Source: a phage. Taken from it: DNA of 45,074 nucleotides. The stretch lies in NCBI GenBank assembly GCA_028473545.1, contig GCA_028473545.1_4546.1; one strand, 5' to 3'. The position numbers and the translations under genes are program-made. How positions within the stretch are numbered: position 1 is the stretch's first letter; every line of letters begins with the position of its first letter. The notes below the pieces were generated by a model. That model saw only the letters and a program-made list of their open reading frames with translations. It had not been told where the DNA came from and searched no databases. This document shows positions 1 to 45,074 of this stretch, piece after piece.

Positions 1-8
1 AAAAAAAA

Positions 9-35
9 AGCGCCGAGGCAAAATGCGACGGCGCT
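9..35 (-). terminator. Hairpin followed (on minus strand) by a T9 run; possible rho-independent terminator at window edge
   Basis: agcgccg (9-15) pairs with cggcgct (29-35), 13-nt loop; plus-strand A9 at 1-9 becomes a 3' T-tract on the minus strand. Large loop makes this weak. Confidence 0.25.
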
Positions 36-105
36 AACCAATAAGAGACAATGAGACGTGATTATTATTACACGCGTGCGCGCCCGTTTCAATATACAAA
101 AGGAG

Positions 106-134
106 TTGACACCCCGCATTTTTAGGTGTAGTTT
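106..134 (+). promoter_or_regulatory. Sigma70-like early promoter (rightward)
   Basis: TTGACA at 106-111, 17-nt spacer, TAGTTT at 129-134; about 30 nt upstream of RBS caggag and ATG at 166. The string TTGACACCCCGCAT is shared with the leftward promoter at the window end. Confidence 0.45.
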
Positions 135-165
135 CATTGGTCATTAACCAACAGGAGACTGAATT

Positions 166-495
166 ATGAATATCAAAGAAGCAATTGAAGTGTTATCTAA
201 TGCAATCCGCGGCGAAGCGGGTAAATCCTGGTATTACACAAATGCGGTGGATACTCTGTTATTTGAAGTGTCCAGATTATCGCGTGCTGAGAAGGAGCTT
301 ACCGCGAAGCTGGAATTGCTCAACGGCACGGCAGCAAGCAAGCTGCAAAAACACAATGAAGAAATGGAAGAATACAAAAAGCAGGTTATCCGTTTGCGCG
401 ACGAGGGCAAGTCCTGGGCGATGATTGCCGAGTTGACCGGAATTAATCAGAGCACCGTGCGCTCCTGGGTACGCAATAATAAAACTTCTAAGTAA
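166..495 (+). CDS. Small DNA-binding protein with C-terminal helix-turn-helix (putative early transcriptional regulator)
   Basis: 109-aa ORF with RBS caggag before the ATG; C-terminal GKSWAMIAELTGINQSTVRSWV resembles an HTH; first gene downstream of the rightward early promoter. Confidence 0.55.
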   Translation: MNIKEAIEVLSNAIRGEAGKSWYYTNAVDTLLFEVSRLSRAEKELTAKLELLNGTAASKLQKHNEEMEEYKKQVIRLRDEGKSWAMIAELTGINQSTVRSWVRNNKTSK

Positions 496-505
496 GGCAA
501 CGGCA

Positions 506-2770
506 ATGAGCTTAATTAAATTCGCAGTAACAAGACCCGCTAAAAAAGGCGAAAAAGCCAGGGCGGAAAACTTCGAGATGACCACTGATGAATTTTTCGA
601 ATTTATCAATGATGCGAAAGAAATCTCGTCGGTGCATATCAACAAGACAGAAGATAAAGCCGAGTATGCGCGCCGCAAGCGTAAGGCAGATGGTATCGTG
701 GCCTACACCAATGATGGATTACGCCGCAAGACCAGTGCGGTCGACCGCTCGATCCTGTTCTTTGATATCGACCGTACTGACACCCGCACTTTACGCCGCT
801 GCCGTAGGGCGTTCACCGACGCTGGCCTGGAGCACGTATTTCACACCACCACCGGCGACCGTCACCCACTGAAAGGCGGCACACGTTGCGCCCGTTTCCT
901 GGTGCTCACTGACAAGCCTGTACCGGCGGAAGACCTGGGCCGCGTCCAGTATGCGTTATTAAACCAACTGGGCCTGTCAGATGTGGACTTCGACGATTGT
1001 ACGAAAGACACCAACCGCCTTATGTACCTGCCTCACCAGCAGTCAGTCATTAAGTGCCACTACGGCAAGCGCGCCCGTGTCCGTCGTCTGCTTCGCCTGG
1101 CTGACAAGCTGGGAGTGGAGAAAGAGGAAGTACGCCGCGAACTGACCCAGGGCGACGATGGCGTGGCGGACGGGATTCTGGATTGGTGCTTCCAGGCTGG
1201 CTTTGAACCGCTGTCATCCGGTCGCGGTTATGAAGTGCCGTGCCCGAACGAGCACCTGCATAGCGGCGGCGGGTCGACGGCTATCATGGTTAAGGATGGC
1301 GAGATCCGTTTTAAATGTATGCACACCGGCAACGAGTGTTGCTCCGAACTGAACAAACACCAGCACCTGGCGTTACGTCTGATCGGTATCCCGGACCACT
1401 TGAACGTTGAACCGCACAACATGTCACGCAAGCAAATCGCCGCCATCCTTCCGGGACTGGACGACGAGGAAGTGGAATCATGCTATGAACATATTGTTGA
1501 TGCGGTCGGCGACGGCGACGAGTACGGCGAATGCACCGACGCTGACCTGGACAACGAACCTGTTGCACTATTCAGTAAGCACGACCCGATCATCGAAGGC
1601 CTGGTCAACTTCAAATCGACCTGGTATCTTGCCGGTGAATCGAACATCGGTAAGTCGTTCTATGTGCTGGGCCAGATGGCGTCCGTATCCGCCGGTATTC
1701 CGTTTGGTGGCGCGAAGGTCGTCCAGTGCCATAACTTCTATTTCGATGCGGAAGGTGGCGAAGCCTCCAACCAGCGTAAGGAAGCATTGCAGATTAAATA
1801 CGAGCACGACCTCGACAAGCTGCACATTGTCGACCTGCAATCACGCGGCTGGGATATTACCAGCAAGTCAGGCTTGCGTGAGGTTATCAGCTTTATCAAC
1901 CGCACCGCTAACGGGGAACCGGTTGGCCTGGTGGCATTCGACTCACTCAACCAGACTGTCGCGCTGCGATCCGCTGATGCCAAACCGTTCGACGAGAACA
2001 ACGCCAGCGATATGGGCGAAGTGGTCAAGGCGCTGAAGGCCATTGCGGAAAATACAGGTGGCAGTGCGGGCGTCATCCATCACCCGGCTAAGGGCGCAAA
2101 CGGCAGCAGATCGCCACGCGGGTCCGGCGCGCTTCATGGTGCTGTTGATTCTGCGTTCTTCCTGGAACAGCCGGATGACAACCAGCCAGGCCAACTCAAC
2201 CTGTATCACGAAAAATCCCGTAACGGGATTAAGCAAGCGCCGCGTGGCTTCGTCCTGCTCAAATGCAAGGTGAAGGTGGATCTCCGTAAGTCCGAGGCGT
2301 TCGAAGCCCACCAGTCCACCAGCACCGGTCCGGACTTCGGCGATGTGGTTGCCGGTTGGGACGTCAAGCCAATTGCATCCACGCCACGCGACGAGACTCT
2401 CTACCTCGTACCGGTCGCCCTGGCACCGTTCGCTGTCGAACAGGCTAAGGCCGCAGGCAAGGCCGCAGTTAAGGAAGAGAACACCGCCGGACCGCGCAAC
2501 GAAAAAGAGAAGGTGCTTTATGCGGCACTGGAAAAACTGATGGAAGATAACCCGGACCATACTGGATTCAGTAAATCGGCAATTGTCCGCCAGGCTGGAC
2601 TCGCGAAAGGCGGAACATCGACGAAGGCAATCGACGATATGGTGGAGCGCGGCGTGCTCGGGTTTTATACAGATCCACACACTGGGGCCATCTACGGGTC
2701 GTCGAATCTGGTCATCAAATCGGATATACCCATCACGCTTTCAGCGACCGATGACGACCTGAAAGATTAA
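506..2770 (+). CDS. Putative bifunctional DNA primase/helicase (primase-like N-terminus plus RecA/DnaB-like ATPase)
   Basis: 754-aa ORF; N-terminal acidic motif FFDIDR and Cys/His cluster CPNEHLHSGGG...CMHTGNEC; Walker-A-like GESNIGKS in the centre. Product inferred from motifs only. Confidence 0.6.
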   Translation: MSLIKFAVTRPAKKGEKARAENFEMTTDEFFEFINDAKEISSVHINKTEDKAEYARRKRKADGIVAYTNDGLRRKTSAVDRSILFFDIDRTDTRTLRRCRRAFTDAGLEHVFHTTTGDRHPLKGGTRCARFLVLTDKPVPAEDLGRVQYALLNQLGLSDVDFDDCTKDTNRLMYLPHQQSVIKCHYGKRARVRRLLRLADKLGVEKEEVRRELTQGDDGVADGILDWCFQAGFEPLSSGRGYEVPCPNEHLHSGGGSTAIMVKDGEIRFKCMHTGNECCSELNKHQHLALRLIGIPDHLNVEPHNMSRKQIAAILPGLDDEEVESCYEHIVDAVGDGDEYGECTDADLDNEPVALFSKHDPIIEGLVNFKSTWYLAGESNIGKSFYVLGQMASVSAGIPFGGAKVVQCHNFYFDAEGGEASNQRKEALQIKYEHDLDKLHIVDLQSRGWDITSKSGLREVISFINRTANGEPVGLVAFDSLNQTVALRSADAKPFDENNASDMGEVVKALKAIAENTGGSAGVIHHPAKGANGSRSPRGSGALHGAVDSAFFLEQPDDNQPGQLNLYHEKSRNGIKQAPRGFVLLKCKVKVDLRKSEAFEAHQSTSTGPDFGDVVAGWDVKPIASTPRDETLYLVPVALAPFAVEQAKAAGKAAVKEENTAGPRNEKEKVLYAALEKLMEDNPDHTGFSKSAIVRQAGLAKGGTSTKAIDDMVERGVLGFYTDPHTGAIYGSSNLVIKSDIPITLSATDDDLKD

Positions 2771-2852
2771 ATTTTGCGCGCATTGGTTGCCATTTTGAGT
2801 GTTTTTAGCTGGTCGCATTGGTTGCCGTGTAGTGTAAATATAGTGAATAGTT

Positions 2853-3058
2853 ATGCAGTTTTATTGCATAAAGTAAGCGGGACAAAAAGCGGGACAGACA
2901 GGGGCGGGACAAAGCGGGACAGCACCCCTGTCCCGCCCCGGATGGCGCGGCTTGCGGGGGAGCGGGACAGGCGGGACAAACCCCAGTCTTTCAGACTAGA
3001 CGGGGGTCAGTTGGCCCCCCTCGTCTGAGACTGCATAAAATCCGGGATTGCATAATGT
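2853..3058. repeat. Iteron module A: GCGGGACA octamer array, GC-rich hairpin and paired TGCATAA boxes
   Basis: Direct GCGGGACA copies at about 2877, 2889, 2904, 2914, 2962, 2971 and an inverted TGTCCCGC at about 2929; imperfect hairpin 2981-3033 (agacggggg..cccccctcgtct); TGCATAA pairs at 2853-2873 and 3036-3056. Noncoding. About 170 bp is near-identical to 20700-20870. Confidence 0.7.
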
Positions 3059-3185
3059 ACGGCAGCATGATGTGAATTGCTGTCGTCGACGAACTAGGCA
3101 ACCAATGCGTGTTGCAAAATGGAGAGTGAAAAATGCAGTTTGCAGTTACAGCGGATAGGGATCGGCTTTTTCATACGCGTGATTA

Positions 3186-3232
3186 ATATTGGTTGCATTC
3201 AGCCTGGCACCCTGCTAGATTGGTTGCACACC
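3186..3232 (+). promoter_or_regulatory. Promoter-like region with two ATTGGTTGCA boxes upstream of the 3250 gene
   Basis: ATTGGTTGCAT then 17-nt spacer then TAGATT, followed by a second ATTGGTTGCACACCAACAAGAGG directly before the RBS and ATG at 3250. Confidence 0.35.
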
Positions 3233-3249
3233 AACAAGAGGATTGAACA

Positions 3250-3576
3250 ATGAGAGCATTAATCTGGAATTACTCACTGGCAATGGCGGCGGCACAAGAA
3301 GCGGCGGAGTTCGCCGGTGAAGGGGCGGAAGCGGTCGAAAGACTAGCGGCAGCGTGGTCCGTTGTTCGCTTCGCGCAGCAGGCCATCGCCTGGATGCTTG
3401 AGCGCCGCTTCGACACGATGGCGGAGATCCAGCCGTTGGCGAACGCTATCCAGGACTACGCGCTTGCATTTGCCCGTGAGCGCCTGGCGTATCGCTTCGG
3501 TATTGGCGATAAGGCAGTGACAAACGTCGCCAGGATTAAAGCCCAGCGCGAACTATTCGCCCAGCTTGCGAAATAA
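3250..3576 (+). CDS. Hypothetical early protein
   Basis: 108-aa ORF with RBS aagagg; Ala-rich and helical; no recognisable motif. Confidence 0.5.
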   Translation: MRALIWNYSLAMAAAQEAAEFAGEGAEAVERLAAAWSVVRFAQQAIAWMLERRFDTMAEIQPLANAIQDYALAFARERLAYRFGIGDKAVTNVARIKAQRELFAQLAK

Positions 3577-3585
3577 GGGGCTAAA

Positions 3586-3855
3586 ATGAGCCGTAGGCGA
3601 GCTAAACAGCTTTCTTGGCACATTCCCCTGCATTGCATACGAATATGGGCTAAGAACGCGATTGAGGGCGATTCCGTGTACTGGTGCTATCGCGATGACG
3701 TGAAGCCACTAACGCAGACTCGCTACTTGCACCAGTTCGCAGCACAACATGATTTCTATGTGCGGACTTCCTTGCAACCAATGGGAATACGTATTACATT
3801 ACGCCGGAAGCCCGCCGTTGAGCGGGTAGGCAAACACTGGAGACTGAGCAAATGA
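3586..3855 (+). CDS. Hypothetical early protein
   Basis: 89-aa ORF tightly packed after the previous gene; no motif recognised. Confidence 0.4.
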   Translation: MSRRRAKQLSWHIPLHCIRIWAKNAIEGDSVYWCYRDDVKPLTQTRYLHQFAAQHDFYVRTSLQPMGIRITLRRKPAVERVGKHWRLSK

Positions 3856-4061
3856 CGCCAATGCAAATAACGCTAATGGACGGCTTCTTACAAGGTAATA
3901 TCGACCTGGACAGCTGCCGCGACTCCTACACCTATTACGGCATCGCTACGGTATGCGACGGCGACAGCAAAACTGCCGACGAGGTCGACGAAAGCGAATG
4001 CGACCACAACCCGCAAGATGAAATCATCGTGTGCGACAAGTGCGGCACGGTTAAACTTTAA
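3852..4061 (+). CDS. Hypothetical small acidic Cys-containing protein (possible zinc ribbon)
   Basis: 69-aa ORF; start overlaps the upstream stop (ATGA type); C-terminal CDHNPQDEIIVCDKCG. Confidence 0.4.
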   Translation: MTPMQITLMDGFLQGNIDLDSCRDSYTYYGIATVCDGDSKTADEVDESECDHNPQDEIIVCDKCGTVKL

Positions 4062-4074
4062 GGAGACTGAGAAA

Positions 4075-4707
4075 ATGAAATTACTATTCCGCCGTAACTC
4101 AGATGGCTATATCCTGAAGCCGATCCAGACCTTATCGAACTGGGTACGCCTCCACCACGTTGCAAGCGATAAAGTCTGGTGGGCGACTAAGGCAAAGCTG
4201 CCGGAGTACTACGAAATCCTCACACACGATATCGAGCGCGGCGATGTGCTGCGGGATATTCGCGACGGGCAATTGTGGGTCGTGGAATACACCTACCGGC
4301 ACGGCCTGCGTATGACGTCCCGCAAGGATGGCGTAGCGGGCAACATGGTCAAGGGCATGACGTACTTCGGGCTAATCAACTACGAACGAGTGGGCCGCAA
4401 GTACAGCAAGCGTGACCGCCAGCCACATGAGCGAGCGAACGCCATAGCTGACGTCGTCAACCGCGTAACGCGTGAGGTGGCGCAGAAGATGAGCGTTGAG
4501 TTCCGCAAATCCCAGCCAGCGTATGCGACCTACGACGCCCGCCAGGTGCAGGCCAGACTTAACAAGGCCACGCATGAGATAATTAATCACGTTGATGCCG
4601 TGACGAATGCGCAGCGCATGGCCCGCGAATACGGCGTAGGATTCATCCGTGTCGAGCAAGACGGCAGCATGTCCGCTACAGACCCGCGCTCGGTAATACT
4701 GAAATGA
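4075..4707 (+). CDS. Hypothetical protein
   Basis: Internal ATG at 4075 preceded by aggag at 4061-4065; 210 aa; no motif recognised. Confidence 0.5.
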   Translation: MKLLFRRNSDGYILKPIQTLSNWVRLHHVASDKVWWATKAKLPEYYEILTHDIERGDVLRDIRDGQLWVVEYTYRHGLRMTSRKDGVAGNMVKGMTYFGLINYERVGRKYSKRDRQPHERANAIADVVNRVTREVAQKMSVEFRKSQPAYATYDARQVQARLNKATHEIINHVDAVTNAQRMAREYGVGFIRVEQDGSMSATDPRSVILK

Positions 4708-4828
4708 GCGCGACTATCCGTGATATGCTTATGCATAACCGCTTTGAGATAGGCGGGCGAGTATTCTGCAATTACTTCGTGGCGCGTGCTTGGGCGCGCC
4801 ATATCGGAAAACCAGTAGGGGCAATACG

Positions 4829-5116
4829 ATGCTACACGATTTGATATTTTGGTTTGGTTTGGGGTGTGCGTCACTCTTTGTTGTGGTGCTGGCGCTGTTG
4901 GTATGGCTATTCCTGGTATGGCCCGCGGTGGAAGCCGCCAGCATTACCCGGATGACGTTCCAGATATACAAGCGCCGAGGCATAACGGAACACCCGACCA
5001 GGTTGCGCATGTGGTGGCTATGGTATCGGGATATGATTGGGGGCAGGATGTTTGAGGCCGTCCGATCGGACGGATGGGAATGGAAAGGCGTCGGCAAGTG
5101 GTCCATTTTCGATTAA
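4829..5116 (+). CDS. Small membrane protein (one N-terminal transmembrane helix)
   Basis: Start taken at MLHDLIFWF with an agggg RBS; hydrophobic FGLGCASLFVVVLALLVWLFLVW segment; lies just upstream of the lysis cassette. Confidence 0.4.
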   Translation: MLHDLIFWFGLGCASLFVVVLALLVWLFLVWPAVEAASITRMTFQIYKRRGITEHPTRLRMWWLWYRDMIGGRMFEAVRSDGWEWKGVGKWSIFD

Positions 5117-5133
5117 ATATGCAAGCGTGATAT

Positions 5134-5168
5134 AGTCCCAGTGAGCTAAAACTTACTGGGACTTTTTT
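5134..5168 (+). terminator. Rho-independent-type hairpin plus T6 immediately before the 5169 ATG
   Basis: agtcccagtgag..cttactgggact stem followed by tttttt; the ATG at 5169 follows directly without an obvious SD. Confidence 0.4.
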
Positions 5169-5459
5169 ATGGATAAGCTAAACGAGTGGTTATTCGCCCT
5201 CGCGTGTCTTGCAGGTGGCTTCGTTGGCGCTCGCATTCACGGTGAGGCAACGAAAGGGCCGCTAAATTTTGTGTTGTTTATCGTGGTCGGCTTCTTGTGC
5301 GCCGTGTTTGGGGCACCAGCTATTGCCGAGTGGTTTAATCTAACCGGACCGAGAACTGTCGCCGGTCTTGGCTTCGTAACGGCAATCTTCTGGATGCCGG
5401 TCGCCGCCAGAATCCGTGAAGCAATTTCCTCGTTCCGTCTGCCGGGGAATGCAAAATGA
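5169..5459 (+). CDS. Holin-like membrane protein
   Basis: 96 aa with multiple hydrophobic helices; directly upstream of a second small membrane protein and the endolysin. Confidence 0.5.
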   Translation: MDKLNEWLFALACLAGGFVGARIHGEATKGPLNFVLFIVVGFLCAVFGAPAIAEWFNLTGPRTVAGLGFVTAIFWMPVAARIREAISSFRLPGNAK

Positions 5460-5695
5460 TTATCGCCATCCTGTTATTAGTGATCGGGGCTTCGTCGCTG
5501 TATAACGTATACGCGCCATCCGTCCAGGATGGCATTTGCGGACGGGTGCTCTACCTGCTTACAGCAATGACCTGTATTATTGGCCTGATGCAAACGGGGG
5601 ACGTATCGAATACAGTCTGGTCCGTGCTAATCTGGCTATTCGCATTACGCACACTGCGTAATGCTGTTTTAAATGGGGTAAAACATGCGATTTAG
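5456..5695 (+). CDS. Holin/antiholin-like membrane protein
   Basis: 79 aa, very hydrophobic; ATGA start/stop overlap with the upstream gene; precedes the endolysin. Confidence 0.5.
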   Translation: MIIAILLLVIGASSLYNVYAPSVQDGICGRVLYLLTAMTCIIGLMQTGDVSNTVWSVLIWLFALRTLRNAVLNGVKHAI

Positions 5696-6176
5696 TGACA
5701 ACGGTCTAAGATTTACGGCAGCGTGGGAGTCGTTCAGCCCAGTGCCGTATTTCGCGACTAAGAAGGAGCAGGCCCGCGGCTTGTACACCTGGGGCTACGG
5801 TCATACTGGCACTAATCCGCCACAGAGCATTACCCGCGCGGAAGCGCTGGAGCTACTCAAGCGTGATGTGGCGTATGCCGAGAACTGGGTGAACAAGTAC
5901 GCACACCCGAGCATCAATCAGGCGCAATTCGACGCGCTGGTGGATCTGGTAATCAATGCCGGTCAAGGTCCAATCGTACCGGACAACATTGCCAATGACT
6001 TCGATGACGCGGTGCGCCTGGGTGACTGGGCGAAAGTCCGAGCTACGCTGCCGCAGTTCCGCAAGCAAGGCGGGGAAGTGCTCAAGGGTCTTGTCCGTCG
6101 TGCAATCGGCAGACAGGCGCTATTCGATGGTAAGCAGTGGGACGTTGCCGAGAAAATCGGTCGTAACGCGGCATAA
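5685..6176 (+). CDS. Endolysin, T4-lysozyme-like (GH24) muramidase
   Basis: 163 aa; N-terminal E..RL..Y.D..G.WT.GYGHT pattern matches the T4/P22 lysozyme catalytic region; follows the two holin-like genes. Confidence 0.75.
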   Translation: MRFSDNGLRFTAAWESFSPVPYFATKKEQARGLYTWGYGHTGTNPPQSITRAEALELLKRDVAYAENWVNKYAHPSINQAQFDALVDLVINAGQGPIVPDNIANDFDDAVRLGDWAKVRATLPQFRKQGGEVLKGLVRRAIGRQALFDGKQWDVAEKIGRNAA

Positions 6177-6192
6177 TACGAGGAAACACAGT

Positions 6193-6306
6193 ATGTTAAA
6201 AAGTATTCTTGATCATAACGCGGACGCGCTTGCCGCACTGGCTAAAACGGAAGACCCAGGCGCGCGCCATTATCGCGGACACTATCAGTCATGCTGGCGT
6301 CTTTGA
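6193..6306 (+). CDS. Small hypothetical protein (37 aa)
   Basis: ATG at 6193 with aggaaa upstream; below the ORF-track size cutoff. Confidence 0.25.
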   Translation: MLKSILDHNADALAALAKTEDPGARHYRGHYQSCWRL

Positions 6307-6364
6307 CGCTAAGTTGCCGAGTCCGCCACCGCCGGAAGAACCAGGCCCAACGGTGTGAAATCAC

Positions 6365-6392
6365 AAGCCCGGCTAATGTCGGGCTTTTTATT
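6365..6392 (+). terminator. Rho-independent terminator after the lysis cassette
   Basis: agcccg..cgggct stem followed by ttttta. Confidence 0.45.
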
Positions 6393-6394
6393 GC

Positions 6395-6433
6395 TTGACT
6401 TGCAACCAACATAGAGGCCATACTGCAACCAAT
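6395..6433 (+). promoter_or_regulatory. Promoter-like element with two TGCAACCAA boxes
   Basis: TTGACT at 6395-6400, CATACT about 18 nt downstream; TGCAACCAA at 6401-6409 and 6424-6432. Confidence 0.35.
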
Positions 6434-6455
6434 CAACGAGAAGGAGTAATACACT

Positions 6456-6542
6456 ATGACACGCAATGATATTTATGTACTGGCAATCTGGTCCGCAGCG
6501 GCCTTTATCGGAATGGTAATTTGTGAGGTGATGTATGGCTGA
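6456..6542 (+). CDS. Small hydrophobic peptide (28 aa)
   Basis: aaggag RBS 9 nt upstream of the ATG; sequence MTRNDIYVLAIWSAAAFIGMVICEVMYG; not verified. Confidence 0.25.
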   Translation: MTRNDIYVLAIWSAAAFIGMVICEVMYG

Positions 6543-6708
6543 GTTAATCCGCCTGATGGCGCGGGATGAACACGTGAAAGTAACATTCTATGAAGGCGGC
6601 AAGTGCTGCCGAGTGGAGTGCTGCGACCGTGGCGTTAAAATGCAATTCGAAGGATACACGGACACTATTGTTGATATTCTTCGCGACCTGGGGACGATCC
6701 GCGGCTGA
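6535..6708 (+). CDS. Small Cys-containing hypothetical protein (57 aa)
   Basis: ATG overlaps the upstream stop (ATGGCTGA); gaggtg RBS; contains CC..CC pairs. Confidence 0.3.
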   Translation: MAELIRLMARDEHVKVTFYEGGKCCRVECCDRGVKMQFEGYTDTIVDILRDLGTIRG

Positions 6709-6755
6709 GGCCGTGGTATATTGTCCCCGGACCCATAATCAGGAAGTAAATTAAT

Positions 6756-7898
6756 ATGCACCCTCAAACTAAAATTACCGACGAGCAATTGATCGCTGAA
6801 TTGCAATCTGGCACTACCTCGAAAGATATTGCGAAGAAATACGGCATTGCCCTTCGAAATGTCTATATGCGCAAAGCCCGCCTGTCGAAGAAAGGTATTG
6901 GACACGGCAACGATGCTGTAATCCGTAAGCGCGTTGCCGATGGCTTCGGCGTTAAGCGTGTATCCGCCCTGGTGCGTGGCAATGGCGAGGAGGTCATGTC
7001 CTGGGTCATCACCGAGCAGGACAAGGAGCGCCAACTCGAAGCAATGCGCGCCGTTGTCGAGGGCATGAATAGCGAAATCACACCGGCAGCACCAGTGAGC
7101 GCTCCGCCAGTCCCGATCCAGGCGCTTGACCTGCTTAACCTGTATACCGTGTCTGACTTCCACCTGGGAATGTTGGCGTGGGGCGAGGAAACTGGCGAAG
7201 ACTGGGATATGGCAATCGCCGAAGACCTTTTTTACCGCTGGTTTGTCGAGGCCTTCGCACGCGCACCGGACGCTGGCACTGCCGTTATCAATATCCTCGG
7301 TGGTATGGCGCATTTTGATAGCCTCGACGCCGTCACTCCAGCCAGTGGTCACGTACTGGACGCGGACACCCGCTACCAGAAGTTGGTCCGCTACATGATT
7401 CGCATGGTGCGCAACGTGGTTGAACTGGCGCTGCAAAAACACCATAAGGTCAAACTGCTAATCGTCCAGGGTAATCATGATGAGTCCGGTATGATTTGGC
7501 TGGCGGAGATGTTCAATACCCTGTACGAGAACGAGCCGCGCGTCGATGTGGATACATCCCCGGACGTTTACAAAATGGTGCAGCACGGAAAGACAACGCT
7601 GTTTTTCCACCACGGGCACAAAGCACGCTTTGATGCTATCGAGCCGGTTATGATTTCTAAATTCAGACAGGCTTTCGGTTCCAGTGAGTACAGCTACGCG
7701 CATGTAGGCCACTTGCACCACCAGAAGATTGTAGAATCCCGCAACATGATTGTCGAACAGCACCGGACCCTTGCCGCGAAAGACGCATATGCAAGCCGCG
7801 GCGGTTGGATGTCTGGTCGCAGTGCAAACGTCATCACCTATAGCGCCAACTATGGCGAAGTAGCGCGCTTAACCATTAGCCCGGAAATGTTGAAATGA
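6756..7898 (+). CDS. HTH domain fused to a calcineurin-like metallophosphoesterase (phosphatase or nuclease)
   Basis: 380 aa; N-terminal HTH-like stretch (SKDIAKKYGIALRNVYMRKARL); metallophosphatase motifs DFHLG, GNHDESG, HHGHK, GHLHH. Confidence 0.6.
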   Translation: MHPQTKITDEQLIAELQSGTTSKDIAKKYGIALRNVYMRKARLSKKGIGHGNDAVIRKRVADGFGVKRVSALVRGNGEEVMSWVITEQDKERQLEAMRAVVEGMNSEITPAAPVSAPPVPIQALDLLNLYTVSDFHLGMLAWGEETGEDWDMAIAEDLFYRWFVEAFARAPDAGTAVINILGGMAHFDSLDAVTPASGHVLDADTRYQKLVRYMIRMVRNVVELALQKHHKVKLLIVQGNHDESGMIWLAEMFNTLYENEPRVDVDTSPDVYKMVQHGKTTLFFHHGHKARFDAIEPVMISKFRQAFGSSEYSYAHVGHLHHQKIVESRNMIVEQHRTLAAKDAYASRGGWMSGRSANVITYSANYGEVARLTISPEMLK

Positions 7899-8107
7899 TT
7901 AGACAAGTATTCATGAGCACGCAGGCCACCTGCCTGAAAGAGCTACGCAAACAACTCGAAGGCTTGCGCCGATTCGAACGAACGGCAGCGGCAATCGGCA
8001 TGTCTATCAGTGAGCGGATCGAGATACTATCGCAGATACGCTACACAGAAGGCGCTATAAGCGAAGTAGAAAGCATGTTGACCAGATACTACGGTCGCGC
8101 CGTTTAA
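7895..8107 (+). CDS. Hypothetical protein
   Basis: 70-aa ORF with ATGA overlap to the upstream gene. Confidence 0.4.
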   Translation: MIRQVFMSTQATCLKELRKQLEGLRRFERTAAAIGMSISERIEILSQIRYTEGAISEVESMLTRYYGRAV

Positions 8108-8112
8108 TCCTC

Positions 8113-8141
8113 CCAGCCCGCCGATTTGGTGGGCTTTTTTG
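8113..8141 (+). terminator. Rho-independent-type terminator
   Basis: agcccgcc..ggtgggct stem (one G-U pair) followed by tttttt. Confidence 0.4.
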
Positions 8142-8144
8142 TGC

Positions 8145-8154
8145 CTGTTATAAT
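8145..8154 (+). promoter_or_regulatory. Extended -10 promoter element upstream of the terminase genes
   Basis: TGtTATAAT at about 8145-8154; weak -35 (TTGGTG). Confidence 0.3.
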
Positions 8155-8224
8155 CCCCCTTAGATGGCTGGGCCGTCTCCTATGTTGCCGATGGTCGGCG
8201 CATATGCATAAAAGGGCTTATATC

Positions 8225-8776
8225 ATGGCAGAAATCAAAGTTAAAGGCCGTCGTGCCAAACTGGACGGACGAGTAGCAGTTACCCCGCGCCGTAAACCAG
8301 GCGAGCAAACAGAACACACCAATCTTGGACCTGAGATCGAATACGGCAAACGTCGTAAAGGCGGCAAATGCGGACGCCCGACCGACTACCGCACCGTATA
8401 TTGTGACCAGCTTCGCCGCTATTTTGCTGATGCCGTAGCCTGGCAGATCAACTACTCCGACAAGGGCGCTGCGCAAGTAATCCCTCACAACAAGATGCCG
8501 ACTCTCGGTCGCTTTGCCGCGGATATTGGCGTTGGCATCGCTTGCCTGTACCGCTGGGCGCGCGCACATGAGGAGTTCGCCGAAGCGATGGCGGACGCTA
8601 TGGAGTTGCAGAAAACTTTCCTGATGGAAGCTGGCGGCGTGACCATCGCGGCTGGCTTCGCTACGTTCCTGCTTAAAGCCAACCACGGCATTCGTGACGA
8701 TGCTCCGCTGGATGACGACGAAGATGATAACGGCGACGTCGTTGTTGAGCCAACCGGCAAAGGCCAGGGCGAATAA
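8225..8776 (+). CDS. Terminase small subunit (putative)
   Basis: Internal ATG at 8225 with aaaggg upstream; 183 aa; basic N-terminus, acidic C-terminus; immediately precedes the large terminase with start/stop overlap. Confidence 0.55.
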   Translation: MAEIKVKGRRAKLDGRVAVTPRRKPGEQTEHTNLGPEIEYGKRRKGGKCGRPTDYRTVYCDQLRRYFADAVAWQINYSDKGAAQVIPHNKMPTLGRFAADIGVGIACLYRWARAHEEFAEAMADAMELQKTFLMEAGGVTIAAGFATFLLKANHGIRDDAPLDDDEDDNGDVVVEPTGKGQGE

Positions 8777-10161
8777 TGCGTAACTATGCGGCAGAACACC
8801 GCGCACTTGAGCGCTCGATCGCAAAGCGCAACCGTCCGCCACGCCCTACGCGCGTTGCGCAGGCCGTCCGCCTGTATCAGCCTGATTGCCTACCGCACCA
8901 GGTGGAATTACTGCGCGACACTAAGACTAAAATCCTCGGCCTTTGCTCCGGCTTCGGTGGCGGAAAGTCATGGGTCGCGGCGCGTAAGGTCATCCAGCTT
9001 CTTACACTTAACCCTGGTCATGATGGCATCGTGACCGAACCGACTATTCCACTCCTTGTTAAAATCATGTACCCGGAGCTTGAGAAGGCTTTCGACGAGG
9101 CTGGATTCCGGTGGAAGTTCAACAAGCAAGATAAAATTTACAGCGTGCTGGTGAAAGGCAAATGGACGCGCGTTATTTGTGAGTCAATGGAGAACTACAC
9201 CCGCCTGATCGGGGTTAACGCCGCGTGGATTGTTGCCGATGAGTTCGACACCACGAAGCAAGACGTCGCTATGGCGGCTTACCACAAATTGCTTGGTCGT
9301 CTGCGTGCGGGCCTGGTGCGCCAGTTTGTCATCGTATCCACGCCGGAAGGCTTCCGGGCGATGTATCAGATTTTCGAAGTGGAGAAGGATAGCCAAAAAC
9401 GTTTGATCAGGGCAAAGACTACCGACAACCACCACTTACCGGCAGACTTTATCGACACGCTGCGAAGCCAGTACCCGGCAAACCTGATTGACGCATACCT
9501 GAACGGCCTGTTTGTCAACCTTACGTCTGGCGCGGTCTATAAGATGTTTAACCGAGAAGAGAACGCCAGCACCGAGGAAGTGCATCCGGATGATACGCTG
9601 ATTATCGGTATGGACTTTAACGTAACGAAAATGGCGGCGGTTGTGTACGTCAGACGGCAGCACACTACCGAGAACAAGGAGTTCCGCGACGAGATTCACG
9701 CAGTGGATGAATTCGTGGACCTGTTTGATACCCCGGCTATGATTGAGGCGATCGAGGAGCGCTACCCCGATCATTGTGCTGCCGGTCGGGTCGTCGTTTA
9801 CCCGGATAGCAGTGGCAAGTCTCGTAAGACTGTTAACGCATCGTCGTCCGATATCGCGCAACTGGAAGACGCTGGCTTCGAGGTGGAGTATGACAGCGTT
9901 AACCCGCCCGTGAAAGACAGATTGATCGCGATGAATACGATGATGTGCAACTCGAAGGGCGTGCGCCAGTATTTTGTCAACCTGGATAAATGCCCTACAC
10001 TAGCGAAATGTCTGGAACAGCAGGTTTATGACCTGAAGAAAGGCGAGCCGGATAAAACCGCCGGTGTGGACCACATGAACGATGCCGCGGGCTACCCTGT
10101 TGCGCACCTGTTCCCAGTGATTCGACCTATCGCCGTTGTTCCAACTGTAGACTTCTACTAA
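8776..10161 (+). CDS. Terminase large subunit
   Basis: 461 aa; Walker-A-like LCSGFGGGKSW; nuclease-like C-terminal half (IIGMDFN); position before the portal. Confidence 0.8.
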   Translation: MRNYAAEHRALERSIAKRNRPPRPTRVAQAVRLYQPDCLPHQVELLRDTKTKILGLCSGFGGGKSWVAARKVIQLLTLNPGHDGIVTEPTIPLLVKIMYPELEKAFDEAGFRWKFNKQDKIYSVLVKGKWTRVICESMENYTRLIGVNAAWIVADEFDTTKQDVAMAAYHKLLGRLRAGLVRQFVIVSTPEGFRAMYQIFEVEKDSQKRLIRAKTTDNHHLPADFIDTLRSQYPANLIDAYLNGLFVNLTSGAVYKMFNREENASTEEVHPDDTLIIGMDFNVTKMAAVVYVRRQHTTENKEFRDEIHAVDEFVDLFDTPAMIEAIEERYPDHCAAGRVVVYPDSSGKSRKTVNASSSDIAQLEDAGFEVEYDSVNPPVKDRLIAMNTMMCNSKGVRQYFVNLDKCPTLAKCLEQQVYDLKKGEPDKTAGVDHMNDAAGYPVAHLFPVIRPIAVVPTVDFY

Positions 10162-10171
10162 GGAAACGACC

Positions 10172-11692
10172 ATGACCGTTAACGTTGACAACCAGCACCC
10201 ACTCTATGCGCGCATCGCGCAGGAGTGGAAAATGATCCGGGATTGCGTAGCGGGGGAGCGCGCCGTGAAGGCGCGCGGCCCCTTGTACCTGCCACATCCC
10301 GCCAGTGGCGATAATACCGACCCGAAAGCACGGGCGCGATATAAGGCATATAAGCAACGCGCTGTATTCCTGAACGCCACCGCACGCACGCTTAATGCGC
10401 TGTTAGGCGTCGCCTTCGCTAAGCCGGTAAGTCTGGACCTTTCCGGGGCGATGGCTGACCTGATTGATGACGTAGACGGCAGCGGAATGCCACTGCCGCA
10501 ACTCCTGCGCGGTGCTATGTCGGAAGTGCTGCAATCGGGCCGCGCGGGCTTTATGGTGGACTACGACCGCCAGGCTAACTTTGATGAACTGGGTAACGTA
10601 GTGCCGCAGACCGCCGCCGAGATGGCGACGCACCGCCCGCTTATCCGCCTGTATACGGCAGAACAGATCATCAACTGGCGGCAGACCCACGGGATTGACA
10701 CGCTAATCGTGCTGAAGGAAACGGACGAAATCAGCACCGAAGACCCGGACGACTTTGCAAACCACGAAGTAACGATCTGGACTGAATTGCGCATGATTAA
10801 CGGCGCAGCACACGCCCGCCGCTGGTTTTACAACGCAGACACGTCCGAGGTGCAGATGGATTTGCCGCGTGGCTTCACCCGCACCGAGCTTGTGCCGCTG
10901 GTGGATGCTGCCGGTCGAGCGCTTACTCAACTGCCATTTTGCTGGTGCGGTGCGGTGGACAACAACGCAACGCCTGACGCCGCGCCGCTGGCGGATATTG
11001 CATCCATCAACATTAAGCACTACAACGCTGAGGCGGACGTTGCCGAGATCGCGCACATCGTGGGTCAGCCTACCCTTGTCGCCACGGGCTTGACTCAATC
11101 ATGGGCCGACAAAAACCTGAAGGGTGGGATTGCTCTCGGCGCGACTAAGGGCGTTATCCTGGGCCAGAACATGGACGCTAAACTGATTCAGGCCGAGGAG
11201 CGCAACTTGTCTGTTGCACTTTGTGAGCGCCGCGAATTGCAGATGGCTAAACTGGGCGCGGCCCTGGTTGAGAAGGGGACTGCACCAAAGACGGCAACTG
11301 AAGCGGCATACGATGCGCAGACTGACAATAGTATCCTGTCGCTCATTGCCGGTAACGTTGAGAAGGCTTTCAACCGTGCGCTGCAAATCGTCCAGCTATT
11401 CACGGGTGATACCGCGGACCAGCGCGTGACGCTGAACAAGTTCTACACCGAAATCACGGTTGACGCGCAGCTTATGACCGCAATGATGGCTGGTGTTCAG
11501 ACCGGTACGGTCCGACTGGCTGACTTCATCAAGTGGATGATGGCGCAGGGCGTTATCGATGACTCGCAAACCGTAGAGCAGGTGGAAGACGAATTGCGAA
11601 ATCAGAATCCATTGCCTCAAATGTCCCCTGATGCGGTAGAATCTACCGAAGAAGACCCGGATAAGGTAGCGGACAATGGCGAGAACAATTAA
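10172..11692 (+). CDS. Portal protein
   Basis: 506-aa ORF directly after the large terminase with aaggaaac RBS; size and position typical; acidic C-terminus. Confidence 0.7.
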   Translation: MTVNVDNQHPLYARIAQEWKMIRDCVAGERAVKARGPLYLPHPASGDNTDPKARARYKAYKQRAVFLNATARTLNALLGVAFAKPVSLDLSGAMADLIDDVDGSGMPLPQLLRGAMSEVLQSGRAGFMVDYDRQANFDELGNVVPQTAAEMATHRPLIRLYTAEQIINWRQTHGIDTLIVLKETDEISTEDPDDFANHEVTIWTELRMINGAAHARRWFYNADTSEVQMDLPRGFTRTELVPLVDAAGRALTQLPFCWCGAVDNNATPDAAPLADIASINIKHYNAEADVAEIAHIVGQPTLVATGLTQSWADKNLKGGIALGATKGVILGQNMDAKLIQAEERNLSVALCERRELQMAKLGAALVEKGTAPKTATEAAYDAQTDNSILSLIAGNVEKAFNRALQIVQLFTGDTADQRVTLNKFYTEITVDAQLMTAMMAGVQTGTVRLADFIKWMMAQGVIDDSQTVEQVEDELRNQNPLPQMSPDAVESTEEDPDKVADNGENN

Positions 11693-12779
11693 TCAACATA
11701 TGGCGGATCGCATGATTCGCCGTCACATCTTCACCCAGCGCCTGAGCAATGACCAGGCGCGGCGGGTGTTGGCTATGTGGGAGAAGTTCCGACCCACGTT
11801 ACTTGGCAAGCTGACCGAGTTACTTGATGGCAAAAAGTCCATGAATAACAAGGCACTGACCACACTGTTAACGCAAATAGACAAAACCGTCAAAACGGAA
11901 CTGCGCACCGAGTTTAAGGCGCTGGCTGAAAGCCTTCAGGAGTTTGCCGACACCGAGGCTGATTATCTTGCCGATACATTAACGGCAGCGATCCAGCCTG
12001 CGGTAGCCGTACCGGCTGTTGAGGTTGTTGGCGTAGTGACTGGCGCGCAGATTGCGGCCACGGCTATGAAAAACCCGTTCCAGGGAAACACCATGATGCA
12101 ATGGCCTGATTCACTTTCTGAGTGGACCAGGACGCAGATCGGGAATCAGGTGCGCGCTGGATTCATCCAGGGCAAGCCGACTATGGAAATTATCGCGGAC
12201 GTAAAGCGCGCTCTCGGCGGTCGTAGCGCGCAAGCTATCTCAAGTGTTGTTAAGTCCGCAGTAAACCACTATGCGGCGACCGCCCGCGAGTTAATGGTGA
12301 AAGCTAATGACGAAATTCTCGAAGGTCGCCAATGGTTGGCTACATTGGATACGCACACATCACCAATGTGCCAACTACGCGATCGCCTGTTTTATCCTGT
12401 TGACGTCACTCCCGACACCAAAGGAAAGCGCGGCGGGAAAGAGGTGGCTGGATCACAATATGGCGCTGGTCCGGGCAAGCTACATTATTGCTGCCGTTCG
12501 ACGGAGACGTGGAAAGTTAAAGGCATGGAAGATTGGCCCAGTGGTAAGCGTCCGGCACTGAAGGCTGACGCGGGTCGATTGCTGAGTGAGCAGGTCGACG
12601 CGCAGACTGATTTCTTCTCATGGGTGCAGCGCCAGCCGCGCCATATTCTGGAGGAATTATATGGGGTGCAGCGCGCAGACCAGATTATGCGCGGCGTGAA
12701 AGTGCCTAAGATGTTCACCGATACCGGCGAACTAATGACTATTGCACAGCTTAAAAACCGGGGGTTATGGCGTGATTAA
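11676..12779 (+). CDS. Head morphogenesis protein (Mu gpF / SPP1 gp7-like minor head protein)
   Basis: 367-aa ORF overlapping the portal 3' end; position and size typical; product by synteny. Confidence 0.55.
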   Translation: MARTINQHMADRMIRRHIFTQRLSNDQARRVLAMWEKFRPTLLGKLTELLDGKKSMNNKALTTLLTQIDKTVKTELRTEFKALAESLQEFADTEADYLADTLTAAIQPAVAVPAVEVVGVVTGAQIAATAMKNPFQGNTMMQWPDSLSEWTRTQIGNQVRAGFIQGKPTMEIIADVKRALGGRSAQAISSVVKSAVNHYAATARELMVKANDEILEGRQWLATLDTHTSPMCQLRDRLFYPVDVTPDTKGKRGGKEVAGSQYGAGPGKLHYCCRSTETWKVKGMEDWPSGKRPALKADAGRLLSEQVDAQTDFFSWVQRQPRHILEELYGVQRADQIMRGVKVPKMFTDTGELMTIAQLKNRGLWRD

Positions 12780-13080
12780 ATATGCGGCGATCGGACTAGT
12801 TATCGGTCTGGCGGTTGGATTCTGGCAGGGTGATTCCTACCGCACTGGCGTTGTGGCGCAAGCGGCGCAAGAAGCGCAAGCGAAAGCCCAACGGCAGCAA
12901 ACTAAGGTTGTTGAGGGGTCGGTGAAGGCTGAGCAAGCCCGCGACGTGGAATACCGGACTATCACGAAAGAGGTTGTAAAATATGTTACGCGTCCTAACC
13001 GTCCTGATTGTAGTTTTGATGCTGAGCGCGTGCGGATCAAGCAAAGCGCCATCGACGCCGCTAACCGAGTCGGTCTATAG
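12742..13080 (+). CDS. i-spanin-like protein (N-terminal TM helix plus coiled-coil); start may be GTG at 12772
   Basis: Hydrophobic AAIGLVIGLAVGFW then Q/A/K-rich helical region; 3' end overlapped by a lipoprotein ORF in another frame. Confidence 0.4.
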   Translation: MHSLKTGGYGVIKYAAIGLVIGLAVGFWQGDSYRTGVVAQAAQEAQAKAQRQQTKVVEGSVKAEQARDVEYRTITKEVVKYVTRPNRPDCSFDAERVRIKQSAIDAANRVGL

Positions 13081-13213
13081 ACCGCCTTGCACCTTTGAGA
13101 ATGCATCGGCAGATCCAGACGAAGACTTGCTGGTTGATGTTAAAAATATGGAATGCGGGGCTAAGCTAAGGGCGCAAGTGCTGGAGTTGCAGAAAATAAT
13201 TCGGGGGCCGTGA
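12983..13213 (+). CDS. o-spanin-like lipoprotein
   Basis: 76 aa; signal peptide with lipobox LSAC; Pro/Cys-containing mature part; starts inside the preceding ORF in the +1 frame (Rz/Rz1-like overlap). Confidence 0.45.
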   Translation: MLRVLTVLIVVLMLSACGSSKAPSTPLTESVYRPPCTFENASADPDEDLLVDVKNMECGAKLRAQVLELQKIIRGP

Positions 13214-13226
13214 TGGCCCCTTTTTG
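13200..13226 (+). terminator. Rho-independent terminator at a convergent gene junction
   Basis: gggggcc..ggcccc stem followed by ttttt; lies between the plus-strand lipoprotein gene and the minus-strand island. Confidence 0.45.
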
Positions 13227-13230
13227 TTAA

Positions 13231-13746
13231 CTACAAACGCATCGGCATGATAACTAAAAAGGCACCTCCTTTGAACAGCACGCGTGTTGCCTTGTCTACT
13301 CCCTGAAATTCCAGTTTTAATCCCTCAAACTTACGGTCGAACAATTTAGCAATTTTGCAGGCGTCGGATAGGTATGCCCCGTTAAACCCGATAGCCTCCA
13401 CTTTATTGCTGATGAAAGACGTAACTCTTCTCCAGTCTGGAAATAATAGCCCGTCTACAATCTCGATGGGTATGGTAGCTATTAATACGTCTTTACTATC
13501 GAAGAACGCGGCGGAGGTGCCGTCTATGTTGCAGTATTCGAATTTAGTAGGTAAGCGGCTTTTAATTGATACTATTTTACTTTCACCTTCTGGTACAACC
13601 GCAGACCCGCAGAACAAACGGTGACCGTCTGTAGCCACGATGTATCCTTTCTCGTCGAAAAATACACCATTTAGGAAGTATCGGACGTCATTAGTTGCGG
13701 CGCATATCGTAGCGGCTTTAAGATCGGCGTAGTTAACTTTAATCAT
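13231..13746 (-). CDS. Truncated DnaN (beta sliding clamp) homologue, about 171 aa
   Basis: Start at MIKVNYADLK with gaggaa RBS; DVRYFLNGVFF..VATDGHRLF, DGLLFPDWRRV, EAIGFNGAYLSD and C-terminal VIMPMRL match conserved DnaN segments recalled from E. coli (VRYYLNGMLFE..VATDGHRLA, DGRFPDYRRV, EIGFNVSYVLD, VVMPMRL); far shorter than the 366-aa clamp. Confidence 0.6.
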   Translation of the reverse strand: MIKVNYADLKAATICAATNDVRYFLNGVFFDEKGYIVATDGHRLFCGSAVVPEGESKIVSIKSRLPTKFEYCNIDGTSAAFFDSKDVLIATIPIEIVDGLLFPDWRRVTSFISNKVEAIGFNGAYLSDACKIAKLFDRKFEGLKLEFQGVDKATRVLFKGGAFLVIMPMRL

Positions 13747-13803
13747 TTTAATTTCCTCGTGGTTATGTAGACGATAATTCGGGGCCATTACAGCCCCCTT
13801 TTG

Positions 13804-14568
13804 TTAGCGCGGAATACCGCAGATTTCGTTTAACGTCTTCACATCCAGCGCTACTGCCGTTGACTTCGGCTTGTCCGGGTATGGAATGAATTGTTCAACT
13901 TCAGGCCACGCCGCGATCAGCTTCTTGTCAGTATTGTGCATATCCAGCACGCCGGTAACGGTTAGTTTGAACGCGTCATACTTCGCACGCAATTCACGGC
14001 GGGCCTTGTCGTTGTGGTCCAGGCGCTTGCAGAAATCATGCTCTGCCGGGTAGTCTACGCGACCGCGTGGTAGATATATCGGCAGCGCTTTTCCGTCCTC
14101 ATCCACTTCACATACTGACGCGAGCATAATTTCCTCGTACCCCGGTACAATATCGCTAACGTCAGGCGCGAGCGTATTCATATATTTTTCTTCCCAGTAT
14201 CCGCGGTGCTGGCGGTAGCGGTATCCGTCGCCGCTCATATGCAGGGTACGGATGTTACCGCCTGCGTTGATTTCGAAAGTGGAGCAGTAAACGCGTCCAA
14301 TGCCTTTCTGACGGTCTTTGTTATAGCTATACGTCGCCTTGTCGGTGTAAACGCTGACGCCGTACATCTGCGACTGGTTATCGCGGATTTCTGCGATATA
14401 TGCGCGTAGCTCGGCGAACGTGTGAATGCCTTTTGGCATACAGTCCAGCGTAATTGCGTACGCCAGGTCGCGAGAGTCCATCATGATTGATTTGGCTTCA
14501 GTCGCGATTTCGTGGTCGCGCAGGATGTTAGCCAGAATCTGGTTTTTAATGTCTTTTGTCAGTCTCAT
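13804..14568 (-). CDS. Hypothetical protein (254 aa), island gene 2
   Basis: ORF with gagga RBS; no motif recognised. Confidence 0.55.
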   Translation of the reverse strand: MRLTKDIKNQILANILRDHEIATEAKSIMMDSRDLAYAITLDCMPKGIHTFAELRAYIAEIRDNQSQMYGVSVYTDKATYSYNKDRQKGIGRVYCSTFEINAGGNIRTLHMSGDGYRYRQHRGYWEEKYMNTLAPDVSDIVPGYEEIMLASVCEVDEDGKALPIYLPRGRVDYPAEHDFCKRLDHNDKARRELRAKYDAFKLTVTGVLDMHNTDKKLIAAWPEVEQFIPYPDKPKSTAVALDVKTLNEICGIPR

Positions 14569-14607
14569 TTGTGTTTCCTCATTGTTGGGGCTTTCGCCCC
14601 ATTTGGT

Positions 14608-14922
14608 TTAGTTAAACTTGATGTTGCCACCGATGGAGGTTAAGCGAGCGCATACTGCTTCAACGGCATCAACGCACATGAAATCGTTAAAGGCTTCGAC
14701 CAGGGCGTTGATGAAAGATGCCGGAACCAGACCACAAGCCGGATTATCGAAGGTTGCGGAATTGATCGCAGCTTTCGCAGCTTCAGTAGCGTTCATGCTC
14801 TGGCACAGATTCAGCGCTTCAGCGTTACGCATCGCGTGAAAGGTAAAGGTATTGGCAACGGCAGCTTTATTGAAACGGGTCATTGCTGCATCTACTGGAG
14901 TTGCTACGGTCATGTTATTCAT
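14608..14922 (-). CDS. Hypothetical protein (about 104 aa), island gene 3
   Basis: Start taken at MNNMTV with aaggaaaac RBS; an upstream ATG at 14937 is possible. Confidence 0.45.
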   Translation of the reverse strand: MNNMTVATPVDAAMTRFNKAAVANTFTFHAMRNAEALNLCQSMNATEAAKAAINSATFDNPACGLVPASFINALVEAFNDFMCVDAVEAVCARLTSIGGNIKFN

Positions 14923-14944
14923 TTTGTTTTCCTTCATATCTCTG

Positions 14945-14975
14945 TTGGTGTGCAACCAATATAGTGCAACCAATA
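14945..14975 (-). promoter_or_regulatory. Tandem ATTGGTTGCA boxes in the divergent intergenic region
   Basis: On the minus strand ATTGGTTGCActatATTGGTTGCACACCAACAGAG lies immediately upstream of the island start codon; the last 18 nt match the leader of the 3250 gene. Confidence 0.4.
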
Positions 14976-15077
14976 CCAGGATTGCAAGCGAATTTTGCGA
15001 TTATTTTTATCGCTGATAATATTAGAAGCGTGAAGTCGAGCGGGTGGCCCGCTCTGCCACAATCCCAGGGGGATAGC

Positions 15078-15782
15078 ATGAAACTTACTAAAGCAGAATA
15101 TGACGCGTTGCCGGAAAGTATGAAGGCGCTTTTTGTTGCCGATGGCGACGGGTATAAATCAACATTTATGTCCGCTGAGGAAGTACAGGCGGAAATCAAG
15201 GGTCTGAAAGACAACAACGCAAAGCTGGTGAGCGAGAAGAAAGCAGAAGCTGAACGCCGCGCCGAAGCCGAGCGCCTTGCGAAAGAGAAAGAGGAAGCCG
15301 CCGCGCGCAAAAATGGCGACCTCGAAGCGATCGATAAGTCTTGGAAGGATAAGTTTGCAAAACACGAAGCAGACACATCGGGGAAAATCGAATCCTATCG
15401 CAAGCAGATCCACGACCTCACTATCGGCAGCGCTGCCAAAGACCTGGCATCGAAGCTGTTTGGTAAGAATGCTGGCATCATGCAACGCCACGTAATGGAG
15501 CGCCTCGCGCTGGAAGACGGCGAAGACGGCAGCTTGAAAGTGCGTGTCTTGCAGGATGGCAAACCGTCCGCGCTGACTATGGACGAGCTTGAAAAAGAGT
15601 TCCGTAATAACGCTGATTTTGCATCCGTCCTGGCTGGCACGCCCGCTGGTGGCGCTCCGAGCAAACCGACACAGGTTATCGAAGATGCGAAGTCTAAAAT
15701 CACGATGGGCCATAGCTTCGGTATCACGGACCTGACGAAACAGGCAGGGGATATCATCGCTAAGATGGGCGACGACGAGTAA
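15078..15782 (+). CDS. Scaffolding protein (putative)
   Basis: Start at 15078 with aggggga RBS; 234 aa; charged coiled-coil (KKAEAERRAEAERLAKEKEEAAARK); directly upstream of the major capsid gene. Confidence 0.55.
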   Translation: MKLTKAEYDALPESMKALFVADGDGYKSTFMSAEEVQAEIKGLKDNNAKLVSEKKAEAERRAEAERLAKEKEEAAARKNGDLEAIDKSWKDKFAKHEADTSGKIESYRKQIHDLTIGSAAKDLASKLFGKNAGIMQRHVMERLALEDGEDGSLKVRVLQDGKPSALTMDELEKEFRNNADFASVLAGTPAGGAPSKPTQVIEDAKSKITMGHSFGITDLTKQAGDIIAKMGDDE

Positions 15783-15879
15783 GCAGATCGCCCGCGAAAG
15801 CTGGCGATTTTGCGAGCGCGTAAATCTAAGGTAACATTAACGTCACTGGGCGAATGCTCACAACTCAAAGGATTTCGAT

Positions 15880-16980
15880 ATGTCTTTAACAGTGTTCCAG
15901 CGTAAACTCGTTACCGCGGTTACGCAAATGATCCCCGACAACCTGAACGTGTTCAACGCTGCCGCTAATGGCGCTGTTGTTCTCGGTACAGGTGAAGTGC
16001 TGAAGGACGTTGTAGAAAAAATGTCCGTCGGCTTGATCGCCAACCTCGTTACTGACCGTAACGCATATGCACCTGTCGGTACTCCGGCAACCGCTAAAGT
16101 GCTGGCGCGTATGCTGACCAACTCGGTTAACCTCTCCGCGAAAGTGGGTCCGGTTGCAATCACTAAGGCTATGATGGCTAAGATCGAAACCAACGTTAAC
16201 AGCGTTGCGGCTGAGATTGCGGCACAGGCTACTCAAGCGATTATGCTGCATTACCTGAAGGCCGGTATCGGCGCAAGTAAAGCGGCGATCGAAAGCAACG
16301 CAGCGGCAGCATACACCCAACCGGCGCGCGTTGATGGCGTTGGCGGTCGTACTTTCCCGACCCTGGCAGACTTCCCGCTGGCGGCTTCTAAGTTCGGCGA
16401 TCAGGCGTCTTTGATTAAGTCCTGGTTTATGGATGGCGTTACCTGGGCTAACTTCATTGCGTACCAGGCGCTGCCTTCCGCTGAGCAGGTATTCGCGATC
16501 GGCGATCTGCAAGTAATGGGTGATGGCCTGGGCCGTCGTTTCATTATCTCCGATGCCGCTGCCGATGCTATGGGCGTGGGCAAAATGCTGGGTCTGGTCC
16601 CTGGCGCGGTTGCAGTTACCACCAACGGCCTCGATATGCTGGCGCAGGAAAAAGGCGGTAACGAGAACATCGAGCGCTGGTGGCAGGGTGAGTTCGACTT
16701 CAACGTGGCTGTTAAAGGCTATCGTCTGAAGGCGTCCGCTCGTACTCCGGTTGAAGGTGTCCGCTCGTTCACACTGGCGGATATCACCACCAAGGACAAC
16801 TGGGAGCTGGATCAGGGCCAGGTAGACAACGCTCCGGCAACCGTCCAGGATGTTGGCGCGGTGGGTGATGGCGATACTAAAGGCCGTCGCAAGACCCAGG
16901 CAGCACAGGCCGTGCCGACCCGTAACATCAAGGAAACGGCTGGCGTACTGGTTACGCTGACTCCGACCAGCGCGTCCTAA
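15880..16980 (+). CDS. Major capsid protein (putative)
   Basis: 366 aa; follows the scaffold gene; strong terminator follows; product by position. Confidence 0.65.
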   Translation: MSLTVFQRKLVTAVTQMIPDNLNVFNAAANGAVVLGTGEVLKDVVEKMSVGLIANLVTDRNAYAPVGTPATAKVLARMLTNSVNLSAKVGPVAITKAMMAKIETNVNSVAAEIAAQATQAIMLHYLKAGIGASKAAIESNAAAAYTQPARVDGVGGRTFPTLADFPLAASKFGDQASLIKSWFMDGVTWANFIAYQALPSAEQVFAIGDLQVMGDGLGRRFIISDAAADAMGVGKMLGLVPGAVAVTTNGLDMLAQEKGGNENIERWWQGEFDFNVAVKGYRLKASARTPVEGVRSFTLADITTKDNWELDQGQVDNAPATVQDVGAVGDGDTKGRRKTQAAQAVPTRNIKETAGVLVTLTPTSAS

Positions 16981-16997
16981 TCGGCGCACATCCCAAA

Positions 16998-17025
16998 GGG
17001 GCGGGCTTATGCCCGCCTTTTTTAT
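16998..17025 (+). terminator. Rho-independent terminator after the capsid gene
   Basis: ggcgggc..gcccgcc stem with ttat loop followed by tttttt. Confidence 0.55.
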
Positions 17026-17038
17026 AGGAGCGAATAAA

Positions 17039-17539
17039 ATGTATGGCGACCCGCAAACCTTTACTGATTATGCCGCTGCGCGAGGCGTTGAGATTACGCT
17101 GGGCTATGCAACGCGACACCTTACCATCGTTAATGACTTCCTTAACGGCATCAACTGGATCGGCGAACAAGCGGACCAGACCGGAATCGACGCATGGCCC
17201 CGCATCAACTACCCGTCAGACGGTAAGCCGGTGCGAGACACGCTCACTGGAGTTGTGGCGGTAGTGCCTGCCGGGCAAATCGTAGACTTCGCATCAATTC
17301 CCGTTGCCGTTGAACAAGCCGTTTACCGGTTGGCGATGCTGGTGGCGGACGATATTGATATTTCTCCGATCGGCGGTGGCAAAGAGACTATTCGCGAAAC
17401 GGTTGGCCCGATCACGATGGAATATGACCCCGCGACGATTGGCGGATATGTGGCGTTCCCGTGGTGGGATGGCTTGCTGGGCTACTGGGTGAACGTAGAC
17501 GGCAACGCTTCAGGTAACTTTGACGTATACAGGGGCTAA
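17039..17539 (+). CDS. Head-tail connector/adaptor protein (putative)
   Basis: Start at MYGDPQ with aggag RBS; 166 aa; position between capsid and tail genes. Confidence 0.4.
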   Translation: MYGDPQTFTDYAAARGVEITLGYATRHLTIVNDFLNGINWIGEQADQTGIDAWPRINYPSDGKPVRDTLTGVVAVVPAGQIVDFASIPVAVEQAVYRLAMLVADDIDISPIGGGKETIRETVGPITMEYDPATIGGYVAFPWWDGLLGYWVNVDGNASGNFDVYRG

Positions 17540-17540
17540 T

Positions 17541-17654
17541 ATGAATCCGGCTGTTATTGCAGCGTTGCTGGCGGCGCTGGCGACGAAAGAGAAAGAGGAA
17601 GAACCAGTACCGCCGGAAGTACCGGCGAAGGAGGAAGACGATGGCGGGATTTGA
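17541..17654 (+). CDS. Small hypothetical protein (37 aa), Ala/Glu-rich
   Basis: ATG directly after the upstream stop; below the ORF-track cutoff. Confidence 0.2.
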   Translation: MNPAVIAALLAALATKEKEEEPVPPEVPAKEEDDGGI

Positions 17655-17994
17655 CTACGCAGGCTTAAAGCGGAAAGTAAATCCGCTGATTAAAAAATTC
17701 GGCATGACAGTTACCGTGACGCGTCCTGGATCGGTTGACCGCGTAGACGGCAACGAGATAGTAATCCCGCCAACGTCGTTTGATATCATCGGGCTTCGAG
17801 AGGAGTACAAGCCTCGTGAGATCGACGGGACTCGGGTCATTGCCGGTGATGTTAAGTTCTTATGTCAGGCGGCGGAGCAAGTGCAGGTAGGCGATCTGGT
17901 TAACCTGAATAACACAGATTACCGTGTTATCAATCCCACCCCACTGCAACCGGCTGGCACTACCATGCTGTTTCAATTACAGCTAAGGGGCTAA
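17641..17994 (+). CDS. Head-tail joining / head completion protein (putative)
   Basis: Start at MAGFDYAGL with aaggagg RBS; 117 aa; position. Confidence 0.45.
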   Translation: MAGFDYAGLKRKVNPLIKKFGMTVTVTRPGSVDRVDGNEIVIPPTSFDIIGLREEYKPREIDGTRVIAGDVKFLCQAAEQVQVGDLVNLNNTDYRVINPTPLQPAGTTMLFQLQLRG

Positions 17995-17995
17995 C

Positions 17996-18589
17996 GTGGC
18001 TGAGGTCTACTCGTTCGCCGCTACCATTGCAACATGGGTAGATAAGACGAAGGAGAACAACGACAAGGCGGTGCGGGCGACCGGTATGCAAATACTCGGA
18101 CGCCTGATTGAGATCTCCCCGGTGGGCGACCCCCGCCGGTGGAAGATAAACAAGGCGTACGCGATGGCCCGCCAGCACGCGAGCAAGGTGAACGCCGCAC
18201 AGCGCCGTAAGAATGGTGGCAAACTGAAGCGCGGGCAGAAAAAGCACGCCAGTGTCCTCGTATCGTTCAAGACTAAAAACGGCAACGTCACGTTCCGCCA
18301 GCGTGGCTGGGCCGCGAAGAACTACACCGGCGGACGCTTCCGGGGAAACTGGCAGGTGTCTTTCGACCGTCCGGCTGTTGGCGCGGTTGACCGGGTGGAC
18401 AAGGCTGGAACGGCAACATTAGCCGCGGGGCGTGACGTGCTGGCGCATTACGATTCCGGCGAATATGGGTCTATCTGGTTTACTAACAACGTGCCGTACG
18501 CGCAGCGACTGGAGTATGGCTGGAGTAAACAAGCGCCCGCGGGGATTGTTCGCGTCGTAGCGGCAGAAATCAATTCTAAGGTGAAATAA
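17996..18589 (+). CDS. Neck/tail completion protein (putative), GTG start
   Basis: 197 aa; aagggg RBS before the GTG; position in the neck module. Confidence 0.45.
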   Translation: MAEVYSFAATIATWVDKTKENNDKAVRATGMQILGRLIEISPVGDPRRWKINKAYAMARQHASKVNAAQRRKNGGKLKRGQKKHASVLVSFKTKNGNVTFRQRGWAAKNYTGGRFRGNWQVSFDRPAVGAVDRVDKAGTATLAAGRDVLAHYDSGEYGSIWFTNNVPYAQRLEYGWSKQAPAGIVRVVAAEINSKVK

Positions 18590-19011
18590 TGAGCAATACT
18601 CTAATCCGCAAGGCGTTTAACAGCGTAGTAGAAGAATTAGCGGTTAGCCTGAGCACTAACCAGCGCCCGATCAAGGTTAACTGGGAGAACGTGAAGGGCG
18701 ACCACGCTAACGGCAATGGCGTGTACATGGAGCCGTACTTGCTTCCAGCCCCGACCCAGTTTGTTGGCATTCAGCAGAAGGGCCGGATCTATGCAGGCGT
18801 CTATCAGGTTGCCGTAGTGTTTCCTGCGGGCACTGGCACACAGTACGCGAGCGAACTGGCGGACGCCATCGCGACGTCAGCCAAGTGGCAGGGCGTCAAG
18901 ATTGCTGGCGCGGCTTTCCAGCTTCAGGACGCGCCATACACCAGTTCGGTGATTGAAGATGACGACCGCGCCCGCATCGTGGTATCGGTCCTGTATAACT
19001 GTTGCGCCTGA
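18589..19011 (+). CDS. Tail terminator/completion protein (putative)
   Basis: 140 aa; ATGA overlap with the upstream gene; position before the major tail gene. Confidence 0.45.
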   Translation: MSNTLIRKAFNSVVEELAVSLSTNQRPIKVNWENVKGDHANGNGVYMEPYLLPAPTQFVGIQQKGRIYAGVYQVAVVFPAGTGTQYASELADAIATSAKWQGVKIAGAAFQLQDAPYTSSVIEDDDRARIVVSVLYNCCA

Positions 19012-19071
19012 TTTGGCGCAATTCTGCGCGTGCTGTATCATTAATCCGTATATCTAAACAGGAGCTTCATT

Positions 19072-19797
19072 ATGGGTTATCAACTTCCTAACGGGTCCAG
19101 CGTCCAGATTGGGTCCGTATTAGGCGCAGGCATCGCGGTTACGGCAGCTACCAACGCCACCGCGTCAATCTCCGACCTTACCACTGGTTGCGTTATTACC
19201 TGCGCGGAAGGCCACGGCCTGGCAGTAGGCGACGTGGTTATGTTCACTAAAACCCCGTGGGTCCGTGCGCTGAACCGCGCGTTCATCGTGGGTAAAGTGG
19301 CGACTAACGACGTGACGCTGGCGCGCTTCGACACCGAAGACGTCACCAAATATCCCACCGGCGCTTTTGGCGTAGGCACTCCGGGTGAAGTGGTGAAGGT
19401 GTCGAGCTTTATCGACTTCCCGTTTATCACTAACGTTGCCGTTTCTGGTGGCGACCAGCAGACGACTACCTTCCAGCCGTTGCAGGTTAACACCGCGATC
19501 AGTCTGAACACCACGAAAAACCCGTTGGTCCAGACTTACACCTTCACTCACGACGAAGAAGACCCGATCCGCCCTATCCTGGAAGACCTGGACGATACAC
19601 AGAAAACCACTGTTATTAAGTTCACGAACCCAGCGGCAGCAAGCGGAAAAGGTGAAATTCGTATTTACCCGGCTAAGGTATCTTTCCAGAAGATTCCGTC
19701 CGCTGAAGTAAACAACGTGGAAACGGTACAATCCACTCTGACCATGCAGTCTGATATGGTTATCTACCGTAAGGATCTGGTCGAGGCATTGTCTTGA
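19072..19797 (+). CDS. Major tail protein (putative)
   Basis: 241 aa; caggag RBS; followed by a strong terminator and the chaperone/tape-measure genes. Confidence 0.55.
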   Translation: MGYQLPNGSSVQIGSVLGAGIAVTAATNATASISDLTTGCVITCAEGHGLAVGDVVMFTKTPWVRALNRAFIVGKVATNDVTLARFDTEDVTKYPTGAFGVGTPGEVVKVSSFIDFPFITNVAVSGGDQQTTTFQPLQVNTAISLNTTKNPLVQTYTFTHDEEDPIRPILEDLDDTQKTTVIKFTNPAAASGKGEIRIYPAKVSFQKIPSAEVNNVETVQSTLTMQSDMVIYRKDLVEALS

Positions 19798-19825
19798 TTT
19801 GGTCGCTTAAATAGCGAGTGTTAAT

Positions 19826-19850
19826 ATGGGGCCTGCACGGCCCCTTTTTT
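19826..19850 (+). terminator. Rho-independent terminator after the major tail gene
   Basis: ggggcc..ggcccc stem followed by tttttt. Confidence 0.5.
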
Positions 19851-19866
19851 ATTGGAGAATATTACA

Positions 19867-20229
19867 ATGGCTAAAGCACCACTCTTCACACTTGACCCTA
19901 AGCCGACCTTTAAGCTGCCGATTGAGATCCCGCGCCCTGGTGAGAACGAACCAGGCAAGATGACGTTTACCGTCCGCCACCGCCCGATCGACGAGTTTTC
20001 GCAGACCATGCAGGACACCGAACGCAAGCTATCGGAATATGACGACAATGACCCTGACGGCTTTAACGTTATGGTTGAGGCCATCATGCACGTCGCTGAA
20101 GGCTGGAATCTGCCAGACCAATTTAACGCTGAGAACGTCCGCCGTCTGGTAGTCAACTACCCCCGTGCGTTCGGCGTGTTCCACACCTCGTACTACCTCG
20201 AATTGATGGGACTACGTGAAAAAAACTAA
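19867..20229 (+). CDS. Tail assembly chaperone (lambda gpG-like)
   Basis: ATG at 19867 with ggag RBS; 120 aa; ends at a slippery A_AAA_AAC site; lies upstream of the tape measure. Confidence 0.55.
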   Translation: MAKAPLFTLDPKPTFKLPIEIPRPGENEPGKMTFTVRHRPIDEFSQTMQDTERKLSEYDDNDPDGFNVMVEAIMHVAEGWNLPDQFNAENVRRLVVNYPRAFGVFHTSYYLELMGLREKN

Positions 20230-20543
20230 TTGAGGCGGCGCGACGCTTTTATGGCCCGCCGCCACCCTCCGAAGATGTAGCCGCAAGTTTATGGGGCGCG
20301 GCCCCCGAAGATGTTTGCCCGTCTGTTGCGCTATGGCCCGACAACGCGAAGATAGTCGCAGTCTTCACAGATTGCTCTACGCAATGGCGCACCGGATTCG
20401 GTGGGGCATACGGCATCGACTACGGAGTTCTGGAGTGGCTATTTAAGATGCACGGCATCGAAAACGAGCAACGTGCATTTAAAGATATAAAGCTAATGGA
20501 ACGGATCGCGCTTGACGAAATGGCGCAACAAAACCCCGCATAA
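20220..20543 (+). other. Putative -1 programmed frameshift extension (gpGT-like fusion)
   Basis: Slippery heptamer A_AAA_AAC at 20220-20226 in the last codons of the chaperone; the -1 frame is open for about 106 codons to TAA at 20541-20543 with no early ATG. Confidence 0.45.
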
Positions 20544-20544
20544 T

Positions 20545-20942
20545 GAAGCGGGACAAGCGGGACGTCCCGATCTGTCCCGTTTTGCCCCGCCCCCGGTAAA
20601 ACTGCATATCTACTCACTTTCATTGCATAAACTCAAAGCGGGACAAGCGGGACGTCCCGATCTGTCCCGCCCCCTAAATATGCATACCTATTCAGATTTC
20701 GTGCATAAAACAAACGGGACAAAAAGCGGGACAAACAAGGGGCGGGACAAAGCGGGACAGCACCCCGTCCCCGTCAGTGCTGCCGCGGGTTTCAGCCGAT
20801 CGGGACAGGCGGGACAACTCCCAGTCTTTCAGACTAGACGGGGGTCAATGGCCCCCCTCGTCTGAGACTGAATAAGGTTTGTTTGAAATTCGCTGATACA
20901 ATGTCAATCGGCAACTGCATAAAAAAAGGGGACTGCATAATG
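20545..20942. repeat. Iteron module B: GCGGGACA array with GGGACGTCCC palindromes, GC-rich hairpin and paired TGCATAA boxes
   Basis: Two 35-bp direct repeats (20546-20580, 20637-20671); GCGGGACA copies at about 20714-20759 and 20801-20816; hairpin 20819-20870; TGCATA(A) pairs at about 20602/20624, 20680/20703 and 20916/20934, the last overlapping the tape-measure ATG. Confidence 0.7.
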
Positions 20943-23585
20943 GCAGATCAAGCAGCAGGCATCACGCTAAAGGCGGATGTTGCACAAATCAGAACGGCGA
21001 ATACGGTGCTGGACTCATTCGCGCAGAAGTCCGAAAACACCGAAAACAAGGTCAAGAAATTAAACGACACCCTCGGCAACTCAAAAAAGGTGACGAGTGA
21101 CGCCGCGGGCGGAATGGGGAAGCTGGCAACTGAATCGCAGCGGGCCGCCGATGGCATGACGAAGCAGGAGCGACTTGCCAACCGCTTAGGCATGTCGACC
21201 AAAAACCTGGGCTTCGCATCGCGTAACGCCGCATTTCAGTTACAAGATATCGCGGTCACGCTCGAGATGGGTATGCCGGTGCACCGCGTCATGATTCAGC
21301 AGCTACCGCAGTTAACCGGGGCATTCGGTGGACTGGGTAACACGCTGCGTTATGTTGCTGGCTTTCTCGGTCCGGTAGGGATCGGCCTTGCTGCGGTAAC
21401 GGCAACGCTAGGCGTAGGCGTGGCTATTACGTCCCGCGCAGAAAACCAGGTAGCGGCGCTGAATAAGACGCTGGCGCTATCTGGTAACATCTCGGGCCTC
21501 ACCGCTAACCAGATCCTGGTGCTGTCGGAGAACGCCGAACGAATGGGCGGTTCATTCAGCAAGACGCGTGACACAATTCAGGCGCTGGCGGCGGCAGGTG
21601 TGAAAGCGGGTGCTGACTTCGGCGCGCTGGCGAAAGTAGTGAACGACTTCGCGAAGGTGTCTAATCAGCCGATCGCCGACGTGGTGGAGTCCATCTCCAA
21701 ATTGTCCAACGACCCGGTGGGCGGCTTGCGCGCACTGGCGGACAAGTATCACGTCGTTACCGAGGCGCAGATCCAGCAGGTGCAGTCACTGGTTACGACG
21801 GGTCGCGAAACCGAAGCGGTGGCGCTGGCGAACAAAACAGCCGCGGCGTCGTTCACCAGCATGACCAACGAGATCAAGTCCAACATGGGTACGCTTGAGC
21901 GGTCGATGAACGTCGTCACATCGGCAGCTAAATCTATGTGGGATGCCATCCTGGATGTGGGCCGCGCGCAGTCATCGAATGAGTCCGAGATGAAAGCGCG
22001 TGAGTCATTGCAGCGCATGACCACGGCTTACTATGCTGAGATGAAAGCGGTAAACGCTGCCGGTGGGGTAATGACCGACGCGCAGAAAGCACGTATTAAC
22101 ATGCTTTATAGCGAACTGGTCGCACAGGAAAAAGTAGTAGCGTCGCTCACCCTGCGTAACCGTGCCGAGCGCGACAACGCCAGCGCTGCGGACAAATCAG
22201 CGAAGGCGAACGAGGAGGCCAACCGCACCGCCCGTGACCGCGCCGCGTTCGAGAAGGAATTTGCCACCAACGCGAAGAAGCGCGCCGACGAGATCGCCCG
22301 CCTCAATTTACTGAATAAGCGCGGTGTGATTAACGAGAAAGAACTAGCCGAGGCGGTGAAGCAGGTCAACGAGCGCTACAAAGACCCCGCACCGAAAAAG
22401 GCGGCGGCAATTCGCGTCGATGCCGGTGTTAAAATGCTGGAGGTCGCGCGGAGCGAACTGGCACAGCTTAAGGAGTCCGGCAAGCAGATCGAAGCCAATG
22501 CCACAACGCAGACCCGCACGCAGCGCGCACAGGCCGCGTTGAATAAGCTGGTCGCGGATAATGAGCAAATGGTCGCAGCAAGCAAGGAACGCACACTAAC
22601 GGCAGCAGAAAAGCAGCAAATGGCAGAGTTCGAGGCGGTTAAAGCGGTACGCGAGCAGATCGTCGAAGAAGCCAAATTGCTGGACGCGAAAGAGAAGCAG
22701 ATCAAGGCACACGCCCAGGTCGAGGCATTCATCAAGAACCAGAACGCCGAGCTACGGGCCACCGCTGCGGGCTATGCGCTTTCCACTCGCGAAGCGGCTA
22801 ACCTGCGCGAAGAATTACAGCTAATTGACCGCCTTCAGCGTGTCGGCGCTAACGATACTGATATTGACCGGGCGGTGTCTAAGCTGCGCGAAGTGCAGGA
22901 AGCACAGACCGGTGCTAACGCTTCGTTGTGGGATGGCTTTAGCCGCGGGCTTAAGGATAGCGTGGATGAAATGGGGAACGGCTACACGCAGATGACGTCA
23001 CTCACAAAATTCACGTTCGGCGCTATGCAGGACACGATGAATACGTTTTTCGAGACGGGCAAGCTGAACGCAAAGGATATGGTTAAGTCCATCCTGAGCG
23101 AATTAATCAAGCTGGCTACCTCGCAGGCGTTCAAATCCATCGTTAGCGCTTTCGGCGGTGACGGCGGCAAAAACGGATTGTTCGGCGCTATCTTCTCGGG
23201 CCTCACTAAGAACGCAGACGGCGGAGCGTACGCAGGAGGCAATCTCGCGGCCTATTCTGGTCAAGTGGTAAGCCAGCCCACCTTTTTCAGTTATGGCGTT
23301 CAGGCGTTCGCTAAGGGCGCTGGGTTGATGGGTGAGGCTGGACCCGAGGCTATCATGCCACTGAAGCGCGGGCCGGATGGGAAACTGGGCGTTGCCGCTG
23401 CCGGTGCTGGTGGGGGTGGGATGATTGTAACAACCAACGTGAACATGGGTACCGGTAAGACGGACACCAGTGTGAGCGGACCGGACCCACGCACCGCGCA
23501 GGCGTTCGGAAAGCAAATCACCGAGTCGGTCAAGGCCGAGATCGTGAAAGCGACGAAACCGGGTGGAGTACTTTACAAACGATGA
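20940..23585 (+). CDS. Tape measure protein
   Basis: Start at MADQAAG with aagggga RBS; 881 aa; long helical protein; Gly-rich C-terminal region; position before the M/L/K/I/J-like genes. Confidence 0.8.
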   Translation: MADQAAGITLKADVAQIRTANTVLDSFAQKSENTENKVKKLNDTLGNSKKVTSDAAGGMGKLATESQRAADGMTKQERLANRLGMSTKNLGFASRNAAFQLQDIAVTLEMGMPVHRVMIQQLPQLTGAFGGLGNTLRYVAGFLGPVGIGLAAVTATLGVGVAITSRAENQVAALNKTLALSGNISGLTANQILVLSENAERMGGSFSKTRDTIQALAAAGVKAGADFGALAKVVNDFAKVSNQPIADVVESISKLSNDPVGGLRALADKYHVVTEAQIQQVQSLVTTGRETEAVALANKTAAASFTSMTNEIKSNMGTLERSMNVVTSAAKSMWDAILDVGRAQSSNESEMKARESLQRMTTAYYAEMKAVNAAGGVMTDAQKARINMLYSELVAQEKVVASLTLRNRAERDNASAADKSAKANEEANRTARDRAAFEKEFATNAKKRADEIARLNLLNKRGVINEKELAEAVKQVNERYKDPAPKKAAAIRVDAGVKMLEVARSELAQLKESGKQIEANATTQTRTQRAQAALNKLVADNEQMVAASKERTLTAAEKQQMAEFEAVKAVREQIVEEAKLLDAKEKQIKAHAQVEAFIKNQNAELRATAAGYALSTREAANLREELQLIDRLQRVGANDTDIDRAVSKLREVQEAQTGANASLWDGFSRGLKDSVDEMGNGYTQMTSLTKFTFGAMQDTMNTFFETGKLNAKDMVKSILSELIKLATSQAFKSIVSAFGGDGGKNGLFGAIFSGLTKNADGGAYAGGNLAAYSGQVVSQPTFFSYGVQAFAKGAGLMGEAGPEAIMPLKRGPDGKLGVAAAGAGGGGMIVTTNVNMGTGKTDTSVSGPDPRTAQAFGKQITESVKAEIVKATKPGGVLYKR

Positions 23586-23589
23586 TAAA

Positions 23590-23618
23590 ATGGCCCTCAC
23601 ATACAACGTGGGGGCTTT
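23590..23618 (+). terminator. Hairpin plus T5 between tape measure and the next gene (possible attenuator)
   Basis: ggccctcac..gtgggggc stem followed by ttttt; the ATG at 23622 follows immediately. Confidence 0.3.
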
Positions 23619-23621
23619 TTC

Positions 23622-24221
23622 ATGGCACAAGGTACAATCACACTAACGAACGGAAGTAAGACCGTCACGGGCGCGGGGACGGCGTTCCTGAGCGAGATCG
23701 GGAAGGTCCGCGTATTTGCCCGCATCGACGGCAACGACTACACCGGCAAAATTGCAGCATTCAACTCTGATACAGTCATCACCCTGGTGGATAACTGGGC
23801 CGGTCTGACAAAAGCCGGTGCAGCCTACGAGCTAATCGAAGCGCACGACCCGCGATCAAACGAATGGCCCTATTACTGGCACATGCAATTGCAAGGTGGC
23901 GGCGACGTGCAGTTGGCTTTCCGGTCGGAGGAATTGCAATTCGGCAATGGCTACGGGCAGAACATCGCGGATGGCCCGAACGCCGAGACGAAACAGTTCC
24001 CCGTGCAATTCATCGGACTGACTACTGACAAGTGGTGCGACCCTAAACTGGTGTACAACTTCCTTCGCGGGCATTTCGTCAAGCCGTTTGTAGTCACCGC
24101 GCCTGATGGTGAAACAGGTTTATTCGTGGTCGAGCGTTCGAGCTTGTCGTACACTGACAACGGACACTACACGGCAACGGTATCCGCCACCCTTAAGACT
24201 GCTATTGGATTCGTAAGATGA
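23622..24221 (+). CDS. Distal/minor tail protein (lambda gpM-like C-terminal half with extra N-terminal domain)
   Basis: 199 aa; the C-terminal half contains FGNGYGQ, which resembles FGDGYSQ in lambda gpM as recalled; N-terminal MAQGTITLTNGSKTVTGAGTAF resembles the tail fiber N-terminus. Confidence 0.5.
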   Translation: MAQGTITLTNGSKTVTGAGTAFLSEIGKVRVFARIDGNDYTGKIAAFNSDTVITLVDNWAGLTKAGAAYELIEAHDPRSNEWPYYWHMQLQGGGDVQLAFRSEELQFGNGYGQNIADGPNAETKQFPVQFIGLTTDKWCDPKLVYNFLRGHFVKPFVVTAPDGETGLFVVERSSLSYTDNGHYTATVSATLKTAIGFVR

Positions 24222-25006
24222 ATAAACTATATCGTGAGGCGACGCGCTTTGACCCATCGGGCCGCGTTCGCCTGATTCACATTGATGCGCAGGACGTGGA
24301 GCCGGGCGACGGCGCGATCGGCGCGGGCCACCATTATTTCCATTACTGCTTTATTCCGCACACTGCCGACGATATTGCTGCCGCTGGCGGCGACGAGGAC
24401 AAGCTAAAGCCAAAATCTATCTTCTTCGGCGGGCAGGAGTTCGAATTCTGGCCCTTCGATTTGTCTGGCCTCAACTTCTCCACATCAACGGCAGCAGAAC
24501 CGCAGCTAACTATCGTCGATATTGGCGGGATTATCACCCGGCTATCCCTGAATCACGACCAGCTACTGGGCGCGAAGGTTGAAATCATAGACACGTTTGC
24601 GAAGTTCCTGGACAACGGGCCTGATCCAGACCCAACGCAAAAACGTGTACAGGAGTTTTACATCGACTCACAGGTCGGTCGCAATCCGGGCAAACAAATC
24701 ACCTTCGCATTATCCTCGCCCGCGGATATGGAGGGGCAAGTAGTCCCGCGCCGCCAAATCATGAATATGTGCGAATGGGCGCTCAACGGGAAGTATGCCA
24801 GCGGGGACGGGTGCACCTGGAACCTTGCACAGCCTGGCATCAAGTATTATGACGAGCGAGGCAATGAAGTCATCGCGATGGATATGGACCGATGTGGCGG
24901 CTGTTTGTCCGACTGTTATCTTCGTTTCGGACAAGGGCTTGCAGATCCGAAAGCGGCGGTGCTGGACTATGGCGGCTTTCCGGGGTCCAGATTAATTAAG
25001 GGGTAG
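24218..25006 (+). CDS. Minor tail protein (lambda gpL-like)
   Basis: 262 aa; C-terminal Cys cluster CGGCLSDCYLRFG; position. Confidence 0.65.
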   Translation: MNKLYREATRFDPSGRVRLIHIDAQDVEPGDGAIGAGHHYFHYCFIPHTADDIAAAGGDEDKLKPKSIFFGGQEFEFWPFDLSGLNFSTSTAAEPQLTIVDIGGIITRLSLNHDQLLGAKVEIIDTFAKFLDNGPDPDPTQKRVQEFYIDSQVGRNPGKQITFALSSPADMEGQVVPRRQIMNMCEWALNGKYASGDGCTWNLAQPGIKYYDERGNEVIAMDMDRCGGCLSDCYLRFGQGLADPKAAVLDYGGFPGSRLIKG

Positions 25007-25008
25007 TC

Positions 25009-25749
25009 ATGTTAACGAAGAAGGTTAAGAGCGATATCGCCGCGCACGTTGCGGCATGTCTGCCAGAAGAAGCCTGCGGCCTGGTCGTCATGGTGGGCCG
25101 CAAACAAGTATTTATCCCGTGCCTGAACGTATTCGAAGACCCGACCGGCGCGCGATCGCGTAAGGACGCGTTTACAATTAGTGATATGGCATGGATGGAC
25201 GCCGAGGATATGGGCGACGTCGTGCGCGTAGTCCACTCACATCCAGGCCAGCGCGAGCTAACCCCGTCATTGGGCGACGTTAGCGGATGCAACGGCAGCG
25301 GCATAGTGTGGGCCATTACCAATGAGTATGGCGACTTTATCGAGATCGACCCGGAAGACCCGCCGCTGGTAGGTCGCCGATTTGTTCTCGGAATTACGGA
25401 TTGCTATGGCCTCGTCATGGACTGGCACAAAAAGCAGGGCGTGATTCTTCCTGACTTCCGCGTGCCGTATAACTGGTGGGAAATGGGCGAAAGCCTGTAC
25501 ATGGATAACTGGTATGATGCGGGGTTCCGGGAGTGCGAGGAGAATACACTGGGGGCGATGGTCATCATGCAGATTAGCGCGCCAGTGCCTAACCATGCTG
25601 GGATCTTCCTTCCGGGCAACCAACTACTGCACCATATCTACGGCAGCTTGTCGAGCGTGGTCCCCTTCCGGGCAGGATTTTTCCGCGACAATGTGGTTAA
25701 ATGGGTACGTCATAAAGACTTACCAGGGGATATTACAGAATGGCAATGA
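25009..25749 (+). CDS. Tail assembly protein (lambda gpK-like; MPN/JAB plus NlpC/P60 domains)
   Basis: 246 aa; JAB motif VVHSHPGQRELTPSLGDV; Cys-containing ITDCYGLVMDWH. Confidence 0.7.
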   Translation: MLTKKVKSDIAAHVAACLPEEACGLVVMVGRKQVFIPCLNVFEDPTGARSRKDAFTISDMAWMDAEDMGDVVRVVHSHPGQRELTPSLGDVSGCNGSGIVWAITNEYGDFIEIDPEDPPLVGRRFVLGITDCYGLVMDWHKKQGVILPDFRVPYNWWEMGESLYMDNWYDAGFRECEENTLGAMVIMQISAPVPNHAGIFLPGNQLLHHIYGSLSSVVPFRAGFFRDNVVKWVRHKDLPGDITEWQ

Positions 25750-26357
25750 CCACATTTAAATTGTACGGCGTCTTAGGACGTCGTTTTGGTAAAGTGCATA
25801 AGCTGGAATGTTTCACACCTGGCGAGGGTATCACCGGCCTATGCGTGAAGTTACCAGGCTTACAGGACTTTCTAATGTCGGCCCACCTGGGAAACATGAT
25901 GTTTAAGGTGCGCAAGGGTAATCACACAATGACCGGCTACGACGAGTTAGGGGAGTTCCACGGCGACCGCGTAGTTACCATCGCGCCGGTTATGACGGGT
26001 GCTAAAAGCGGACTGGGCCAATTGCTGGCTGGCGTAGCTATCGTGGTGGCGTCGTTCTACACCGGCGGGCTTGCCGCTGCCGCTTTCGGTGCTTCCGCGG
26101 CGACCGCTGCCGCTATCGGAACGGCGACGTTTTCGTTCGGTATGTCGCTTGCGCTTGGCGGTGCTATGCAACTGCTGTCACCGCAACCGAAAGGATTGCA
26201 GACACGGCAGGACGTGGATAACAAGGCGTCGTATGCGTTCGGCGGGCCGGTAAACACTACCGCGCAAGGTACAGCACTTGGTGTATTATGGGGCGAGCGT
26301 GAGATCGGCGGCGCTATTATTTCAGCCGGAATTGTAACCGAGGATTTGAACGAATGA
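25740..26357 (+). CDS. Tail assembly protein (lambda gpI-like)
   Basis: 205 aa; Gly/Ala-rich hydrophobic segment; position between the K-like and J-like genes. Confidence 0.6.
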   Translation: MAMTTFKLYGVLGRRFGKVHKLECFTPGEGITGLCVKLPGLQDFLMSAHLGNMMFKVRKGNHTMTGYDELGEFHGDRVVTIAPVMTGAKSGLGQLLAGVAIVVASFYTGGLAAAAFGASAATAAAIGTATFSFGMSLALGGAMQLLSPQPKGLQTRQDVDNKASYAFGGPVNTTAQGTALGVLWGEREIGGAIISAGIVTEDLNE

Positions 26358-29300
26358 CGATTGTATACGACGTCACGGGTCATAAAGGCGGCGGTGGCAA
26401 ACAGCACACCCCACAGGAGACGCCTGATAGCCTGCATTCGCTGGCTAAAATCCGCATCTTGCTCGCACTGGGCGAGGGCGAATTTGAAGGCATTCCCGAC
26501 CCTAACGAATTACGGCAGCGTGTATACCTGGACGGCACACCGATCCAGAACGCCGACCTGTCGGATAACTTCCCCGGCGCGCGTGTGGAGTTCCGCCCCG
26601 GCACGCAGCACCAGGATGTGATTCACGGTTTTTCAGCGGTGGAAAGCGAGCAAACAGTAGGCGTAAAACTGGAACAGGGCCAGCCGTGGGTCCGCCAGAT
26701 TTCGGATACCAGTCTGGATGCGGTGCGCATTCGAATCGGTATTCCGGCCCTGTACACCAACGAAGATAATGGCGACCTGGTGGGCGGGCGCATCGACTAT
26801 AAAATTGTTGTGTATACAGACAATGCTGATCCGCGGGAGTTTACATTCGCTGCCGTTGGTAAAACAATGTCGCTGTATGAGCGCGATCACCGCATCGAAT
26901 TACCGCCGAACGTGAATACCGGCTGGCGCGTGGAGGTGCACCGCACAACGGCAGACTCCACATCGGCAAAAGTGGTCAACGATATTCAGGTACAATCCAT
27001 TACTGAGATTATCGACGCCCGCCTGCGATACCCGCTAACCGCGCTGTTGTTCGTGGAGTTCGATGCTAAGGCGTTCCAGAACATCCCGCGTGTGTCCATC
27101 AAGTGCAAAGGCCGCAAAGTGCTGGTGCCGAACAACTACGACCCGATTAATCATACCTATTCTGGTGACTGGGACGGCACATTTAAACGCGCCTGGACGG
27201 ATAACCCTGCGTGGCACTGGTACGATATTTGTATTACTGAGCGCTTCGGCCTCGGTCGTCGTGTCAAGCCACAAATGCTAAACCGTTACGCACTCTACCA
27301 GATTTCGCAGCGCTGCGATCAGATGGTCAGTGACGGCAACGGCGGTCAGGAAATCCGATTTAAGAATGATATGTACATTCAGTCGCAGACCGACGCCTGG
27401 ACCGTGCTGAAGGATTTAGCGGCTATCTTTGCGGGCATGACCTGGTGGGGCAACCAGATGTTGAATATCGTCAGTGACCAGCCTGTCGCAGCGGTATCGC
27501 ATACTATCACCAACGCCTCGGTCATTGATGGTCGATTCGACTACGCATCGGGAAGCCAGAAAACTCGGTATTCCACGTTCTCGGTAGCCTACGGCAACCC
27601 GAAGAACCACTATGATGACGCCATCGCAACGGGTCAACGTGTCGAACTGGTGCGCCGCCATAAGATTAACCGCCTTGATATCACGGCGATCGGCTGTACG
27701 CGAGAATCTGAAGCGCAACGCCGCGGGCACTGGGCGCTAATCTCCAACCAGCTTGACCAGCAAGTCAGCTTTAAGGTTGGCATGGAGGGGTTATTCTTTA
27801 TTCCGGGGAGCGTAGTCGCGATCGCAGATACTAACATTTCTGGCGGCTTCGAGACACGCGGCGGACGCCTGTTGTCAGATCCAGGCACGCGCACCGTGCT
27901 GAACACGGACAGCGAAATCACGTTCCGCCCTGGTGATAAATTCCTGGTGCGCACCGATAGCGGTAATGTGGAGACTCGCGAGATTGCCAGCGTCAACGGC
28001 AACCAGGTCACGCTAAAAACCGCACTGGACTCCGACCCGATTCCCGATCAGCCGTTTTGCGTTGATGGCGATGATATCCAGTTGCAGAAGTTCCGCATCA
28101 CAGACCTGGAATATGACGACGCTACCAGCACTTTTTCGGTGCGCGGGATTGAGTACAACGATAGCAAATATGATGCCGTTGATAATGGCGCGCGTCTTGA
28201 TCCGGGTATCTTCACTCAAGTGCCGGACGGCGTGATGAAGGGGCCAGAATCCGTTACTATCACCCCGTCGCAGATTTCATCGCAAGGCCAGCTAATCACC
28301 AACGTAGATATTGTTTTTCCGCCGGTGAAGGATGCCGTTGTGTACGAAATCCAGTGGCGACGTACCAGCTTGCAGAATCTGGAAGTACAGTGGGGCAACG
28401 ACTGGGTTAACATCCCCCGCACGGCGTCGAACGGCGCGCACATCCCGAACGTGTTTTCTGGTAACTACCAGGCACGCGTCCGCGCTATCGGTATGGGCGA
28501 GATTTCATCCCCGTGGGTGTCATCCGAAATCACGCCGGTCGAGGGCCGTCTTGGCGGGCTAAACGCGCCAATCATTACCAACGCGATTTCGGGCCTTCAT
28601 CAAATTTTGTGGAAGTGGAATCACAACAACGCCGCGACGGATATTTCGTATACCGAGCTTGAAGTGCGCAAGCTGGGTGAGACTGAATGGAAATTCTTGA
28701 CCAACGTCCCATATCCGGGGTCGGACTATGCGCAAACGTCGCTGGAATTCGGGATCTACCAGCAGTTGCGCGCACGCGTAGCGGATAAAATCGGCAACCT
28801 GTCGGACTGGTCAGACCCGTTTGACGGTCAGGTGAGTGACAAAGTTGACGAGTACATGCAGGGGCTTGATGACGAGTTCTTGACTTCCGAGGACGGTAAA
28901 CACTTCCAGGAAGCAATCGACACCATTCCACAAGGCATTTACGAGGCCATGCTCACCGACGCGCAGCAGTTGTTTAACGCCCGCTCCGAGTATCAAGGGA
29001 TTTATGCGGAAATCAAGGTGGCGTACAACGTTGCGGTGGACGCAAACGAGGCCGTAGCGCAACTGGAAACGCTGATCGGCACGCGCCTTGACGATGCGGA
29101 AGCGTCAATCCACACGTTGCAGACTGCGCAAAGCACGCACGAACAAGCGTTCGCCCAGTATCAACAAACTGTTGCCGCTAAGTTCGGTCAGCAGTCCGCA
29201 GCGATCGAGCAGAAGATGACGTCTTCGTTTAACCATGCTGGCGGTAGCGCCACCTACAGCCTTAAAGCTGGCGTGACGTATAACGGGACTTACTATGATG

Positions 29301-29704
29301 CCGGTATGCAGCTTTCCGTTGTGGCGGAAGGTGGCGCGGTTAAATCTCGCATCGCGTTCAAGGCGGACCAGTTCTACATCATGCACCCGTCGAATGGGTC
29401 GCTTTCGTCCGCGTTTATCGTCGACGGCGGTCAGGTGTACATTGACACGGCGCGCATCAAGAATGCGTCCATCAACTTCGCACAGATCACGGACACGCTG
29501 CAATCCAATAACTGGAATCCGGGTAACAGCGGCTGGCGAATCGCGAAGGATGGCGGGGCGGAGTTCAACAACGTAACGGTACGCGGCAACTTGTTCGCGA
29601 CTACGGGTAATTTCGGATTCTCCGGCGGGTCCGTTACGATCGACGCAACGGGCGTCAACGTGCCATTACCTGGAGGGGGAAGGGTTAAAGTCGGGACGTG
29701 GTAA
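26354..29704 (+). CDS. Tail tip / central fiber protein (lambda gpJ-like)
   Basis: 1116 aa; ATGA overlap with the I-like gene; size and position. Confidence 0.8.
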   Translation: MTIVYDVTGHKGGGGKQHTPQETPDSLHSLAKIRILLALGEGEFEGIPDPNELRQRVYLDGTPIQNADLSDNFPGARVEFRPGTQHQDVIHGFSAVESEQTVGVKLEQGQPWVRQISDTSLDAVRIRIGIPALYTNEDNGDLVGGRIDYKIVVYTDNADPREFTFAAVGKTMSLYERDHRIELPPNVNTGWRVEVHRTTADSTSAKVVNDIQVQSITEIIDARLRYPLTALLFVEFDAKAFQNIPRVSIKCKGRKVLVPNNYDPINHTYSGDWDGTFKRAWTDNPAWHWYDICITERFGLGRRVKPQMLNRYALYQISQRCDQMVSDGNGGQEIRFKNDMYIQSQTDAWTVLKDLAAIFAGMTWWGNQMLNIVSDQPVAAVSHTITNASVIDGRFDYASGSQKTRYSTFSVAYGNPKNHYDDAIATGQRVELVRRHKINRLDITAIGCTRESEAQRRGHWALISNQLDQQVSFKVGMEGLFFIPGSVVAIADTNISGGFETRGGRLLSDPGTRTVLNTDSEITFRPGDKFLVRTDSGNVETREIASVNGNQVTLKTALDSDPIPDQPFCVDGDDIQLQKFRITDLEYDDATSTFSVRGIEYNDSKYDAVDNGARLDPGIFTQVPDGVMKGPESVTITPSQISSQGQLITNVDIVFPPVKDAVVYEIQWRRTSLQNLEVQWGNDWVNIPRTASNGAHIPNVFSGNYQARVRAIGMGEISSPWVSSEITPVEGRLGGLNAPIITNAISGLHQILWKWNHNNAATDISYTELEVRKLGETEWKFLTNVPYPGSDYAQTSLEFGIYQQLRARVADKIGNLSDWSDPFDGQVSDKVDEYMQGLDDEFLTSEDGKHFQEAIDTIPQGIYEAMLTDAQQLFNARSEYQGIYAEIKVAYNVAVDANEAVAQLETLIGTRLDDAEASIHTLQTAQSTHEQAFAQYQQTVAAKFGQQSAAIEQKMTSSFNHAGGSATYSLKAGVTYNGTYYDAGMQLSVVAEGGAVKSRIAFKADQFYIMHPSNGSLSSAFIVDGGQVYIDTARIKNASINFAQITDTLQSNNWNPGNSGWRIAKDGGAEFNNVTVRGNLFATTGNFGFSGGSVTIDATGVNVPLPGGGRVKVGTW

Positions 29705-29708
29705 ATGA

Positions 29709-29735
29709 GAAGGGGCCATCCGGCCCCTTTTTTAA
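29709..29735. terminator. Bidirectional rho-independent terminator
   Basis: ggggcc-atcc-ggcccc hairpin flanked by tttttt (plus) and T-rich sequence on the minus side; at a convergent gene junction; near-identical copy at 32533-32560. Confidence 0.5.
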
Positions 29736-30706
29736 TACATGTTAGGTATGACGAGTAACGGGGTTGGGACGGCTATGTTGCGGTTAGGCATCTGGAATTG
29801 CTGCCGTGAGTAGTTACCGATTACGCGATTACGCGCCGCACTAACCACGTTGCCCGCCATGCGTATCCCGTTCATTCGAACGTGGTTGTAGCCGCTGTTG
29901 TTCTCAATGAGCGCGCCGGTATATGAAAGCTGTACGAGGCTATTACCGATATTCTGACCGCCGGTGCCGATATTAATTACCGAATTGAGCACAAACGGCT
30001 TGTTAACGGTCGAGAACGTGACCTGCCCCTGGTTGTTCGTCATGGTGATACCAGTCCCCGGTGATGGAGGCGTATTGTTGAAGATAACCAGATCCAAGTC
30101 CACTTCGGCCCCGACGTCATCAATCCCGCCATAAGACGAATTGCGGACGATGATACTACTACCATCGAAGCCTACCGATACGTTGCCATTATCCCAGCGC
30201 GCGAACGGGATACCGCCCACAGGCAAAGGCATACTACCGTTCACGTGCACGCGCTGCGCGTAGCGGCAGGTCATTAACCGGGACACGTTGGAAATCGCGG
30301 TGAAGTCTGTCGAGTTCGCCACCAGTAAGCCCGCATTGCGTGACCCCACCGGCAGCACTTCCATAATTATACCAGCCCATTGCGGGAGGCCGCTGTATGC
30401 GTTATGCGCGTCCGCGCCTCGAAGGATAATTCCACTATCCCCGTTGCGCTGTACCGACGTCACGTAGAACGGGTCGGGGAGAACCAGCGTCTGGTCGAAC
30501 ACCTCAAGCACTTCTACCGGGCGCGTGAGTGCAACGACAAGGTCCGACCCTGGTGTTAGCGGGGTATTAATGGTCAGCGTCTTGTCGGACTGGCAGCGCT
30601 GATCAAACGTAGTGCAGTATGACGGAGCGCGCAAACCGGCAGTTATCTCCATAATCGGTCGTCCGTCGTTGTAGTCGATGAGTATTCCAGCGCCCATTAT
30701 TACCAC
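29732..30706 (-). CDS. Putative receptor-binding / tail accessory protein (GTG start)
   Basis: 324-aa antisense ORF between the J-like and tail-fiber genes; Gly/Asn/Ser/Thr-rich; start codon abuts the upstream lipoprotein stop. Confidence 0.45.
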   Translation of the reverse strand: MVIMGAGILIDYNDGRPIMEITAGLRAPSYCTTFDQRCQSDKTLTINTPLTPGSDLVVALTRPVEVLEVFDQTLVLPDPFYVTSVQRNGDSGIILRGADAHNAYSGLPQWAGIIMEVLPVGSRNAGLLVANSTDFTAISNVSRLMTCRYAQRVHVNGSMPLPVGGIPFARWDNGNVSVGFDGSSIIVRNSSYGGIDDVGAEVDLDLVIFNNTPPSPGTGITMTNNQGQVTFSTVNKPFVLNSVINIGTGGQNIGNSLVQLSYTGALIENNSGYNHVRMNGIRMAGNVVSAARNRVIGNYSRQQFQMPNRNIAVPTPLLVIPNMY

Positions 30707-30921
30707 TCCCGTGATTTAACAGATACAGTGCCTGAGAAATTGCCGTCGCTATCGGCAGATAGGCCCGTGAAGCGCATGTCCACGGCCCCGGCAGGGACTT
30801 TTTGCCCGTCAACGTAGCGTAACATGCAGCTACCGTAAGCAACCGTAATGCAATCGCCGTTGTTGCGTTCTACAGCACAACCGGACAAAAGGACCGCACA
30901 AATCATAATTAAAGTTTTCAT
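30700..30921 (-). CDS. Small lipoprotein (candidate Llp/Cor-like superinfection exclusion protein)
   Basis: Start at MKTLIMICAVLLSGC with aggag RBS; lipobox LSGC; 73 aa; adjacent to the putative receptor-binding gene. Confidence 0.5.
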   Translation of the reverse strand: MKTLIMICAVLLSGCAVERNNGDCITVAYGSCMLRYVDGQKVPAGAVDMRFTGLSADSDGNFSGTVSVKSREW

Positions 30922-30975
30922 GTTATCATCTCCTATATTTGGTTGAGTTTTAGTATTGCACCGCTCAATCAAGAA

Positions 30976-30985
30976 TGCAACCAAT
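30976..30985 (+). promoter_or_regulatory. TGCAACCAAT box upstream of the tail fiber gene
   Basis: TGCAACCAATTTTAAGAGG directly precedes the ATG at 31003; lies in the divergent region between lipoprotein and fiber genes. Confidence 0.3.
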
Positions 30986-31002
30986 TTTAAGAGGATTCAG
31001 CT

Positions 31003-32529
31003 ATGGCAGCGGGTACTATCTTATTAACCAATAACAGCCGGTCAGTAACGGGGACCGGTACGACGTTTTCGGCGTTCAAAGCCGGTGATTTCCTTTCTGT
31101 CGTAGTGGGGCAAGTCCCCTACACTATCGCGATTGAATCTATCGAAAGCAACACCGGGCTTACTTTGGTGCTGCCGTTTGACGGCCCAACGGCATCCGGC
31201 ATCGCATGGGATGGCGTTGCGCGCGATACCATGTCGCTGGCAACGATGGGCGTAACAGTCCAGGCACAGAAAGCACTGCGTATGCTTATTGCGGACGAGA
31301 ACAACTGGCGTGCAATCTTCGGCGACGCTGAAGAAATCACAGTTACGTTACCGAACGGCACAGTGATGCAGGGTATGTCGTGGGGCTACCTGTCGCAGCT
31401 AATGAAGCAGATCGACCCGGTGGAAATGCTCAACCTGCAACAACAAGCCGCCGCATCTGAGGTCGCAGCGAAAGGATACCGCGACGAGGCCGAAGGCTTC
31501 AAGAACGATACTAATACCATCAAGACGCAAACCAACCAGATTAAGACTGATACGCAGGCGATCCACGACGCCACCAATACGATCAAGACGCAAACCGACC
31601 AGATTAAGACCGATACGCAGGCCATCAAGGACCAGACCAACCAGATTAAGACTGACACTGGCGTTATTCGAGATCAGGCCAACACGGCGAAGACTGACGC
31701 ACAAGCGGCCCGAGATGCAGCGCAGGGATACCGCGACGAAGCCGAAGGCTTCAAAAACTCAATCGACCCCACTAAGTTCATGCAGAAGTCGCAGAACCTG
31801 GCGGACGTTGCCGACAAGTACACCGCGCGCAACATTCTTGGGGTGGGCGATGACAGTTACGTTAAACACGCAACATTACGCCTGAACGGTGGCGAATCAT
31901 TAACATTCAATGAAGTGGAGGCTAACGGCTTAATTCTATCAAACGCCTCGATGGGAATCGACAATTGGGTAGGCTTCACCATGCATAAATGGTACGCCGA
32001 CTGGACACGCGCAGGAATTGTGCGTGCGGGTGACTCCCACTTGTCAGACTACCGCATCCACGTGTGGAAGAATGGGGATACTGAGGCGCTATTCCGCTTC
32101 CTGCCGGACGGGCGTCTGATTCAGGGTAACGGCGGCAACCCATCGTCGGCGGAGTTTCAGAAAGCACCGCTATCAGACCGGGACGTGAAGAAAGAAATCC
32201 AATACACGGACGGCGCGGAAAGTTACAACCGAGTACGGCAATGGCTACCAGCAATGTTTAAGTATAAGGAGTCGGACGTACAGCGTTACGGCCTTATCGC
32301 GCAGGACCTGGCCATGATTGACCCGGAATATGTGCACTTGCTGCCAGGACACGGAATCTACGAGGACGTTGTTGTTGGCGTGGACGAGGAAGGGAACGAG
32401 ATTGTCGAGCAAAAGGAGATCGGATACACCGACGATGTGCTGTCGCTTGACAGTAACGTGCTGTTGATGGATCTATGCGCCGCCTTCGTTCACCTGTTGC
32501 AGAAAGTAGAAAAGCTGGAAGGTAAGTAA
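31003..32529 (+). CDS. Tail fiber protein with C-terminal S74-type intramolecular chaperone domain
   Basis: 508 aa; internal repeats TNTIKTQTNQIKTDTQAI; C-terminal segment GLIAQDLAMIDPEYVH resembles the endosialidase-chaperone domain. Confidence 0.65.
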   Translation: MAAGTILLTNNSRSVTGTGTTFSAFKAGDFLSVVVGQVPYTIAIESIESNTGLTLVLPFDGPTASGIAWDGVARDTMSLATMGVTVQAQKALRMLIADENNWRAIFGDAEEITVTLPNGTVMQGMSWGYLSQLMKQIDPVEMLNLQQQAAASEVAAKGYRDEAEGFKNDTNTIKTQTNQIKTDTQAIHDATNTIKTQTDQIKTDTQAIKDQTNQIKTDTGVIRDQANTAKTDAQAARDAAQGYRDEAEGFKNSIDPTKFMQKSQNLADVADKYTARNILGVGDDSYVKHATLRLNGGESLTFNEVEANGLILSNASMGIDNWVGFTMHKWYADWTRAGIVRAGDSHLSDYRIHVWKNGDTEALFRFLPDGRLIQGNGGNPSSAEFQKAPLSDRDVKKEIQYTDGAESYNRVRQWLPAMFKYKESDVQRYGLIAQDLAMIDPEYVHLLPGHGIYEDVVVGVDEEGNEIVEQKEIGYTDDVLSLDSNVLLMDLCAAFVHLLQKVEKLEGK

Positions 32530-32532
32530 TGA

Positions 32533-32560
32533 GAAGGGGCCATACGGCCCCTTTTTTAGT
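32533..32560. terminator. Bidirectional rho-independent terminator
   Basis: gagaaggggccatacggccccttttttag; near-identical to the terminator at 29709-29735. Confidence 0.5.
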
Positions 32561-33131
32561 TTGAGTTTTCCCAGTCCATTTTGCGCCGTACTAACGGGCT
32601 TTCGTAATATTCCTTGCCCTCCACTTCCACCAGAGGCCAGTCGTTGACAATCACGTATGGTTCCGCAATATCCTCAATCACGCCGTGTGCGCTATGTTGC
32701 CCGAACGATACGCCCACCAGGATAACACCGGCAACCCGACGGGTGAGATACTCGCGAGCGCAACGCGCCTCTACCAGTCCGCGACGGATGCCGCTGGTGG
32801 CTTTGACCTCGTAGGTCCAGACGGCATCAATCATGTGCTCACGGAAGTCGGGGCCGGACTTAACCTTGCGTTTACCGACCATGATAATATCGCCGCGGTC
32901 GATAGTATTGGCGCTAAACAGGCCGGTACGCATAAGCAAGCCTTGCGGGATACAACTACGCCCGCCTGCCTGCCCTTCAAGGTACATGCCAGCAAACATC
33001 TCGCCCAGCACACCGACAAGTCGGCTTTGCTTGCACGCGTCAGACTTTAATCGCCACTGGTCAAACTCGACGCTCGCCAACATTGCCGCTATGTGGAATT
33101 GTTTACCGGTTATTTCGTATTCGCCGTACAT
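32556..33131 (-). CDS. Hypothetical protein (last gene of the leftward operon)
   Basis: 191 aa; gaggg RBS; no motif confidently recognised. Confidence 0.5.
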   Translation of the reverse strand: MYGEYEITGKQFHIAAMLASVEFDQWRLKSDACKQSRLVGVLGEMFAGMYLEGQAGGRSCIPQGLLMRTGLFSANTIDRGDIIMVGKRKVKSGPDFREHMIDAVWTYEVKATSGIRRGLVEARCAREYLTRRVAGVILVGVSFGQHSAHGVIEDIAEPYVIVNDWPLVEVEGKEYYESPLVRRKMDWENSN

Positions 33132-33173
33132 TGTGAAGCCCTCATTGCTGCGGGCCGAAGCCCGCTATTAGAA

Positions 33174-33767
33174 TTATTTAAGTGCGCTAGTCACCAGTGT
33201 TTTTTCCATATTGCGGAAGTCTTCCGGCGTCATGAGTATTTTGGACCCATCCTCGCCAGTGAGCACTACCATAGGCTGGACTTCTTGATCTGCCACACCG
33301 AAATTGGCAGCTTTAACCGTCTTTCCGAACGAGGCCACCGTATCCTCGGCAACGCGCATTGCACTGTTATACGCATTAATCTCGCCATCCAGGCGCACGG
33401 ACAGGTCCGAAGGCTTGAACGCGCCGCCGGTCTTGATAGGCCAACCTTTGAGGCTGTCGAATTGCGCTGCCGTTGTATCGATCTGAATCTCGTCATGCAC
33501 GGTCATGTGCGACTCACCCAGTAGTGCGGCATACGCAACCAGATCAACAATATTGTCTTCCTGGTGCTTACGGTGCTGGCGCACCAGCTTCAGGCAGATC
33601 AGGAAGGTCCAGGCTTCTTGCTCGGTAAGGTCGCGACCGGTAAGCGCGTTAAACACGGCAGCGATTTGCTTCGCGCTGCGTTCTTCTTTCGCGTTATCAT
33701 AGCCGTTCTCTTTCCCGCGCTGTTCCATAGTGGTGGCGGCGTTCTTGCAGTATTCAAATGCTTTCAT
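33174..33767 (-). CDS. Hypothetical protein
   Basis: Start at MKAFEYCK (internal ATG; the ORF-track start is a TTG); about 197 aa. Confidence 0.45.
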   Translation of the reverse strand: MKAFEYCKNAATTMEQRGKENGYDNAKEERSAKQIAAVFNALTGRDLTEQEAWTFLICLKLVRQHRKHQEDNIVDLVAYAALLGESHMTVHDEIQIDTTAAQFDSLKGWPIKTGGAFKPSDLSVRLDGEINAYNSAMRVAEDTVASFGKTVKAANFGVADQEVQPMVVLTGEDGSKILMTPEDFRNMEKTLVTSALK

Positions 33768-33818
33768 GATGTTTTCCTTTTTAGTGGGGGCCGGATTGCC
33801 CCCGACGAGATAACTATA

Positions 33819-33842
33819 GTGCAACCAACCTATTGGTTGCAA
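33819..33842. promoter_or_regulatory. Palindromic pair of ATTGGTTGCA boxes
   Basis: TGCAACCAAcctATTGGTTGCA inverted repeat in the gap between two minus-strand genes. Confidence 0.35.
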
Positions 33843-34300
33843 GTAAATTTTGCTACGTTTATAGAATAAATTTTAGGGACCATATCGCTGCACGCCCGAC
33901 GGATGGCTTCGATATTCTTCGGGCAGTCTTCAATGATGACCAGTTCGGACACGTCCGCATAGCACACCATTTTGAACACCGCGCACGCCTTAAATTCCGG
34001 CGGTGGGGTGTCATCCAGCATGTGGCGCATGAACAACCGGCCTGTCGGGAATACTTTCAACTGTTCAGCGGTAGTCTCCCAGCATTCGCGCTGCCGGTTA
34101 GTCAGATACGCTATCTCGAAGCCTTGCTCTTTGTACATGCGCAGCAACGGCAGCATGTCCATGTTCAGGTCTTCGCGGACGTGCGCTTTGTGCCACTTCG
34201 CCCAAAAGGTTGATTTGGTTTTTATGCCGGGCACCAGGTCAGCACGCGCATCACTTGAACCATTAATAACGCCATCCAGATCACAAATCAGTAGTTTCAT
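33830..34300 (-). CDS. HAD-superfamily phosphatase (possible nucleotidase)
   Basis: 156 aa; N-terminal motif LLICDLDGVI (DxDG). Confidence 0.55.
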   Translation of the reverse strand: MKLLICDLDGVINGSSDARADLVPGIKTKSTFWAKWHKAHVREDLNMDMLPLLRMYKEQGFEIAYLTNRQRECWETTAEQLKVFPTGRLFMRHMLDDTPPPEFKACAVFKMVCYADVSELVIIEDCPKNIEAIRRACSDMVPKIYSINVAKFTCNQ

Positions 34301-34530
34301 TTTAAGCTCTCAATAAGGGTGTAGCGGGCGCTTCGCGCAGTAACGGAGTTGCATACAAAATGGCAACGCTTGGTTATGACAAGCCAGCCGGTGAGGTCCA
34401 GGCCCAGGATGTATTCCGGGCGGCTGGCGCGCATCACTCGGTCGCGGCGCGGGTCGATGTTATAGTCTCTTTGCATTTGGTCTACTACCGCGGGGTCGCG
34501 GTCGACGATTAAGATATTCATGTAACTCAC
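34297..34530 (-). CDS. Hypothetical small protein (start uncertain)
   Basis: 77-aa ORF overlapping the Dam-like gene 3' end by about 70 nt; internal ATGs at 34476 or 34434 would shorten it. Confidence 0.3.
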   Translation of the reverse strand: MSYMNILIVDRDPAVVDQMQRDYNIDPRRDRVMRASRPEYILGLDLTGWLVITKRCHFVCNSVTARSARYTLIESLK

Positions 34531-34987
34531 TCTCGCTCATTATTTCAATTTGTGCGCTGCCGATTGGCGGCGCTTCGTCAAAGATTATCAATTGCTGGCA
34601 CTTGTTATTGCTCGGCCCGACTTCACCGGTGACAGCGTGTATAAATCTCACCCGCCAGTCCAGAAGAATTATCAGGTTTGCAGTCTTCCGGGCCAGCCTC
34701 GCCCACTTCGTCGACGTGTCCTGATTCAGTAGCATGACCGTCCGGCGTCCGTGCGCTGCGCATTCGACCCACGGCAGCGGATCGGAATACGGCGGATTGC
34801 ACCACTTCCACCCTTTCAACTCTGCCCAGACCACATCAAGCGCGCTATGTTCTGCCGTGAAGTAGCGCGGTAGCAGGTGGTTGGCATCGCTTGCCGCCAT
34901 ATCGTAACGGAATCGGTATTTCCGACGAAGCGGTTTGAATAAAGCTGGCGGCGTGCGCCAGCTATCTTTTTGCTCACTCTTCTGCAT
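34460..34987 (-). CDS. DNA N6-adenine methyltransferase (phage Dam-type)
   Basis: 175 aa; catalytic NPPY motif (WCNPPYS); N-terminal WRTPP. Confidence 0.65.
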   Translation of the reverse strand: MQKSEQKDSWRTPPALFKPLRRKYRFRYDMAASDANHLLPRYFTAEHSALDVVWAELKGWKWCNPPYSDPLPWVECAAHGRRTVMLLNQDTSTKWARLARKTANLIILLDWRVRFIHAVTGEVGPSNNKCQQLIIFDEAPPIGSAQIEIMSESELHEYLNRRPRPRGSRPNAKRL

Positions 34988-35438
34988 GACCTGGATCTAT
35001 CGCGTATAAAGGGACTTTATTGCCGGTTTTCATAACGCGCTGGACGCGCTTTGACTCCTCGGCGCTCATTGGGCGCATATCAGTGCTATAACCACCGTTT
35101 GATGTGTGCCGCCACGCTATCAGCACCAGATCTTTCCGGTCGATCTTAGACTGGCGGCCCTTCGGTCGCACGTACGCCTCGGCCCGTTTGCAATGCTCGC
35201 GCAGACCTTCGGCAGTGATGCGGTTTAGTGCAACGCTGGTTGTGTATCCGGTGCGCTGCATAATCCCCATCAATTCGAAAAGCAGTTCGAAGCGTTCCTC
35301 TAACTCCCGGCGCACTTTCTTCTCTCCTTCATATAGCGCCTGGTTGGTGTCCGCCAGCGCGTTCGCGCGTTCGGCCTGTTCACGGGCTTCGAGGCATTGC
35401 GCGGCCCAGTATGCTTTTTCTTCTTGTAAAATTTTCAT
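34974..35438 (-). CDS. Hypothetical protein with N-terminal coiled-coil
   Basis: Start at MKILQEEK with ggag RBS; preceded on the minus strand by a hairpin, a T-run and two ATTGGTTGC boxes (35492-35518). Confidence 0.45.
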   Translation of the reverse strand: MKILQEEKAYWAAQCLEAREQAERANALADTNQALYEGEKKVRRELEERFELLFELMGIMQRTGYTTSVALNRITAEGLREHCKRAEAYVRPKGRQSKIDRKDLVLIAWRHTSNGGYSTDMRPMSAEESKRVQRVMKTGNKVPLYAIDPGHAEE

Positions 35439-35518
35439 CGTGTTGTCTCCAGGTATTAAAAAGGGCGTCCAACCGGACACCCTTAAGATAATGCAACCAA
35501 TCTAATTACGCAACCAAT

Positions 35519-35842
35519 TTATTCATAAAAATTCGGGTCGCGCGCTACATCTACCAGATAAAGGTTGCTCATTCGGTTGCCGTAGTGCCCTGGCGTGCGC
35601 TGGCGACACACAACTGCGAAGCCTGGAGGGATTGTATTGCCGGTTTCGATAATCCACGCCACGCGCGCGCCAGACAGCTTCTTGCCGTTGCATTCGATAC
35701 GCGTACCGCCATCGGCAGTGTTAAGGTTGCCAATCTTGCAGCCGGTGGACTTCAGACGGATGACGCCGGTTTTGCTGTCATAGGTGAATAACTGGTTAGT
35801 CATTGCGACCGAGAAGTCGATGGCTTCGAATGTAGTGTTCAT
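35519..35842 (-). CDS. Hypothetical protein (possibly nuclease-like)
   Basis: 107 aa with Cys/His residues (CKIGN..IECNGKK); assignment uncertain. Confidence 0.4.
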   Translation of the reverse strand: MNTTFEAIDFSVAMTNQLFTYDSKTGVIRLKSTGCKIGNLNTADGGTRIECNGKKLSGARVAWIIETGNTIPPGFAVVCRQRTPGHYGNRMSNLYLVDVARDPNFYE

Positions 35843-36534
35843 TTTAAATTTTCCTCATTGACTGCTATTGCGAAGCCGCGCGGAGTGAGCGACCGTATTA
35901 ATTTGGTGCGGGCAGATTTGCCACCGAGGCGACTATACTGCTTCGAGTACCCTTTTTCAACGAATACCGGCTTTTTCTCCGGCATACGAAAGCCATTGCC
36001 AGTCCATAAACAGGTCAGCTTTGGATATGAATCGCGGTCGTTGATGTATTCCGGGAACAACGGATGTACGTCATCCTCCGGCAGATAGCCGCCATACTCC
36101 CACGGATCAAACGAGTGGTCAGGCTTACGCCACTGGGTAGATAGCACACTGCGCGGATTCTCAATCATATATGGCACTTCAAAGAAGTCACCCAGGTAAG
36201 CGGCAATCTTCGCGGTGCGCACTGCCTTAAGCTGAAAGGCGGGGTCTTTCGCACGCTTGCACGGGAAAGCTGGCGCACCGCTCACCGCCAGATCCGTACA
36301 CGGCGGAAACGCGTAGATAATATCCGGCGTGCCGAAATCGCCATTCATCGCGCGGTCCACGAAGTCCAGATCGATAAACTCGTTACGATAGCGGATACCG
36401 CGACCATAAATCCGGTAGTCAAGGTAAGACCCGTGATCGGCTTCCGAGTAGTTGAAACAGTAGCATTTATGCCCCATCTCGGCAGCGCGCTCTATCATCA
36501 AGCCGCTGCCGTCAAATAATGACCAGATAATCAC
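35839..36534 (-). CDS. Short DNA (cytosine-5)-methyltransferase-like protein
   Basis: 231 aa; motif I-like SLFDGSG, motif IV-like FPPCTDLAVSGA, ENV-like MIENP; no obvious target-recognition domain. Confidence 0.45.
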   Translation of the reverse strand: MIIWSLFDGSGLMIERAAEMGHKCYCFNYSEADHGSYLDYRIYGRGIRYRNEFIDLDFVDRAMNGDFGTPDIIYAFPPCTDLAVSGAPAFPCKRAKDPAFQLKAVRTAKIAAYLGDFFEVPYMIENPRSVLSTQWRKPDHSFDPWEYGGYLPEDDVHPLFPEYINDRDSYPKLTCLWTGNGFRMPEKKPVFVEKGYSKQYSRLGGKSARTKLIRSLTPRGFAIAVNEENLK

Positions 36535-37955
36535 TTGCGCACCTTCTTAGCTTTCATGTATTCCATCAAGTCGTCCTGGATGTCGCGCTTACCATCGCGG
36601 CGGTCCGCCACCAGTTCGTCCAGTGTCCCGCGTGCCTGGATAATATAGACGAATACCGGTCGAGGGTGCCCGGCTTGCATCTGGCGAACTGGCCCGATAC
36701 GCTCCACGATCTGCGCAAAGTGCTCATAGTTCCACGTATCCGAGAAGATAGCCAGGTGATGTCCGCCGTCCTGCAAGTTAAGGCCGTGACCAGCCGATGC
36801 CGGGTGTGCGAACATGATGGGAATCTCGCCCCTGTTCCACGCTTCCATATCCTTATTGCCCTGCTTACCCTTACCCATCGCAACGCCGTGGGGAAACTTC
36901 TTCTTCAGACGTGCCAGGTCGTGCTTGTACTGGTACGCAACGAGCAACGGCGCTCCGTTCAACTCCTCTACGATACTTTCCAGCGCGTCCAGCTTGGCGT
37001 CGTGAATCTTCTCCCACTCGTCGGTCCGCTCTCCGTCTTCGTCCACCTTATACACGGCACCGGATGCAAGCTGAAGGCACTTGATGGTCTTAGCCGCAGC
37101 GTTCGCCGCTTCCACTGTTCCGCTTTCCAGTTCGGCAAATAGCTCACTCTCAAACTGGTCATAAATCTTGCGGGCTTTCTTCGGCAGGTCCACGACAACC
37201 GGCGTGTAGATTGGCTTGTCACATCCGAAGTATTCAGCCGCGTCCACGGTAAGGGATACATCGGACAGGCGCTGTTGGATCTCCTTCTCGGAGTTCTTTA
37301 GCGGGGCGTGCTGCATAGTGAAGCTGCCAGGCTTAACAGGCTTGCTAATAAACCAGCGATCGGTGAATGCCTTATAGCTACTGCCGAGTCGTTCGCCACC
37401 GTCGACAAACCACGTCTGGCCCCATAGGTCTTTCAGTCCGTTTGGTGCTGGTGTGCCGGTCAGGTTAATCCAGCGCCTGACGTGCTTATGTGCGATCGCC
37501 GCCAGTGCGCGTGCGCGCTTACTGCCTTGCTTGCTGCGATAGCCTTTCAGCTTAGTGGATTCATCGGCAACAACGACCGTAAAAGGCCACTCGTCGCCGC
37601 AATACTCGACAAGCCACTCAACAACATCGTAGTTGACACAAACCACGTTAGCGTTGCTCTCAAGCGCCGCAATGCGGTCCTTCTCTGGCCCGGTGCCGTC
37701 TACTACCAGCAGGGCGGGGAATCTCCATTTTTCTTGTTCCGGGGGCCACGTGCCGGACGCAACGCGCAGCGGGGCCAGCACCAGTACGCGGTCCTCCTGG
37801 TTGGACAGGATGCCAGTCTGGAACATTTTGTTTAGCGCCCACATAGTCGCGCCGGTTTTACCGGACCCCATTGTCGCCCAAATATTGCAGCGCTCATGCT
37901 TGAGAATAAACGCGGTTATCAATTTCTGATATTCGCGACGTCGGAATCGTGCCAT
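36531..37955 (-). CDS. SNF2/DEAD-like helicase
   Basis: Start at MARFRRREYQ (internal ATG at 37955); Walker A MGSGKTG, DExx box VVADEST, LTGTPAPNG motif. Confidence 0.65.
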   Translation of the reverse strand: MARFRRREYQKLITAFILKHERCNIWATMGSGKTGATMWALNKMFQTGILSNQEDRVLVLAPLRVASGTWPPEQEKWRFPALLVVDGTGPEKDRIAALESNANVVCVNYDVVEWLVEYCGDEWPFTVVVADESTKLKGYRSKQGSKRARALAAIAHKHVRRWINLTGTPAPNGLKDLWGQTWFVDGGERLGSSYKAFTDRWFISKPVKPGSFTMQHAPLKNSEKEIQQRLSDVSLTVDAAEYFGCDKPIYTPVVVDLPKKARKIYDQFESELFAELESGTVEAANAAAKTIKCLQLASGAVYKVDEDGERTDEWEKIHDAKLDALESIVEELNGAPLLVAYQYKHDLARLKKKFPHGVAMGKGKQGNKDMEAWNRGEIPIMFAHPASAGHGLNLQDGGHHLAIFSDTWNYEHFAQIVERIGPVRQMQAGHPRPVFVYIIQARGTLDELVADRRDGKRDIQDDLMEYMKAKKVRK

Positions 37956-37959
37956 ATCT

Positions 37960-38184
37960 TTATTCCGCCTTTTTCCAGACTTCGGTTTCACTGTTCCAAT
38001 TCCTCTTTGTGGCGTCGTAGTTGGTGGCGTGTCCAATGTGCACACCGGTCGCGCGGAAGCTCTTAAACTTCTGCCAGCACACTGTCAACGGCAGCGGGTA
38101 ATTCATGCCTGCGATAAACCATACGCGATCGCCAGGTTTGCACTCGCCCAGCTTGGTGAGTCGGTAATGTTCTTTCATCGTCAT
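37960..38184 (-). CDS. Hypothetical small protein
   Basis: 74-aa ORF between the helicase and Zn-ribbon genes. Confidence 0.4.
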   Translation of the reverse strand: MTMKEHYRLTKLGECKPGDRVWFIAGMNYPLPLTVCWQKFKSFRATGVHIGHATNYDATKRNWNSETEVWKKAE

Positions 38185-38220
38185 GCCTCCAAAAATGGCG
38201 GGACAAGCCCGCCGTATTGA

Positions 38221-38394
38221 TTATTCTTGTTCTGCGCGATAGCGGCGCTGCCGTTCACGTTCTTTCTTATTGCGGCACGATTTGCACTCGGCCCGATGCC
38301 CGTCTGGACTGCGCGCAGTCTTTCCGGTGTATTTGTGGAACTGGGATAGCGGCTTGATGCATCCGCAATTACTACAACGTTTTTCTTCAATCAT
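38221..38394 (-). CDS. Zn-ribbon protein (CxxC...CxxC), basic C-terminus
   Basis: Start at MIEEKRCSNCGC with gagga RBS; second Cys pair CKSCRNKK; Arg/Lys-rich tail. Confidence 0.4.
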   Translation of the reverse strand: MIEEKRCSNCGCIKPLSQFHKYTGKTARSPDGHRAECKSCRNKKERERQRRYRAEQE

Positions 38395-38434
38395 TTCTAA
38401 AATCCTCGATAGGGCTAACCGGCACACTATACCG

Positions 38435-38713
38435 CTACGCGACCAATTCAGCAACCAATAAATCGCAGTCGGCTATGTTGTCAATAACGCGAACGTCAGC
38501 ACCGCGGCGGGCCATTCGCTCATGTTCTCGCACCTGGTGCGGCTTCGGTTTTCCTCCGGGGCGCTTCACTTCGACGAATACTATGATGCCGTTGATGATA
38601 ATAATCAGGTCGGGCGCACCTGCGCGCCCCTCCCATGCCAGCTTGCGGCAGAATCCGCCAACCTCTTTCACCCGTCGCATCAGGTGACTTTGAATCTTGC
38701 CTTCTGGTGTCAT
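38435..38713 (-). CDS. VRR-NUC domain nuclease
   Basis: 92 aa; PD-(D/E)xK-type core DLIIIINGIIVFVEVK. Confidence 0.6.
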   Translation of the reverse strand: MTPEGKIQSHLMRRVKEVGGFCRKLAWEGRAGAPDLIIIINGIIVFVEVKRPGGKPKPHQVREHERMARRGADVRVIDNIADCDLLVAELVA

Positions 38714-38901
38714 TTGGTTTGCAACTCCACGTTACGCAGACGTAGATCTACCGGTATGTCAGATCTACCGGTTAGCGCCAGCGCCAGGTTTTCAGGCGTG
38801 ACAAGTGCCGTGATGGTCTTGCCACGTTCCAGTCTAAGGACGATGCGAATCTCGTCATCGTCCGTCGCGCCAGCGCGCATTATGCTTAATTCTGCTTTCA
38901 T
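38710..38901 (-). CDS. Hypothetical small protein
   Basis: ATG at 38901, 4 nt downstream of the polymerase stop on the minus strand; 63 aa. Confidence 0.35.
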   Translation of the reverse strand: MKAELSIMRAGATDDDEIRIVLRLERGKTITALVTPENLALALTGRSDIPVDLRLRNVELQTK

Positions 38902-38905
38902 AATC

Positions 38906-41197
38906 TTACTTCCTGTACCGATACATAATGTCGCCTTCGGCGGCAAGTGGGAAACCTTTCGCCCATATAGGCAGGTCACACATCAGCGCGCAAAGCTCCT
39001 CGGTCGTGTAATCGTCGGTGTCCGGCACTTCGGTGATCAATTCATCGTGCACTGACAGGACGATTTCATAGCCCGCAGCTTCAACACCAGGCATGGACCA
39101 TGCGAGAATATCGCGGCACAACGCCTGTACGATGTTCTCCGTAAGTTTGCCGCCGTAGGTGTACTGGAATCCCCACTGGCGCGTCGTCTGATTCTCGCCC
39201 TGGTATTTGATGCGGGTACTGGTGCGCTTCTTGCCGGTGTCTTCGTCAATCTCGGTAGTGACAGACAGCGCGATTCCGGGGTAGCTCATGATTCGCCCTG
39301 ACGGCAACTCAACCTTCAGCCACCAGCCCGCGGCGTTCGGGTCGTCGCGTTCCTCGTCAAAGGTGGGGTCGTGCTTCGCCTTCGTGCGCACAATCTTGAG
39401 CGCTTTCTTGCCATCCGGGCGAACGTTCGCGCCAGCCCAGTATGCCTTACCTGGATTGCGTATCGCACATAACACCGCCTCCTCAAGCTCGGCCCAAAAG
39501 GCTACGGTCTTCGGGTGAGATTCACGCCACATACGTTTGATCGCGTCGCAGGTCAACCACACGTTTTTAGGCAGTATGTAAGTCGGGCGCTCGTCTTTCT
39601 TGCCGGGCTTCGGCGGGCGCTTCGCTTCGTTGATGCGGGCAAACTCATAACCGCGTTTAGCCGCCGCCCAAATATGATCGGGGAATGTTCCCTTCATGAC
39701 GTCAGCCATTGCGTACAGGTCGAGGCCCAGGTTTTTAGCAAACTGCAAGAACGCCGCGACGCCGCCACCATAGCCCAGTCCCAATTCACACGCCTTACCA
39801 ATCTGGCGTAGGTCTTTGCGGTTGGCTTTGATGTAGTCCGGGTCAAGGCCAAACATCTTACCGGCAGTTTCACAATAGATATCGCGTCCGGCCTTAAACA
39901 CCATAAGCGCGGTTTTCTCGCCAGCGATCCAGGCAAGGCCACGCCCTTCCACGTTGGAGTAGTCCGCTACAACAAACTTCTTGCCCTTAGCCGGGATAAT
40001 GCACCCGCGAACGGTCGAGGCGGTTAGCTTCGATATGTCATACGCCCAGTGCGCGGTCCCGCGTAACAGGGAGTTGATGCCGTTGGTGAGCATGTGCGAC
40101 CGTACCCAAAACGAGACGTCGCTCTCACCTTCGCGGCGCTTAATCTTCCCTTCGTGGTCATCACTGTACTCGCCACGTGCCAGGTTTTGAGGCTGAAAGC
40201 CTTTACCGGCCCAGCGTAGTGTGCGCTTTGCCCCACCATACTGAAGACAACCACGGCGGCGACCATCGGAAGAAAGGCCATTGACGAGCGGATTGTATTT
40301 AGTCGATGCCGTTGATGACGCGCCGAGGCGCATTTCAATAAGCACTTTGCCCTCGTCGGGGAAGTCTGGATCTTCCAGCAAATCATTCAGCGTGGATTTC
40401 TGCGCGTTGTGAATGGTGAACGCCGGGGCAATATCACGCAGGATTGGCAGGAAGTCATTACCGGTCAGTTTACCACCGAACAGTTCCCAGGCTTCTTCCT
40501 TCAATTCTTCTTTGTGCACCTGCACCGCCTTGATCGCGGCGTTCGCCAGGTCAACGTCCACATAGAAGCCACGGTCGTTAATCAACTGGTCGATACGCAG
40601 GATTTCATCTTCCTTCGGTGAGTTGCCCCAGTCCGGTATTCGCCAGTAGACTTCACGCATTGCGATAATATCCAGCGCGGCATAGCGCAGGAATTTAGCC
40701 CATTCTTCAGGGTGAGTCTCGCGCGTGTAGCGGCGGATTTTGTAGGTCTTAGGGGTCGGCTTACAAAATCGCTTAATCAGCGCCTTGCCTGCCTTATCCT
40801 TCGCGTGCTCTGCGTCAACGCCCAGCACCTGGCATTGCATATCGAGGCCACCCGGCAGCGCGTGACGAAAGGCCATAATCATCGTATCTTCGATCTGGCT
40901 TACCGGCAGGTCGATGCCCCACTTTTCACGGATAACCAGGCGGTCAAACAGGAGGCCGTTAGCCATCACTATTTTTGCTTTCTTGCGGGTTACCTGGCGT
41001 AGCGCCTTGCGCAGTTCACGCGGCATCGTGGGGGATTCAGTGGCGTCCCATGTCTGCACGCGGCCCTCGTCGATGGCGTAGGTGCAAATCATAATCTCGG
41101 TGGATGGGTGTTCTGCATAGGCATACGCACCTGCTTTCTTCAGGTCCACCCCGCTATATGTCTCGGTGTCAAGAAACAGGCGTTCGAAGTATTTCAT
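38906..41197 (-). CDS. DNA polymerase, family A (Pol I-like) with 3'-5' exonuclease domain
   Basis: 763 aa; exo motif FLDTETYSG; polymerase motifs DYSNVEGRGLAWIAGE, RQIGKACELGLGYGGG, VLSVHDELITEV. Confidence 0.85.
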   Translation of the reverse strand: MKYFERLFLDTETYSGVDLKKAGAYAYAEHPSTEIMICTYAIDEGRVQTWDATESPTMPRELRKALRQVTRKKAKIVMANGLLFDRLVIREKWGIDLPVSQIEDTMIMAFRHALPGGLDMQCQVLGVDAEHAKDKAGKALIKRFCKPTPKTYKIRRYTRETHPEEWAKFLRYAALDIIAMREVYWRIPDWGNSPKEDEILRIDQLINDRGFYVDVDLANAAIKAVQVHKEELKEEAWELFGGKLTGNDFLPILRDIAPAFTIHNAQKSTLNDLLEDPDFPDEGKVLIEMRLGASSTASTKYNPLVNGLSSDGRRRGCLQYGGAKRTLRWAGKGFQPQNLARGEYSDDHEGKIKRREGESDVSFWVRSHMLTNGINSLLRGTAHWAYDISKLTASTVRGCIIPAKGKKFVVADYSNVEGRGLAWIAGEKTALMVFKAGRDIYCETAGKMFGLDPDYIKANRKDLRQIGKACELGLGYGGGVAAFLQFAKNLGLDLYAMADVMKGTFPDHIWAAAKRGYEFARINEAKRPPKPGKKDERPTYILPKNVWLTCDAIKRMWRESHPKTVAFWAELEEAVLCAIRNPGKAYWAGANVRPDGKKALKIVRTKAKHDPTFDEERDDPNAAGWWLKVELPSGRIMSYPGIALSVTTEIDEDTGKKRTSTRIKYQGENQTTRQWGFQYTYGGKLTENIVQALCRDILAWSMPGVEAAGYEIVLSVHDELITEVPDTDDYTTEELCALMCDLPIWAKGFPLAAEGDIMYRYRK

Positions 41198-41364
41198 TGC
41201 TTTATCCTCACTACGGCATCAGCGCTGCCGATCATGGAGAAGATACCGTCGGAAAGGGCAATCTCCTCACCGTTGTTGCGAATCTCGGCAACGGTAAAAT
41301 ACTCGCCCAGCAATTTGGACCATACACGCATTCCGACTTTTACTTCACTGGCTTTAATACGCAT
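41194..41364 (-). CDS. Small protein (56 aa) translationally coupled to the DNA polymerase
   Basis: ATG at 41364; stop TGA overlaps the polymerase ATG (ATGA); below the ORF-track cutoff. Confidence 0.35.
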   Translation of the reverse strand: MRIKASEVKVGMRVWSKLLGEYFTVAEIRNNGEEIALSDGIFSMIGSADAVVRIKQ

Positions 41365-41379
41365 TTTTCATTGTCCTAA

Positions 41380-41405
41380 TAAAAAGCCCGCATTAAGCGG
41401 GCTTG
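41380..41405 (-). terminator. Rho-independent-type terminator after the SSB-like gene
   Basis: On the minus strand aagcccgcttaatgcgggctt followed by tttta. Confidence 0.4.
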
Positions 41406-41422
41406 TATAGTGGGCTTTGCCC

Positions 41423-42211
41423 TTAACGGCGGCGACGTTTACGTGGTGCTTCGTCTTCGTCGTCTTCGTCCTCATCTTCGTCATCGCGGGACTTACGACG
41501 CTTGCGAGGCTTCTCATCTTCCTCGTCTTCGTCATCGTCGTCGCGGCGCTTGGACTTCTTGGACTTGCGCGGCTTGTCATCTTCGTCATCGTCATCACGA
41601 CGTTTGGACTTCTTAGCCTTGCGCGGTGCTTCATCTTCGTCATCGTCGCCCAGGTCGTCATCGGAACAAGAAGACCCGCCGCCACCGAAGGAATCACCAT
41701 CATCACGGAAGCGAAGACCCATCAAACCGGCACCGAGTCCTTTACCGTTGGTGTTGTTCCACGCCCAAATATCCAGGGACACGTTGCAATAACAACCGGA
41801 ATAGATTTCCTGGCCTTCGATCTCGTCGCCGTCGATGGTCAGACCCTGTTCGGTCTGCTTCTCGCCCAGTGACGTTTGGATGTTAGGCTGTTTGAACGAT
41901 TTGGCGTTGATGTACAGCATGCCTTCAAACTCTTCGGTTACTTCGTCGCGCTCATCACCGTCGCGAACTGCGCATTCCTTAGAATCCTGGGCGTAGTGGC
42001 GGTCCATCCACTTATCGGCGTTCTTCTCGGATTTCAGCTTGTCGGTGAGCACTGCGCGCGCTGCCGCTTCCACTTTGTCCACCTGCGGATCTTCTTTATC
42101 AAGAAGAATCACGGCACGGTATGCCGGTTTTTGTCCATCCTGTTTAGGGGTATCACGTTCCCAAATTTTCAGGAAGCATACGCGCACGTTTTTCAGGTTG
42201 ACTTTAGCCAT
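41423..42211 (-). CDS. ssDNA-binding protein, T7 gp2.5-like, with repetitive charged C-terminal tail
   Basis: Start at MAKVNLKNVRVCF with gagga RBS; C-terminal tandem repeats DDDDED..PRK.KKSKRR ending RKRRRR; adjacent to the Cas4-like nuclease and polymerase. Confidence 0.5.
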   Translation of the reverse strand: MAKVNLKNVRVCFLKIWERDTPKQDGQKPAYRAVILLDKEDPQVDKVEAAARAVLTDKLKSEKNADKWMDRHYAQDSKECAVRDGDERDEVTEEFEGMLYINAKSFKQPNIQTSLGEKQTEQGLTIDGDEIEGQEIYSGCYCNVSLDIWAWNNTNGKGLGAGLMGLRFRDDGDSFGGGGSSCSDDDLGDDDEDEAPRKAKKSKRRDDDDEDDKPRKSKKSKRRDDDDEDEEDEKPRKRRKSRDDEDEDEDDEDEAPRKRRRR

Positions 42212-42265
42212 TTTCAAATTCCTCATTTCGCATGTATCGGGGTTATTGTTAGCCACCCCGTTCGG

Positions 42266-42290
42266 CTTGGTTGCTAATTTACTTGGTTGC
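42266..42290. promoter_or_regulatory. Tandem TTGGTTGC boxes upstream of the SSB-like gene
   Basis: cTTGGTTGCtaatttacTTGGTTGCgcc with 17-nt spacing between repeat starts. Confidence 0.3.
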
Positions 42291-42300
42291 GCCTAAGCGG

Positions 42301-42543
42301 TCAAGCACTTTTATTAAAAAGATTTCGTGTCACGTAGTTGGTGGCGTTCTCGATCCAGCTTAACGGCGGGCGGTCGATGTGCTTCTCAACCCAGTCTACG
42401 GCAACGTCACTGTAGCCATCGTCCAGCCAGCGGGATGGATGGCGAATCATCCAGGCCACCATTAACACGCCTTGCACGCAATGCAGGATAAACCCCAGCG
42501 CGCCGAGCATAATCATCAATACGAATGCAAATACCTTATTCAT
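42301..42543 (-). CDS. Small membrane protein
   Basis: 80 aa; hydrophobic FAFVLMIMLGALGFILHCVQGVLMVAWMI. Confidence 0.4.
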   Translation of the reverse strand: MNKVFAFVLMIMLGALGFILHCVQGVLMVAWMIRHPSRWLDDGYSDVAVDWVEKHIDRPPLSWIENATNYVTRNLFNKSA

Positions 42544-43966
42544 TGCTTAAGTCCTCGTCAGTAGCTTCAGACCACGCGGGGCGCGGGTCATCGATTGGTG
42601 CCAACACCGGTTTAGCCGGTGCGCGCGTGATTTTATCACACAATTTCGCCCACACTTTCGGTTTCTCGTCCTTCAATACCTTCTCGGCATCGGTAGGACT
42701 GAGTAATGTTTCTTTGTACATTACATCGCGCTTGATCCGGGCCTTCGTGAAGATTTCAATCACTTCGCTCTCATCCGCCCACTTGCGATTACCTTCCTTA
42801 CCGGCAACCATCTTGAGGCCCAGCGATTCGCCATCACCCGCCATCACCGCCTTGAATACTGCGGACTCGATAGCCTTGATGTGCTGACGCATTGCGTCGA
42901 GGCCTTCGTATGCATTACGCAGTTCCGCCGCGCTCATAGCGCCATTGGATTCTTCCTTATAGCCGCGCTTCGCACGTCGTGCCGCTTTCCGGGCTTCGCG
43001 GGCTGTATTGCGGTCGTGGTTGGCGCATTCTTCTTCTGTCGCCACGCTCACGTCGTCCGCCAGGTCGTCGTCTGTTGCCGTTGGTGGGGTCATCGTGTCG
43101 ATGGCGGCCTTAGCGCGGGCACTACACTGATCCGCAAATCGGCACCACTGACAGGCATCGACGCTCGGTCGGAAGTCGGCGCGGGTGAGTCCCTTCTTAC
43201 CGCGGGAATACGCGTCCAGTGCGGCAATAGCACGCTTGGATGCAAACTTAGCGAATATCTCCAGCGCTTCCACTGTAATATCCCACTCCGACGCCCCGCC
43301 GCAATACGGCTGGAAGATTACCAGGCGAACGGTCGTAATGTCGTACATGGTTTGCAGCTTGCGCAGCAGGCCCAGCGCGTACAACATAAGCTGTTTGTTT
43401 TCTTTCGCCTCGACCTTATGTCGCCCGGTCTTCAGGTCGCCAACAATAAGCATGTACGTGCCGTCGGTCTTCTTCATGACCATGACCATATCGGCAGTGC
43501 CAAACGTCTTCACCCTGTTGCTGTCTATCTCGAAGCCGGGGTGCAAGATGCGGGTGAGATCGGCGCGCATTTCAAGCTGGACAAACTCCGCTACTTCAAG
43601 GAGCGGTCGCCAGTGGTCGATGTACGCGTCGCACTGTTTCACCATATCGTCGTTGACCAGTACGCCGCCTTTCGGTGCTTTCGGGTGGGCCTTTACCGGT
43701 CCCTTACCTTCGTTCTCGACGTAGCACCCTTTGTACGTCTTCGCGGATAGCTTCTTCTCACCGGCAATGATGCGGTTTAACACTACTTCAGATACGGTGT
43801 GCATACTCGTACCGTTAATCGCCGCTTGCCCGGACTCATTCGGGATACCTTTTTCGACTACCAGGGCGGCAGGACACCCCATCCATTTTTTAGATCCCGA
43901 TGGCCCAAGTAATGAGTGCTCCGTATTGCTGCCGGATTGCGTTTTGCGCTTCGGTTTAATAGCCAT
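42536..43966 (-). CDS. PD-(D/E)xK nuclease, Cas4/RecB-like (DUF2800-like) with C-terminal Cys cluster
   Basis: 476 aa; N-terminal LLGPSGSKKWMGCPAA; CQWCRFADQC cluster; paired with the gp2.5-like SSB as in many phage replication modules. Confidence 0.55.
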   Translation of the reverse strand: MAIKPKRKTQSGSNTEHSLLGPSGSKKWMGCPAALVVEKGIPNESGQAAINGTSMHTVSEVVLNRIIAGEKKLSAKTYKGCYVENEGKGPVKAHPKAPKGGVLVNDDMVKQCDAYIDHWRPLLEVAEFVQLEMRADLTRILHPGFEIDSNRVKTFGTADMVMVMKKTDGTYMLIVGDLKTGRHKVEAKENKQLMLYALGLLRKLQTMYDITTVRLVIFQPYCGGASEWDITVEALEIFAKFASKRAIAALDAYSRGKKGLTRADFRPSVDACQWCRFADQCSARAKAAIDTMTPPTATDDDLADDVSVATEEECANHDRNTAREARKAARRAKRGYKEESNGAMSAAELRNAYEGLDAMRQHIKAIESAVFKAVMAGDGESLGLKMVAGKEGNRKWADESEVIEIFTKARIKRDVMYKETLLSPTDAEKVLKDEKPKVWAKLCDKITRAPAKPVLAPIDDPRPAWSEATDEDLSNE

Positions 43967-44154
43967 TATTCCACCCTTGAAAATTGAGCAATGTAATAAT
44001 CGTGTTTAACATTGGCGCGCTTCGCGGCTTCGTTCATGGTTGATGCCAGTCCGCGGGCTTGCGTCCAGCAACAATTCCAGTTTTGATTCATAACAATTTC
44101 TGGTTGCTCGTCGCCGGTAATACGGCAGCGAAATAAAACAAAGAATATAGTCAT
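43966..44154 (-). CDS. Hypothetical small protein
   Basis: Start at MTIFFVLF; ATG shares one base with the upstream stop (TAATG). Confidence 0.3.
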   Translation of the reverse strand: MTIFFVLFRCRITGDEQPEIVMNQNWNCCWTQARGLASTMNEAAKRANVKHDYYIAQFSRVE

Positions 44155-44405
44155 TATTTTGTTTCCCAACGGTCAATTACTTTTTCCTCCGACGATACGG
44201 CAAAGCGAACATATTCCAGATTGGAGTCCGCCCAAATATAGAAGTCGGGGTTAGTAAATGTGGTGCGCTTAATTTGCGCGGGGTTATCGCGGCGTTTATC
44301 TATTACGGCAACGCGTGATTTAAAGTTGCCGGTACGTTCGAATAGCCAATAATAAGGGCGCTGGTCGCGTGAATCCACCGCCTCGATTAGCGTGAAGCGT
44401 GCCAT
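44154..44405 (-). CDS. Hypothetical protein
   Basis: 83 aa; gagga RBS; preceded on the minus strand by a hairpin and T-run (44415-44446). Confidence 0.45.
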   Translation of the reverse strand: MARFTLIEAVDSRDQRPYYWLFERTGNFKSRVAVIDKRRDNPAQIKRTTFTNPDFYIWADSNLEYVRFAVSSEEKVIDRWETK

Positions 44406-44453
44406 TGTCTCGTCCTCTAAAAATAGGCCCGCAGATTAGCGGGCCGGATAATA

Positions 44454-44972
44454 TTAATCTTCTAATTCGAAATACGTTTCTACGATTTCTTTTAAATCTT
44501 TGTGGAAGTCTTCGACGTCGTCATCTTCCAGCTTGGCGACGGATTTAATTTCGAACGCTTCCAGCAGATCATCAAATTCGTCGTTTGCGTCGTCGTCATC
44601 TCCGCCCGCAATAATAGCGGCATACTGTTTGATTTCGTCGCGCATTTCTTTAAGCGGATCGGCATCTTTCTTGCCTTTGCCTTTCGCCGGTGCTTTCTTA
44701 GATTTCGCCGGGGCTTCTTCCTCGTCCGCGTCGTCGTCTTCTTCTACGGCTTCTTTCTTAGCCTTGCCCTTTGCGGGCGCTTTTTTGGTCTTTGCCGGGG
44801 CTTCGTCTTCAGCATCGTCATCTTCGGCTACTTCTTCTTTCGCCTTGCCCTTTGCCGGGGCTTTCTTCGCTTCCTGTTTACCAACGGCAGCGCCAGCAGT
44901 TTCATAATGCTTAGCGATGGTTTCCAGTGCTACAACGCCGCGAGTGATCAGGTTTACGATTTGCTCAAACAT
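44454..44972 (-). CDS. Highly charged tandem-repeat protein (alternating K/A/P-rich basic and D/E-rich acidic blocks)
   Basis: 172 aa; three copies of APAK.KKAPAKGKAKKE followed by acidic runs; ggaga RBS; first gene downstream of the leftward early promoter. Confidence 0.55.
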   Translation of the reverse strand: MFEQIVNLITRGVVALETIAKHYETAGAAVGKQEAKKAPAKGKAKEEVAEDDDAEDEAPAKTKKAPAKGKAKKEAVEEDDDADEEEAPAKSKKAPAKGKGKKDADPLKEMRDEIKQYAAIIAGGDDDDANDEFDDLLEAFEIKSVAKLEDDDVEDFHKDLKEIVETYFELED

Positions 44973-45033
44973 GGTATATCTCCGATTGGTTAATTTTAAG
45001 TGTTCGGTGCGGTATGCCCCGTCAACGAGGTGA

Positions 45034-45063
45034 ATAATAGATTGGTTGCATGCGGGGTGTCAA
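45034..45063 (-). promoter_or_regulatory. Sigma70-like early promoter (leftward)
   Basis: Minus strand TTGACA (45063-45058), 18-nt spacer containing TGCAACCAAT, TATTAT (45039-45034); about 55 nt upstream of the ATG at 44972. Confidence 0.45.
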
Positions 45064-45074
45064 CAACTAATTTC

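What the first reader, a model, noticed from the sequence alone, without database searches (positions are those of the whole stretch)
13231..13746. Phage-encoded truncated DnaN (beta sliding clamp) retaining cleft-forming segments
The 171-aa product aligns by eye with two parts of E. coli DnaN as I recall it: the start of domain II (DVRYFLNGVFF..VATDGHRLF versus VRYYLNGMLFE..VATDGHRLA; DGLLFPDWRRV versus DGRFPDYRRV) and the C-terminal end of domain III (EAIGFNGAYLSD versus EIGFNVSYVLD; terminal VIMPMRL versus VVMPMRL). It lacks domain I and the first half of domain III, so it cannot form a normal ring. The retained regions include those that form the partner-binding cleft, which could make it a decoy for clamp-binding-motif proteins or a poison subunit of the host clamp. 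I am not aware of a described phage mini-clamp of this type.
Basis: partly seen in the sequence, partly recalled or inferred. Interest (0 to 1): 0.85.

Follow-up and report, generated by a model that had tools for sequence, protein, structure and literature searches.

The report
Phage mini beta-clamp keeping the partner pocket
This coliphage carries a small, mobile gene for a cut-down copy of the bacterial DNA sliding clamp that cannot form the normal ring but keeps almost every residue of the pocket where polymerases and repair proteins dock, so it most likely binds or diverts those proteins. The gene family is common in phages, is only ever annotated as a clamp subunit (or wrongly as a resolvase), and I found no study of its function.

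Summary
The ORF at window 13231-13746 (minus strand, 171 aa) is a real DnaN homologue. A family profile hits E. coli DnaN at E~1e-26 in two stretches, residues 137-259 and 313-365. An AlphaFold model (pLDDT 87) matches DnaN structures. The protein is domain II plus the C-terminal half of domain III. Domain I and DnaN ~260-312 are absent, and those regions hold all four dimer-interface residues.

Seventeen of the 18 residues of the clamp-binding-motif pocket are identical to E. coli. They are also the most conserved positions across 164 distant relatives (10 of the 13 positions that are at least 90% conserved, p=2e-9). The short linker that replaces the lost half-domain is present in every relative, and dN/dS is about 0.2. 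This is an old, selected architecture, not a decayed gene.

In this Dhillonvirus the gene is a 578-bp insertion flanked by a duplicated terminator. Many sister phages lack it. Elsewhere it stands alone, follows a ParB-like gene, or sits in replication modules, in phages with and without their own polymerase.

Function is inferred. It is most likely a soluble, non-ring receptor for clamp-binding motifs, acting as a competitor or as an adaptor. The family is widely annotated but uncharacterised, so I rate it a new variant of a known kind, of moderate-to-high interest.

The parts
13231..13746 (-). Mini-DnaN coding sequence (171 aa plus TAG stop at 13231-13233)
   Evidence: ORF list and sequence. 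PHROG 3007 full-length match, E=2e-51. Family profile against E. coli DnaN, E~1e-26. dN/dS about 0.2 among five alleles.
13417..13746 (-). Residues 1-110, equivalent to DnaN domain II (E. coli ~130-249). The second channel-lining helix is reduced to a loop at aa 62-70.
   Evidence: HMMER stretch 1. AF2 secondary structure shows no helix between strands 57-61 and 71-75. This segment is 17 aa here against a family median of 25.
13396..13416 (-). Short linker (aa 111-117) that replaces the ~55-residue N-terminal half of DnaN domain III
   Evidence: The P103-to-N122 distance is 19 aa here and 18-25 aa in nearly all of the 164 family representatives (two longer outliers), against 78 aa in E. coli (P242-N320). 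This is the lowest-pLDDT block of the model.
13234..13395 (-). Residues 118-171, equivalent to the C-terminal half of DnaN domain III (E. coli ~315-366): one helix plus three strands, ending in VIMPMRL
   Evidence: HMMER stretch 2. AF2 elements H123-136, E144-147, E154-157, E163-166.
13666..13689 (-). Pocket segment DVRYFLNG (R22 = R152, L25 = L155)
   Evidence: Residue mapping and family conservation of 0.96-0.99. Pocket residue list from review PMC11139829.
13615..13632 (-). Pocket segment TDGHRL (T39, G41, H42, R43, L44 = T172, G174, H175, R176, L177)
   Evidence: G41 is invariant; H42 is 98% conserved.
13423..13443 (-). Pocket segment FPDWRRV (P103, R107, V108 = P242, R246, V247). It is preceded by an allele-specific 'LL' where relatives have a single Arg/Lys.
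13372..13386 (-). Pocket segment FNGAY (N122, Y125 = N320, Y323)
13234..13254 (-). Pocket segment VIMPMRL (V165, M167, P168, M169, R170 = V360, M362, P363, M364, R365)
13754..13758 (-). GAGGA ribosome-binding site, 8 nt upstream of the ATG
   Evidence: Read directly from the sequence.
13188..13224 (.). Downstream copy of the duplicated terminator repeat (hairpin 13203-13221). It is the bidirectional terminator between Rz1 and the cassette.
13766..13802 (.). Upstream copy of the same repeat (hairpin 13781-13797), between Nmad5 and mini-DnaN. Its T-run in the minus-strand direction is broken.
   Evidence: Phage Bas85, which lacks the gene, has a single copy at the empty site.
13804..14568 (-). 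Upstream same-strand neighbour, Nmad5 (254 aa). It shares the transcription unit but is not obligatorily linked to mini-DnaN.
   Evidence: Pfam PF18757, E=1e-54. Present without mini-DnaN in Bas85. Tmn-escape mutations map to this gene in other Dhillonviruses (PMC11846954).
14608..14973 (-). First gene of the minus-strand cassette (109-121 aa, phrog_24635, function unknown)
14958..14987 (-). Sigma-70-like promoter candidate for the three-gene minus-strand cassette (TTGCAA-18-TATATT)
   Evidence: Consensus scan only, 9 of 12 matches, not above shuffle expectation.

Best explanation
The gene encodes a 1.5-domain derivative of the bacterial beta sliding clamp: domain II plus the adjoining half of domain III. 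It has lost everything needed for the head-to-tail ring (domain I and the interface half of domain III). It has kept, under strong selection, the hydrophobic pocket where clamp-binding motifs (CBMs) dock. I propose that it acts as a soluble CBM receptor that is not loaded on DNA. By presenting a near-exact copy of the host pocket, it binds host CBM-bearing proteins and competes with the host clamp for them. The clients most exposed to such a competitor would be weakly bound, single-motif ones such as Hda, MutS/MutL and Pol II/IV/V. In phages with their own polymerase, Pol III and the clamp loader could also be targets. This would bias DNA transactions in the infected cell towards the phage. 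Shown here: homology, domain architecture, loss of the interface, pocket conservation, purifying selection, and single-gene mobility. Inferred: peptide binding, the identity of the client(s), and the direction of the effect (sequestration rather than recruitment).
For: DnaN homology and two-block architecture. The dimer-interface residues I78, F106, I272 and L273 lie in absent regions. Seventeen of 18 pocket residues are identical to E. coli beta. Mean family conservation is 0.82 for pocket positions against 0.36 for the rest. Ten of the 13 positions that are at least 90% conserved are pocket residues, hypergeometric p=2.4e-9 (pocket list from PMC11139829). Conservation falls almost only on the pocket, as expected for a protein whose one shared job is to bind a motif. 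The truncated architecture is shared across the family (linker 18-25 aa in nearly all of 164 representatives at or below 50% identity). All of the top 150 exhaustive-HMMER hits are short and match along their full length. dN/dS is about 0.2. The gene moves as a single unit: a 578-bp indel between duplicated terminators, absent from many Dhillonviruses, and solo in Kagunavirus. That fits a function that depends on a conserved host component rather than on a phage-specific partner. No canonical CBM occurs in the phage's own proteins except an internal QVELL in the terminase. This phage has its own Pol A, helicase and primase-like protein, so interfering with host clamp clients need not harm it.
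Against: There is no binding or phenotype data at all. In many temperate phages the gene sits inside replication modules: Pol A - mini-DnaN - VRR-NUC-like - SNF2, and SSB - ParB-like - mini-DnaN - helicase. That fits a constructive replisome role at least as well as a decoy. Serratia phage Eta and Skatevirus BS5 have no annotated DNA polymerase and must use host Pol III, so a strong decoy for the alpha, epsilon or delta subunits would be self-defeating there. Pocket residues are also the most conserved part of ordinary DnaN, and the relatives were collected with a profile that rewards those motifs, so part of the enrichment is expected. The oligomeric state is unknown.
Confidence: 0.4

Rival explanations
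1. Replisome adaptor. The pocket captures the CBM of a host enzyme (Pol III alpha or epsilon, clamp-loader delta, Pol I or ligase), and another surface binds a phage helicase, primase, SSB or ParB-like protein. This recruits host synthesis machinery to phage forks that lack the DnaB-tau link.
For: The gene is embedded in replication or recombination operons next to helicases, SSB, Pol A and nucleases in several lineages. It is present in phages with no annotated polymerase that encode their own helicase and primase (Eta, BS5). The pocket is conserved.
Against: No second surface is conserved across the family. The gene transfers as a lone unit between unrelated phages and is dispensable within Dhillonvirus. 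Neighbours differ widely.
Confidence: 0.25
2. Loader-independent processivity or accessory factor for a polymerase. It would act either as a non-ring DNA-binding clamp-fold protein (as herpesvirus UL42/UL44 do) or after homo-oligomerisation. Two exposed half-domains could pair to rebuild a full domain, and four protomers of 1.5 domains would give the six domains of a ring.
For: In the Acinetobacter-type prophage module the gene starts 4 bp after the Pol A gene (a Pol A C-terminal fragment lies directly upstream). The window phage encodes Pol A. The clamp domain is pseudo-twofold symmetric, so half-domain pairing is geometrically conceivable (inference).
Against: It occurs in phages with no annotated polymerase. 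The window allele has lost one channel-lining helix. The family has no consistent positive charge (median net charge 0, pI 5-9). No CBM was found in the phage Pol A. I could not run a multimer prediction.
Confidence: 0.1
3. Poison subunit. It caps or heterodimerises with host DnaN monomers and blocks ring closure or loading.
For: Its exposed sheet edges are homologous, through the clamp's internal pseudo-symmetry, to interface edges (inference only). Phage proteins that disable the host clamp are known, for example Twort Gp168 (review PMC11139829).
Against: Both halves of the canonical interface are missing (domain I with I78/F106; domain III N-half with I272/L273). Family conservation maps to the pocket, not to edge strands. 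It would also harm carriers that depend on Pol III.
Confidence: 0.05
4. Decaying remnant of a captured host dnaN gene, or a spurious ORF with no function.
For: It is truncated relative to DnaN, falls below the Pfam and NCBIfam cut-offs, and is absent from many sister phages.
Against: dN/dS is about 0.2. The same architecture is kept in thousands of clusters across phages of many hosts. The AF2 fold is confident. A good RBS is present.
Confidence: 0.01

Closest known systems
Bacterial beta sliding clamp DnaN (E. coli, PDB 1MMI/2POL; TIGR00663; Pfam DNA_pol3_beta/_2/_3)
   Same: Homologous fold and sequence in domain II and the last half of domain III. The CBM pocket is 17/18 identical.
   Different: 171 aa instead of 366. 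No domain I, no N-terminal half of domain III, no dimer-interface residues, and one inner helix lost. It fails the family cut-offs. It cannot make the canonical ring.
E. coli beta* (UV-inducible internal-start product of dnaN, domains II-III, reported to act as a trimeric clamp; recalled from Skaliter/Paz-Elizur/Livneh 1996, not retrievable here)
   Same: A naturally shortened DnaN that begins at domain II.
   Different: Beta* keeps the whole of domain III, and hence an interface, and still forms a ring. The phage protein lacks half of domain III. This comparison rests on my memory, not on a tool result (one search found no accessible source).
Engineered monomeric beta (I272A/L273A, PDB 1JQL)
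   Same: A non-ring clamp with an intact pocket. The review reports that it binds clamp-loader delta about 50-fold more tightly than the dimer does (PMC11139829). This shows that a monomeric pocket can be a strong competitor.
   Different: It is a laboratory construct with all three domains, not a natural viral gene.
Phage inhibitors of the host clamp (e.g. Staphylococcus phage Twort Gp168)
   Same: A phage strategy aimed at the clamp hub (review PMC11139829).
   Different: Those proteins bind the clamp (its DNA channel). This one imitates the clamp's pocket and would act on the clamp's clients.
Herpesvirus UL42 / UL44 (clamp-fold processivity factors that do not form closed rings; UL42 is mentioned as a processivity factor in bioRxiv 10.1101/2025.03.26.645540; the rest is from memory)
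   Same: Viral clamp-fold proteins that work without ring closure or a loader, and that dock a polymerase peptide.
   Different: They are PCNA-like two-domain proteins with a basic DNA-binding face. No such face is evident here, and there is no sequence relationship.
Full-length and other short phage DnaN-like proteins (phrog_947, 368-aa profile; phrog_6615, 214 aa; BFVD entries of 163-266 aa)
   Same: Phage-encoded DnaN homologues. Short BFVD models superpose on this one at TM about 0.8.
   Different: phrog_947 proteins are complete three-domain clamps. The short ones are the same uncharacterised class or near it.

Membership tests
Beta sliding clamp DnaN (TIGR00663 / Pfam PF00712+PF02767+PF02768) | Three tandem clamp domains (N-terminal, central, C-terminal), about 366 aa | tested here: not met
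   Only a central-domain match (PF02767, 22 bits, below the cut-off of 27). No PF00712 or PF02768 hit. TIGR00663 gives 25.7 bits against a cut-off of 137.65. The profile alignment covers DnaN 137-259 and 313-365 only.
Beta sliding clamp DnaN | Common ancestry and fold with DnaN domains | tested here: met
   Profile E=9e-27 against 1MMI. Foldseek PDB top hits are all DnaN, probability 1.00.
Beta sliding clamp DnaN | Head-to-tail dimer interface (I78, F106 in domain I; I272, L273 in domain III) | tested here: not met
   All four residues lie in regions with no counterpart in the 171-aa protein.
Beta sliding clamp DnaN | Clamp-binding-motif pocket (subsites I and II, 18 residues) | tested here: met
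   17 of 18 identical to E. coli. Only V344 differs, and the review says V344 is not conserved among clamps either.
Beta sliding clamp DnaN | Closed ring that encircles DNA, loaded by the clamp loader, conferring processivity | not testable with these tools
   Needs multimer modelling or biochemistry. The sequence features argue against it (missing interface, one lost channel helix).
PHROG 3007 (short phage DnaN-like proteins) | Full-length match to the family profile | tested here: met
   E=2.1e-51, residues 1-171 on profile positions 2-186 of 190.
RusA Holliday-junction resolvase (the label attached to PHROG 3007 and copied into RefSeq records) | RusA fold or sequence family | tested here: not met
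   No RusA family among the Pfam hits at E<=1. The fold and profile are DnaN. The label is an annotation error.
Phage moron / single-gene accessory cassette | Presence/absence polymorphism at a fixed site, bounded by transcription signals, on the strand opposite to flanking genes | tested here: met
   A 578-bp indel between two copies of a terminator repeat, with a single copy at the empty site in Bas85. About 75%-coverage hits in many Dhillonviruses. A solo opposite-strand gene in Kagunavirus.
Non-ring viral processivity factors (UL42/UL44-like) | Basic DNA-binding face plus docking of the polymerase C-terminal peptide | tested here: inconclusive
   pI 8.3, net charge +2 here; family median net charge 0 and pI 6.8. 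No CBM-like terminal motif in the phage Pol A. No structural comparison with UL42/UL44 was run.

The most novel reading that the evidence does not exclude
The mini-clamp could be the polymerase-docking half of a loader-independent substitute clamp. One route is self-assembly through its orphan half-domain: pairs rebuild a full domain, and four protomers of 1.5 domains give a six-domain ring. The other route is to ride on the ParB-like protein encoded next to it in Skatevirus-like phages and Serratia phage Eta. ParB proteins are CTP-gated DNA clamps that load themselves, so the pair would split 'encircle DNA' and 'hold the polymerase' between two proteins.
Probability: 0.07. Interest if true: 0.9.

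Novelty: new variant of a known kind. Interest (0 to 1): 0.55.

Why it matters
The beta clamp is the hub through which bacterial polymerases, mismatch repair, the Hda/DnaA control loop and the clamp loader are coordinated, and its pocket is an antibiotic target. A large, old phage family has pared the clamp down to little more than that pocket and passes it around as a single gene. That suggests phages exploit the hub by mimicry of the pocket. The clamp-targeting phage protein cited here, Twort Gp168, instead binds the clamp itself. If the protein sequesters or redirects clamp clients, it would be a natural minimal CBM-binding scaffold useful for inhibitor screening. It would also be a new class of host-takeover or replisome-hijack factor, and a reason to correct hundreds of database records. 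It is readily testable. Close phage relatives with and without the gene exist: the carriers TheodorHerzl and rolling against Bas85 and Bas83.

Tried and rejected
1. RusA-like resolvase (the PHROG/RefSeq label): rejected. There is no RusA match, and the fold and profile are DnaN.

2. Obligate partnership with the upstream Nmad5 gene: rejected. Bas85 has Nmad5 without mini-DnaN, and Kagunavirus has mini-DnaN without Nmad5.

3. Nmad5 as a diverged ParB-like protein, which would unify the two upstream neighbours: no similarity (BLASTP E=6.3).

4. A phage-encoded client with a canonical CBM: a regex scan of the window proteome found only an internal QVELL in the terminase and one antisense ORF. Across 81 related loci the only consistently motif-bearing neighbours were the ParB-like protein and an unrelated 142-aa protein. 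The ParB-like QMHLSL lies in the HTH helix that ParB proteins share, so I judged it coincidental.

5. A general role as a Pol A accessory: weakened, because Eta and BS5 encode no annotated polymerase.

6. The 57-aa gene upstream in Skatevirus-like phages as the missing half-domain supplied in trans: its sequence looks all-helical by eye and it has no Pfam match.

7. Extra domains in longer family members as Rosetta-stone clues: only low-complexity Ala/Asp/Glu/Pro tails, with no Pfam domain.

8. Defence or anti-defence libraries: no PADLOC hit.

9. E. coli prophage copies of a related allele (the prophage-type allele of locus L010, not the window gene): none in 5,426 complete genomes at blastn sensitivity.

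10. Literature: nine full-text searches found only genome-announcement-level annotation.

Full report
**What is there**

The finding's coordinates hold an ORF on the minus strand, 13231-13746, of 171 aa (MIKVNY...VIMPMRL). A GAGGA ribosome-binding site lies 8 nt upstream. The window is a Dhillonvirus, 99.8% identical over this region to Escherichia phage vB_EcoS-CHD5UKE2. In that record the same gene is annotated 'DNA polymerase III beta subunit; possible moron gene product'.

**Is the DnaN similarity real?**

Yes. The single sequence already hits E. coli-type DnaN chains in the PDB at E=2e-6 to 6e-6. A 14-sequence family profile hits E. coli DnaN (1MMI) at E=9e-27, with two separate matched stretches. 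Profile 7-126 aligns to DnaN 137-259 (82 bits). Profile 123-179 aligns to DnaN 313-365 (13 bits, conditional E 3e-6).

An AlphaFold2 model is confident (pLDDT 86.8, pTM 0.85). Its best Foldseek matches in the PDB are all DnaN (E~1e-7, TM on query 0.66). The alignments span about 256 columns, as expected if a block of DnaN is skipped.

Standard models do not call the protein DnaN. Pfam DNA_pol3_beta_2 gives 22 bits against a cut-off of 27. TIGR00663 gives 25.7 bits against 137.65.

**Architecture**

- The protein starts at the first strand of DnaN domain II and runs through that domain.
- It then replaces DnaN ~260-312 with a linker of about 7 residues.
- It ends with the last helix and three strands of domain III.
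- Domain I is absent.
- The four residues that the clamp review names as stabilising the dimer interface (I78, F106, I272, L273) all lie in absent regions.
- In this allele the second channel-lining helix of domain II is also reduced to a loop (aa 62-70).

The canonical ring cannot form.

**The pocket**

I took the 18 pocket residues from the review. Subsite I is R152, L155, T172, G174, H175, R176, L177, P242, R246, V247, V360 and M362. Subsite II is H175, N320, Y323, V344, M362, P363, M364 and R365.

Seventeen are identical in the phage protein. The exception is V344, which the review says is not conserved among clamps either.

I measured conservation across 164 representatives drawn from an exhaustive HMMER scan of a library clustered at 50% identity:

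- Mean conservation is 0.82 at pocket positions and 0.36 elsewhere.
- Ten of the 13 positions that are at least 90% conserved are pocket residues (hypergeometric p=2.4e-9).

Two caveats apply. These residues are also the best-conserved part of ordinary DnaN. The relatives were also gathered with a profile that rewards them.

**It is an old, selected family, not a remnant**

- The exhaustive search returned 35,855 proteins at E<=1e-3. This count includes ordinary DnaN.
- The top 150 representatives are all 141-312 aa (median about 200), and nearly all match along the full profile in one stretch.
- A word-indexed search found 4,326 clusters at 90% identity with E<=1e-10. The best 120 are all 170-236 aa.
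- The P103-to-N122 linker is 18-25 aa in nearly all of the 164 representatives, against 78 aa in E. coli. The half-domain deletion is therefore ancestral to the family.
- dN/dS among five Dhillonvirus alleles is about 0.2.
- BFVD holds many short viral models (163-266 aa) that superpose at TM about 0.8.
- tblastn finds the gene in 234 phage records, including Salmonella 98, Escherichia 59 and Klebsiella 24.

**Genomic setting in this phage**

The gene is the last of three minus-strand genes inserted between the spanin genes and the scaffold/capsid genes. The three are a 109-121-aa protein, Nmad5 and mini-DnaN. A sigma-70-like site lies upstream of the first gene, and a bidirectional terminator lies downstream.

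The gene itself is a 578-bp indel flanked by direct repeats of that terminator, at 13188-13224 and 13766-13802. Dhillonvirus Bas85 lacks the gene and has one copy of the repeat exactly at the empty site. Many Dhillonviruses cover only about 75% of the local query, consistent with absence of the gene.

**Genomic setting elsewhere**

| Lineage | Arrangement |
|---|---|
| Kagunavirus fFiEco02 | A 43%-identical homologue as a solo opposite-strand gene in the head region |
| Skatevirus-like phages (39 of 80 IMG/VR loci) | ParB-like, variable HNH or methyltransferase, a 57-aa protein, then mini-DnaN |
| Serratia phage Eta | SSB, ParB-like, mini-DnaN, helicase |
| Acinetobacter-type prophages | DUF2800, Enc34-type SSB, Pol A, mini-DnaN (4-bp gap), an 87-aa protein with a VRR-NUC-like motif (assigned by eye; no Pfam hit), SNF2 |

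Eta and BS5 have no annotated DNA polymerase. The window phage encodes Pol A, a helicase and a primase-like protein.

The gene is therefore autonomous and mobile. It is usually found among DNA-metabolism genes, and it is not tied to a phage polymerase.

**Mechanism**

Three things are shown: a non-ring clamp fragment, a pocket that is almost identical to the host's and strongly conserved, and single-gene mobility. The rest is inferred.

My best reading (confidence about 0.4) is a soluble receptor for clamp-binding motifs that competes with the host clamp for CBM-bearing proteins. It rests on three points:

- Conservation falls almost exclusively on the pocket.
- The gene works as a stand-alone unit in unrelated phages.
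- A monomeric clamp can be a strong competitor. The review reports about 50-fold tighter delta binding to monomeric beta.

The main objections are the polymerase-less carriers and the frequent placement in replication modules. Both favour the adaptor rival (about 0.25), in which the pocket recruits a host enzyme to phage replication proteins.

A processivity or oligomeric-clamp role (about 0.1) and a poison-subunit role (about 0.05) are less likely, for the reasons given under each rival. A non-functional remnant is effectively excluded.

**Comparison with what is known**

- It is a homologue of DnaN but fails the defining membership features: three domains, the interface, and the family cut-offs.
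- It is a member of PHROG 3007, whose label 'RusA-like Holliday junction resolvase' is wrong and has spread into RefSeq.
- The nearest functional analogies are E. coli beta* (from memory), the engineered monomeric beta, herpesvirus UL42/UL44, and phage clamp inhibitors such as Twort Gp168.
- Nine full-text searches found no structural or functional treatment.

**Verdict**

The architecture and cleft retention hold, the decoy idea is plausible but untested, and the poison-subunit idea is unlikely.
- The thing itself is not newly discovered as a gene. Its 1.5-domain, pocket-only architecture and its likely mode of action appear undescribed.
- I rate it a new variant of a known kind, with interest 0.55.

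Noticed in passing
window 13188-13224 and 13766-13802: The mini-DnaN gene is bracketed by two diverged copies (73% identical over 37 nt) of the Rz1/Nmad5 bidirectional terminator. Phage Bas85, which lacks the gene, has one copy at the same site. This looks like a clean insertion footprint at a terminator.
   Followed up: yes
window 13231-13746; RefSeq records NC_016566 (EP23), NC_054646 (BS5), NC_021563 (Eta), NC_071151 (ZC2): PHROG 3007 is labelled 'RusA-like Holliday junction resolvase', and that name is copied into many RefSeq phage records. The protein has no RusA similarity and is a DnaN fragment, so this is a propagating mis-annotation.
   Followed up: yes
window 13804-14568 (minus strand): The upstream gene is Nmad5 (PF18757, E=1e-54). 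Residue 216 is Lys in 'TDKKLIAAW', the same residue number as the K216E change reported to let Dhillonvirus PhiSMA8 escape the Tmn defence system (PMC11846954). That paper also reports nmad5 as apparently toxic to clone.
   Followed up: partly
window 13443-13449 (aa 100-101): This allele reads VDGLLFPDW, where 99% of relatives, including 84-92%-identical Dhillonvirus alleles, read DG-[R/K]-FPDW. There is an extra Leu and the conserved basic residue (E. coli R240) is lost, just before pocket residue P242. The significance is unknown.
   Followed up: no
L002 2526-4531 (Skatevirus BS5); L097 4330-6300 (Serratia phage Eta): A ParB-like protein (HTH_ParB/KorB) sits just upstream of mini-DnaN in 39 of 80 related viral loci and in the distantly related phage Eta. 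Both of these phages have no annotated DNA polymerase. The pairing may be functional.
   Followed up: partly
family members P0012, P0041, P0127, P0134, P0143, P0157: About 40% of family representatives carry a 20-40-aa (up to about 120-aa) Ala/Asp/Glu/Pro-rich, probably disordered tail after the MPMR motif. DnaN ends at that motif, and the window protein has no tail.
   Followed up: partly
window 14608-14973 (minus strand): The first gene of the cassette (phrog_24635, unknown function) is conserved in Dhillonviruses. A small Dhillonvirus-specific protein, Ksap1, is the trigger of the KpAvs2 defence (PMC11564622). I did not establish whether this ORF is Ksap1.
   Followed up: no
window 12742-13080 and 12983-13213 (plus strand): Two overlapping ORFs lie just upstream of the terminator. 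The annotation of related phages (Rz-like spanin in Bas85) suggests they are the spanin pair. They sit in the head-gene region, away from the lysin gene.
   Followed up: no
L088 8576-8839, L093 7579-7842, L094 7651-7914: In Acinetobacter-type prophage replication modules, mini-DnaN is followed 3 nt later by a conserved 87-aa protein with a PD-(D/E)XK / VRR-NUC-like motif (APDR...AELK) that has no Pfam hit.
   Followed up: partly

What the first reader, a model, noticed from the sequence alone, without database searches (positions are those of the whole stretch)
20218..20543. Probable -1 programmed ribosomal frameshift producing a G-T-like tail chaperone fusion
The last codons of the chaperone gene contain the slippery heptamer A_AAA_AAC (20220-20226). 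The -1 frame is open from there for about 106 codons to 20543 and has no plausible independent start before 20448. This matches the conserved gpG/gpGT frameshift upstream of tape-measure genes in long-tailed phages. Unusually, about 400 bp of iteron DNA then separates the extension from the tape-measure start.
Basis: partly seen in the sequence, partly recalled or inferred. Interest (0 to 1): 0.55.

Follow-up and report, generated by a model that had tools for sequence, protein, structure and literature searches.

The report
Tail chaperone G/GT ribosomal frameshift site
This is the ordinary, expected programmed -1 ribosomal frameshift that lets a long-tailed phage (an E. coli Dhillonvirus) make a short and a long tail-assembly chaperone from one gene start; it is real and well conserved but not a new kind of thing.

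Summary
The window is a Dhillonvirus (HK578-like E. coli siphophage). Gene G (19867-20229, Pfam Phage_TAC_4) ends ...GAA AAA AAC TAA. The -1 frame is closed by TGA at 20217-20219, opens at 20220 and runs to 20543. It encodes a DUF1799 domain and has no ATG/GTG/TTG before 20448. The permitted shift window is therefore 10 nt and consists of A_AAA_AAC plus the stop codon.

Evidence that the extension is translated from upstream:
- Purifying selection in that frame: 23/9/70 variable columns at codon positions 1/2/3.
- Homology starts at the first codon after the heptamer in relatives down to 35% identity.
- Of 105 distinct junctions in 16 lineages, 103 keep A_AAA_AAC or G_GGA_AAC directly before the stop.
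- The heptamer occurs once on this strand in 45 kb.

Synonymous variation in G+T is lowest exactly over the slip site and a hairpin 7 nt downstream (20234-20263).

This is a new member of the known gpG/gpGT kind. It is not annotated as a joined gene in the six public records I inspected. The canonical junction peptide is REKN-LIEAARR, not REKK-L. The 396-bp non-coding gap before the tape-measure gene is real, specific to Dhillonviruses and partly duplicated at 2836-3040; its function is unknown.

The parts
19072..19797 (+). Major tail tube protein gene (241 aa), the upstream neighbour that defines the chaperone position
   Evidence: Pfam Phage_tail_3 PF08813, E=8e-33; PHROG 584 major tail protein, E=7e-75
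19828..19853 (+). Intrinsic-terminator-like hairpin plus T-run between the tube gene and G
   Evidence: GGGGCCTGCACGGCCCC followed by TTTTTTATTG; annotated as terminator in phage CS16
19867..20229 (+). Gene G: tail assembly chaperone, 120 aa, 14.0 kDa, zero-frame product ending ...LREKN
   Evidence: Pfam Phage_TAC_4 PF08748, 82.5 bits against a cut-off of 21.1, full length. GGAG lies 8 nt before the ATG. Variable columns 11/6/77 at codon positions 1/2/3 in 20 Dhillonvirus sequences
20220..20226 (+). Slippery heptamer A_AAA_AAC in X_XXY_YYZ phase of the G frame
   Evidence: Only + strand copy in the window. Conserved, or replaced by G_GGA_AAC, in all 105 distinct junctions
20227..20229 (+). Zero-frame stop codon TAA directly 3' of the heptamer; probably part of the signal
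   Evidence: 103 of 105 junctions have TAA or TGA here. The overlapping T codon 1 is CTA/CTG in 103 of 105, against 56% CTR among CTN Leu codons elsewhere in T. T codon 2 varies (I, R, T, K) but always starts with A in those 103
20234..20263 (+). Candidate stimulatory hairpin: GGCGGCG / CGCCGCC stem, 16-nt loop, 7-nt spacer after the heptamer
   Evidence: dG -17.1 kcal/mol. Among the lowest 0.5-5% of same-length windows in Dhillonvirus loci. Lowest synonymous variation of the whole G+T reading lies here: 2 of 12 third positions vary against 145 of 212 elsewhere, p=5e-4. Hairpins at the same spacing in L049, L072, L080, L119 and L133
20226..20543 (+). T extension: 105 codons plus TAA in the -1 frame; GT fusion predicted at 225 aa, 25.6 kDa
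   Evidence: Pfam DUF1799 PF08809, 74.1 bits against a cut-off of 26. 0 stops in this frame against 3-8 in the others; 358 synonymous against 105 non-synonymous codon differences. No start codon before 20448
20544..20939 (.). 396-bp non-coding spacer. It holds two perfect 34-nt repeats (20546-79, 20636-69), (G)CGGGACA repeats, a strong hairpin at 20822-20870 and an invariant TGATACAAT about 35 nt before the tape-measure ATG. Context, not part of the frameshift signal
   Evidence: Indels among 18 Dhillonviruses are not multiples of 3
20940..23585 (+). Tape-measure protein gene (881 aa), the downstream neighbour
   Evidence: Pfam TMP_2 PF06791, E=6e-44, and Tape_meas_lam_C PF09718, E=1.5e-13

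Best explanation
Most ribosomes translating gene G stop at TAA 20227 and release the 120-residue chaperone G. A small fraction slip back one base on A_AAA_AAC (20220-20226): tRNA-Lys re-pairs from AAA to AAA and tRNA-Asn from AAC to AAA. Those ribosomes then read CUA AUU GAG... in the -1 frame to 20543. The result is a 225-residue G-T fusion whose C-terminal DUF1799 domain has no other route to expression.

By analogy with lambda gpG/gpGT, G and the G part of GT would coat the tape-measure protein, and the T part would recruit the tail tube protein. The fixed low slip rate would set the GT:G ratio.

I propose that two elements next to the heptamer tune the rate:
- The zero-frame stop codon directly 3' of the heptamer. 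Slow termination with the stop in the A site gives the tRNAs on the heptamer time to slip. This predicts the junction K-N-L.
- The G+C-rich hairpin 7 nt downstream.

Shown here: the anatomy, the coding status of the -1 frame, the lack of a start codon, the conservation of heptamer plus stop, and the synonymous-site constraint. Inferred: that the fusion is made, its ratio, the roles of the stop and the hairpin, and the protein functions.
For: - Anatomy: a 10-nt overlap bounded by TGA 20217-19 (-1 frame) and TAA 20227-29 (zero frame) contains only the phased heptamer.
- Families: Phage_TAC_4 plus DUF1799, placed between the tube and tape-measure genes. PHROG 17368 covers both halves.
- Selection in the -1 frame: variable columns 23/9/70 at codon positions 1/2/3, and 358 synonymous against 105 non-synonymous codon differences. 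For the 74 codons before any start codon the split is 15/3/50.
- Comparative: in 45 plus 80 viral loci, T homology begins at residue 1, the codon overlapping the heptamer's C. Of 105 distinct junctions, 81 have AAAAAAC plus stop, 22 have GGGAAAC plus stop, and 2 keep the heptamer with a later stop. T1-like phage W011D has the same AAAAAAC TAA.
- Stop under selection: T codon 1 is CTR in 103 of 105, and T codon 2 is I, R, T or K, always starting with A in the 103 junctions that carry the stop.
- RNA element: the minimum of synonymous variation lies at G117-T13 (p=5e-4). A hairpin of -17 to -22 kcal/mol sits at a 7-nt spacer. It is kept through a G-U change in a relative with 58% identity in G.
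- The heptamer is depleted genome-wide: 2 copies against 8.07 expected.
- Literature: the G-T frameshift is conserved in long-tailed phages, and A_AAA_AAC is a known but in E. coli modest -1 shift site (PMC5009743). The same 'AAAAAAC adjacent to the stop codon' was proposed for Acinetobacter phage Loki (PMC5313236).
Against: - No protein or ribosome-profiling evidence is available for any Dhillonvirus, so production and ratio of GT are inferred.
- The hairpin alone is not exceptional against shuffles (z = -1.47).
- Its stem arms come from conserved Ala-Ala and Pro-Pro codons, so protein constraint is partly confounded with RNA constraint.
- The structure is weak or differently placed in about half of the lineages (median percentile 0.107).
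- Webervirus relatives have GCA AAA GTT TAA without a canonical heptamer, so the family does not depend on one exact signal.
- No sequence similarity to lambda G or T, so the protein functions rest on position and on family names.
- The predicted fold of G was of modest confidence and matched nothing solved.
Confidence: 0.9

Rival explanations
1. Transcriptional slippage. RNA polymerase adds one extra A in the A7 run (20219-20225), so a subset of mRNAs encodes G-T in a single frame, with junction ...REKK-LIE...
Against: - The run is only 6 A in several lineages (for example L049, L089, L129).
- It is absent in the 22 junctions that use G_GGA_AAC at the identical position.
- What is conserved is a phased ribosomal heptamer, not a homopolymer.
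- From general knowledge, productive slippage by E. coli RNA polymerase usually needs runs of about 8-9 or more.
Confidence: 0.05
2. No recoding. The extension is expressed on its own from an internal start (ATG 20448, GGAG 12 nt upstream) as a peptide of about 31 aa, or by termination-reinitiation at the G stop. This is how several public annotations treat it.
For: Gene callers annotate 31-38 aa ORFs here (P0006). A GGAG lies 12 nt before ATG 20448.
Against: - The 74 codons upstream of 20448 are under clear purifying selection (15/3/50).
- They hold the most conserved motif of the family, TQWRTGFGG...DY.
- Homologues called as stand-alone proteins start at scattered positions.
- The codon after the G stop region in the T frame is ATT, ATA, ATC, AGG, AGA, ACA or AAA across lineages, so it is not a conserved start codon.
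Confidence: 0.03
3. Artefact or decay. A homopolymer sequencing error, or a recent frameshift mutation, split a single G-T gene.
For: A-runs are error-prone in some sequencing chemistries.
Against: - Identical two-frame arrangement in 149 or more independently sequenced phage genomes at 80-99% identity.
- The same arrangement in 103 of 105 distinct junctions from diverged lineages.
- No long single-frame fusions among the top 150 of 1070 cluster representatives.
- G always ends with a stop right after the heptamer.
Confidence: 0.01

Closest known systems
Phage lambda gpG / gpGT programmed -1 frameshift (Levin, Hendrix and Casjens 1993; Xu, Hendrix and Duda 2004, 2013, 2014; summarised in PMC5009743)
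   Same: - Two overlapping ORFs between the major tail gene and the tape-measure gene.
- A canonical X_XXY_YYZ heptamer near the end of the first ORF.
- The second ORF is in the -1 frame without its own start.
- Similar sizes: G 120 against 140 aa, T 105 against 144 aa.
   Different: - No detectable sequence similarity: BLASTP E=1.5 and 0.22, hhalign probability 0.6%.
- Different Pfam families (Phage_TAC_4 and DUF1799).
- The heptamer is A_AAA_AAC, not G_GGA_AAG.
- The zero-frame stop follows the heptamer directly, whereas in lambda it lies 5 codons later.
- Lambda T overlaps H by 8 nt; here 396 non-coding bp intervene.
Acinetobacter phage vB_AbaS_Loki gp12/gp13 (PMC5313236)
   Same: [quoted passage not shown] This is the same signal architecture. 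An Acinetobacter siphophage (Silvergun) is among the DUF1799 tblastn hits.
   Different: - Different host and genus.
- The paper reports an extra gene (gp14) between the chaperones and the tape measure, rather than a non-coding repeat region.
- I did not check homology of Loki gp12/gp13 to this G/T.
T1-like Drexlerviridae 'tape measure chaperone' pair (for example vB_EcoS_W011D gp81/gp80)
   Same: - Homologous T domain, 36% identity.
- G ends ...GTA AAA AAC TAA.
- A strong hairpin lies 6 nt downstream.
- Also annotated as two separate genes.
   Different: The T stop is 42 nt from the tape-measure start, with no repeat module. The run is 6 A.
E. coli dnaX -1 frameshift (A_AAA_AAG, upstream Shine-Dalgarno-like element, downstream hairpin)
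   Same: An A-rich lysine heptamer with a downstream G+C-rich hairpin at 6-7 nt.
   Different: - The last codon is AAC, which is less shift-prone in E. coli than AAG (PMC5009743).
- No conserved upstream Shine-Dalgarno-like element: the Gly codon in ATG GGN varies between A, G and C.
- A stop codon follows the site in the zero frame rather than in the -1 frame.
- A low rate is expected, not about 50%.

Membership tests
gpG/gpGT-type tail assembly chaperone -1 frameshift (Xu, Hendrix and Duda 2004) | Two same-strand ORFs located between the major tail protein gene and the tape-measure gene | tested here: met
   Tube gene 19072-19797 (PF08813), G 19867-20229, T frame 20220-20543, tape measure 20940-23585 (PF06791, PF09718)
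gpG/gpGT-type tail assembly chaperone -1 frameshift (Xu, Hendrix and Duda 2004) | Second ORF in the -1 frame, overlapping the 3' end of the first, with a slippery X_XXY_YYZ heptamer in phase inside the overlap | tested here: met
   10-nt overlap 20220-20229 holding A_AAA_AAC in phase
gpG/gpGT-type tail assembly chaperone -1 frameshift (Xu, Hendrix and Duda 2004) | Second ORF lacks its own start yet is a real coding sequence | tested here: met
   No ATG/GTG/TTG from 20220 to 20447. Codons 1-74 show 15/3/50 variable columns at positions 1/2/3. DUF1799 at 74.1 bits
gpG/gpGT-type tail assembly chaperone -1 frameshift (Xu, Hendrix and Duda 2004) | The arrangement is conserved in diverged relatives even where the sequence is not | tested here: met
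gpG/gpGT-type tail assembly chaperone -1 frameshift (Xu, Hendrix and Duda 2004) | A G-T fusion protein is made at a low fixed ratio to G, both are needed for tail assembly, and both are absent from virions | not testable with these tools
   Needs western blot or mass spectrometry, reporter assays and phage genetics
Pfam Phage_TAC_4 (PF08748) | Score above the curated gathering threshold over the full profile | tested here: met
   82.5 bits against 21.1; residues 1-120 on profile positions 1-124 of 124
Pfam DUF1799 (PF08809) | Score above the curated gathering threshold | tested here: met
   74.1 bits against 26; residues 23-99 on profile positions 1-80 of 80
Lambda gpG / gpT sequence families | Detectable sequence homology to lambda G or T | tested here: not met
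   BLASTP E=1.5 (G) and 0.22 (T); hhalign probability 0.6%. The relation to lambda is one of position and mechanism, not of demonstrable homology
Tail assembly chaperone fold of solved structures (Pell et al. 2013, cited in PMC5313236) | Predicted structure of G matches a solved tail assembly chaperone | tested here: inconclusive
   AlphaFold2 on a 3-sequence alignment: pLDDT 67.6, pTM 0.60, a beta-hairpin plus four helices. Foldseek against PDB: no match with E<=0.001
dnaX-type stimulated -1 frameshift | Conserved upstream Shine-Dalgarno-like element about 10 nt 5' of the slip site | tested here: not met
   Only ATG GGN lies 9-14 nt upstream, and its third base varies between A, G and C among Dhillonviruses. 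No AGGAGG-like block
dnaX-type stimulated -1 frameshift | Downstream stem-loop 5-9 nt from the slip site that is under selection | tested here: inconclusive
   Present: 7-nt spacer and -17.1 kcal/mol, with a synonymous-site minimum, p=5e-4. But the stems are invariant, so there is no true covariation, they are confounded with Ala-Ala and Pro-Pro codons, and the hairpin is not universal in the family
Programmed transcriptional slippage | Long homopolymer run (about 8-9 or more A/T) conserved at the site | tested here: not met
   A7 here, A6 in several lineages, and no run in the G_GGA_AAC lineages

The most novel reading that the evidence does not exclude
In the large Phage_TAC_4/DUF1799 chaperone family (Dhillonvirus, T1-like Drexlerviridae and many uncultured siphophages), the -1 frameshift may be a conserved 'slippery heptamer plus shifty stop' signal. 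The zero-frame stop codon in the A site would be an obligatory part of the signal, so that release-factor kinetics, and therefore host physiology, set the GT:G ratio. In addition, Dhillonviruses have uncoupled the chaperone genes from the tape-measure gene by inserting a 396-bp control module (CGGGAC-repeat protein-binding sites, a processing or termination hairpin, and an extended -10 promoter). That module is duplicated next to the primase/helicase-like gene.
Probability: 0.3. Interest if true: 0.4.

Novelty: new member of a known kind. Interest (0 to 1): 0.2.

Why it matters
The main value is for annotation. None of the six Dhillonvirus and Drexlerviridae records I inspected joins G and T. 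Instead they list short 'hypothetical proteins' inside the T frame and even inside the non-coding spacer. The database of cluster representatives likewise holds about 1070 DUF1799 entries called as truncated stand-alone ORFs. A simple rule would correct hundreds of phage annotations and give DUF1799 a role: a Phage_TAC_4 gene ending in A_AAA_AAC or G_GGA_AAC plus a stop should be joined in the -1 frame to DUF1799.

Mechanistically, the near-invariant stop codation next to the heptamer offers a clean natural system to test whether termination kinetics help set a -1 frameshift rate in bacteria. TAA to TCA keeps the T-frame Leu, so the stop can be removed without changing the fusion protein. Otherwise the finding is what a phage biologist would expect at this position.

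Tried and rejected
- Rfam, whole window at gathering thresholds and 20150-21000 at E<=1: nothing except chance matches of miRNA-precursor models to the inverted repeats.
- PDB sequence search with the fusion: nothing. NCBIfam: nothing for G or T.
Foldseek against PDB found no match with E<=0.001, so the fold test is uninformative.
- The search for homologous proteins with the fusion returned only two G homologues.
- Upstream Shine-Dalgarno-like stimulator: considered and rejected, because the only G-rich block (ATG GGN) varies at its third base.
- Pseudoknot: I saw no obvious complement to the hairpin loop downstream by inspection. This was not tested formally.
- The hairpin judged by single-sequence shuffling is weak (z = -1.47 for 49 nt, -0.26 for 104 nt). 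I rely instead on synonymous-site conservation.
- Sigma-70 consensus scan of 19700-21000 found no promoter. The TGATACAAT extended -10-like box was seen by eye in the alignment.
- GC-skew profile gives no origin-like signal at either repeat cluster.
- Literature searches for Dhillonvirus or HK578 with 'frameshift', for DUF1799, and for Dhillonvirus with 'intergenic' and 'repeats' found no description of this site or of the repeat module.
- One script call returned no answer and was rerun.

Full report
**What the window is.** The 2.2 kb around the finding match 159 phage records. The best match is Escherichia phage vB_EcoS_WF5505 at 97.8% identity, and almost all matches are E. coli phages of the genus Dhillonvirus (HK578/JL1-like virulent siphophages of about 45 kb). 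Nothing matches in plasmids. The window length (45,074 bp) fits a whole genome of this genus.

**Checking the observation.**
- The sequence reads ...CGT GAA AAA AAC TAA TTG AGG....
- The G ORF starts at ATG 19867, with GGAG 8 nt upstream, and ends with TAA at 20227-20229 (120 aa).
- In the -1 frame there is a TGA at 20217-20219. That frame is open only from 20220 and runs to the TAA at 20541-20543.
- It contains no ATG, GTG or TTG before 20448.
- The region in which a ribosome could pass from G into the long -1 ORF is therefore 10 nt: the heptamer A_AAA_AAC (20220-20226, in X_XXY_YYZ phase) plus the stop codon.
- The heptamer AAAAAAC occurs only twice in the whole window on both strands, against 8.07 expected. 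The only + strand copy is this one.

**What the two reading frames encode.**
- G is a full-length match to Pfam Phage_TAC_4 (82.5 bits, cut-off 21.1).
- The 105-codon extension matches Pfam DUF1799 (74.1 bits, cut-off 26).
- The upstream gene is a Phage_tail_3 tube protein. The downstream 881-aa gene is a lambda-type tape-measure protein.
- In PHROGs one 213-position family (17368) matches G with its first half and the extension with its second half, so fused forms are on record.

**Is the extension really translated, and from upstream?**
- In 19 Dhillonvirus sequences the 315 nt have 102 variable columns, split 23/9/70 over codon positions 1/2/3 of the -1 frame.
- There are 358 synonymous against 105 non-synonymous codon differences, and no stops in this frame. 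The other two frames carry 3-8 stops each.
- The 74 codons that precede the first possible start codon show the same signature (15/3/50).
- Those codons hold the family's most conserved motif, TQWRTGFGG..DY.
- A stand-alone peptide from ATG 20448, as several GenBank records annotate, cannot explain this.

**Comparative evidence.**
- Two scans of IMG/VR gave 45 and 80 loci that encode relatives of the extension at 97% down to 35% identity.
- In nearly all of them the tblastn match starts at residue 1 of the extension, which is the codon overlapping the last base of the heptamer.
- Over all loci there are 105 distinct junction sequences in 16 lineages (below 60% T identity): 81 have AAAAAAC followed directly by TAA or TGA, 22 have GGGAAAC followed directly by TAA or TGA, and 2 keep the phased heptamer with the stop a few codons later.
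- A T1-like phage (W011D, Drexlerviridae) has GTA AAA AAC TAA. A Webervirus has GCA AAA GTT TAA, which leaves only an A_AAA_G site.
- A tblastn search finds the T domain in 1146 phage records.
- A full HMMER scan finds 1070 cluster representatives. The top 150 are all short stand-alone calls (38-150 aa) with scattered N-termini, as expected when gene callers must invent a start.
- The exchange of one canonical heptamer for another at the same position is the classic signature of a ribosomal slip site. It argues against transcriptional slippage, because GGGAAAC has no homopolymer run and some A-type lineages have only six A.

**The stop codon appears to be part of the signal.**
- In 103 of 105 junctions the zero-frame stop follows the heptamer directly.
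- This requires the first T codon to be CTA or CTG and the second to begin with A.
- The first codon is CTG 67, CTA 36, CTC 1, CTT 1. Elsewhere in the same T ORFs only 56% of CTN leucine codons end in A or G, and CTA is the rarest.
- The second residue is not conserved as an amino acid (I 55, R 39, T 6, K 3) but always starts with A in those 103 junctions.
- In lambda the stop lies five codons after G_GGA_AAG.
- I infer that slow termination on the adjacent stop favours the slip of the two tRNAs sitting on the heptamer. Stimulation by a stop next to a shift site is an established idea: 'shifty stops', Weiss et al. 1987, is listed in PMC5009743, and the E/P-site model of Horsfield et al. 1995 I cite from memory. 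It is not shown for this site.

**A downstream RNA element.**
- Seven nt after the heptamer, GGCGGCG (20234-20240) can pair with CGCCGCC (20257-20263) around a 16-nt loop (-17.1 kcal/mol).
- Against shuffles this is unremarkable (z = -1.47). Compared with all same-length windows of the same loci it lies in the lowest 0.5-5% in Dhillonviruses.
- Equally placed strong hairpins with other sequences occur in L049, L072, L080 and L119. Across 79 distinct sequences the median percentile is 0.107, so the feature is common but not universal.
- The better argument is synonymous-site conservation. Over the whole G+T reading (225 codons, 12-codon windows), the minimum of third-position variability falls exactly on G117-T13. 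There 2 of 12 third positions vary, against 145 of 212 elsewhere (Fisher p = 5e-4). The two varying sites are the TAA/TGA position and a loop base.
- A relative with 58% identity in G keeps the heptamer, the stop and the stem through a C-to-U change that gives a G-U pair.
- I rate the hairpin as a probable but unproven stimulator. Its arms are Ala-Ala and Pro-Pro codons, so protein and RNA constraints are partly confounded.

**Mechanism and products.**
- Standard decoding gives G (120 aa, 14.0 kDa). The slip gives GT (225 aa, 25.6 kDa).
- A tandem slip, or a slip with the stop in the A site, predicts ...REKN-LIEAARR... (tryptic peptide NLIEAAR).
- A_AAA_AAC is reported to be much less shift-prone in E. 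coli than A_AAA_AAG (PMC5009743). This fits the low GT:G ratio that lambda needs, about 1:30 (same review).
- The protein roles (G coats the tape measure, T recruits the tube protein) are taken from lambda by analogy. There is no detectable sequence similarity to lambda G or T, and my structure prediction of G was too weak to test the fold.

**Comparison with what is known.** This is the conserved tail-chaperone frameshift of long-tailed phages (Levin 1993; Xu 2004; reviewed in PMC5009743). The very same 'AAAAAAC adjacent to the stop codon' was proposed for Acinetobacter phage Loki (PMC5313236). I found no paper describing it for Dhillonviruses or T1-like phages. None of the six records I inspected joins the two ORFs. 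It is therefore a new member of a known kind, and its main practical value is for annotation.

**The 396-bp spacer.**
In most relatives the T stop lies -11 to +36 nt from the tape-measure start. A few loci have gaps of 378-970 nt, whose content I did not examine. In all Dhillonviruses the gap is about 383 nt.
- The spacer is non-coding: indels among 18 phages are not multiples of three, and conservation is motif-like.
- It contains two perfect 34-nt repeats with a palindromic core CGGGACGTCCCG, further (G)CGGGACA repeats, TGCATAA boxes, and a strong hairpin at 20822-20870 (-28.4 kcal/mol, z = -3.6). The stems of that hairpin are invariant while its loop varies.
- It also holds an invariant TGATACAAT, which resembles an extended -10 box, about 35 nt before the tape-measure ATG.
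- About 200 nt of it (20672-20875) are duplicated at 82% identity at 2836-3040, just after a 754-aa AAA_25 primase/helicase-like gene.
- Whether this is an operator and promoter module, an RNA processing or termination site, or an origin is open. Rfam, GC skew and the literature gave nothing. It does not bear on the frameshift itself.

**Verdict.** Observation confirmed and interpretation supported. The frameshift is real with high confidence (0.9) but ordinary. The stop-adjacent architecture and the spacer module are the only mildly unusual aspects.

Noticed in passing
window 20544-20939 and 2836-3040: A non-coding module of about 200 nt is duplicated at 82% identity between the T-to-tape-measure spacer (20672-20875) and the region just after the 754-aa AAA_25 primase/helicase-like ORF (506-2770). 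It comprises a TGCATAAA box, 4-6 (G)CGGGACA direct repeats and a strong hairpin (20822-20870, -28.4 kcal/mol, z = -3.6) with invariant stems and a variable loop. The spacer also has two perfect 34-nt repeats (20546-79, 20636-69) with the palindrome CGGGACGTCCCG. GCGGGACA occurs 16 times in the window against 2.15 expected, 14 of them in these two clusters. Function unknown.
   Followed up: partly
window about 20896-20904: TGATACAAT, which resembles an extended -10 promoter element, is invariant in 18 Dhillonviruses about 35 nt upstream of the tape-measure ATG (20940). The tape-measure and distal tail genes may therefore have their own promoter, uncoupled from G/GT. The consensus promoter scan did not call it.
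   Followed up: no
window, 15 sites (2782, 2817, 3098, 3188, 3219, 3774, 6425, 14952, 14966, 30977, 33832, 35493, 35510, 38451, 45041): The 9-mer ATTGGTTGC occurs 15 times on both strands against 0.58 expected. Five copies cluster at 2782-3227 around the first CGGGAC cluster, and there are pairs at 14952/14966 and 35493/35510. It may be a dispersed regulatory or promoter-associated motif.
   Followed up: no
window 19828-19853: An intrinsic-terminator-like hairpin (GGGGCCTGCACGGCCCC plus a T-run) lies between the major tail tube gene and G. It would lower transcription of the chaperone genes relative to the tube gene.
   Followed up: partly
window, whole; 20220 and 33199: The slippery heptamer AAAAAAC is depleted genome-wide (2 copies on both strands against 8.07 expected). 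This is consistent with avoidance of accidental shift sites.
   Followed up: partly
L002 (Bas83) 1793-2377; L003 (CS16) 1928-2044; L051 (JL1) 1423-1518; L049 (W011D) 1252-1518; L050 (VAC10) 1145-1380: Public records annotate fragments of the T frame, and in Bas83 even parts of the non-coding spacer, as separate 'hypothetical proteins' or 'tail length tape measure protein'. None of the six inspected records joins G and T.
   Followed up: yes
L050 (Klebsiella phage vB_KpnS-VAC10) about 1050-1066: The Webervirus homologue ends GCA AAA GTT TAA. The second half of the heptamer is not slippery, leaving only an A_AAA_G single-tRNA slip site one codon before the stop. This large Klebsiella phage group may use a variant signal.
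   Followed up: no
window 3049-3075 and 20934-20942: The duplicated module ends in both copies with ...TGCATAA-N9/11-TGCATAATG. At 20940 the ATG starts the tape-measure gene. At 3055 it starts only a 6-codon mini-ORF (ATG TAC GGC AGC ATG ATG TGA).
   Followed up: no

What the first reader, a model, noticed from the sequence alone, without database searches (positions are those of the whole stretch)
20545..20942. Iteron module B: second copy of the GCGGGACA/hairpin/TGCATAA module, between the tail chaperone and tape measure
This module shares about 170 bp of near-identity with module A (including the agtctttcagactagacgggggtca..ggcccccctcgtctgagactg hairpin) but is expanded. It has two extra 35-bp direct repeats (20546-20580, 20637-20671), each containing the perfect palindrome GGGACGTCCC, and three TGCATA pairs. 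The last TGCATAA overlaps the tape-measure ATG. A large noncoding, protein-binding-like array inside a tail operon is unexpected. The two copies could be paired sites for one DNA-binding protein (looping, replication or packaging control, late transcription activation) or recombination substrates.
Basis: seen in the sequence. Interest (0 to 1): 0.7.

Follow-up and report, generated by a model that had tools for sequence, protein, structure and literature searches.

The report
Second replication-origin-like iteron array
The 400-bp non-coding repeat block in front of the tape-measure gene of this HK578-like coliphage is real and is most likely a second copy of the phage's replication-origin-type binding site for its own primase-helicase, a known design placed in an unusual spot.

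Summary
The window is a Dhillonvirus genome. Module B (20545-20942) lies between the tail chaperone T-ORF and the tape-measure ATG. It is co-linear with, and 82% identical to, module A (2826-3062), which follows the stop codon of the helicase-primase gene.

Comparison with relatives gives the explanation. Every relative (helicase-primase 43-97% identical) has the same layout 3' of that gene: AT-rich element, direct and inverted octamers, GC-rich spacer, more octamers, long hairpin. The octamer differs by lineage (GCGGGACA, ACTCGCAA, GGGGGAGA, CGGACAA, TTCCGACA). The octamer class tracks only the last ~100 residues of the helicase-primase, even where the rest is 96-99% identical. That C-terminus is predicted as a winged helix, and the N-terminus as an AEP primase (RepB'-like fold). 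The helicase core is RepA-like (AAA_25).

The modules are therefore iteron origins of the SaPI Rep / P4 alpha / RSF1010 type. Module B is a second copy, like SPP1 oriR or P4 crr. It is kept in all 15 IMG/VR relatives aligned. A Klebsiella-phage lineage carries a second copy at a different late-operon site.

No binding or replication was tested. GenBank record GQ502199 already flags both repeat regions. Verdict: new member of a known kind, moderate interest.

The parts
166..495 (+). Small HTH protein (109 aa) at the head of the operon with the helicase-primase. Probably a regulator, not the octamer binder.
   Evidence: Pfam HTH_23 / Sigma70_r4_2. In relatives L034 and L035 the upstream Cro-like HTH is identical although the octamers differ.
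506..2770 (+). Helicase-primase (754 aa): AEP primase, Cys/His cluster, AAA_25 RepA-like helicase and a C-terminal winged helix. Proposed initiator that binds the octamers.
2501..2716 (+). Coding region of the predicted winged-helix domain (residues ~666-737). Proposed octamer-specificity determinant.
2826..3062 (+). Module A. AT-rich island with TGAATAGTTATGCA (2844-2857); 4 direct octamers (2877-2921); 1 inverted octamer (2929-2936); GC-rich spacer; 2 direct octamers (2962-2978); hairpin (2984-3033); TGCATAA pair (3032-3055).
20229..20543 (+). T-part of the tail assembly chaperone (DUF1799), with stop TAA at 20541-20543. Upstream boundary of module B.
   Evidence: Annotated as gp16 in SO-1.
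20546..20580 (.). Octamer cluster 1: GCGGGACA, then the palindrome CGGGACGTCCCG, then inverted TGTCCCG. First copy of the 34-nt exact repeat.
   Evidence: Folds as an ssDNA hairpin, z = -3.7.
20596..20635 (.). AT-rich island 1 (about 33% GC) carrying the TGCATA...TGCATAA pair at 20603-20630. Candidate unwinding element flanked by octamer clusters.
20636..20670 (.). Octamer cluster 2, the second copy of the 34-nt repeat.
20675..20714 (.). AT-rich island 2 (33-37% GC). TGCATACCTATTCA (20681-20694) is the inverted form of the TGAATAG(G/T)TATGCA element conserved in all lineages. TGCATAA at 20702-20708.
20715..20760 (+). Four direct octamers (CGGGACA starts at 20715, 20727, 20743, 20753; spacing 12, 16, 10). 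All four hexamers are conserved in 14 of 15 relatives; L045 has CGGGGC at one.
20761..20800 (.). GC-rich spacer (70% GC) with a degenerate inverted octamer (CCCCGTCCCCG).
20801..20817 (+). Two closely packed direct octamers (CGGGACA starts at 20801 and 20810). Both hexamers are present in all 15 relatives; in 4 of them (L036, L038, L041, L043) a 1-nt shorter spacer shifts the second copy.
20822..20870 (.). Long imperfect hairpin CAGTCTTTCAGACTAGACGGGGG-loop-CCCCCCTCGTCTGAGACTG. Stems are nearly invariant (one substitution, in L049) and the loop varies among relatives. No U/T tract follows. Candidate single-strand initiation (primase) site or cruciform.
   Evidence: Equivalent hairpins with different sequence occur in the other lineages.
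20871..20915 (+). B-specific AT-rich insert with TGATACAAT (20894-20902), which reads as an extended -10 by eye. Possible promoter for the tape-measure gene.
   Evidence: Absent from module A. Invariant in 15 of 15 relatives. The sigma-70 scan, which requires a -35, found nothing. The promoter reading is inference.
20916..20942 (+). TGCATAA pair (20916-20922 and 20934-20940), a Shine-Dalgarno-like AAGGGGA, and the tape-measure ATG (20940-20942).
20940..23585 (+). Tape measure protein gene. Downstream boundary of module B.
   Evidence: Pfam TMP_2 and Tape_meas_lam_C.

Best explanation
Module B is a second copy of the phage's iteron-type replication-origin module. The proposed mechanism has these steps.

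1. The phage helicase-primase is one polypeptide with an AEP primase, a Cys/His cluster, a RepA-like AAA_25 helicase and a C-terminal winged helix.
2. The winged helix recognises the GCGGGACA octamers (inferred).
3. The protein assembles on the arrays that flank the AT-rich TGCATA/TGAATA islands and opens them (inferred).
4. The adjacent hairpin, once extruded or single-stranded, serves as a structured entry or priming site for the primase domain, by analogy with the RSF1010 ssi sites (inferred).

Module A, directly 3' of the helicase-primase gene, is the ancestral position. Module B, 17.8 kb away, gives the same protein a second assembly site. It could be a true second origin, or a distant auxiliary or fork-arrest site like P4 crr or SPP1 oriR.

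Shown here: the anatomy, its conservation, the lineage-specific octamers, their co-variation with the protein's C-terminus, and the predicted folds. Inferred: binding, melting, priming, and which of the second-site roles applies.
For: 1. Position and architecture are conserved while the repeat changes. In every relative examined (helicase-primase 43-97% identical; Dhillonvirus, Klebsiella phage 37P2, Salmonella phage PhiSTP2, phiEap-2-like and IMG/VR loci) the gene is followed by the same layout: AT-rich element, 3-4 direct octamers, 1-2 inverted, GC-rich spacer, 2-3 direct, long hairpin. The octamer is GCGGGACA, ACTCGCAA, GGGGGAGA, CGGACAA or TTCCGACA depending on lineage.
2. The octamer class follows the protein's C-terminus, not the rest of it. 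L031 vs L029: residues 1-640 are 99% identical, the C-terminal part 48%, and the octamers differ. L031 vs L035: 80% and 67%, same octamer. L026 vs L034: 96% and 46%, different octamers. L026 vs L028-L030: 82% and 64-65%, same octamer.
3. This is more than linkage. In L034 vs L026, DNA homology is lost 270 nt before the stop codon, returns at 92% over the AT-rich element, is lost again over the octamers and hairpin, then returns. Two separate blocks changed together.
4. The upstream HTH protein is identical in L034 and L035 although their octamers differ, so it is not the octamer reader in those lineages.
7. Module B carries the same octamer as A with the same core spacing. Its two upstream AT-rich islands are flanked by octamer clusters on both sides.
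8. Module B is present in all 15 IMG/VR relatives aligned. The core octamers and hairpin stems are nearly invariant (single departures in L045 and L049), the hairpin loop is variable, and indels break any reading frame.
9. The 37P2 lineage carries a second copy with its own octamer at a different late-operon site. Second copies therefore arose or moved independently and were kept.
10. A DNA-pattern scan found 11 unrelated viral contigs in which CGGGAC arrays abut the 3' end of an AAA_25 helicase ORF.
11. Published precedents exist. SaPI Rep uses a C-terminal winged helix to read 5-6-nt iterons immediately downstream of rep, around an AT-rich centre (PMC9371898). P4 alpha, RSF1010 and pRN1 are described in PMC4234260. 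SPP1 oriL/oriR is described in PMC6316719.
Against: No binding, melting or replication was tested; everything is comparative or predicted.

- The winged-helix coding region and the octamers are physically adjacent. Co-inheritance by recombination can mimic functional coupling, and only point 3 above argues against this.
- GC skew follows transcription direction and shows no origin signal.
- The helicases next to CGGGAC arrays in unrelated contigs have C-termini with no detectable sequence similarity to this one.
- The conserved TGAATAGTTATGCA element and the ACGGCAGCA motif are unexplained.
- The module lies in the sense orientation inside a transcription unit and is followed by a conserved -10-like element, so a transcriptional role, alone or in addition, is possible.
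- PhiSTP2-like, phiEap-2-like and Cornellvirus-like relatives manage with one module. A second copy is therefore not essential to this replication system.
Confidence: 0.6

Rival explanations
1. Transcription-control module of the late operon. The hairpin or a protein-octamer complex stops or attenuates transcription coming from the major tail and chaperone genes. The octamers or TGCATA pairs bind a phage activator, and the conserved TGATACAAT restarts transcription for the tape-measure and distal tail genes, setting their lower dosage.
For: - Both modules, and the second copy in 37P2, lie at gene-cluster boundaries in the sense orientation.
- An invariant extended -10-like TGATACAAT lies 38 nt before the tape-measure ATG, in a B-specific insert.
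- The hairpin stems are conserved.
- The TGCATA pairs have about 22-bp spacing.
Against: - No U/T tract follows the hairpin, and the terminator scan does not call it. A canonical terminator already follows the major tail gene at 19828-19844.
- No sigma-70 promoter passes the scan.
- The octamer class tracks the helicase-primase C-terminus, not a transcription factor, and the neighbouring HTH is identical across different octamer classes.
- The same architecture sits 3' of helicase genes in many phages.
Confidence: 0.15
2. Structured RNA element within the late mRNA, for example a processing or stability site, or a small RNA. On this reading the repeats and hairpin act at the RNA level.
For: - The module is presumably transcribed as part of the tail operon.
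- The hairpin stems are nearly invariant with a variable loop.
- Module A folds better than shuffles as RNA, z = -2.7.
Against: - No Rfam family reaches its gathering score. The permissive scan gives only sub-threshold miRNA-like hairpin matches.
- Module B folded as RNA has z = -1.7 only.
- The hairpin folds equally well on both strands as DNA.
- The AT-rich 14-mer occurs in either orientation in different genomes, which fits a duplex-DNA site better than an RNA motif.
- The octamers co-vary with a DNA-binding-type domain.
Confidence: 0.08
3. Packaging or recombination site. The arrays are recognition sites for terminase (pac-like), or substrates for recombination between the two direct copies.
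For: - Arrays of short repeats are typical of terminase small-subunit sites (own knowledge).
- The two modules are direct repeats that could recombine.
Against: - The modules lie 5.3 kb before and 11.8 kb after the terminase small-subunit gene (8126-8776).
- The octamers track the helicase-primase C-terminus.
- Recombination between direct copies would delete 17.8 kb containing the essential head genes.
- Relatives differ in copy number and in the position of the second copy without any accompanying change having been looked for in terminase (not tested).
Confidence: 0.05
4. Functionless duplication. Module B is a neutral or selfish copy of module A that happened to land before the tape-measure gene.
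For: - B is co-linear with A and ends exactly at TGCATAATG, which looks like a copy-paste junction.
- Some relatives have only one module.
Against: - B is retained in at least 146 of 159 matching phage records and in all 15 IMG/VR relatives aligned. The octamers and stems are nearly invariant while spacers and the loop vary.
- B has been elaborated with two extra octamer/AT units.
- A second copy exists independently at another site in the 37P2 lineage.
Confidence: 0.07

Closest known systems
SaPI Rep / ori (self-loading initiator-helicases of staphylococcal pathogenicity islands; PMC9371898)
   Same: - Short iterons lie immediately downstream of the helicase ORF.
- An AT-rich region has iterons on both sides, some in opposite orientation.
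- Specificity resides in a C-terminal winged-helix domain.
- The primase is fused in some members (PriRep5).
- Specificity differs between closely related elements.
   Different: - SaPI Rep is an SF3/MCM-like AAA+ helicase. This one is a RecA-type AAA_25 (RepA-like) helicase with an AEP primase.
- This module has in addition a long conserved hairpin.
- This phage carries a second full copy 17.8 kb away.
Bacteriophage P4 alpha protein with ori and crr (as summarised in PMC4234260 and PMC2777425; the crr details are from my own knowledge)
   Same: - One polypeptide combines primase, helicase and a C-terminal winged helix that binds octamer-type repeats.
- Two separated repeat loci are served by the same protein (ori and crr, own knowledge).
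   Different: - The P4 primase is DnaG/TOPRIM-type and its helicase is SF3.
- No sequence similarity was detected.
- Whether module B is required in cis like crr is unknown.
RSF1010 (IncQ) oriV with RepA, RepB' and RepC (PMC4234260)
   Same: - Iterons, a GC-rich then AT-rich segment, and stem-loops that the AEP-type primase RepB' recognises for priming.
- The helicase is of the same Pfam family (AAA_25).
   Different: - The three functions are fused in one protein here.
- The iterons are 8 bp, not ~20 bp.
- Only one hairpin per module is seen, not an ssiA/ssiB pair on opposite strands.
SPP1 oriL / oriR (PMC6316719)
   Same: - A virulent siphophage with two similar initiator-binding repeat plus AT-rich regions.
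- One lies at the initiator gene. The other lies in an intergenic segment that interrupts the late structural genes.
- The second copy in the 37P2 lineage sits directly after a gene annotated 'capsid protein' that follows the portal gene.
   Different: - The SPP1 initiator gp38 is a separate origin-binding protein working with a loader and a DnaB-type helicase.
- The repeats and proteins are unrelated.
- In Dhillonvirus the second copy splits the chaperone and tape-measure genes.
pRN1 ORF904 and its downstream stem-loop origin (PMC4234260)
   Same: - A small repressor gene plus an AEP primase-helicase-winged-helix gene, followed by an essential, relocatable stem-loop just 3' of the gene.
   Different: - pRN1 has no iterons and an SF3 helicase.
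- It is an archaeal plasmid.

Membership tests
Iteron origin served by a self-loading initiator-helicase (SaPI Rep/ori, P4 alpha/ori type) | Multiple short iterons immediately 3' of the initiator-helicase gene | tested here: met
   Module A starts within about 60 nt of the stop codon. The same holds in all relatives. Module B itself is 17.8 kb away and meets this only as a copy of A.
Iteron origin served by a self-loading initiator-helicase (SaPI Rep/ori, P4 alpha/ori type) | AT-rich region flanked by iterons, some in opposite orientation | tested here: met
   In module B the AT islands at 20596-20635 and 20675-20714 (33-37% GC) lie between octamer clusters containing direct and inverted copies. 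In module A, octamers lie only on the 3' side of the AT island.
Iteron origin served by a self-loading initiator-helicase (SaPI Rep/ori, P4 alpha/ori type) | C-terminal winged-helix domain that sets iteron specificity | tested here: met
Iteron origin served by a self-loading initiator-helicase (SaPI Rep/ori, P4 alpha/ori type) | SF3 (D5/P4-type) helicase core | tested here: not met
   The core is Pfam AAA_25, the RSF1010 RepA family. No PDB sequence match to P4 alpha or SaPI Rep was found. It works like these systems but is not a member of that protein family.
Iteron origin served by a self-loading initiator-helicase (SaPI Rep/ori, P4 alpha/ori type) | Specific protein-iteron binding and origin activity in vivo or in vitro | not testable with these tools
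   Needs EMSA or ChIP, marker-frequency analysis, and plasmid replication assays.
IncQ / RSF1010-type oriV | RepA-type helicase and RepB'-type AEP primase | tested here: met
IncQ / RSF1010-type oriV | About 20-bp iterons bound by a separate RepC, and paired ssiA/ssiB hairpins on opposite strands | tested here: not met
   The repeats are 8-mers. The DNA-binding domain is fused to the helicase. Only one long hairpin per module is seen.
Two-origin arrangement of SPP1 (oriL/oriR) | Two similar initiator-binding repeat plus AT-rich regions, one at the initiator gene and one intergenic within the late genes | tested here: met
   Modules A and B. Described for SPP1 in PMC6316719. This is an arrangement only; no protein homology was tested or claimed.
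Intrinsic (Rho-independent) terminator | GC-rich stem-loop followed directly by a U/T tract | tested here: not met
   The hairpin at 20822-20870 is followed by AATAAGG, and in module A by CATAAAAT. The scan does not call it on the + strand.
Sigma-70 promoter | -35 and -10 hexamers with 16-18 nt spacing | tested here: not met
   The scan finds 0 sites in 19500-21500 and 0 in 2000-4000. Only an extended -10-like TGATACAAT is seen by eye at 20894-20902.
Any Rfam RNA family | Covariance-model score at or above the gathering threshold | tested here: not met
   0 hits in the whole window. Only sub-threshold miRNA-like matches appear in a permissive scan of module B.

The most novel reading that the evidence does not exclude
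Module B is not simply a spare origin. It could be a replication-coupled checkpoint built into the tail operon. The helicase-primase bound at 14 octamer sites between the chaperone and tape-measure genes would act as a roadblock or fork-arrest site, as proposed for gp38 at SPP1 oriR. That site would trigger the switch from theta to concatemer-producing replication. At the same time it would gate transcription into the tape-measure and distal tail genes, which restart from the conserved TGATACAAT element. Replication state would then directly set the timing or dosage of late tail genes.
Probability: 0.15. Interest if true: 0.65.

Novelty: new member of a known kind. Interest (0 to 1): 0.42.

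Why it matters
- It gives a concrete, testable origin assignment for Dhillonvirus (HK578-like) and related Guernseyvirinae-like phages. These phages are common in E. coli and Salmonella collections, and I found no paper in the searched library that maps an origin for them. HK578 escape mutants of the OLD defence map to this helicase-primase and its promoter (bioRxiv 10.64898/2026.07.10.737580).
- It identifies a natural set of at least five exchangeable winged-helix/octamer specificity pairs on an otherwise near-identical primase-helicase. That is a ready-made system for studying how initiator specificity evolves and for building orthogonal replicons.
- It explains why many annotations place spurious 'hypothetical proteins' over a 400-bp gap between the tail chaperone and tape-measure genes.
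- It warns phage engineers that this gap is probably not dispensable spacer.

Tried and rejected
- GC-skew profile to locate an origin. The skew simply follows gene orientation, so it is uninformative.
- Rfam at gathering and at permissive thresholds. Nothing meaningful was found. There are no tRNA or tmRNA genes.
- RNAalifold on hairpins from ten modules. MAFFT misaligned the 3' arms and only the short 5' stem was recovered, with 3 compensatory pairs. I relied on per-sequence folds instead.
- Protein search with the C-terminal 165 residues alone found one fragment only. The full-length search was needed.
- PDB sequence searches with the protein and with a profile gave only a weak RepA hit and a spurious BurrH hit.
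- The upstream HTH as the octamer binder. Rejected for the Guernseyvirinae-like lineages because identical HTH proteins go with different octamers. Not excluded for the unrelated 109-aa HTH of Dhillonvirus, although the octamer/C-terminus pattern makes it unnecessary.
- Looking for a named phage matching the TTCCGACA-type locus L031, in order to compare terminases. No megablast hit, so the packaging rival was not tested this way.
- Literature searches for Dhillonvirus, HK578 or SO-1 together with repeat, iteron or origin terms found no description of these modules.
- Host-factor readings of the conserved TGAATAGTTATGCA element (it resembles an ArgR box and is a poor DnaA box) rest on recalled consensus sequences only. 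They are not put forward as findings.
Full report
**1. What the window is**

The window matches Escherichia phage vB_EcoS-101114BS4 at 99.8% over 1.8 kb. It also matches 159 phage records, mostly named Escherichia phages, including five Dhillonvirus-named records, five Shigella phages and Sodalis phage SO-1. It is an HK578-like siphophage genome of the genus Dhillonvirus.

Genes from 166 to about 29.7 kb run on the + strand. In order they are: a small HTH gene, the helicase-primase, small ORFs, lysis genes, terminase, head genes and tail genes. The DNA polymerase and other replication genes run on the - strand.

**2.

- GCGGGACA occurs 16 times against 2.15 expected, and 14 of these lie in two places.
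- Module B fills the gap between the stop codon of the chaperone T-ORF (DUF1799, 20229-20543) and the tape-measure ATG at 20940.
- B contains a 34-nt exact repeat (20546-20579 and 20636-20669), each with the palindrome CGGGACGTCCCG.
- It has three TGCATA...TGCATAA pairs, the only ones in the window, against 0.03 expected.
- It has six further direct octamers in a 4 + 2 arrangement.
- It has a long imperfect hairpin at 20822-20870 that folds far better than shuffles on either strand, z about -4.
- From the second AT-rich island to TGCATAATG, B is co-linear with module A (2826-3062) at 82% identity. B carries a 48-column insert before the last TGCATAA pair.
- Module A starts just after the helicase-primase stop codon at 2770.
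- The block is non-coding. Fifteen relatives differ by 1-nt and 11-12-nt indels.
- The GenBank record of Sodalis phage SO-1 (GQ502199, 2009) already marks both places as repeat regions 'A' and 'B' with 'direct, inverted and palindromic repeat sequences'.
- I found no paper in the searched library that describes these modules.

**3. Distant relatives show a conserved architecture with a changing repeat**

A tblastn search with the helicase-primase found relatives at 43-49% identity, including Klebsiella phage 37P2 and Salmonella phage PhiSTP2. A scan of IMG/VR gave 30 loci spanning 43-97% identity. In all of them the 250-300 bp after the stop codon has the same order of elements:

1. One or two copies of a conserved AT-rich 14-mer, TGAATAGTTATGCA.
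2. Three or four direct copies of a short repeat, about 10-16 bp apart.
3. One or two inverted copies.
4. A GC-rich spacer.
5. Two or three tightly packed direct copies.
6. A long hairpin whose sequence differs by lineage but whose stem is kept.
7. A TTATTCA/TGCATAA element.
8. The motif ACGGCAGCA.

The repeat itself differs by lineage:

| Lineage | Repeat |
|---|---|
| Dhillonvirus (including members with 68-86% identical proteins) | GCGGGACA |
| 37P2-like | ACTCGCAA |
| PhiSTP2 / FSL SP-031-like | GGGGGAGA |
| phiEap-2-like and two other loci | (G)CGGACAA |
| Two loci (L031, L035) | TTCCGACA |

A conserved layout with a lineage-specific short repeat is the signature of a site read by a co-evolving protein.

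**4. Which protein reads the repeat**

The neighbouring small HTH protein is not conserved across lineages.

The helicase-primase shows the opposite pattern. Over residues 1-640 the proteins fall into groups that ignore repeat class: L034, L025, L026 and L027 are 96-98% identical to each other, and L028-L031 are 98-99% identical. Over the last ~100 residues they regroup exactly by repeat class:

| Pair | Residues 1-640 | C-terminal part | Repeat |
|---|---|---|---|
| L031 vs L029/L030 | 99% | 48% | different |
| L031 vs L035 | 80% | 67% | same |
| L026 vs L034 | 96% | 46% | different |
| L026 vs L028-L030 | 82% | 64-65% | same |

At the DNA level, homology between L034 and L026 stops 270 nt before the stop codon. 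It resumes at 92% across the conserved AT-rich element, disappears again across the repeats and hairpin, and then resumes. Two separate blocks have therefore changed together, which simple linkage of one swapped segment does not explain.

**5. What the protein is**

- Pfam sees only AAA_25, the family of the RSF1010 RepA helicase, at residues 357-531.
- An invariant Cys/His cluster follows, from C246 to H285 with nearly invariant H287.

The protein thus joins in one chain the three activities that RSF1010 splits among RepB' (primase), RepA (helicase) and RepC (iteron binder). P4 alpha, SaPI PriRep5 and pRN1 ORF904 combine the same three activities using different primase and helicase folds (PMC4234260, PMC2777425, PMC9371898).

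**6. Mechanism proposed**

*Shown:* the anatomy, its conservation, the co-variation, and the predicted folds.

*Inferred:*
- The winged helix binds the octamers.
- The protein assembles on arrays that flank AT-rich islands and melts them.
- The hairpin, once single-stranded or extruded, offers a structured entry or priming site. RepB' primes 3' of the ssi stem-loops of RSF1010, and the stem-loop 3' of orf904 is the essential, relocatable origin element of pRN1 (PMC4234260).

By that standard module B looks like a more complete origin than module A. Its two upstream AT-rich islands (33-37% GC) each lie between octamer clusters that include inverted copies. In module A the octamers lie only on the 3' side of the AT island.

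**7. Why a second copy**

- Module B is kept in at least 146 of 159 matching phage records and in all 15 IMG/VR relatives aligned. In that alignment the core octamers and both hairpin stems are nearly invariant (single substitutions in L045 and L049; a 1-nt shorter spacer before the last octamer in four relatives). The loop, the spacers and the distal units vary.
- The 37P2 lineage has its own second copy with its own octamer. It sits directly after the gene annotated 'capsid protein' that follows the portal gene, and before the gene annotated 'spanin'.
- SPP1 oriR is also an intergenic segment that interrupts the late structural genes and is accompanied by moron genes (PMC6316719).
- PhiSTP2-, phiEap-2- and Cornellvirus-type phages have a single module.

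Second copies were therefore acquired at least twice, at different late-operon sites, and retained. Three roles are possible:
- a true second origin;
- a distant cis-enhancer like P4 crr (own knowledge);
- a tight-binding site that stalls forks and triggers the theta-to-sigma switch, as proposed for gp38 at SPP1 oriR (PMC6316719).

I cannot separate these.

**8. Independent support and its limits**

A pattern scan of IMG/VR for two adjacent CGGGACA units returned 120 stretches. Forty-eight of them have at least five hexamers within 300 nt. In eleven non-Dhillonvirus loci the array abuts the 3' end of an AAA_25 helicase ORF, in one case next to a DnaG-type primase gene. This shows that 'RepA-like helicase gene followed by a short-repeat array' is a widespread arrangement. 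However, those proteins' C-termini have no detectable sequence similarity to this one, so it says nothing about the winged helix itself.

**9. Rivals**

- *Transcription control.* This is the most serious rival. The modules lie in the sense orientation at cluster boundaries, and B has an invariant extended -10-like TGATACAAT 38 nt before the tape-measure ATG. Against it, the hairpin lacks a U-tract, the scans call neither a terminator nor a promoter there, and the repeat tracks the helicase-primase. A dual role is plausible and is my 'novel case'.
- *RNA element.* Weakly supported (z = -1.7 for B, no Rfam family). The 14-mer also occurs in either orientation in different genomes.
- *Packaging or recombination.* No positive evidence.
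- *Functionless duplication.* Contradicted by the conservation pattern.

**10. Verdict**

The kind of element is known (iteron origin of a self-loading primase-helicase, with a second copy as in SPP1 or P4). This particular protein architecture (AEP primase, RepA-like helicase, winged helix) and the placement between chaperone and tape-measure genes were not described in anything I could find. I rate it as a new member of a known kind, of moderate interest, with a set of exchangeable specificity cassettes that is directly testable.

Noticed in passing
window 2783, 2818, 3098(-), 3189, 3220, 6402(-), 6425(-), 14952(-), 14966(-), 33821(-), 33833, 35493(-), 35510(-), 42267, 42283, 45042 and others: A second, unrelated motif TTGGTTGC occurs 20 times against 1.9 expected. 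Most copies are in pairs 14-35 bp apart in intergenic regions, and several form palindromes (TTGGTTGCACACCAA; GCAACCAA-CCTA-TTGGTTGC). It looks like an operator/promoter motif for a phage regulator, possibly the 109-aa HTH protein. Guernseyvirinae-like relatives have GTTGGCTG in the same places.
   Followed up: partly
window 2844-2857, 20681-20694 (inverted); L005 ~17150-17195; loci L026-L035: The AT-rich 14-mer TGAATAG(T/G)TATGCA is an imperfect palindrome of TG(A/C)ATA half-sites. It is conserved in all lineages regardless of octamer class and occurs in either orientation in different Dhillonvirus genomes. Its reader, a host factor or a conserved part of the helicase-primase, is unknown. It resembles an ArgR box from memory only.
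   Followed up: partly
window 3059-3068; 20909-20915; L004 ~10905 and ~1590; L005 ~16975: A short motif ACGGCAGCA (CGGCAAC in module B) follows every module in every lineage, just after the TGCATAA/TTATTCA element. In module A it falls within a mini-ORF, ATGTACGGCAGCATGATGTGA. Its function is unknown.
   Followed up: no
L004 (Klebsiella phage 37P2) 1572-1856 versus 10890-11208: This more distant phage also has two copies of its own module (octamer ACTCGCAA; 99 nt at 77% identity). The second copy lies directly after the gene annotated 'capsid protein' that follows the portal gene. SPP1 oriR likewise interrupts the late structural genes.
   Followed up: yes
L053 1116-1460; L110 4412-4624; also L052, L075, L107, L116, L117, L150, L159, L163, L165: Unrelated IMG/VR contigs carry dense CGGGAC(A) arrays (up to 13 hexamers in 300 nt) abutting the 3' end of AAA_25 helicase ORFs. 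Those ORFs have C-termini that share a W(R/K)E.F...KKAF.RA motif and are not similar to the window's winged helix. This is possibly another initiator family using a similar repeat.
   Followed up: partly
window 29668-29734 and 32492-32558: The same terminator-like hairpin (GAGAAGGGGCCATCCGGCCCCTTTTTTA; 67 nt at 73% identity) closes both the central tail fibre gene (26354-29704) and the gene at 31003-32529. It suggests a duplicated 3' end or terminator cassette.
   Followed up: no
window 19828-19844: A canonical intrinsic terminator (GGGGCC-TGCAC-GGCCCC followed by a T-run) sits directly after the major tail protein gene, upstream of the chaperone genes. Dosage control of the tail operon therefore already has a conventional element 700 bp before module B.
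   Followed up: no
window 41451-41630 and 44635-44867 (- strand genes): Tandem 54-nt and ~81-87-nt repeats lie within coding sequence on the - strand and encode alternating acidic/basic low-complexity stretches. 37P2 has a similar D/E-rich repeat at L004 17396-17576.
   Followed up: no
records MZ234016, MZ234008, PQ850604 and others under window 20545-20942: Several deposited relatives list several 'hypothetical protein' CDSs under the 1.8-kb query that spans module B. Any that fall within the module are probably spurious, because relatives there differ by frame-breaking indels. The CDS coordinates were not checked.
   Followed up: partly

What the first reader, a model, noticed from the sequence alone, without database searches (positions are those of the whole stretch)
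23622..23870. gpM-like distal tail protein carries an N-terminal domain resembling the tail-fiber N-terminus
The N-terminus of the 23622 product (MAQGTITLTNGSKTVTGAGTAF..) and that of the tail fiber at 31003 (MAAGTILLTNNSRSVTGTGTTF..) share the pattern M-A-x-G-T-I-x-L-T-N-x-S-x-x-V-T-G-x-G-T-x-F and further conserved positions over about 70 aa. Only the C-terminal half of the 23622 protein resembles lambda gpM. The shared domain suggests a common attachment partner or a history of domain exchange between tail-tip proteins.
Basis: seen in the sequence. Interest (0 to 1): 0.4.

Follow-up and report, generated by a model that had tools for sequence, protein, structure and literature searches.

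The report
Tail-ring protein carrying a borrowed fibre-anchor domain
The ring protein at the end of this coliphage's tail tube has picked up a copy of the small barrel domain that side fibres normally use as their anchor; this is a real and tidy case of domain capture, but a modest variant of known decorated tail-tip proteins.

Summary
The window is a Dhillonvirus. ORF 23622-24221 (199 aa) is its distal tail protein (DTP). Residues ~82-199 are the lambda gpM / T1 gp37 tube-fold core. Residues 1-72 are a six-stranded beta-barrel homologous to the N-terminus of the phage's own lateral fibre (31003-32529), and the similarity extends well beyond the first 20 residues. The same module begins hundreds of siphophage fibres and the F-pyocin side fibre, where cryo-EM shows it docking on the coiled-coil shaft of the central fibre. 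Syntenic sister phages have a plain 123-aa DTP with the same start codon, so the module was inserted in frame after Met-Ala. A near-identical DTP is already in the PDB (23gd, gp20). The DTP copy lacks the fibre stem and the fibre-specific GDF and Trp positions. It evolves about four times faster than its own core but under purifying selection. It shows no gene conversion or co-variation with the fibre copy, and unfused relatives keep the same fibres. The most likely role is an outward decoration domain like the OB domain of T5 pb9, not a shared attachment partner. Domain exchange is supported. The function is inferred, not shown.

The parts
23592..23621 (+). Terminator-like hairpin (9-bp stem, 7-nt loop, T-run) between the tape-measure stop codon and the DTP start codon. 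It is conserved in fused and unfused relatives and fixes ATG 23622 as the start.
   Evidence: PDB 23gd_B also starts at the equivalent Met.
23622..23837 (+). DTP residues 1-72: captured fibre-type N-terminal beta-barrel module, six strands.
   Evidence: BLASTP E=8e-08 to the fibre. Profile match to F2-pyocin side fibre residues 5-75, E=9.3e-08. AF2 pLDDT 85.7. TM 0.83-0.85 to predicted N-termini of Dhillonvirus fibres. Median dN/dS 0.12.
23838..23864 (+). DTP residues 73-81 (IEAHDPRSN): linker between the module and the tube-fold core. Unfused homologues begin just after this point.
   Evidence: Alignments; DNA alignment.
23865..24221 (+). DTP residues 82-199 plus stop codon: lambda gpM / T1 gp37-type tail-tube-fold core of the distal tail protein.
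   Evidence: Pfam PF05939 at residues 86-187. T1 gp37 9l9p_H E=3.7e-12 and 23gd_B E=2.9e-129. Unfused 122-125-aa homologues 55-65% identical. Median dN/dS 0.03.
24218..25006 (+). gpL-type hub protein, the next gene in the tail-tip module (context).
   Evidence: Pfam Phage_tail_L; PDB 23gd_C 'Hub protein gp21' E=1.7e-181.
26354..29704 (+). J-like central fibre / tip attachment protein.
   Evidence: Pfam FNIII-A_GpJ, Phage-tail_3 and Phage_Tail_Tip. PDB 23gd_D, F2-pyocin central fibre 25vf_A (E=4.6e-220) and T1 gp33.
28835..29233 (+). Alpha-helical coiled-coil shaft of J (about residues 828-960). By homology with F-pyocins this is the likely docking site of the lateral fibre's N-module plus stem (inferred).
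   Evidence: Alignment to the shafts of 23gd_D, T1 gp33 and F2-pyocin J. N15 gp21 shares the shaft. F-pyocin structures show side fibres docking there.
31003..31218 (+). Lateral fibre residues 1-72: the resident copy of the N-terminal module (anchor domain).
   Evidence: This is the only part of the fibre conserved among Dhillonviruses.
31219..31410 (+). Lateral fibre residues 73-136: conserved stem segment (...QAQKALRML..NWRAIF..ITVTLPNG..GMSWGY...). It follows the module in all fibres and is absent from the DTP.
   Evidence: role of the stem in F2 pyocin.
31411..32529 (+). Rest of the lateral fibre: coiled-coil repeats, receptor-binding region and C-terminal Peptidase_S74 intramolecular chaperone domain (residues 391-444).
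   Evidence: Pfam PF13884; phrog_1980; fibre architecture of the related phage Bas85.

Best explanation
ORF 23622-24221 is the distal tail protein (DTP, the hexameric ring between the tail tube and the conical tip) of a Dhillonvirus. At the base of this genus an ancestral 123-aa gpM-type DTP acquired, in frame right after its Met-Ala start, the ~72-residue globular beta-barrel that siphophage side fibres and tailspikes carry at their extreme N-terminus. This part is shown. Only the barrel was taken, not the stem that follows it in fibres. In the virion, six copies most likely sit on short linkers on the outside of the DTP ring. There they would act as an exposed decoration or adhesion domain, as proposed for the OB domain of T5 pb9 and the Ig-like domains of tube proteins, giving weak, multivalent contact with cell-surface glycans or modest stabilisation of the tip. 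They would not be the socket for the fibre. This part is inferred. The phage's own fibre most likely docks through its module plus stem on the coiled-coil shaft of the J-like central fibre, as its homologues do in F-type pyocins. This is inferred by homology.
For: Identity: Pfam gpM family at residues 86-187; gene order TMP-DTP-gpL-gpK-gpI-J; a 95%-identical solved chain, 23gd_B 'Distal tail protein gp20', in an entry that also holds the hub and J-like proteins. Module homology: (F2-pyocin side fibre E=9.3e-08). Capture event: unfused syntenic relatives with the same start codon and intergenic hairpin. Among the 160 best of 4,161 module-bearing cluster representatives, only Dhillonvirus DTPs combine the module with a gpM core. 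All ~158 Dhillonvirus records have the fusion. Maintained but fast-evolving: median dN/dS 0.12 against 0.03 for the core; protein divergence up to 42% against 12.5%. Independence from the fibre: identity between the DTP and fibre copies is 32.8% within a genome and 33.0% between genomes; Spearman rho of pairwise divergences is 0.08. Pandora71 and bov25_1D have a strongly diverged DTP module with a standard fibre module. In a sliding-window scan the DTP module tracks the genome backbone while the whole fibre gene is uncoupled. No stem, and loss of the fibre-conserved D30, F31, G37 and W70. Precedent: the T5 pb9 tube-fold domain is decorated with an OB domain, binds no protein other than tube components, and is proposed to bind surface carbohydrate. 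The F2-pyocin authors found their side-fibre N-domain structurally similar to that pb9 domain. The module also occurs as tandem arrays in giant cellular proteins with PKD and CBM5/12 domains, which fits a generic extracellular bead or adhesion domain. Fibre docking on the J shaft: three F-pyocin cryo-EM studies; the window's J is homologous to the pyocin central fibre and has a helical shaft; N15, which has an N-module fibre and a plain DTP, has the same shaft.
Against: No experiment or structure available to me shows where residues 1-72 sit or what they touch. I could not read the coordinates of 23gd, and no paper for it was found. The glycan-binding role of T5 pb9 is itself only proposed. 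My predicted module resembles the pb9 OB domain only weakly (TM 0.41, E=0.44). Absence of co-variation does not exclude an interface formed by the residues conserved in both copies. The homologous module does oligomerise side by side into rings in F-pyocins, so a mixed DTP-fibre ring remains physically plausible. The docking site of Dhillonvirus fibres has not been observed.
Confidence: 0.5

Rival explanations
1. Built-in collar. The six DTP-borne modules form, or nucleate, a mixed ring with the homologous N-modules of the lateral fibres, so that the DTP itself is the fibre socket. This would be the covalent counterpart of the T5 p132 collar or of the Ur-lambda Stf ring around gpM.
For: The homologous module makes lateral module-module contacts and forms a pseudo-sixfold ring in F-pyocins, leaving one protomer per trimer free. 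In other siphophages fibres attach at or around the DTP. Eighteen core positions are conserved in both copies. The fibre N-module is the only conserved part of the fibre.
Against: Syntenic sister phages and N15 carry N-module fibres with a plain DTP. There is no co-variation: Pandora71 and bov25_1D have a 33%-diverged DTP module with an unchanged fibre module. The DTP copy lacks the stem and the fibre-specific GDF and Trp positions. No fibre chain is present in PDB 23gd or elsewhere in the PDB, although fibres are often lost or flexible. Solved homologues dock on the central-fibre shaft, not on the DTP.
Confidence: 0.25
2. Structural brace. The modules pack against the last tail-tube ring, its Ig-like domains or neighbouring DTP subunits, and mainly stabilise the tube-tip junction or aid tip assembly, with no role in host contact.
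For: The N-termini of tube-fold proteins take part in contacts between rings. The module is under purifying selection and follows the backbone phylogeny. The module's divergence correlates with that of the adjacent DTP core and the TMP C-terminus, though physical linkage explains this equally well.
Against: The module is dispensable in sister lineages with an otherwise near-identical tail module. It evolves four times faster than the core, which is unusual for a tightly packed interface. No distant co-varying region was detected.
Confidence: 0.15
3. Recent recombination or ongoing gene conversion between the fibre 5' end and the DTP gene keeps the two copies similar, making this a mosaic junction rather than an old, independently evolving domain.
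For: Both genes start with Met-Ala-x-Gly-Thr. Fibre loci in these phages are recombination hot spots.
Against: The two copies are only 25-41% identical. Identity within a genome (32.8%) equals identity between genomes (33.0%), and the fusion is fixed across ~158 genomes with its own conserved signature IDGNDY...AYELIEAHD.
Confidence: 0.03

Closest known systems
PDB 23gd chain B, 'Distal tail protein gp20' (tail-tip complex with hub gp21 and J-like gp24 of a closely related phage)
   Same: 199 aa, aligned end to end at E=2.9e-129 and about 95% identical, including the N-terminal module. The partner proteins are also near-identical.
   Different: It is the same protein family, so the fused architecture is already known to the depositors. 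I found no paper describing it, and the entry contains no chain matching the fibre.
Bacteriophage T5 distal tail protein pb9 (PDB 4JMQ)
   Same: A DTP whose tail-tube-fold ring domain carries one extra small beta-barrel (OB) decoration domain per subunit. It binds no protein other than tube components and is proposed to contact surface carbohydrate.
   Different: In pb9 the extra domain is described as a C-terminal extension, whereas here it is N-terminal. There is no detectable sequence similarity, and the fold match to my model is weak (TM 0.41). The T5 domain is not known to be related to T5's own fibre.
F-type pyocin side fibre N-terminal attachment domain (PyoF13 / PA0643 / PA0646; PDB 25ve)
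   Same: Homologous module: profile E=9.3e-08 over pyocin residues 5-75. It is described as a small OB-like barrel.
   Different: In pyocins and phage fibres the module is followed by a stem and belongs to a trimer that docks on the coiled-coil shaft of the central fibre. The DTP copy has no stem, sits on a hexameric ring protein, and has lost the GDF and Trp positions.
Plain gpM-type DTPs: lambda gpM, T1 gp37 (PDB 9l9p_H), F2-pyocin DTP, N15 gp17
   Same: The core (residues ~82-199) is the same tube-fold ring protein in the same gene position.
   Different: These proteins are 109-125 aa and have no extra domain.
Fibre-anchoring rings around the DTP region: T5 p132 collar and the Ur-lambda Stf N-terminal Ig-like dodecamer
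   Same: Small beta domains arranged as a ring at the level of the distal tube or DTP.
   Different: Those are separate proteins, or the fibre's own domains, with Ig-like folds and a demonstrated anchoring role. Here the domain is covalently part of the DTP, has a different fold, and anchoring is not supported by the comparative data.

Membership tests
lambda gpM / Phage_min_tail distal tail protein (DTP) | Sequence membership in Pfam PF05939 above the gathering threshold | tested here: met
   44.1 bits against a cut-off of 39, residues 86-187; T1 gp37 E=3.7e-12.
lambda gpM / Phage_min_tail distal tail protein (DTP) | Gene lies immediately downstream of the tape measure gene and upstream of gpL, gpK, gpI and J homologues | tested here: met
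   ORF order and Pfam assignments; annotation of the 99.9%-identical phage.
lambda gpM / Phage_min_tail distal tail protein (DTP) | Forms the hexameric ring between the last tube ring and the trimeric hub in the virion | not testable with these tools
   Supported indirectly. The near-identical 23gd_B is deposited as 'Distal tail protein' with two chains per entry alongside single hub and J chains, as expected for a C3 asymmetric unit.
Siphophage fibre / tailspike N-terminal anchor module (PyoF13-type OB-like barrel) | Sequence homology to the solved F-pyocin side-fibre N-domain and to phage fibre N-termini | tested here: met
   Profile E=9.3e-08 to 25ve_A residues 5-75; BLASTP E=8e-08 to the phage's own fibre; a fibre-only HMM scores the DTP module at 69.9 bits.
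Siphophage fibre / tailspike N-terminal anchor module (PyoF13-type OB-like barrel) | Small all-beta barrel fold matching fibre N-termini | tested here: met
   AF2 pLDDT 85.7 with six strands; Foldseek TM 0.83-0.85 and rmsd 1.5-1.7 A to predicted N-termini of the mckay and rolling fibres, and TM about 0.7-0.8 to many others.
Siphophage fibre / tailspike N-terminal anchor module (PyoF13-type OB-like barrel) | Followed by the conserved stem segment and a trimeric fibre shaft | tested here: not met
   The DTP module is followed by a 9-aa linker and the gpM core. All 131 proteins with a single N-terminal copy, other than the DTPs, are fibre-like, and the sequences inspected continue into the stem. 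The DTP therefore contains the module but is not a fibre.
Siphophage fibre / tailspike N-terminal anchor module (PyoF13-type OB-like barrel) | Docks on the coiled-coil shaft of the central fibre | not testable with these tools
   Shown only for F-pyocins. For the DTP copy it is geometrically unlikely and the fibre-specific positions are lost.
Decorated DTPs of the T5 pb9 type | Tube-fold ring domain plus one extra globular beta domain per subunit | tested here: met
   Two-domain architecture.
Decorated DTPs of the T5 pb9 type | The extra domain is structurally an OB fold like pb9 domain B | tested here: inconclusive
Decorated DTPs of the T5 pb9 type | The extra domain binds cell-surface carbohydrate and no virion protein | not testable with these tools
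   For T5, carbohydrate binding is only proposed and absence of protein partners was observed. Nothing is known for Dhillonvirus.

The most novel reading that the evidence does not exclude
The DTP-borne modules and the homologous N-modules of the lateral fibres co-assemble into a mixed ring. The tube's own distal ring protein would then mimic a fibre anchor and serve as a covalently built-in collar. That would be a side-fibre attachment mode distinct from the T5 collar, the Ur-lambda Stf ring and the F-pyocin shaft docking, and it could let Dhillonviruses mount fibres at two sites.
Probability: 0.2. Interest if true: 0.6.

Novelty: new variant of a known kind. Interest (0 to 1): 0.35.

Why it matters
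Decorated distal tail proteins are known: T5 pb9 and the 'evolved Dit' proteins of Gram-positive phages. Here the origin of the decoration can be read directly from sequence. It is the N-terminal anchor barrel of a side fibre, inserted cleanly after the start codon, and sister phages preserve the state before insertion. This gives a natural paired comparison, fused against unfused DTP with otherwise near-identical tails, for testing what such decorations do. It also adds sequence-level support for the structural resemblance, noted in the F2-pyocin work, between fibre anchor domains and the T5 DTP decoration. In addition, it defines a large fibre-anchor family (at least 4,161 clusters at 50% identity) that the Pfam copy searched here does not cover, which is useful for annotating fibres and for fibre-swap engineering in BASEL-type coliphages. 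The biological payoff is moderate, because the protein's structure is already deposited and its function is probably accessory.

Tried and rejected
(1) AF2 prediction of the full 199-aa DTP with an 11-sequence alignment failed (mean pLDDT 46), and that model was not used. Only the module alone, with a 35-sequence alignment, gave a usable model.
(2) The Foldseek PDB library stops at April 2026 and lacks 23gd and 25ve. It returned only weak generic beta-barrel matches: ATPase N-domains, RimM, tailspike N-termini and pb9 at TM 0.41.
(3) Literature searches for the paper behind 23gd found nothing. The one paper using the phrase 'distal tail protein gp20' describes Aeromonas phage Avs-1, whose gp20 has a helical extension and is a different protein.
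(4) Gene conversion or concerted evolution between the two copies was rejected, because identity within a genome equals identity between genomes.
(5) A mirror-tree scan over 20 kb in 18 genomes found no distant co-varying partner, only linkage decay and the genome-backbone signal.
(6) I suspected that the 415-aa gpL of L003 and L004 might carry the module in place of the DTP. It does not: the module HMM does not hit it, it lacks the motif, and Pfam finds nothing in the ~150-aa insertion.
(7) Pfam has no family for the module or the fibre stem.
(8) A weak profile match to the MpAFP adhesin repeat (4p99, E=0.003, half a domain) was judged uninformative.
(9) There is no in-frame internal start codon near the module-core junction that could also produce an undecorated DTP (read from the sequence).

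Full report
WHAT IS THERE. The window is a Dhillonvirus genome. Positions 23000-26400 are 99.9% identical to Escherichia phage vB_EcoS-CHD5UKE2, and 158 phage records match this stretch. The ORF at 23622-24221 (199 aa) follows the tape measure gene and precedes homologues of lambda gpL, gpK (JAB/NlpC), gpI and J. Pfam places the gpM family (Phage_min_tail) at residues 86-187. PHROG phrog_9922 ('minor tail protein', 199 positions) matches end to end at E=1e-138. A solved structure exists for a ~95% identical protein: PDB 23gd chain B, 'Distal tail protein gp20'. The same entry holds near-identical copies of the hub protein (gp21) and the J-like tip protein (gp24). The protein is therefore the distal tail protein (DTP) of this phage.

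BLASTP aligns residues 1-70 of the DTP with residues 1-70 of the 508-aa lateral fibre (31003-32529) without gaps: 39% identity, E=8e-08. PHROG profiles cross-match in both directions. An HMM built from fibre sequences only, with the first 22 columns removed, still scores DTP residues 23-78 at 33.3 bits; the best of 200 shuffles scored 3.0, giving z=10.5. A module HMM finds exactly two copies in the window, two in every fused Dhillonvirus locus, and one (fibre only) in unfused relatives and in N15.

WHAT THE MODULE IS. A profile of the module finds 4,161 cluster representatives at E<=0.001 among 1.84 billion proteins. Of the best 160, 131 carry it once, starting at residue 1, in proteins with a median length of 405 aa. 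These are fibre-like, and the sequences I inspected continue into a conserved stem segment. Another 22 are giant cellular proteins with up to 13 tandem copies alongside PKD, CBM5/12 or peptidase C25 domains. Only the Dhillonvirus DTPs join the module to a gpM core. In annotated phages, tblastn finds it in about 158 Dhillonvirus DTPs and otherwise in tail fibres: N15 gp25, HK225, ES18 gp33, Oslo, ENT39118, an Aeromonas phage and a Pseudomonas 'particle-associated lyase'. A 37-sequence profile matches residues 5-75 of the F2-pyocin side fibre (PDB 25ve) at E=9.3e-08. AlphaFold2 on a 35-sequence alignment gives a confident six-stranded beta-barrel (pLDDT 85.7). That model superposes on the predicted N-termini of many siphophage fibres and tailspikes at TM 0.7-0.85. 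Pfam has no family for it. Three independent cryo-EM studies of F-type pyocins show what the homologous fibre domain does. Residues ~2-76 plus the following stem attach the trimeric side fibre to the coiled-coil shaft of the central fibre. Two protomers of each of three trimers form a pseudo-sixfold ring, and basic residues face an acidic patch on the shaft. [quoted passage not shown]

HOW THE FUSION AROSE. The nearest non-Dhillonvirus relatives in metagenomes (L002, L003, L004) have the same gene order from capsid to fibre. Their DTP is a plain 123-aa protein, 55-65% identical to residues ~80-199 of the window's protein. The DNA alignment shows the same tape-measure stop, the same hairpin and the same ATG-GCA start. 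In Dhillonviruses, ~76 codons follow Met-Ala before the shared WPYYW motif. Plain DTPs are the rule: lambda gpM, T1 gp37 (117 aa), N15 gp17 and the F-pyocin DTP. The fused proteins form a tight group at 84% identity or more. A single in-frame gain at the base of the genus is therefore the simplest reading. The donor is not recent: the DTP copy is only 25-41% identical to any fibre copy examined.

HOW THE TWO COPIES EVOLVE. Across 19 genomes, identity between the DTP copy and the fibre copy is 32.8% within a genome and 33.0% between genomes, which rules out gene conversion. The DTP module diverges faster (mean 14.5%, maximum 42%) than the fibre module (8.6%, maximum 26%) and the gpM core (3.8%, maximum 12.5%). 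All three are under purifying selection, with median dN/dS of 0.12, 0.07 and 0.03. Pairwise divergences of the two copies are uncorrelated (rho 0.08). Pandora71 and bov25_1D combine a 33%-diverged DTP module with a standard fibre module. A sliding-window mirror-tree scan over 20 kb shows that the DTP module follows the vertically inherited backbone (rho 0.4-0.5). The receptor-binding-protein locus and the entire fibre gene, including the fibre's N-module (rho 0.07-0.22), are exchanged independently, and no distant co-varying region appears. Eighteen core positions are shared by both copies, but the fibre-conserved D30, F31 (the GDF motif), G37 and W70 are replaced in the DTP copy.

RIVALS. The main rival is that the DTP modules form a mixed ring with fibre modules and act as a built-in collar. 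It remains possible because the module is known to form rings. It is weakened by the unfused relatives that keep the same fibres, by the lack of co-variation, and by the missing stem. A purely structural brace is also possible. Chance similarity and recent gene conversion are excluded.

COMPARISON AND NOVELTY. The fused architecture is already catalogued (phrog_9922) and solved (23gd), and decorated DTPs are a known kind. I did not find the following described in the searchable literature: the sequence-level demonstration that the decoration is a captured fibre anchor, the clean insertion point, the natural unfused counterparts, and the evolutionary decoupling from the fibre. I rate it a new variant of a known kind, with modest interest.

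LIMITS. I could not read the 23gd coordinates or run multimer predictions. The first full-length AF2 model failed. All functional statements about the DTP module are inference from comparative data and from homologues.

Noticed in passing
window 29732-30706 (-): The DUF6453 protein downstream of J is near-identical (E=3.4e-183) to PDB 9rpt_C, deposited as 'Tail fiber protein' (327 aa; also in 9rpw and 9rqi). That chain probably corresponds to the Oekolampad receptor-binding protein solved in complex with LptDE, but the preprint gives no PDB codes, so this link is an inference. If it holds, this phage would use LptD as its terminal receptor. The small ORF just upstream on the same strand (30700-30984) corresponds to the gene annotated 'lipoprotein' in relatives and may be a superinfection-exclusion protein of the Rtp45 type.
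   Followed up: partly
window 29120-29130 (J shaft) and 31440-31450 (fibre), compared with L001: Relative to the otherwise 99.8%- and 97.8%-identical proteins of vB_EcoS-CHD5UKE2, the window's J lacks a 32-aa segment of the coiled-coil shaft, lying between direct repeats VAAK/QFG(E/Q)Q. Its fibre lacks one 21-aa coiled-coil repeat (TNTIKTQTNQIKTDTQAIHDA). These are length changes in the two proteins proposed to contact each other. They could be real repeat-number variation or assembly collapse.
   Followed up: partly
L003 10362-11609 and L004 6133-7380: In two sister lineages with an unfused DTP, the gpL-type hub protein is 415 aa instead of 262 because of a ~150-aa insertion after residue ~57. 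The insertion has no Pfam match and is not the fibre module. A different decoration therefore seems to occupy the neighbouring tail-tip protein.
   Followed up: partly
window 23592-23621 (+): A terminator-like hairpin (9 bp, 6 G-C pairs) with a T-run ends 5 nt before the DTP start codon, so the only purine-rich stretch that could serve as a ribosome-binding site lies in the 3' arm of the stem. It is conserved in fused and unfused relatives and is annotated 'terminator' in phage WF5505. This may mean attenuation or translational coupling between the tape measure and tip genes.
   Followed up: no
proteins P0015-P0019, P0031, P0035-P0042, P0072 and others (not in the window): The fibre-anchor module also occurs as tandem arrays of 4-13 copies in giant (1,000-2,900 aa) proteins that carry PKD, CBM5/12, NHL, SdrD-B or peptidase C25 domains. 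Summed weak hits to Pfam Phage_attach (the lambda gpFII family) fall on the same repeats. The module is therefore a general extracellular bead domain and is not restricted to phages.
   Followed up: partly
window 32173-32334 (+): The lateral fibre ends in a Peptidase_S74 intramolecular chaperone domain (residues 391-444), which predicts autoproteolytic release of the C-terminus after trimerisation, as in T5-type fibre tips.
   Followed up: no

What the first reader, a model, noticed from the sequence alone, without database searches (positions are those of the whole stretch)
29732..30921. Antisense pair: candidate receptor-binding protein plus lipoprotein (Llp/Cor-like superinfection exclusion candidate)
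Between the J-like gene and the tail fiber, two minus-strand genes encode a 324-aa Gly/Asn/Ser/Thr-rich protein and a 73-aa lipoprotein (lipobox LSGC). In T5-like and T1-like phages a small lipoprotein next to the receptor-binding gene blocks the phage's own outer-membrane receptor. The arrangement here fits that logic, and expression in the antisense direction would allow early or independent expression.
Basis: inference. Interest (0 to 1): 0.5.

Follow-up and report, generated by a model that had tools for sequence, protein, structure and literature searches.

The report
Known LptD receptor-binding and exclusion gene pair

Summary
Two minus-strand genes lie between the J-like gene and the lateral tail fibre gene: a 321-aa protein (29732-30697; 324 aa only from an upstream GTG) and a 73-aa lipoprotein (30700-30921, lipobox LSGC).

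The window is a Dhillonvirus genome, 99.9% identical at this locus to Escherichia phage vB_EcoS_WF5505.

- **Large protein:** Pfam DUF6453, 85% identical over its full length to the receptor-binding protein (RBP) of phage Oekolampad. [quoted passage not shown]
- **Lipoprotein:** Pfam PF24052, 97% identical to Oekolampad's superinfection-exclusion (SE) lipoprotein and 39% to Rtp45. Rtp45 was solved on the periplasmic face of LptDE (PDB 9RPS). Both disulfide cysteines are conserved.

The RBP-plus-exclusion logic is therefore supported. The receptor is LptD, not FhuA. The lipoprotein is an analogue of Llp/Cor, not a homologue; its weak Cor hit is the signal peptide only. Expression timing is untested.

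Small additions from this work:
- The cassette also includes the last ~45-63 codons of J.
- The promoter region and signal peptide are identical in LptD-, FhuA- and BtuB-type Dhillonvirus cassettes.

Novelty: already known. Interest is low.

The parts
29514..29704 (+). 3' end of the J-like gene (last ~63 codons). The last ~45 aa (…RGNLFATTGNFGFSGGSVTIDATGVNVPLPGGGRVKVGTW) form a tail that varies with RBP type. It is the inferred docking site for the separate RBP.
   Evidence: DNA homology to the FhuA-type Dhillonvirus JLBYU60 stops at 29513, and to TheodorHerzl at 29588. The J tail follows RBP type and not taxon: window vs JLBYU60 (same genus) is 31% in the tail and 83% in the body; TheodorHerzl vs Rtp (different families) is 80% in the tail and 39% in the body. 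A 2026 preprint also flags the GpJ C-terminal tip as specificity-associated. The docking role is inferred.
29707..29733 (.). GC-rich hairpin (GGGGCC-ATCC-GGCCCC) between the convergent J and RBP genes. It has a T6 run on the + strand and a weaker T-rich tail on the - strand, so it is a likely bidirectional intrinsic terminator. It overlaps the RBP stop codon.
   Evidence: Folds at -25 kcal/mol on the + strand (z -5.7) and -16.3 kcal/mol on the - strand (z -3.2). A near-identical copy lies at 32528-32558, after the tail fibre gene (family D3). Others annotated bidirectional terminators at the same junction in phages Chapo and SA126VB. The consensus scan did not list it.
29732..30697 (-). Receptor-binding protein of the central tail fibre: 321 aa, Pfam DUF6453, orthologue of RBP-Oeko and Rtp44. 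Predicted to bind the extracellular face of LptDE.
   Evidence: Pfam DUF6453 at 2.7e-118. PDB 9rpt_C (also 9rpw, 9rqi) at E 3.2e-183, covering residues 1-321. 85% identity to Oekolampad bas18_0025, 35% to TheodorHerzl, 34% to Rtp44. Gln299, the one RBP-Oeko contact residue named in the paper's main text, is conserved. No transmembrane segment (maximum KD19 of 1.23). dN/dS 0.03-0.09.
30700..30921 (-). Superinfection-exclusion lipoprotein precursor: 73 aa, Pfam PF24052, Rtp45 family. Signal peptide M1-G14 (30921-30880), lipobox LSGC, acylated Cys15 (30879-30877), Ala at +2. Mature protein is 59 aa.
   Evidence: Pfam Phage_lipoprotein at 1e-20 and phrog_4281 at 2e-32. PDB 9rps_D (Rtp45) at E 6e-8. 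97% identity to Oekolampad bas18_0026, 45% to TheodorHerzl, 39% to Rtp45. Cys24 and Cys32 align with the Rtp45 Cys30-Cys38 disulfide. dN/dS 0.02-0.09. Outer-membrane sorting is inferred from the E. coli +2 rule (established knowledge).
30922..31002 (.). 81-bp divergent intergenic region between the lipoprotein gene and the tail fibre gene. It holds the SD AGGAG (30934-30930) and a candidate extended -10 promoter on the minus strand: TTGCAT 30980-30975, 17-nt spacer, TGc at 30960-30958, AATACT 30957-30952.
   Evidence: Read by eye. The region is nearly invariant across LptD-, FhuA- and BtuB-type Dhillonviruses. The consensus scan did not call a promoter here; its one minus-strand site overlaps the start codon. 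The promoter is therefore inferred only.
32528..32558 (.). Second copy of the same terminator element (AATGAGAAGGGGCCATACGGCCCCTTTTTTA), at the convergent junction after the lateral tail fibre gene. With the first copy it brackets RBP + SE + lateral fibre.
   Evidence: (family D3). WF5505 carries an annotated terminator at the equivalent position.

Best explanation
This is the LptD-type host-recognition cassette of a Dhillonvirus.

The 321-aa DUF6453 protein is the terminal receptor-binding protein. It is made as a separate polypeptide. It presumably docks on the cassette-specific C-terminal tail of the J-like tip protein. [quoted passage not shown]

The 73-aa gene just upstream encodes a lipoprotein. 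It is exported, acylated at Cys15 and sorted to the inner leaflet of the outer membrane. There it binds the periplasmic side of LptDE and pushes loop EL4 outward. The RBP of this phage and of related LptD-dependent phages then cannot bind. The result would be superinfection exclusion and protection of progeny from adsorbing to debris.

The two genes form one minus-strand unit with its own terminator, separate from the plus-strand tail operon.

Shown here: gene structure, homology, conserved cysteines, cassette boundaries, purifying selection.
Shown by others on homologues: RBP-LptDE binding and Rtp45-LptDE binding.
Inferred: docking on the J tail, the exclusion phenotype for this allele, the promoter and the expression timing.
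For: - Full-length match to solved RBP-Oeko (PDB 9RPT/9RPW/9RQI): E 3.2e-183, 85% identity.
- RBP-Oeko binds LptDE in vitro. LptD point mutants D352Y and Y671N abolish both binding and infection.
- The lipoprotein is 97% identical to SE-Oeko and 39% identical to Rtp45, with the disulfide cysteines conserved. Rtp45 is solved on the periplasmic face of LptDE.
- Pfam DUF6453 plus PF24052.
- The locus occupies the 'bona fide RBP locus' after gpJ. Its alleles match receptor use without exception in the BASEL phages, and close relatives Bas83 and Bas85 are predicted LptD users.
- The J tail co-varies with RBP family.
- dN/dS is 0.03-0.09 for both genes.
- A terminator hairpin ends the unit.
- Lysis genes and spanin-like genes lie elsewhere in the window.
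Against: - No experiment exists on this allele. 15% of RBP residues differ from RBP-Oeko, and I could not map them onto the interface because the contact table is a figure that is not held as text.
- In the papers I read, the exclusion role of Rtp45 and SE-Oeko rests on a structure, not on a plating or adsorption phenotype. SE-Oeko itself could not be expressed.
- No promoter passed the consensus scan.
- Virion incorporation of the DUF6453 protein was not documented in anything I read.
- Some relatives carry the RBP without an adjacent lipoprotein (Seuratvirus SA126VB, Salmonella phage SPN3UB), so the pairing is not obligatory.
Confidence: 0.88

Rival explanations
1. The lipoprotein is a true member of the Cor/Llp family and blocks FhuA, as in T1, phi80 and T5, and the phage uses FhuA.
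For: Full-length lipoprotein gives a weak PHROG hit to 'Cor superinfection exclusion protein' (phrog_1119, E 6e-4, residues 1-30). FhuA-type sister phages carry a Cor gene in exactly this slot.
Against: - The Cor hit is the signal peptide only. The mature sequence hits only phrog_4281, the Rtp45 family.
- BLASTP against the JLBYU60 Cor aligns only residues 1-16.
- Against T5 Llp, only the signal peptide aligns, E 0.02.
- phmmer against the PDB, which holds FhuA-Llp as 8A60, returns no Llp chain at E up to 10.
- The partner RBP is the LptD-binding type and not the FhuA-type two-gene set.
Confidence: 0.02
2. The DUF6453 protein is not the RBP. It is a membrane protein or moron (as PHROG and RefSeq label it) or a tail assembly factor, and the C-terminus of J itself binds the receptor, as in lambda.
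For: phrog_1265 is labelled 'membrane protein; moron'. Several GenBank records say 'membrane protein'. Lewis et al. 2023 treated J as the Dhillonvirus RBP. The J tail co-varies with the cassette.
Against: - No hydrophobic segment and no signal peptide.
- The 85%-identical orthologue binds LptDE directly. It is seen inserted into the LptD lumen at 2.8 A, and resistance mutations abolish the binding.
- Co-variation of the J tail fits an adaptor role equally well.
Confidence: 0.04
3. The small lipoprotein is a lysis protein (o- or u-spanin), as annotated in phage Chapo.
For: It is a small outer-membrane lipoprotein. The homologue in vB_EcoS_Chapo is annotated 'u-spanin'.
Against: - It is far from the lysis genes: holins at 5169-5692, lysozyme at 5685-6173, and spanin-like genes at 12772-13210.
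- It has no C-terminal transmembrane segment.
- The homologue Rtp45 is a 6-kDa protein bound specifically to LptDE-LptM.
Confidence: 0.02
4. The cassette is of LptD-type ancestry, but this allele has drifted to a different LptD variant or a second receptor. Its host range and cross-exclusion would then differ from Oekolampad's.
For: 47 of 321 RBP residues differ from RBP-Oeko, in clusters (about 29-38, 83-100, 237-247, 283-289). The SE differs at only 2 of 73 residues. dS differs between the two genes, which suggests recombination inside the cassette. Bas01 shows that dual-receptor use (NupG plus LptD) exists in this group.
Against: All tested carriers of this RBP family use LptD. Gln299 and the invariant family core are conserved. 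dN/dS is low throughout.
Confidence: 0.04

Closest known systems
LptDE-targeting RBP / SE lipoprotein module of small siphophages: Oekolampad (Bas18) RBP-Oeko and SE-Oeko, Rtp Rtp44/Rtp45 (Dunbar et al., PNAS 2025, PMC12685063; locus defined by Maffei et al. 2021, PMC8594841)
   Same: - Same genus as Oekolampad, and the same position after gpJ.
- Same order and orientation: lipoprotein then RBP, both antisense to J.
- RBP 85% identical and SE 97% identical to the Oekolampad proteins.
- Same Pfam families.
- Disulfide cysteines and lipobox conserved.
   Different: - An allelic variant only, with 47 RBP substitutions.
- J in this window lacks a 32-aa coiled-coil segment that Oekolampad and WF5505 have.
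- Much more distant from the Rtp pair (34% and 39%), which is the pair for which the SE structure exists.
Phage T5 pb5 (oad) and Llp acting on FhuA (van den Berg et al., PNAS 2022, PMC9586334)
   Same: Same logic: a dedicated monomeric RBP for an outer-membrane protein, next to a ~6-kDa periplasm-facing lipoprotein that prevents RBP binding. The distal, tail-proximal part of the RBP is disordered in both complexes.
   Different: - No detectable sequence similarity for either protein.
- Different receptor: LptDE, not the TonB-dependent transporter FhuA.
- Steric loop displacement, not long-range allostery.
- In T5, llp and oad are divergent with separate promoters. Here the two genes are co-directional with a 2-nt gap.
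Cor lipoprotein and the FhuA-type cassette of T1, phi80, N15 and FhuA-type Dhillonviruses (e.g. JLBYU60 gp25-27)
   Same: It occupies the same genomic slot. In Dhillonvirus it uses the identical upstream region and the identical signal peptide MKTLIMICAVLLSGC.
   Different: - The mature domain is unrelated (phrog_1119 against phrog_4281).
- In the FhuA type, two RBP-locus genes lie on the J strand and only cor is antisense.
- Different receptor.
Lambda GpJ C-terminal receptor-binding domain (LamB)
   Same: The J homologue forms the central tail tip and carries host specificity at its distal end.
   Different: Here the receptor-binding function sits on a separate polypeptide. J contributes only a short cassette-specific tail.

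Membership tests
LptD-binding RBP family (DUF6453; RBP-Oeko / Rtp44) | Full-length sequence homology to a member shown to bind LptDE | tested here: met
   PDB 9rpt_C at E 3.2e-183 over residues 1-321. 85% identity to bas18_0025 and 34% to Rtp44. Pfam DUF6453 at 395 bits against a cut-off of 25.
LptD-binding RBP family (DUF6453; RBP-Oeko / Rtp44) | Encoded in the variable locus directly downstream of the gpJ homologue | tested here: met
   The gene ends 27 nt after the J stop codon and is convergent with J. Same layout in Oekolampad, TheodorHerzl and Rtp.
LptD-binding RBP family (DUF6453; RBP-Oeko / Rtp44) | Soluble protein without signal peptide or transmembrane segment | tested here: met
   Maximum Kyte-Doolittle 19-residue mean of 1.23. 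N-terminus is MGAGILIDYNDGRP.
LptD-binding RBP family (DUF6453; RBP-Oeko / Rtp44) | Physical binding to LptDE, and dependence of infection on LptD loops EL4/EL11 | not testable with these tools
   Shown for RBP-Oeko only.
LptD-binding RBP family (DUF6453; RBP-Oeko / Rtp44) | Presence in the virion at the tail tip | not testable with these tools
   No virion proteomics found in the papers read. Docking on the J tail is inferred from co-variation.
Rtp45-type SE lipoprotein (Pfam PF24052, phrog_4281) | Family profile match over the mature domain | tested here: met
   PF24052 at 73.9 bits against a cut-off of 27. The mature sequence alone hits phrog_4281 at 6e-25. PDB 9rps_D at 6e-8.
Rtp45-type SE lipoprotein (Pfam PF24052, phrog_4281) | SPase II signal peptide with lipobox Cys, and no Asp at +2 (outer-membrane sorting) | tested here: met
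   MKTLIMICAVLLSG|C-A-V, read. Sorting is inferred from the +2 rule.
Rtp45-type SE lipoprotein (Pfam PF24052, phrog_4281) | Two cysteines forming the intramolecular disulfide (Rtp45 Cys30-Cys38) | tested here: met
   Invariant columns C24 and C32 in the four-way alignment. The disulfide is described.
Rtp45-type SE lipoprotein (Pfam PF24052, phrog_4281) | Binds periplasmic LptDE and prevents RBP binding or phage adsorption | not testable with these tools
   A structure exists for Rtp45 only. I found no plating phenotype in the papers read.
Cor superinfection exclusion family (phrog_1119) | Homology of the mature lipoprotein domain to Cor | tested here: not met
   The hit is limited to residues 1-30. 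The mature domain gives no Cor hit. Only 16 signal-peptide residues align with the JLBYU60 Cor, which is itself a full-length phrog_1119 member.
T5 Llp / pb5 system | Sequence homology to Llp (lipoprotein) or pb5 (RBP) | tested here: not met
   BLASTP against Llp aligns the signal peptide only, E 0.02. Against pb5 the best E is 0.22. No Llp chain appears among PDB hits at E up to 10.

The most novel reading that the evidence does not exclude
Dhillonviruses may keep a fixed 'socket' for host-range exchange. The promoter region, ribosome-binding site and signal peptide (MKTLIMICAVLLSGC) of the exclusion lipoprotein are identical whether the cassette targets LptD, FhuA or BtuB. Sequences diverge right after the lipobox cysteine on one side and within the last ~45-63 codons of J on the other. 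One recombination event between these two conserved anchors would then swap J-tail adaptor, RBP and mature exclusion domain together. Phage and exclusion factor would always stay matched to the same receptor. I did not see the junction at the lipobox described in the papers I read. If real, it gives exact splice points for retargeting these phages.
Probability: 0.55. Interest if true: 0.3.

Novelty: already known. Interest (0 to 1): 0.15.

Why it matters
LptD is essential and surface-exposed, so phages that use it are of interest for therapy and for 'phage steering'. This window adds one more natural allele of the LptD-binding RBP, 15% diverged from the solved one, paired with an almost unchanged exclusion lipoprotein. 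That may help in mapping which RBP positions tolerate change. It opens no new question: the function, structure and genomic logic of this gene pair were published in 2021-2025. The practical result here is a correct annotation. The genes are labelled 'hypothetical', 'membrane protein' or 'u-spanin' in many GenBank records.

Tried and rejected
- **Promoter and terminator scan.** It found no convincing promoter in the 81-bp upstream region and missed the obvious hairpin at 29707-29733. I folded that hairpin separately and read a candidate extended -10 promoter by eye. The promoter stays an inference.
- **Cor membership.** The weak phrog_1119 hit proved to be signal peptide only. Rejected.
- **Llp/pb5 homology.** None found.
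- **NCBIfam.** No family for either protein.
- **Interface mapping.** I looked for the RBP-Oeko/LptD contact list in the PNAS supplement to map the 47 substitutions. The table is an image and is not held as text.
- **Structure prediction and fold search.** Not run. 85% identity over the full length to an experimentally solved chain makes them redundant. The authors also report that predictions of the small lipoprotein are unreliable.
- **Large protein-database searches.** Not used, for the same reason.
- **Spanin reading.** Rejected on gene location and absence of a transmembrane segment.

Full report
**What is there**

Between the J-like tail-tip gene (26354-29704, +) and the lateral tail fibre gene (31003-32529, +) lie two minus-strand ORFs.
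- The first is 30700-30921, 73 aa, starting MKTLIMICAVLLSGC.
- The second is 29732-30706, 324 aa from a GTG.
- The second more plausibly starts at ATG 30697, giving 321 aa (MGAGILIDY…). That ATG has a GGGAG Shine-Dalgarno about 8 nt upstream and lies 2 nt after the lipoprotein stop codon.
- ATG 30697 is also the start annotated in the relatives and the N-terminus of the solved protein.

A GC-rich hairpin at 29707-29733 sits between the convergent J and RBP genes. It folds at -25 kcal/mol on the + strand (z -5.7) and -16.3 kcal/mol on the - strand.

Both genes are under purifying selection, with dN/dS of 0.03-0.09 against five relatives. They are real genes.

**Where the window comes from**

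The locus is 99.9% identical to Escherichia phage vB_EcoS_WF5505 and 99.8% to two other Dhillonviruses. 138 phage records match it. The window aligns along its whole length with Dhillonvirus JLBYU60, apart from seven non-homologous segments. The largest of these (29514-30874) is this locus.

**What the genes are**

*The 321-aa protein.*
- It is Pfam DUF6453 (E 2.7e-118).
- It matches PDB 9rpt chain C over all 321 residues (E 3.2e-183). That chain is the receptor-binding protein of phage Oekolampad (Bas18, Dhillonvirus).
[quoted passage not shown] 2025, PMC12685063).
- Identity is 85% to the Oekolampad protein, 35% to TheodorHerzl (Bas14) and 34% to Rtp44.
- RBP-Oeko binds LptDE in vitro. LptD point mutants D352Y and Y671N abolish both binding and infection.

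*The 73-aa protein.*
- It is Pfam PF24052, 'Phage lipoprotein family'.
- It is 97% identical to the Oekolampad SE lipoprotein bas18_0026 and 39% identical to Rtp45.
- It hits the Rtp45 chain of PDB 9RPS at E 6e-8.
- Rtp45 sits on the periplasmic side of LptDE, between LptE and LptM. It pushes LptD loop EL4 outward by up to 20 A, which is incompatible with RBP binding.
- The two cysteines of the Rtp45 disulfide are invariant in my alignment (window Cys24 and Cys32).
- The lipobox LSGC is followed by Ala. By the E. coli +2 rule this predicts outer-membrane sorting (established knowledge, inference here).

*The locus.* Maffei et al. [quoted passage not shown] Its alleles match receptor use without exception. 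Later work confirmed the LptD association and predicted LptD use for Bas83 and Bas85. Those two phages share about 85% DNA identity with the window at this locus.

**How it most likely works**

- The RBP is a separate polypeptide that attaches to the tip of J and binds LptDE.
- The lipoprotein is made in the infected cell and blocks LptDE from the periplasm. That would prevent superinfection and loss of progeny on cell debris.

The RBP-LptDE and Rtp45-LptDE interactions are shown by others on homologues. For this allele they are inferred from homology. In the papers I read I found no plating or adsorption phenotype for any Rtp45-family lipoprotein, and SE-Oeko could not be expressed. The exclusion step is therefore the weakest link.

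The pair must be transcribed independently of the plus-strand tail operon, because it lies on the other strand and has its own terminator. By eye there is a candidate extended -10 promoter: TTGCAT, 17-nt spacer, TGc-AATACT (30980-30952). The consensus scan did not call it. Because the virion RBP and the lipoprotein appear co-transcribed, a purely early unit seems unlikely (inference).

**Comparison with Llp and Cor**

The resemblance to T5 Llp/pb5 and to Cor is functional and not homologous.
- The weak Cor hit (phrog_1119, residues 1-30) disappears when only the mature sequence is scanned.
- BLASTP against the true Cor of the FhuA-type Dhillonvirus JLBYU60 aligns only the 16-residue signal peptide.
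- T5 Llp and pb5 show no similarity. No Llp chain appears among the PDB hits, although FhuA-Llp is deposited as 8A60.
- T5 also arranges llp and oad divergently. Here the two genes are co-directional.

**What I can add**

1. *Cassette boundaries.* Against JLBYU60 (FhuA type), DNA homology ends at 29513, inside J, and resumes at 30875, just after the lipobox. The last 45 aa of J follow RBP type and not taxonomy. Window vs JLBYU60 is 31% in the tail and 83% in the body. TheodorHerzl vs Rtp is 80% in the tail and 39% in the body. This fits an adaptor that travels with the RBP, in line with a 2026 preprint.
2. *A shared 'socket'.* The 81-bp intergenic region and the signal peptide MKTLIMICAVLLSGC are identical in LptD-type (window, Oekolampad), FhuA-type (JLBYU60 cor) and BtuB-type (PTXU06_00037) cassettes. 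Divergence begins right after the acylated cysteine.
3. *Repeated terminator.* The same 31-nt terminator element occurs after J and after the tail fibre gene. It brackets the whole host-range region.
4. *Mosaic history.* The lipoprotein is far more conserved than the RBP relative to Oekolampad (97% vs 85%). dS differs between the two genes, which suggests recombination within the cassette.

**Rivals**

- FhuA/Cor membership is contradicted by sequence.
- The 'membrane protein/moron' label is contradicted by the absence of any hydrophobic segment and by the solved complex.
- The 'u-spanin' label is contradicted by gene location and architecture.
- Drift of this allele to another LptD variant or a second receptor cannot be excluded, but nothing supports it.

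**Verdict**

The system is already known and structurally characterised in the same genus, so novelty is 'already known' and interest is low. The most useful by-products are the annotation correction, the socket observation, and the off-window lead that Gordonclarkvirinae podoviruses carry both protein families.

Noticed in passing
window 30877-31002; L005 (JLBYU60) 22237-22363; L017 (PTXU06) about 12185-12312: The intergenic region, the ribosome-binding site and the signal peptide MKTLIMICAVLLSGC of the exclusion lipoprotein are identical in LptD-, FhuA- (Cor) and BtuB-type Dhillonvirus cassettes. The sequences diverge immediately after the lipobox cysteine. TheodorHerzl's second LptD allele diverges earlier, after codon 5.
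   Followed up: partly
window 29704-29734 and 32528-32558: Two direct copies of the same terminator element (AATGAGAAGGGGCCAT[C/A]CGGCCCCTTTTTTA) sit at the two convergent gene junctions that bracket RBP + SE + lateral tail fibre. They may act as recombination anchors for exchange of the whole host-range region.
   Followed up: partly
window 29181-29212 (inside the J gene): J in this window lacks a 96-nt (32-aa) in-frame segment of its coiled-coil region (…AAKFGEQEAAIQQVQTATADVAGALAEYKTQVAAQ…). WF5505, Oekolampad, TheodorHerzl and JLBYU60 all have it. The deletion lies between two direct repeats. Identity to WF5505 is also lower upstream of this point (97.4%) than downstream (99.7%).
   Followed up: partly
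L015 3659-4690 and L016 2474-2800 (Escherichia phage OliverMaurmann_Bas86, a Gordonclarkvirinae podovirus): This ~76-kb podovirus encodes a DUF6453 protein (E 4.5e-25) just after its tail fibre genes. It also encodes a PF24052 Rtp45-family lipoprotein (E 2e-35) about 44 kb away, among small genes. Many Gordonclarkvirinae/Kuravirus-like records show the same two hits. This suggests LptD as their terminal receptor, with the exclusion gene placed separately. No paper in the library links these phages to LptD.
   Followed up: partly
L010 (Seuratvirus SA126VB) 1377-2466; L012 (Salmonella phage SPN3UB) 1501-3607: The RBP homologue occurs without an adjacent lipoprotein in SA126VB (75% identity). In SPN3UB (55% identity) it lies on the same strand as J, followed by a fibre with a Peptidase_S74 chaperone. 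RBP-lipoprotein pairing and antisense orientation are therefore not universal.
   Followed up: partly
hit H150 (Citrobacter phage HCF1, 29341-29442): Only the first 34 residues of the RBP (82% identity) are shared with a protein of this phage. This hints that the conserved N-terminus (MGAGILIDYNDGRP…ITAGLR) is a separable module, possibly the tail-attachment part.
   Followed up: no
window 31465-31760 (lateral tail fibre gene): 63/42-nt tandem repeats encode TNxIKTDTQAI-type coiled-coil repeats, flanked by a duplicated 42-nt segment (31465-31506 and 31717-31758). The C-terminal part of the fibre (31758-32526) is non-homologous to JLBYU60 and ends in a Peptidase_S74 intramolecular chaperone.
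   Followed up: no
window 3853-4715, 6340-6710, 7895-8148, 13225-13773, 38715-38906: These further segments have no DNA homology to Dhillonvirus JLBYU60. They are variable regions of the genome that I did not examine.
   Followed up: no
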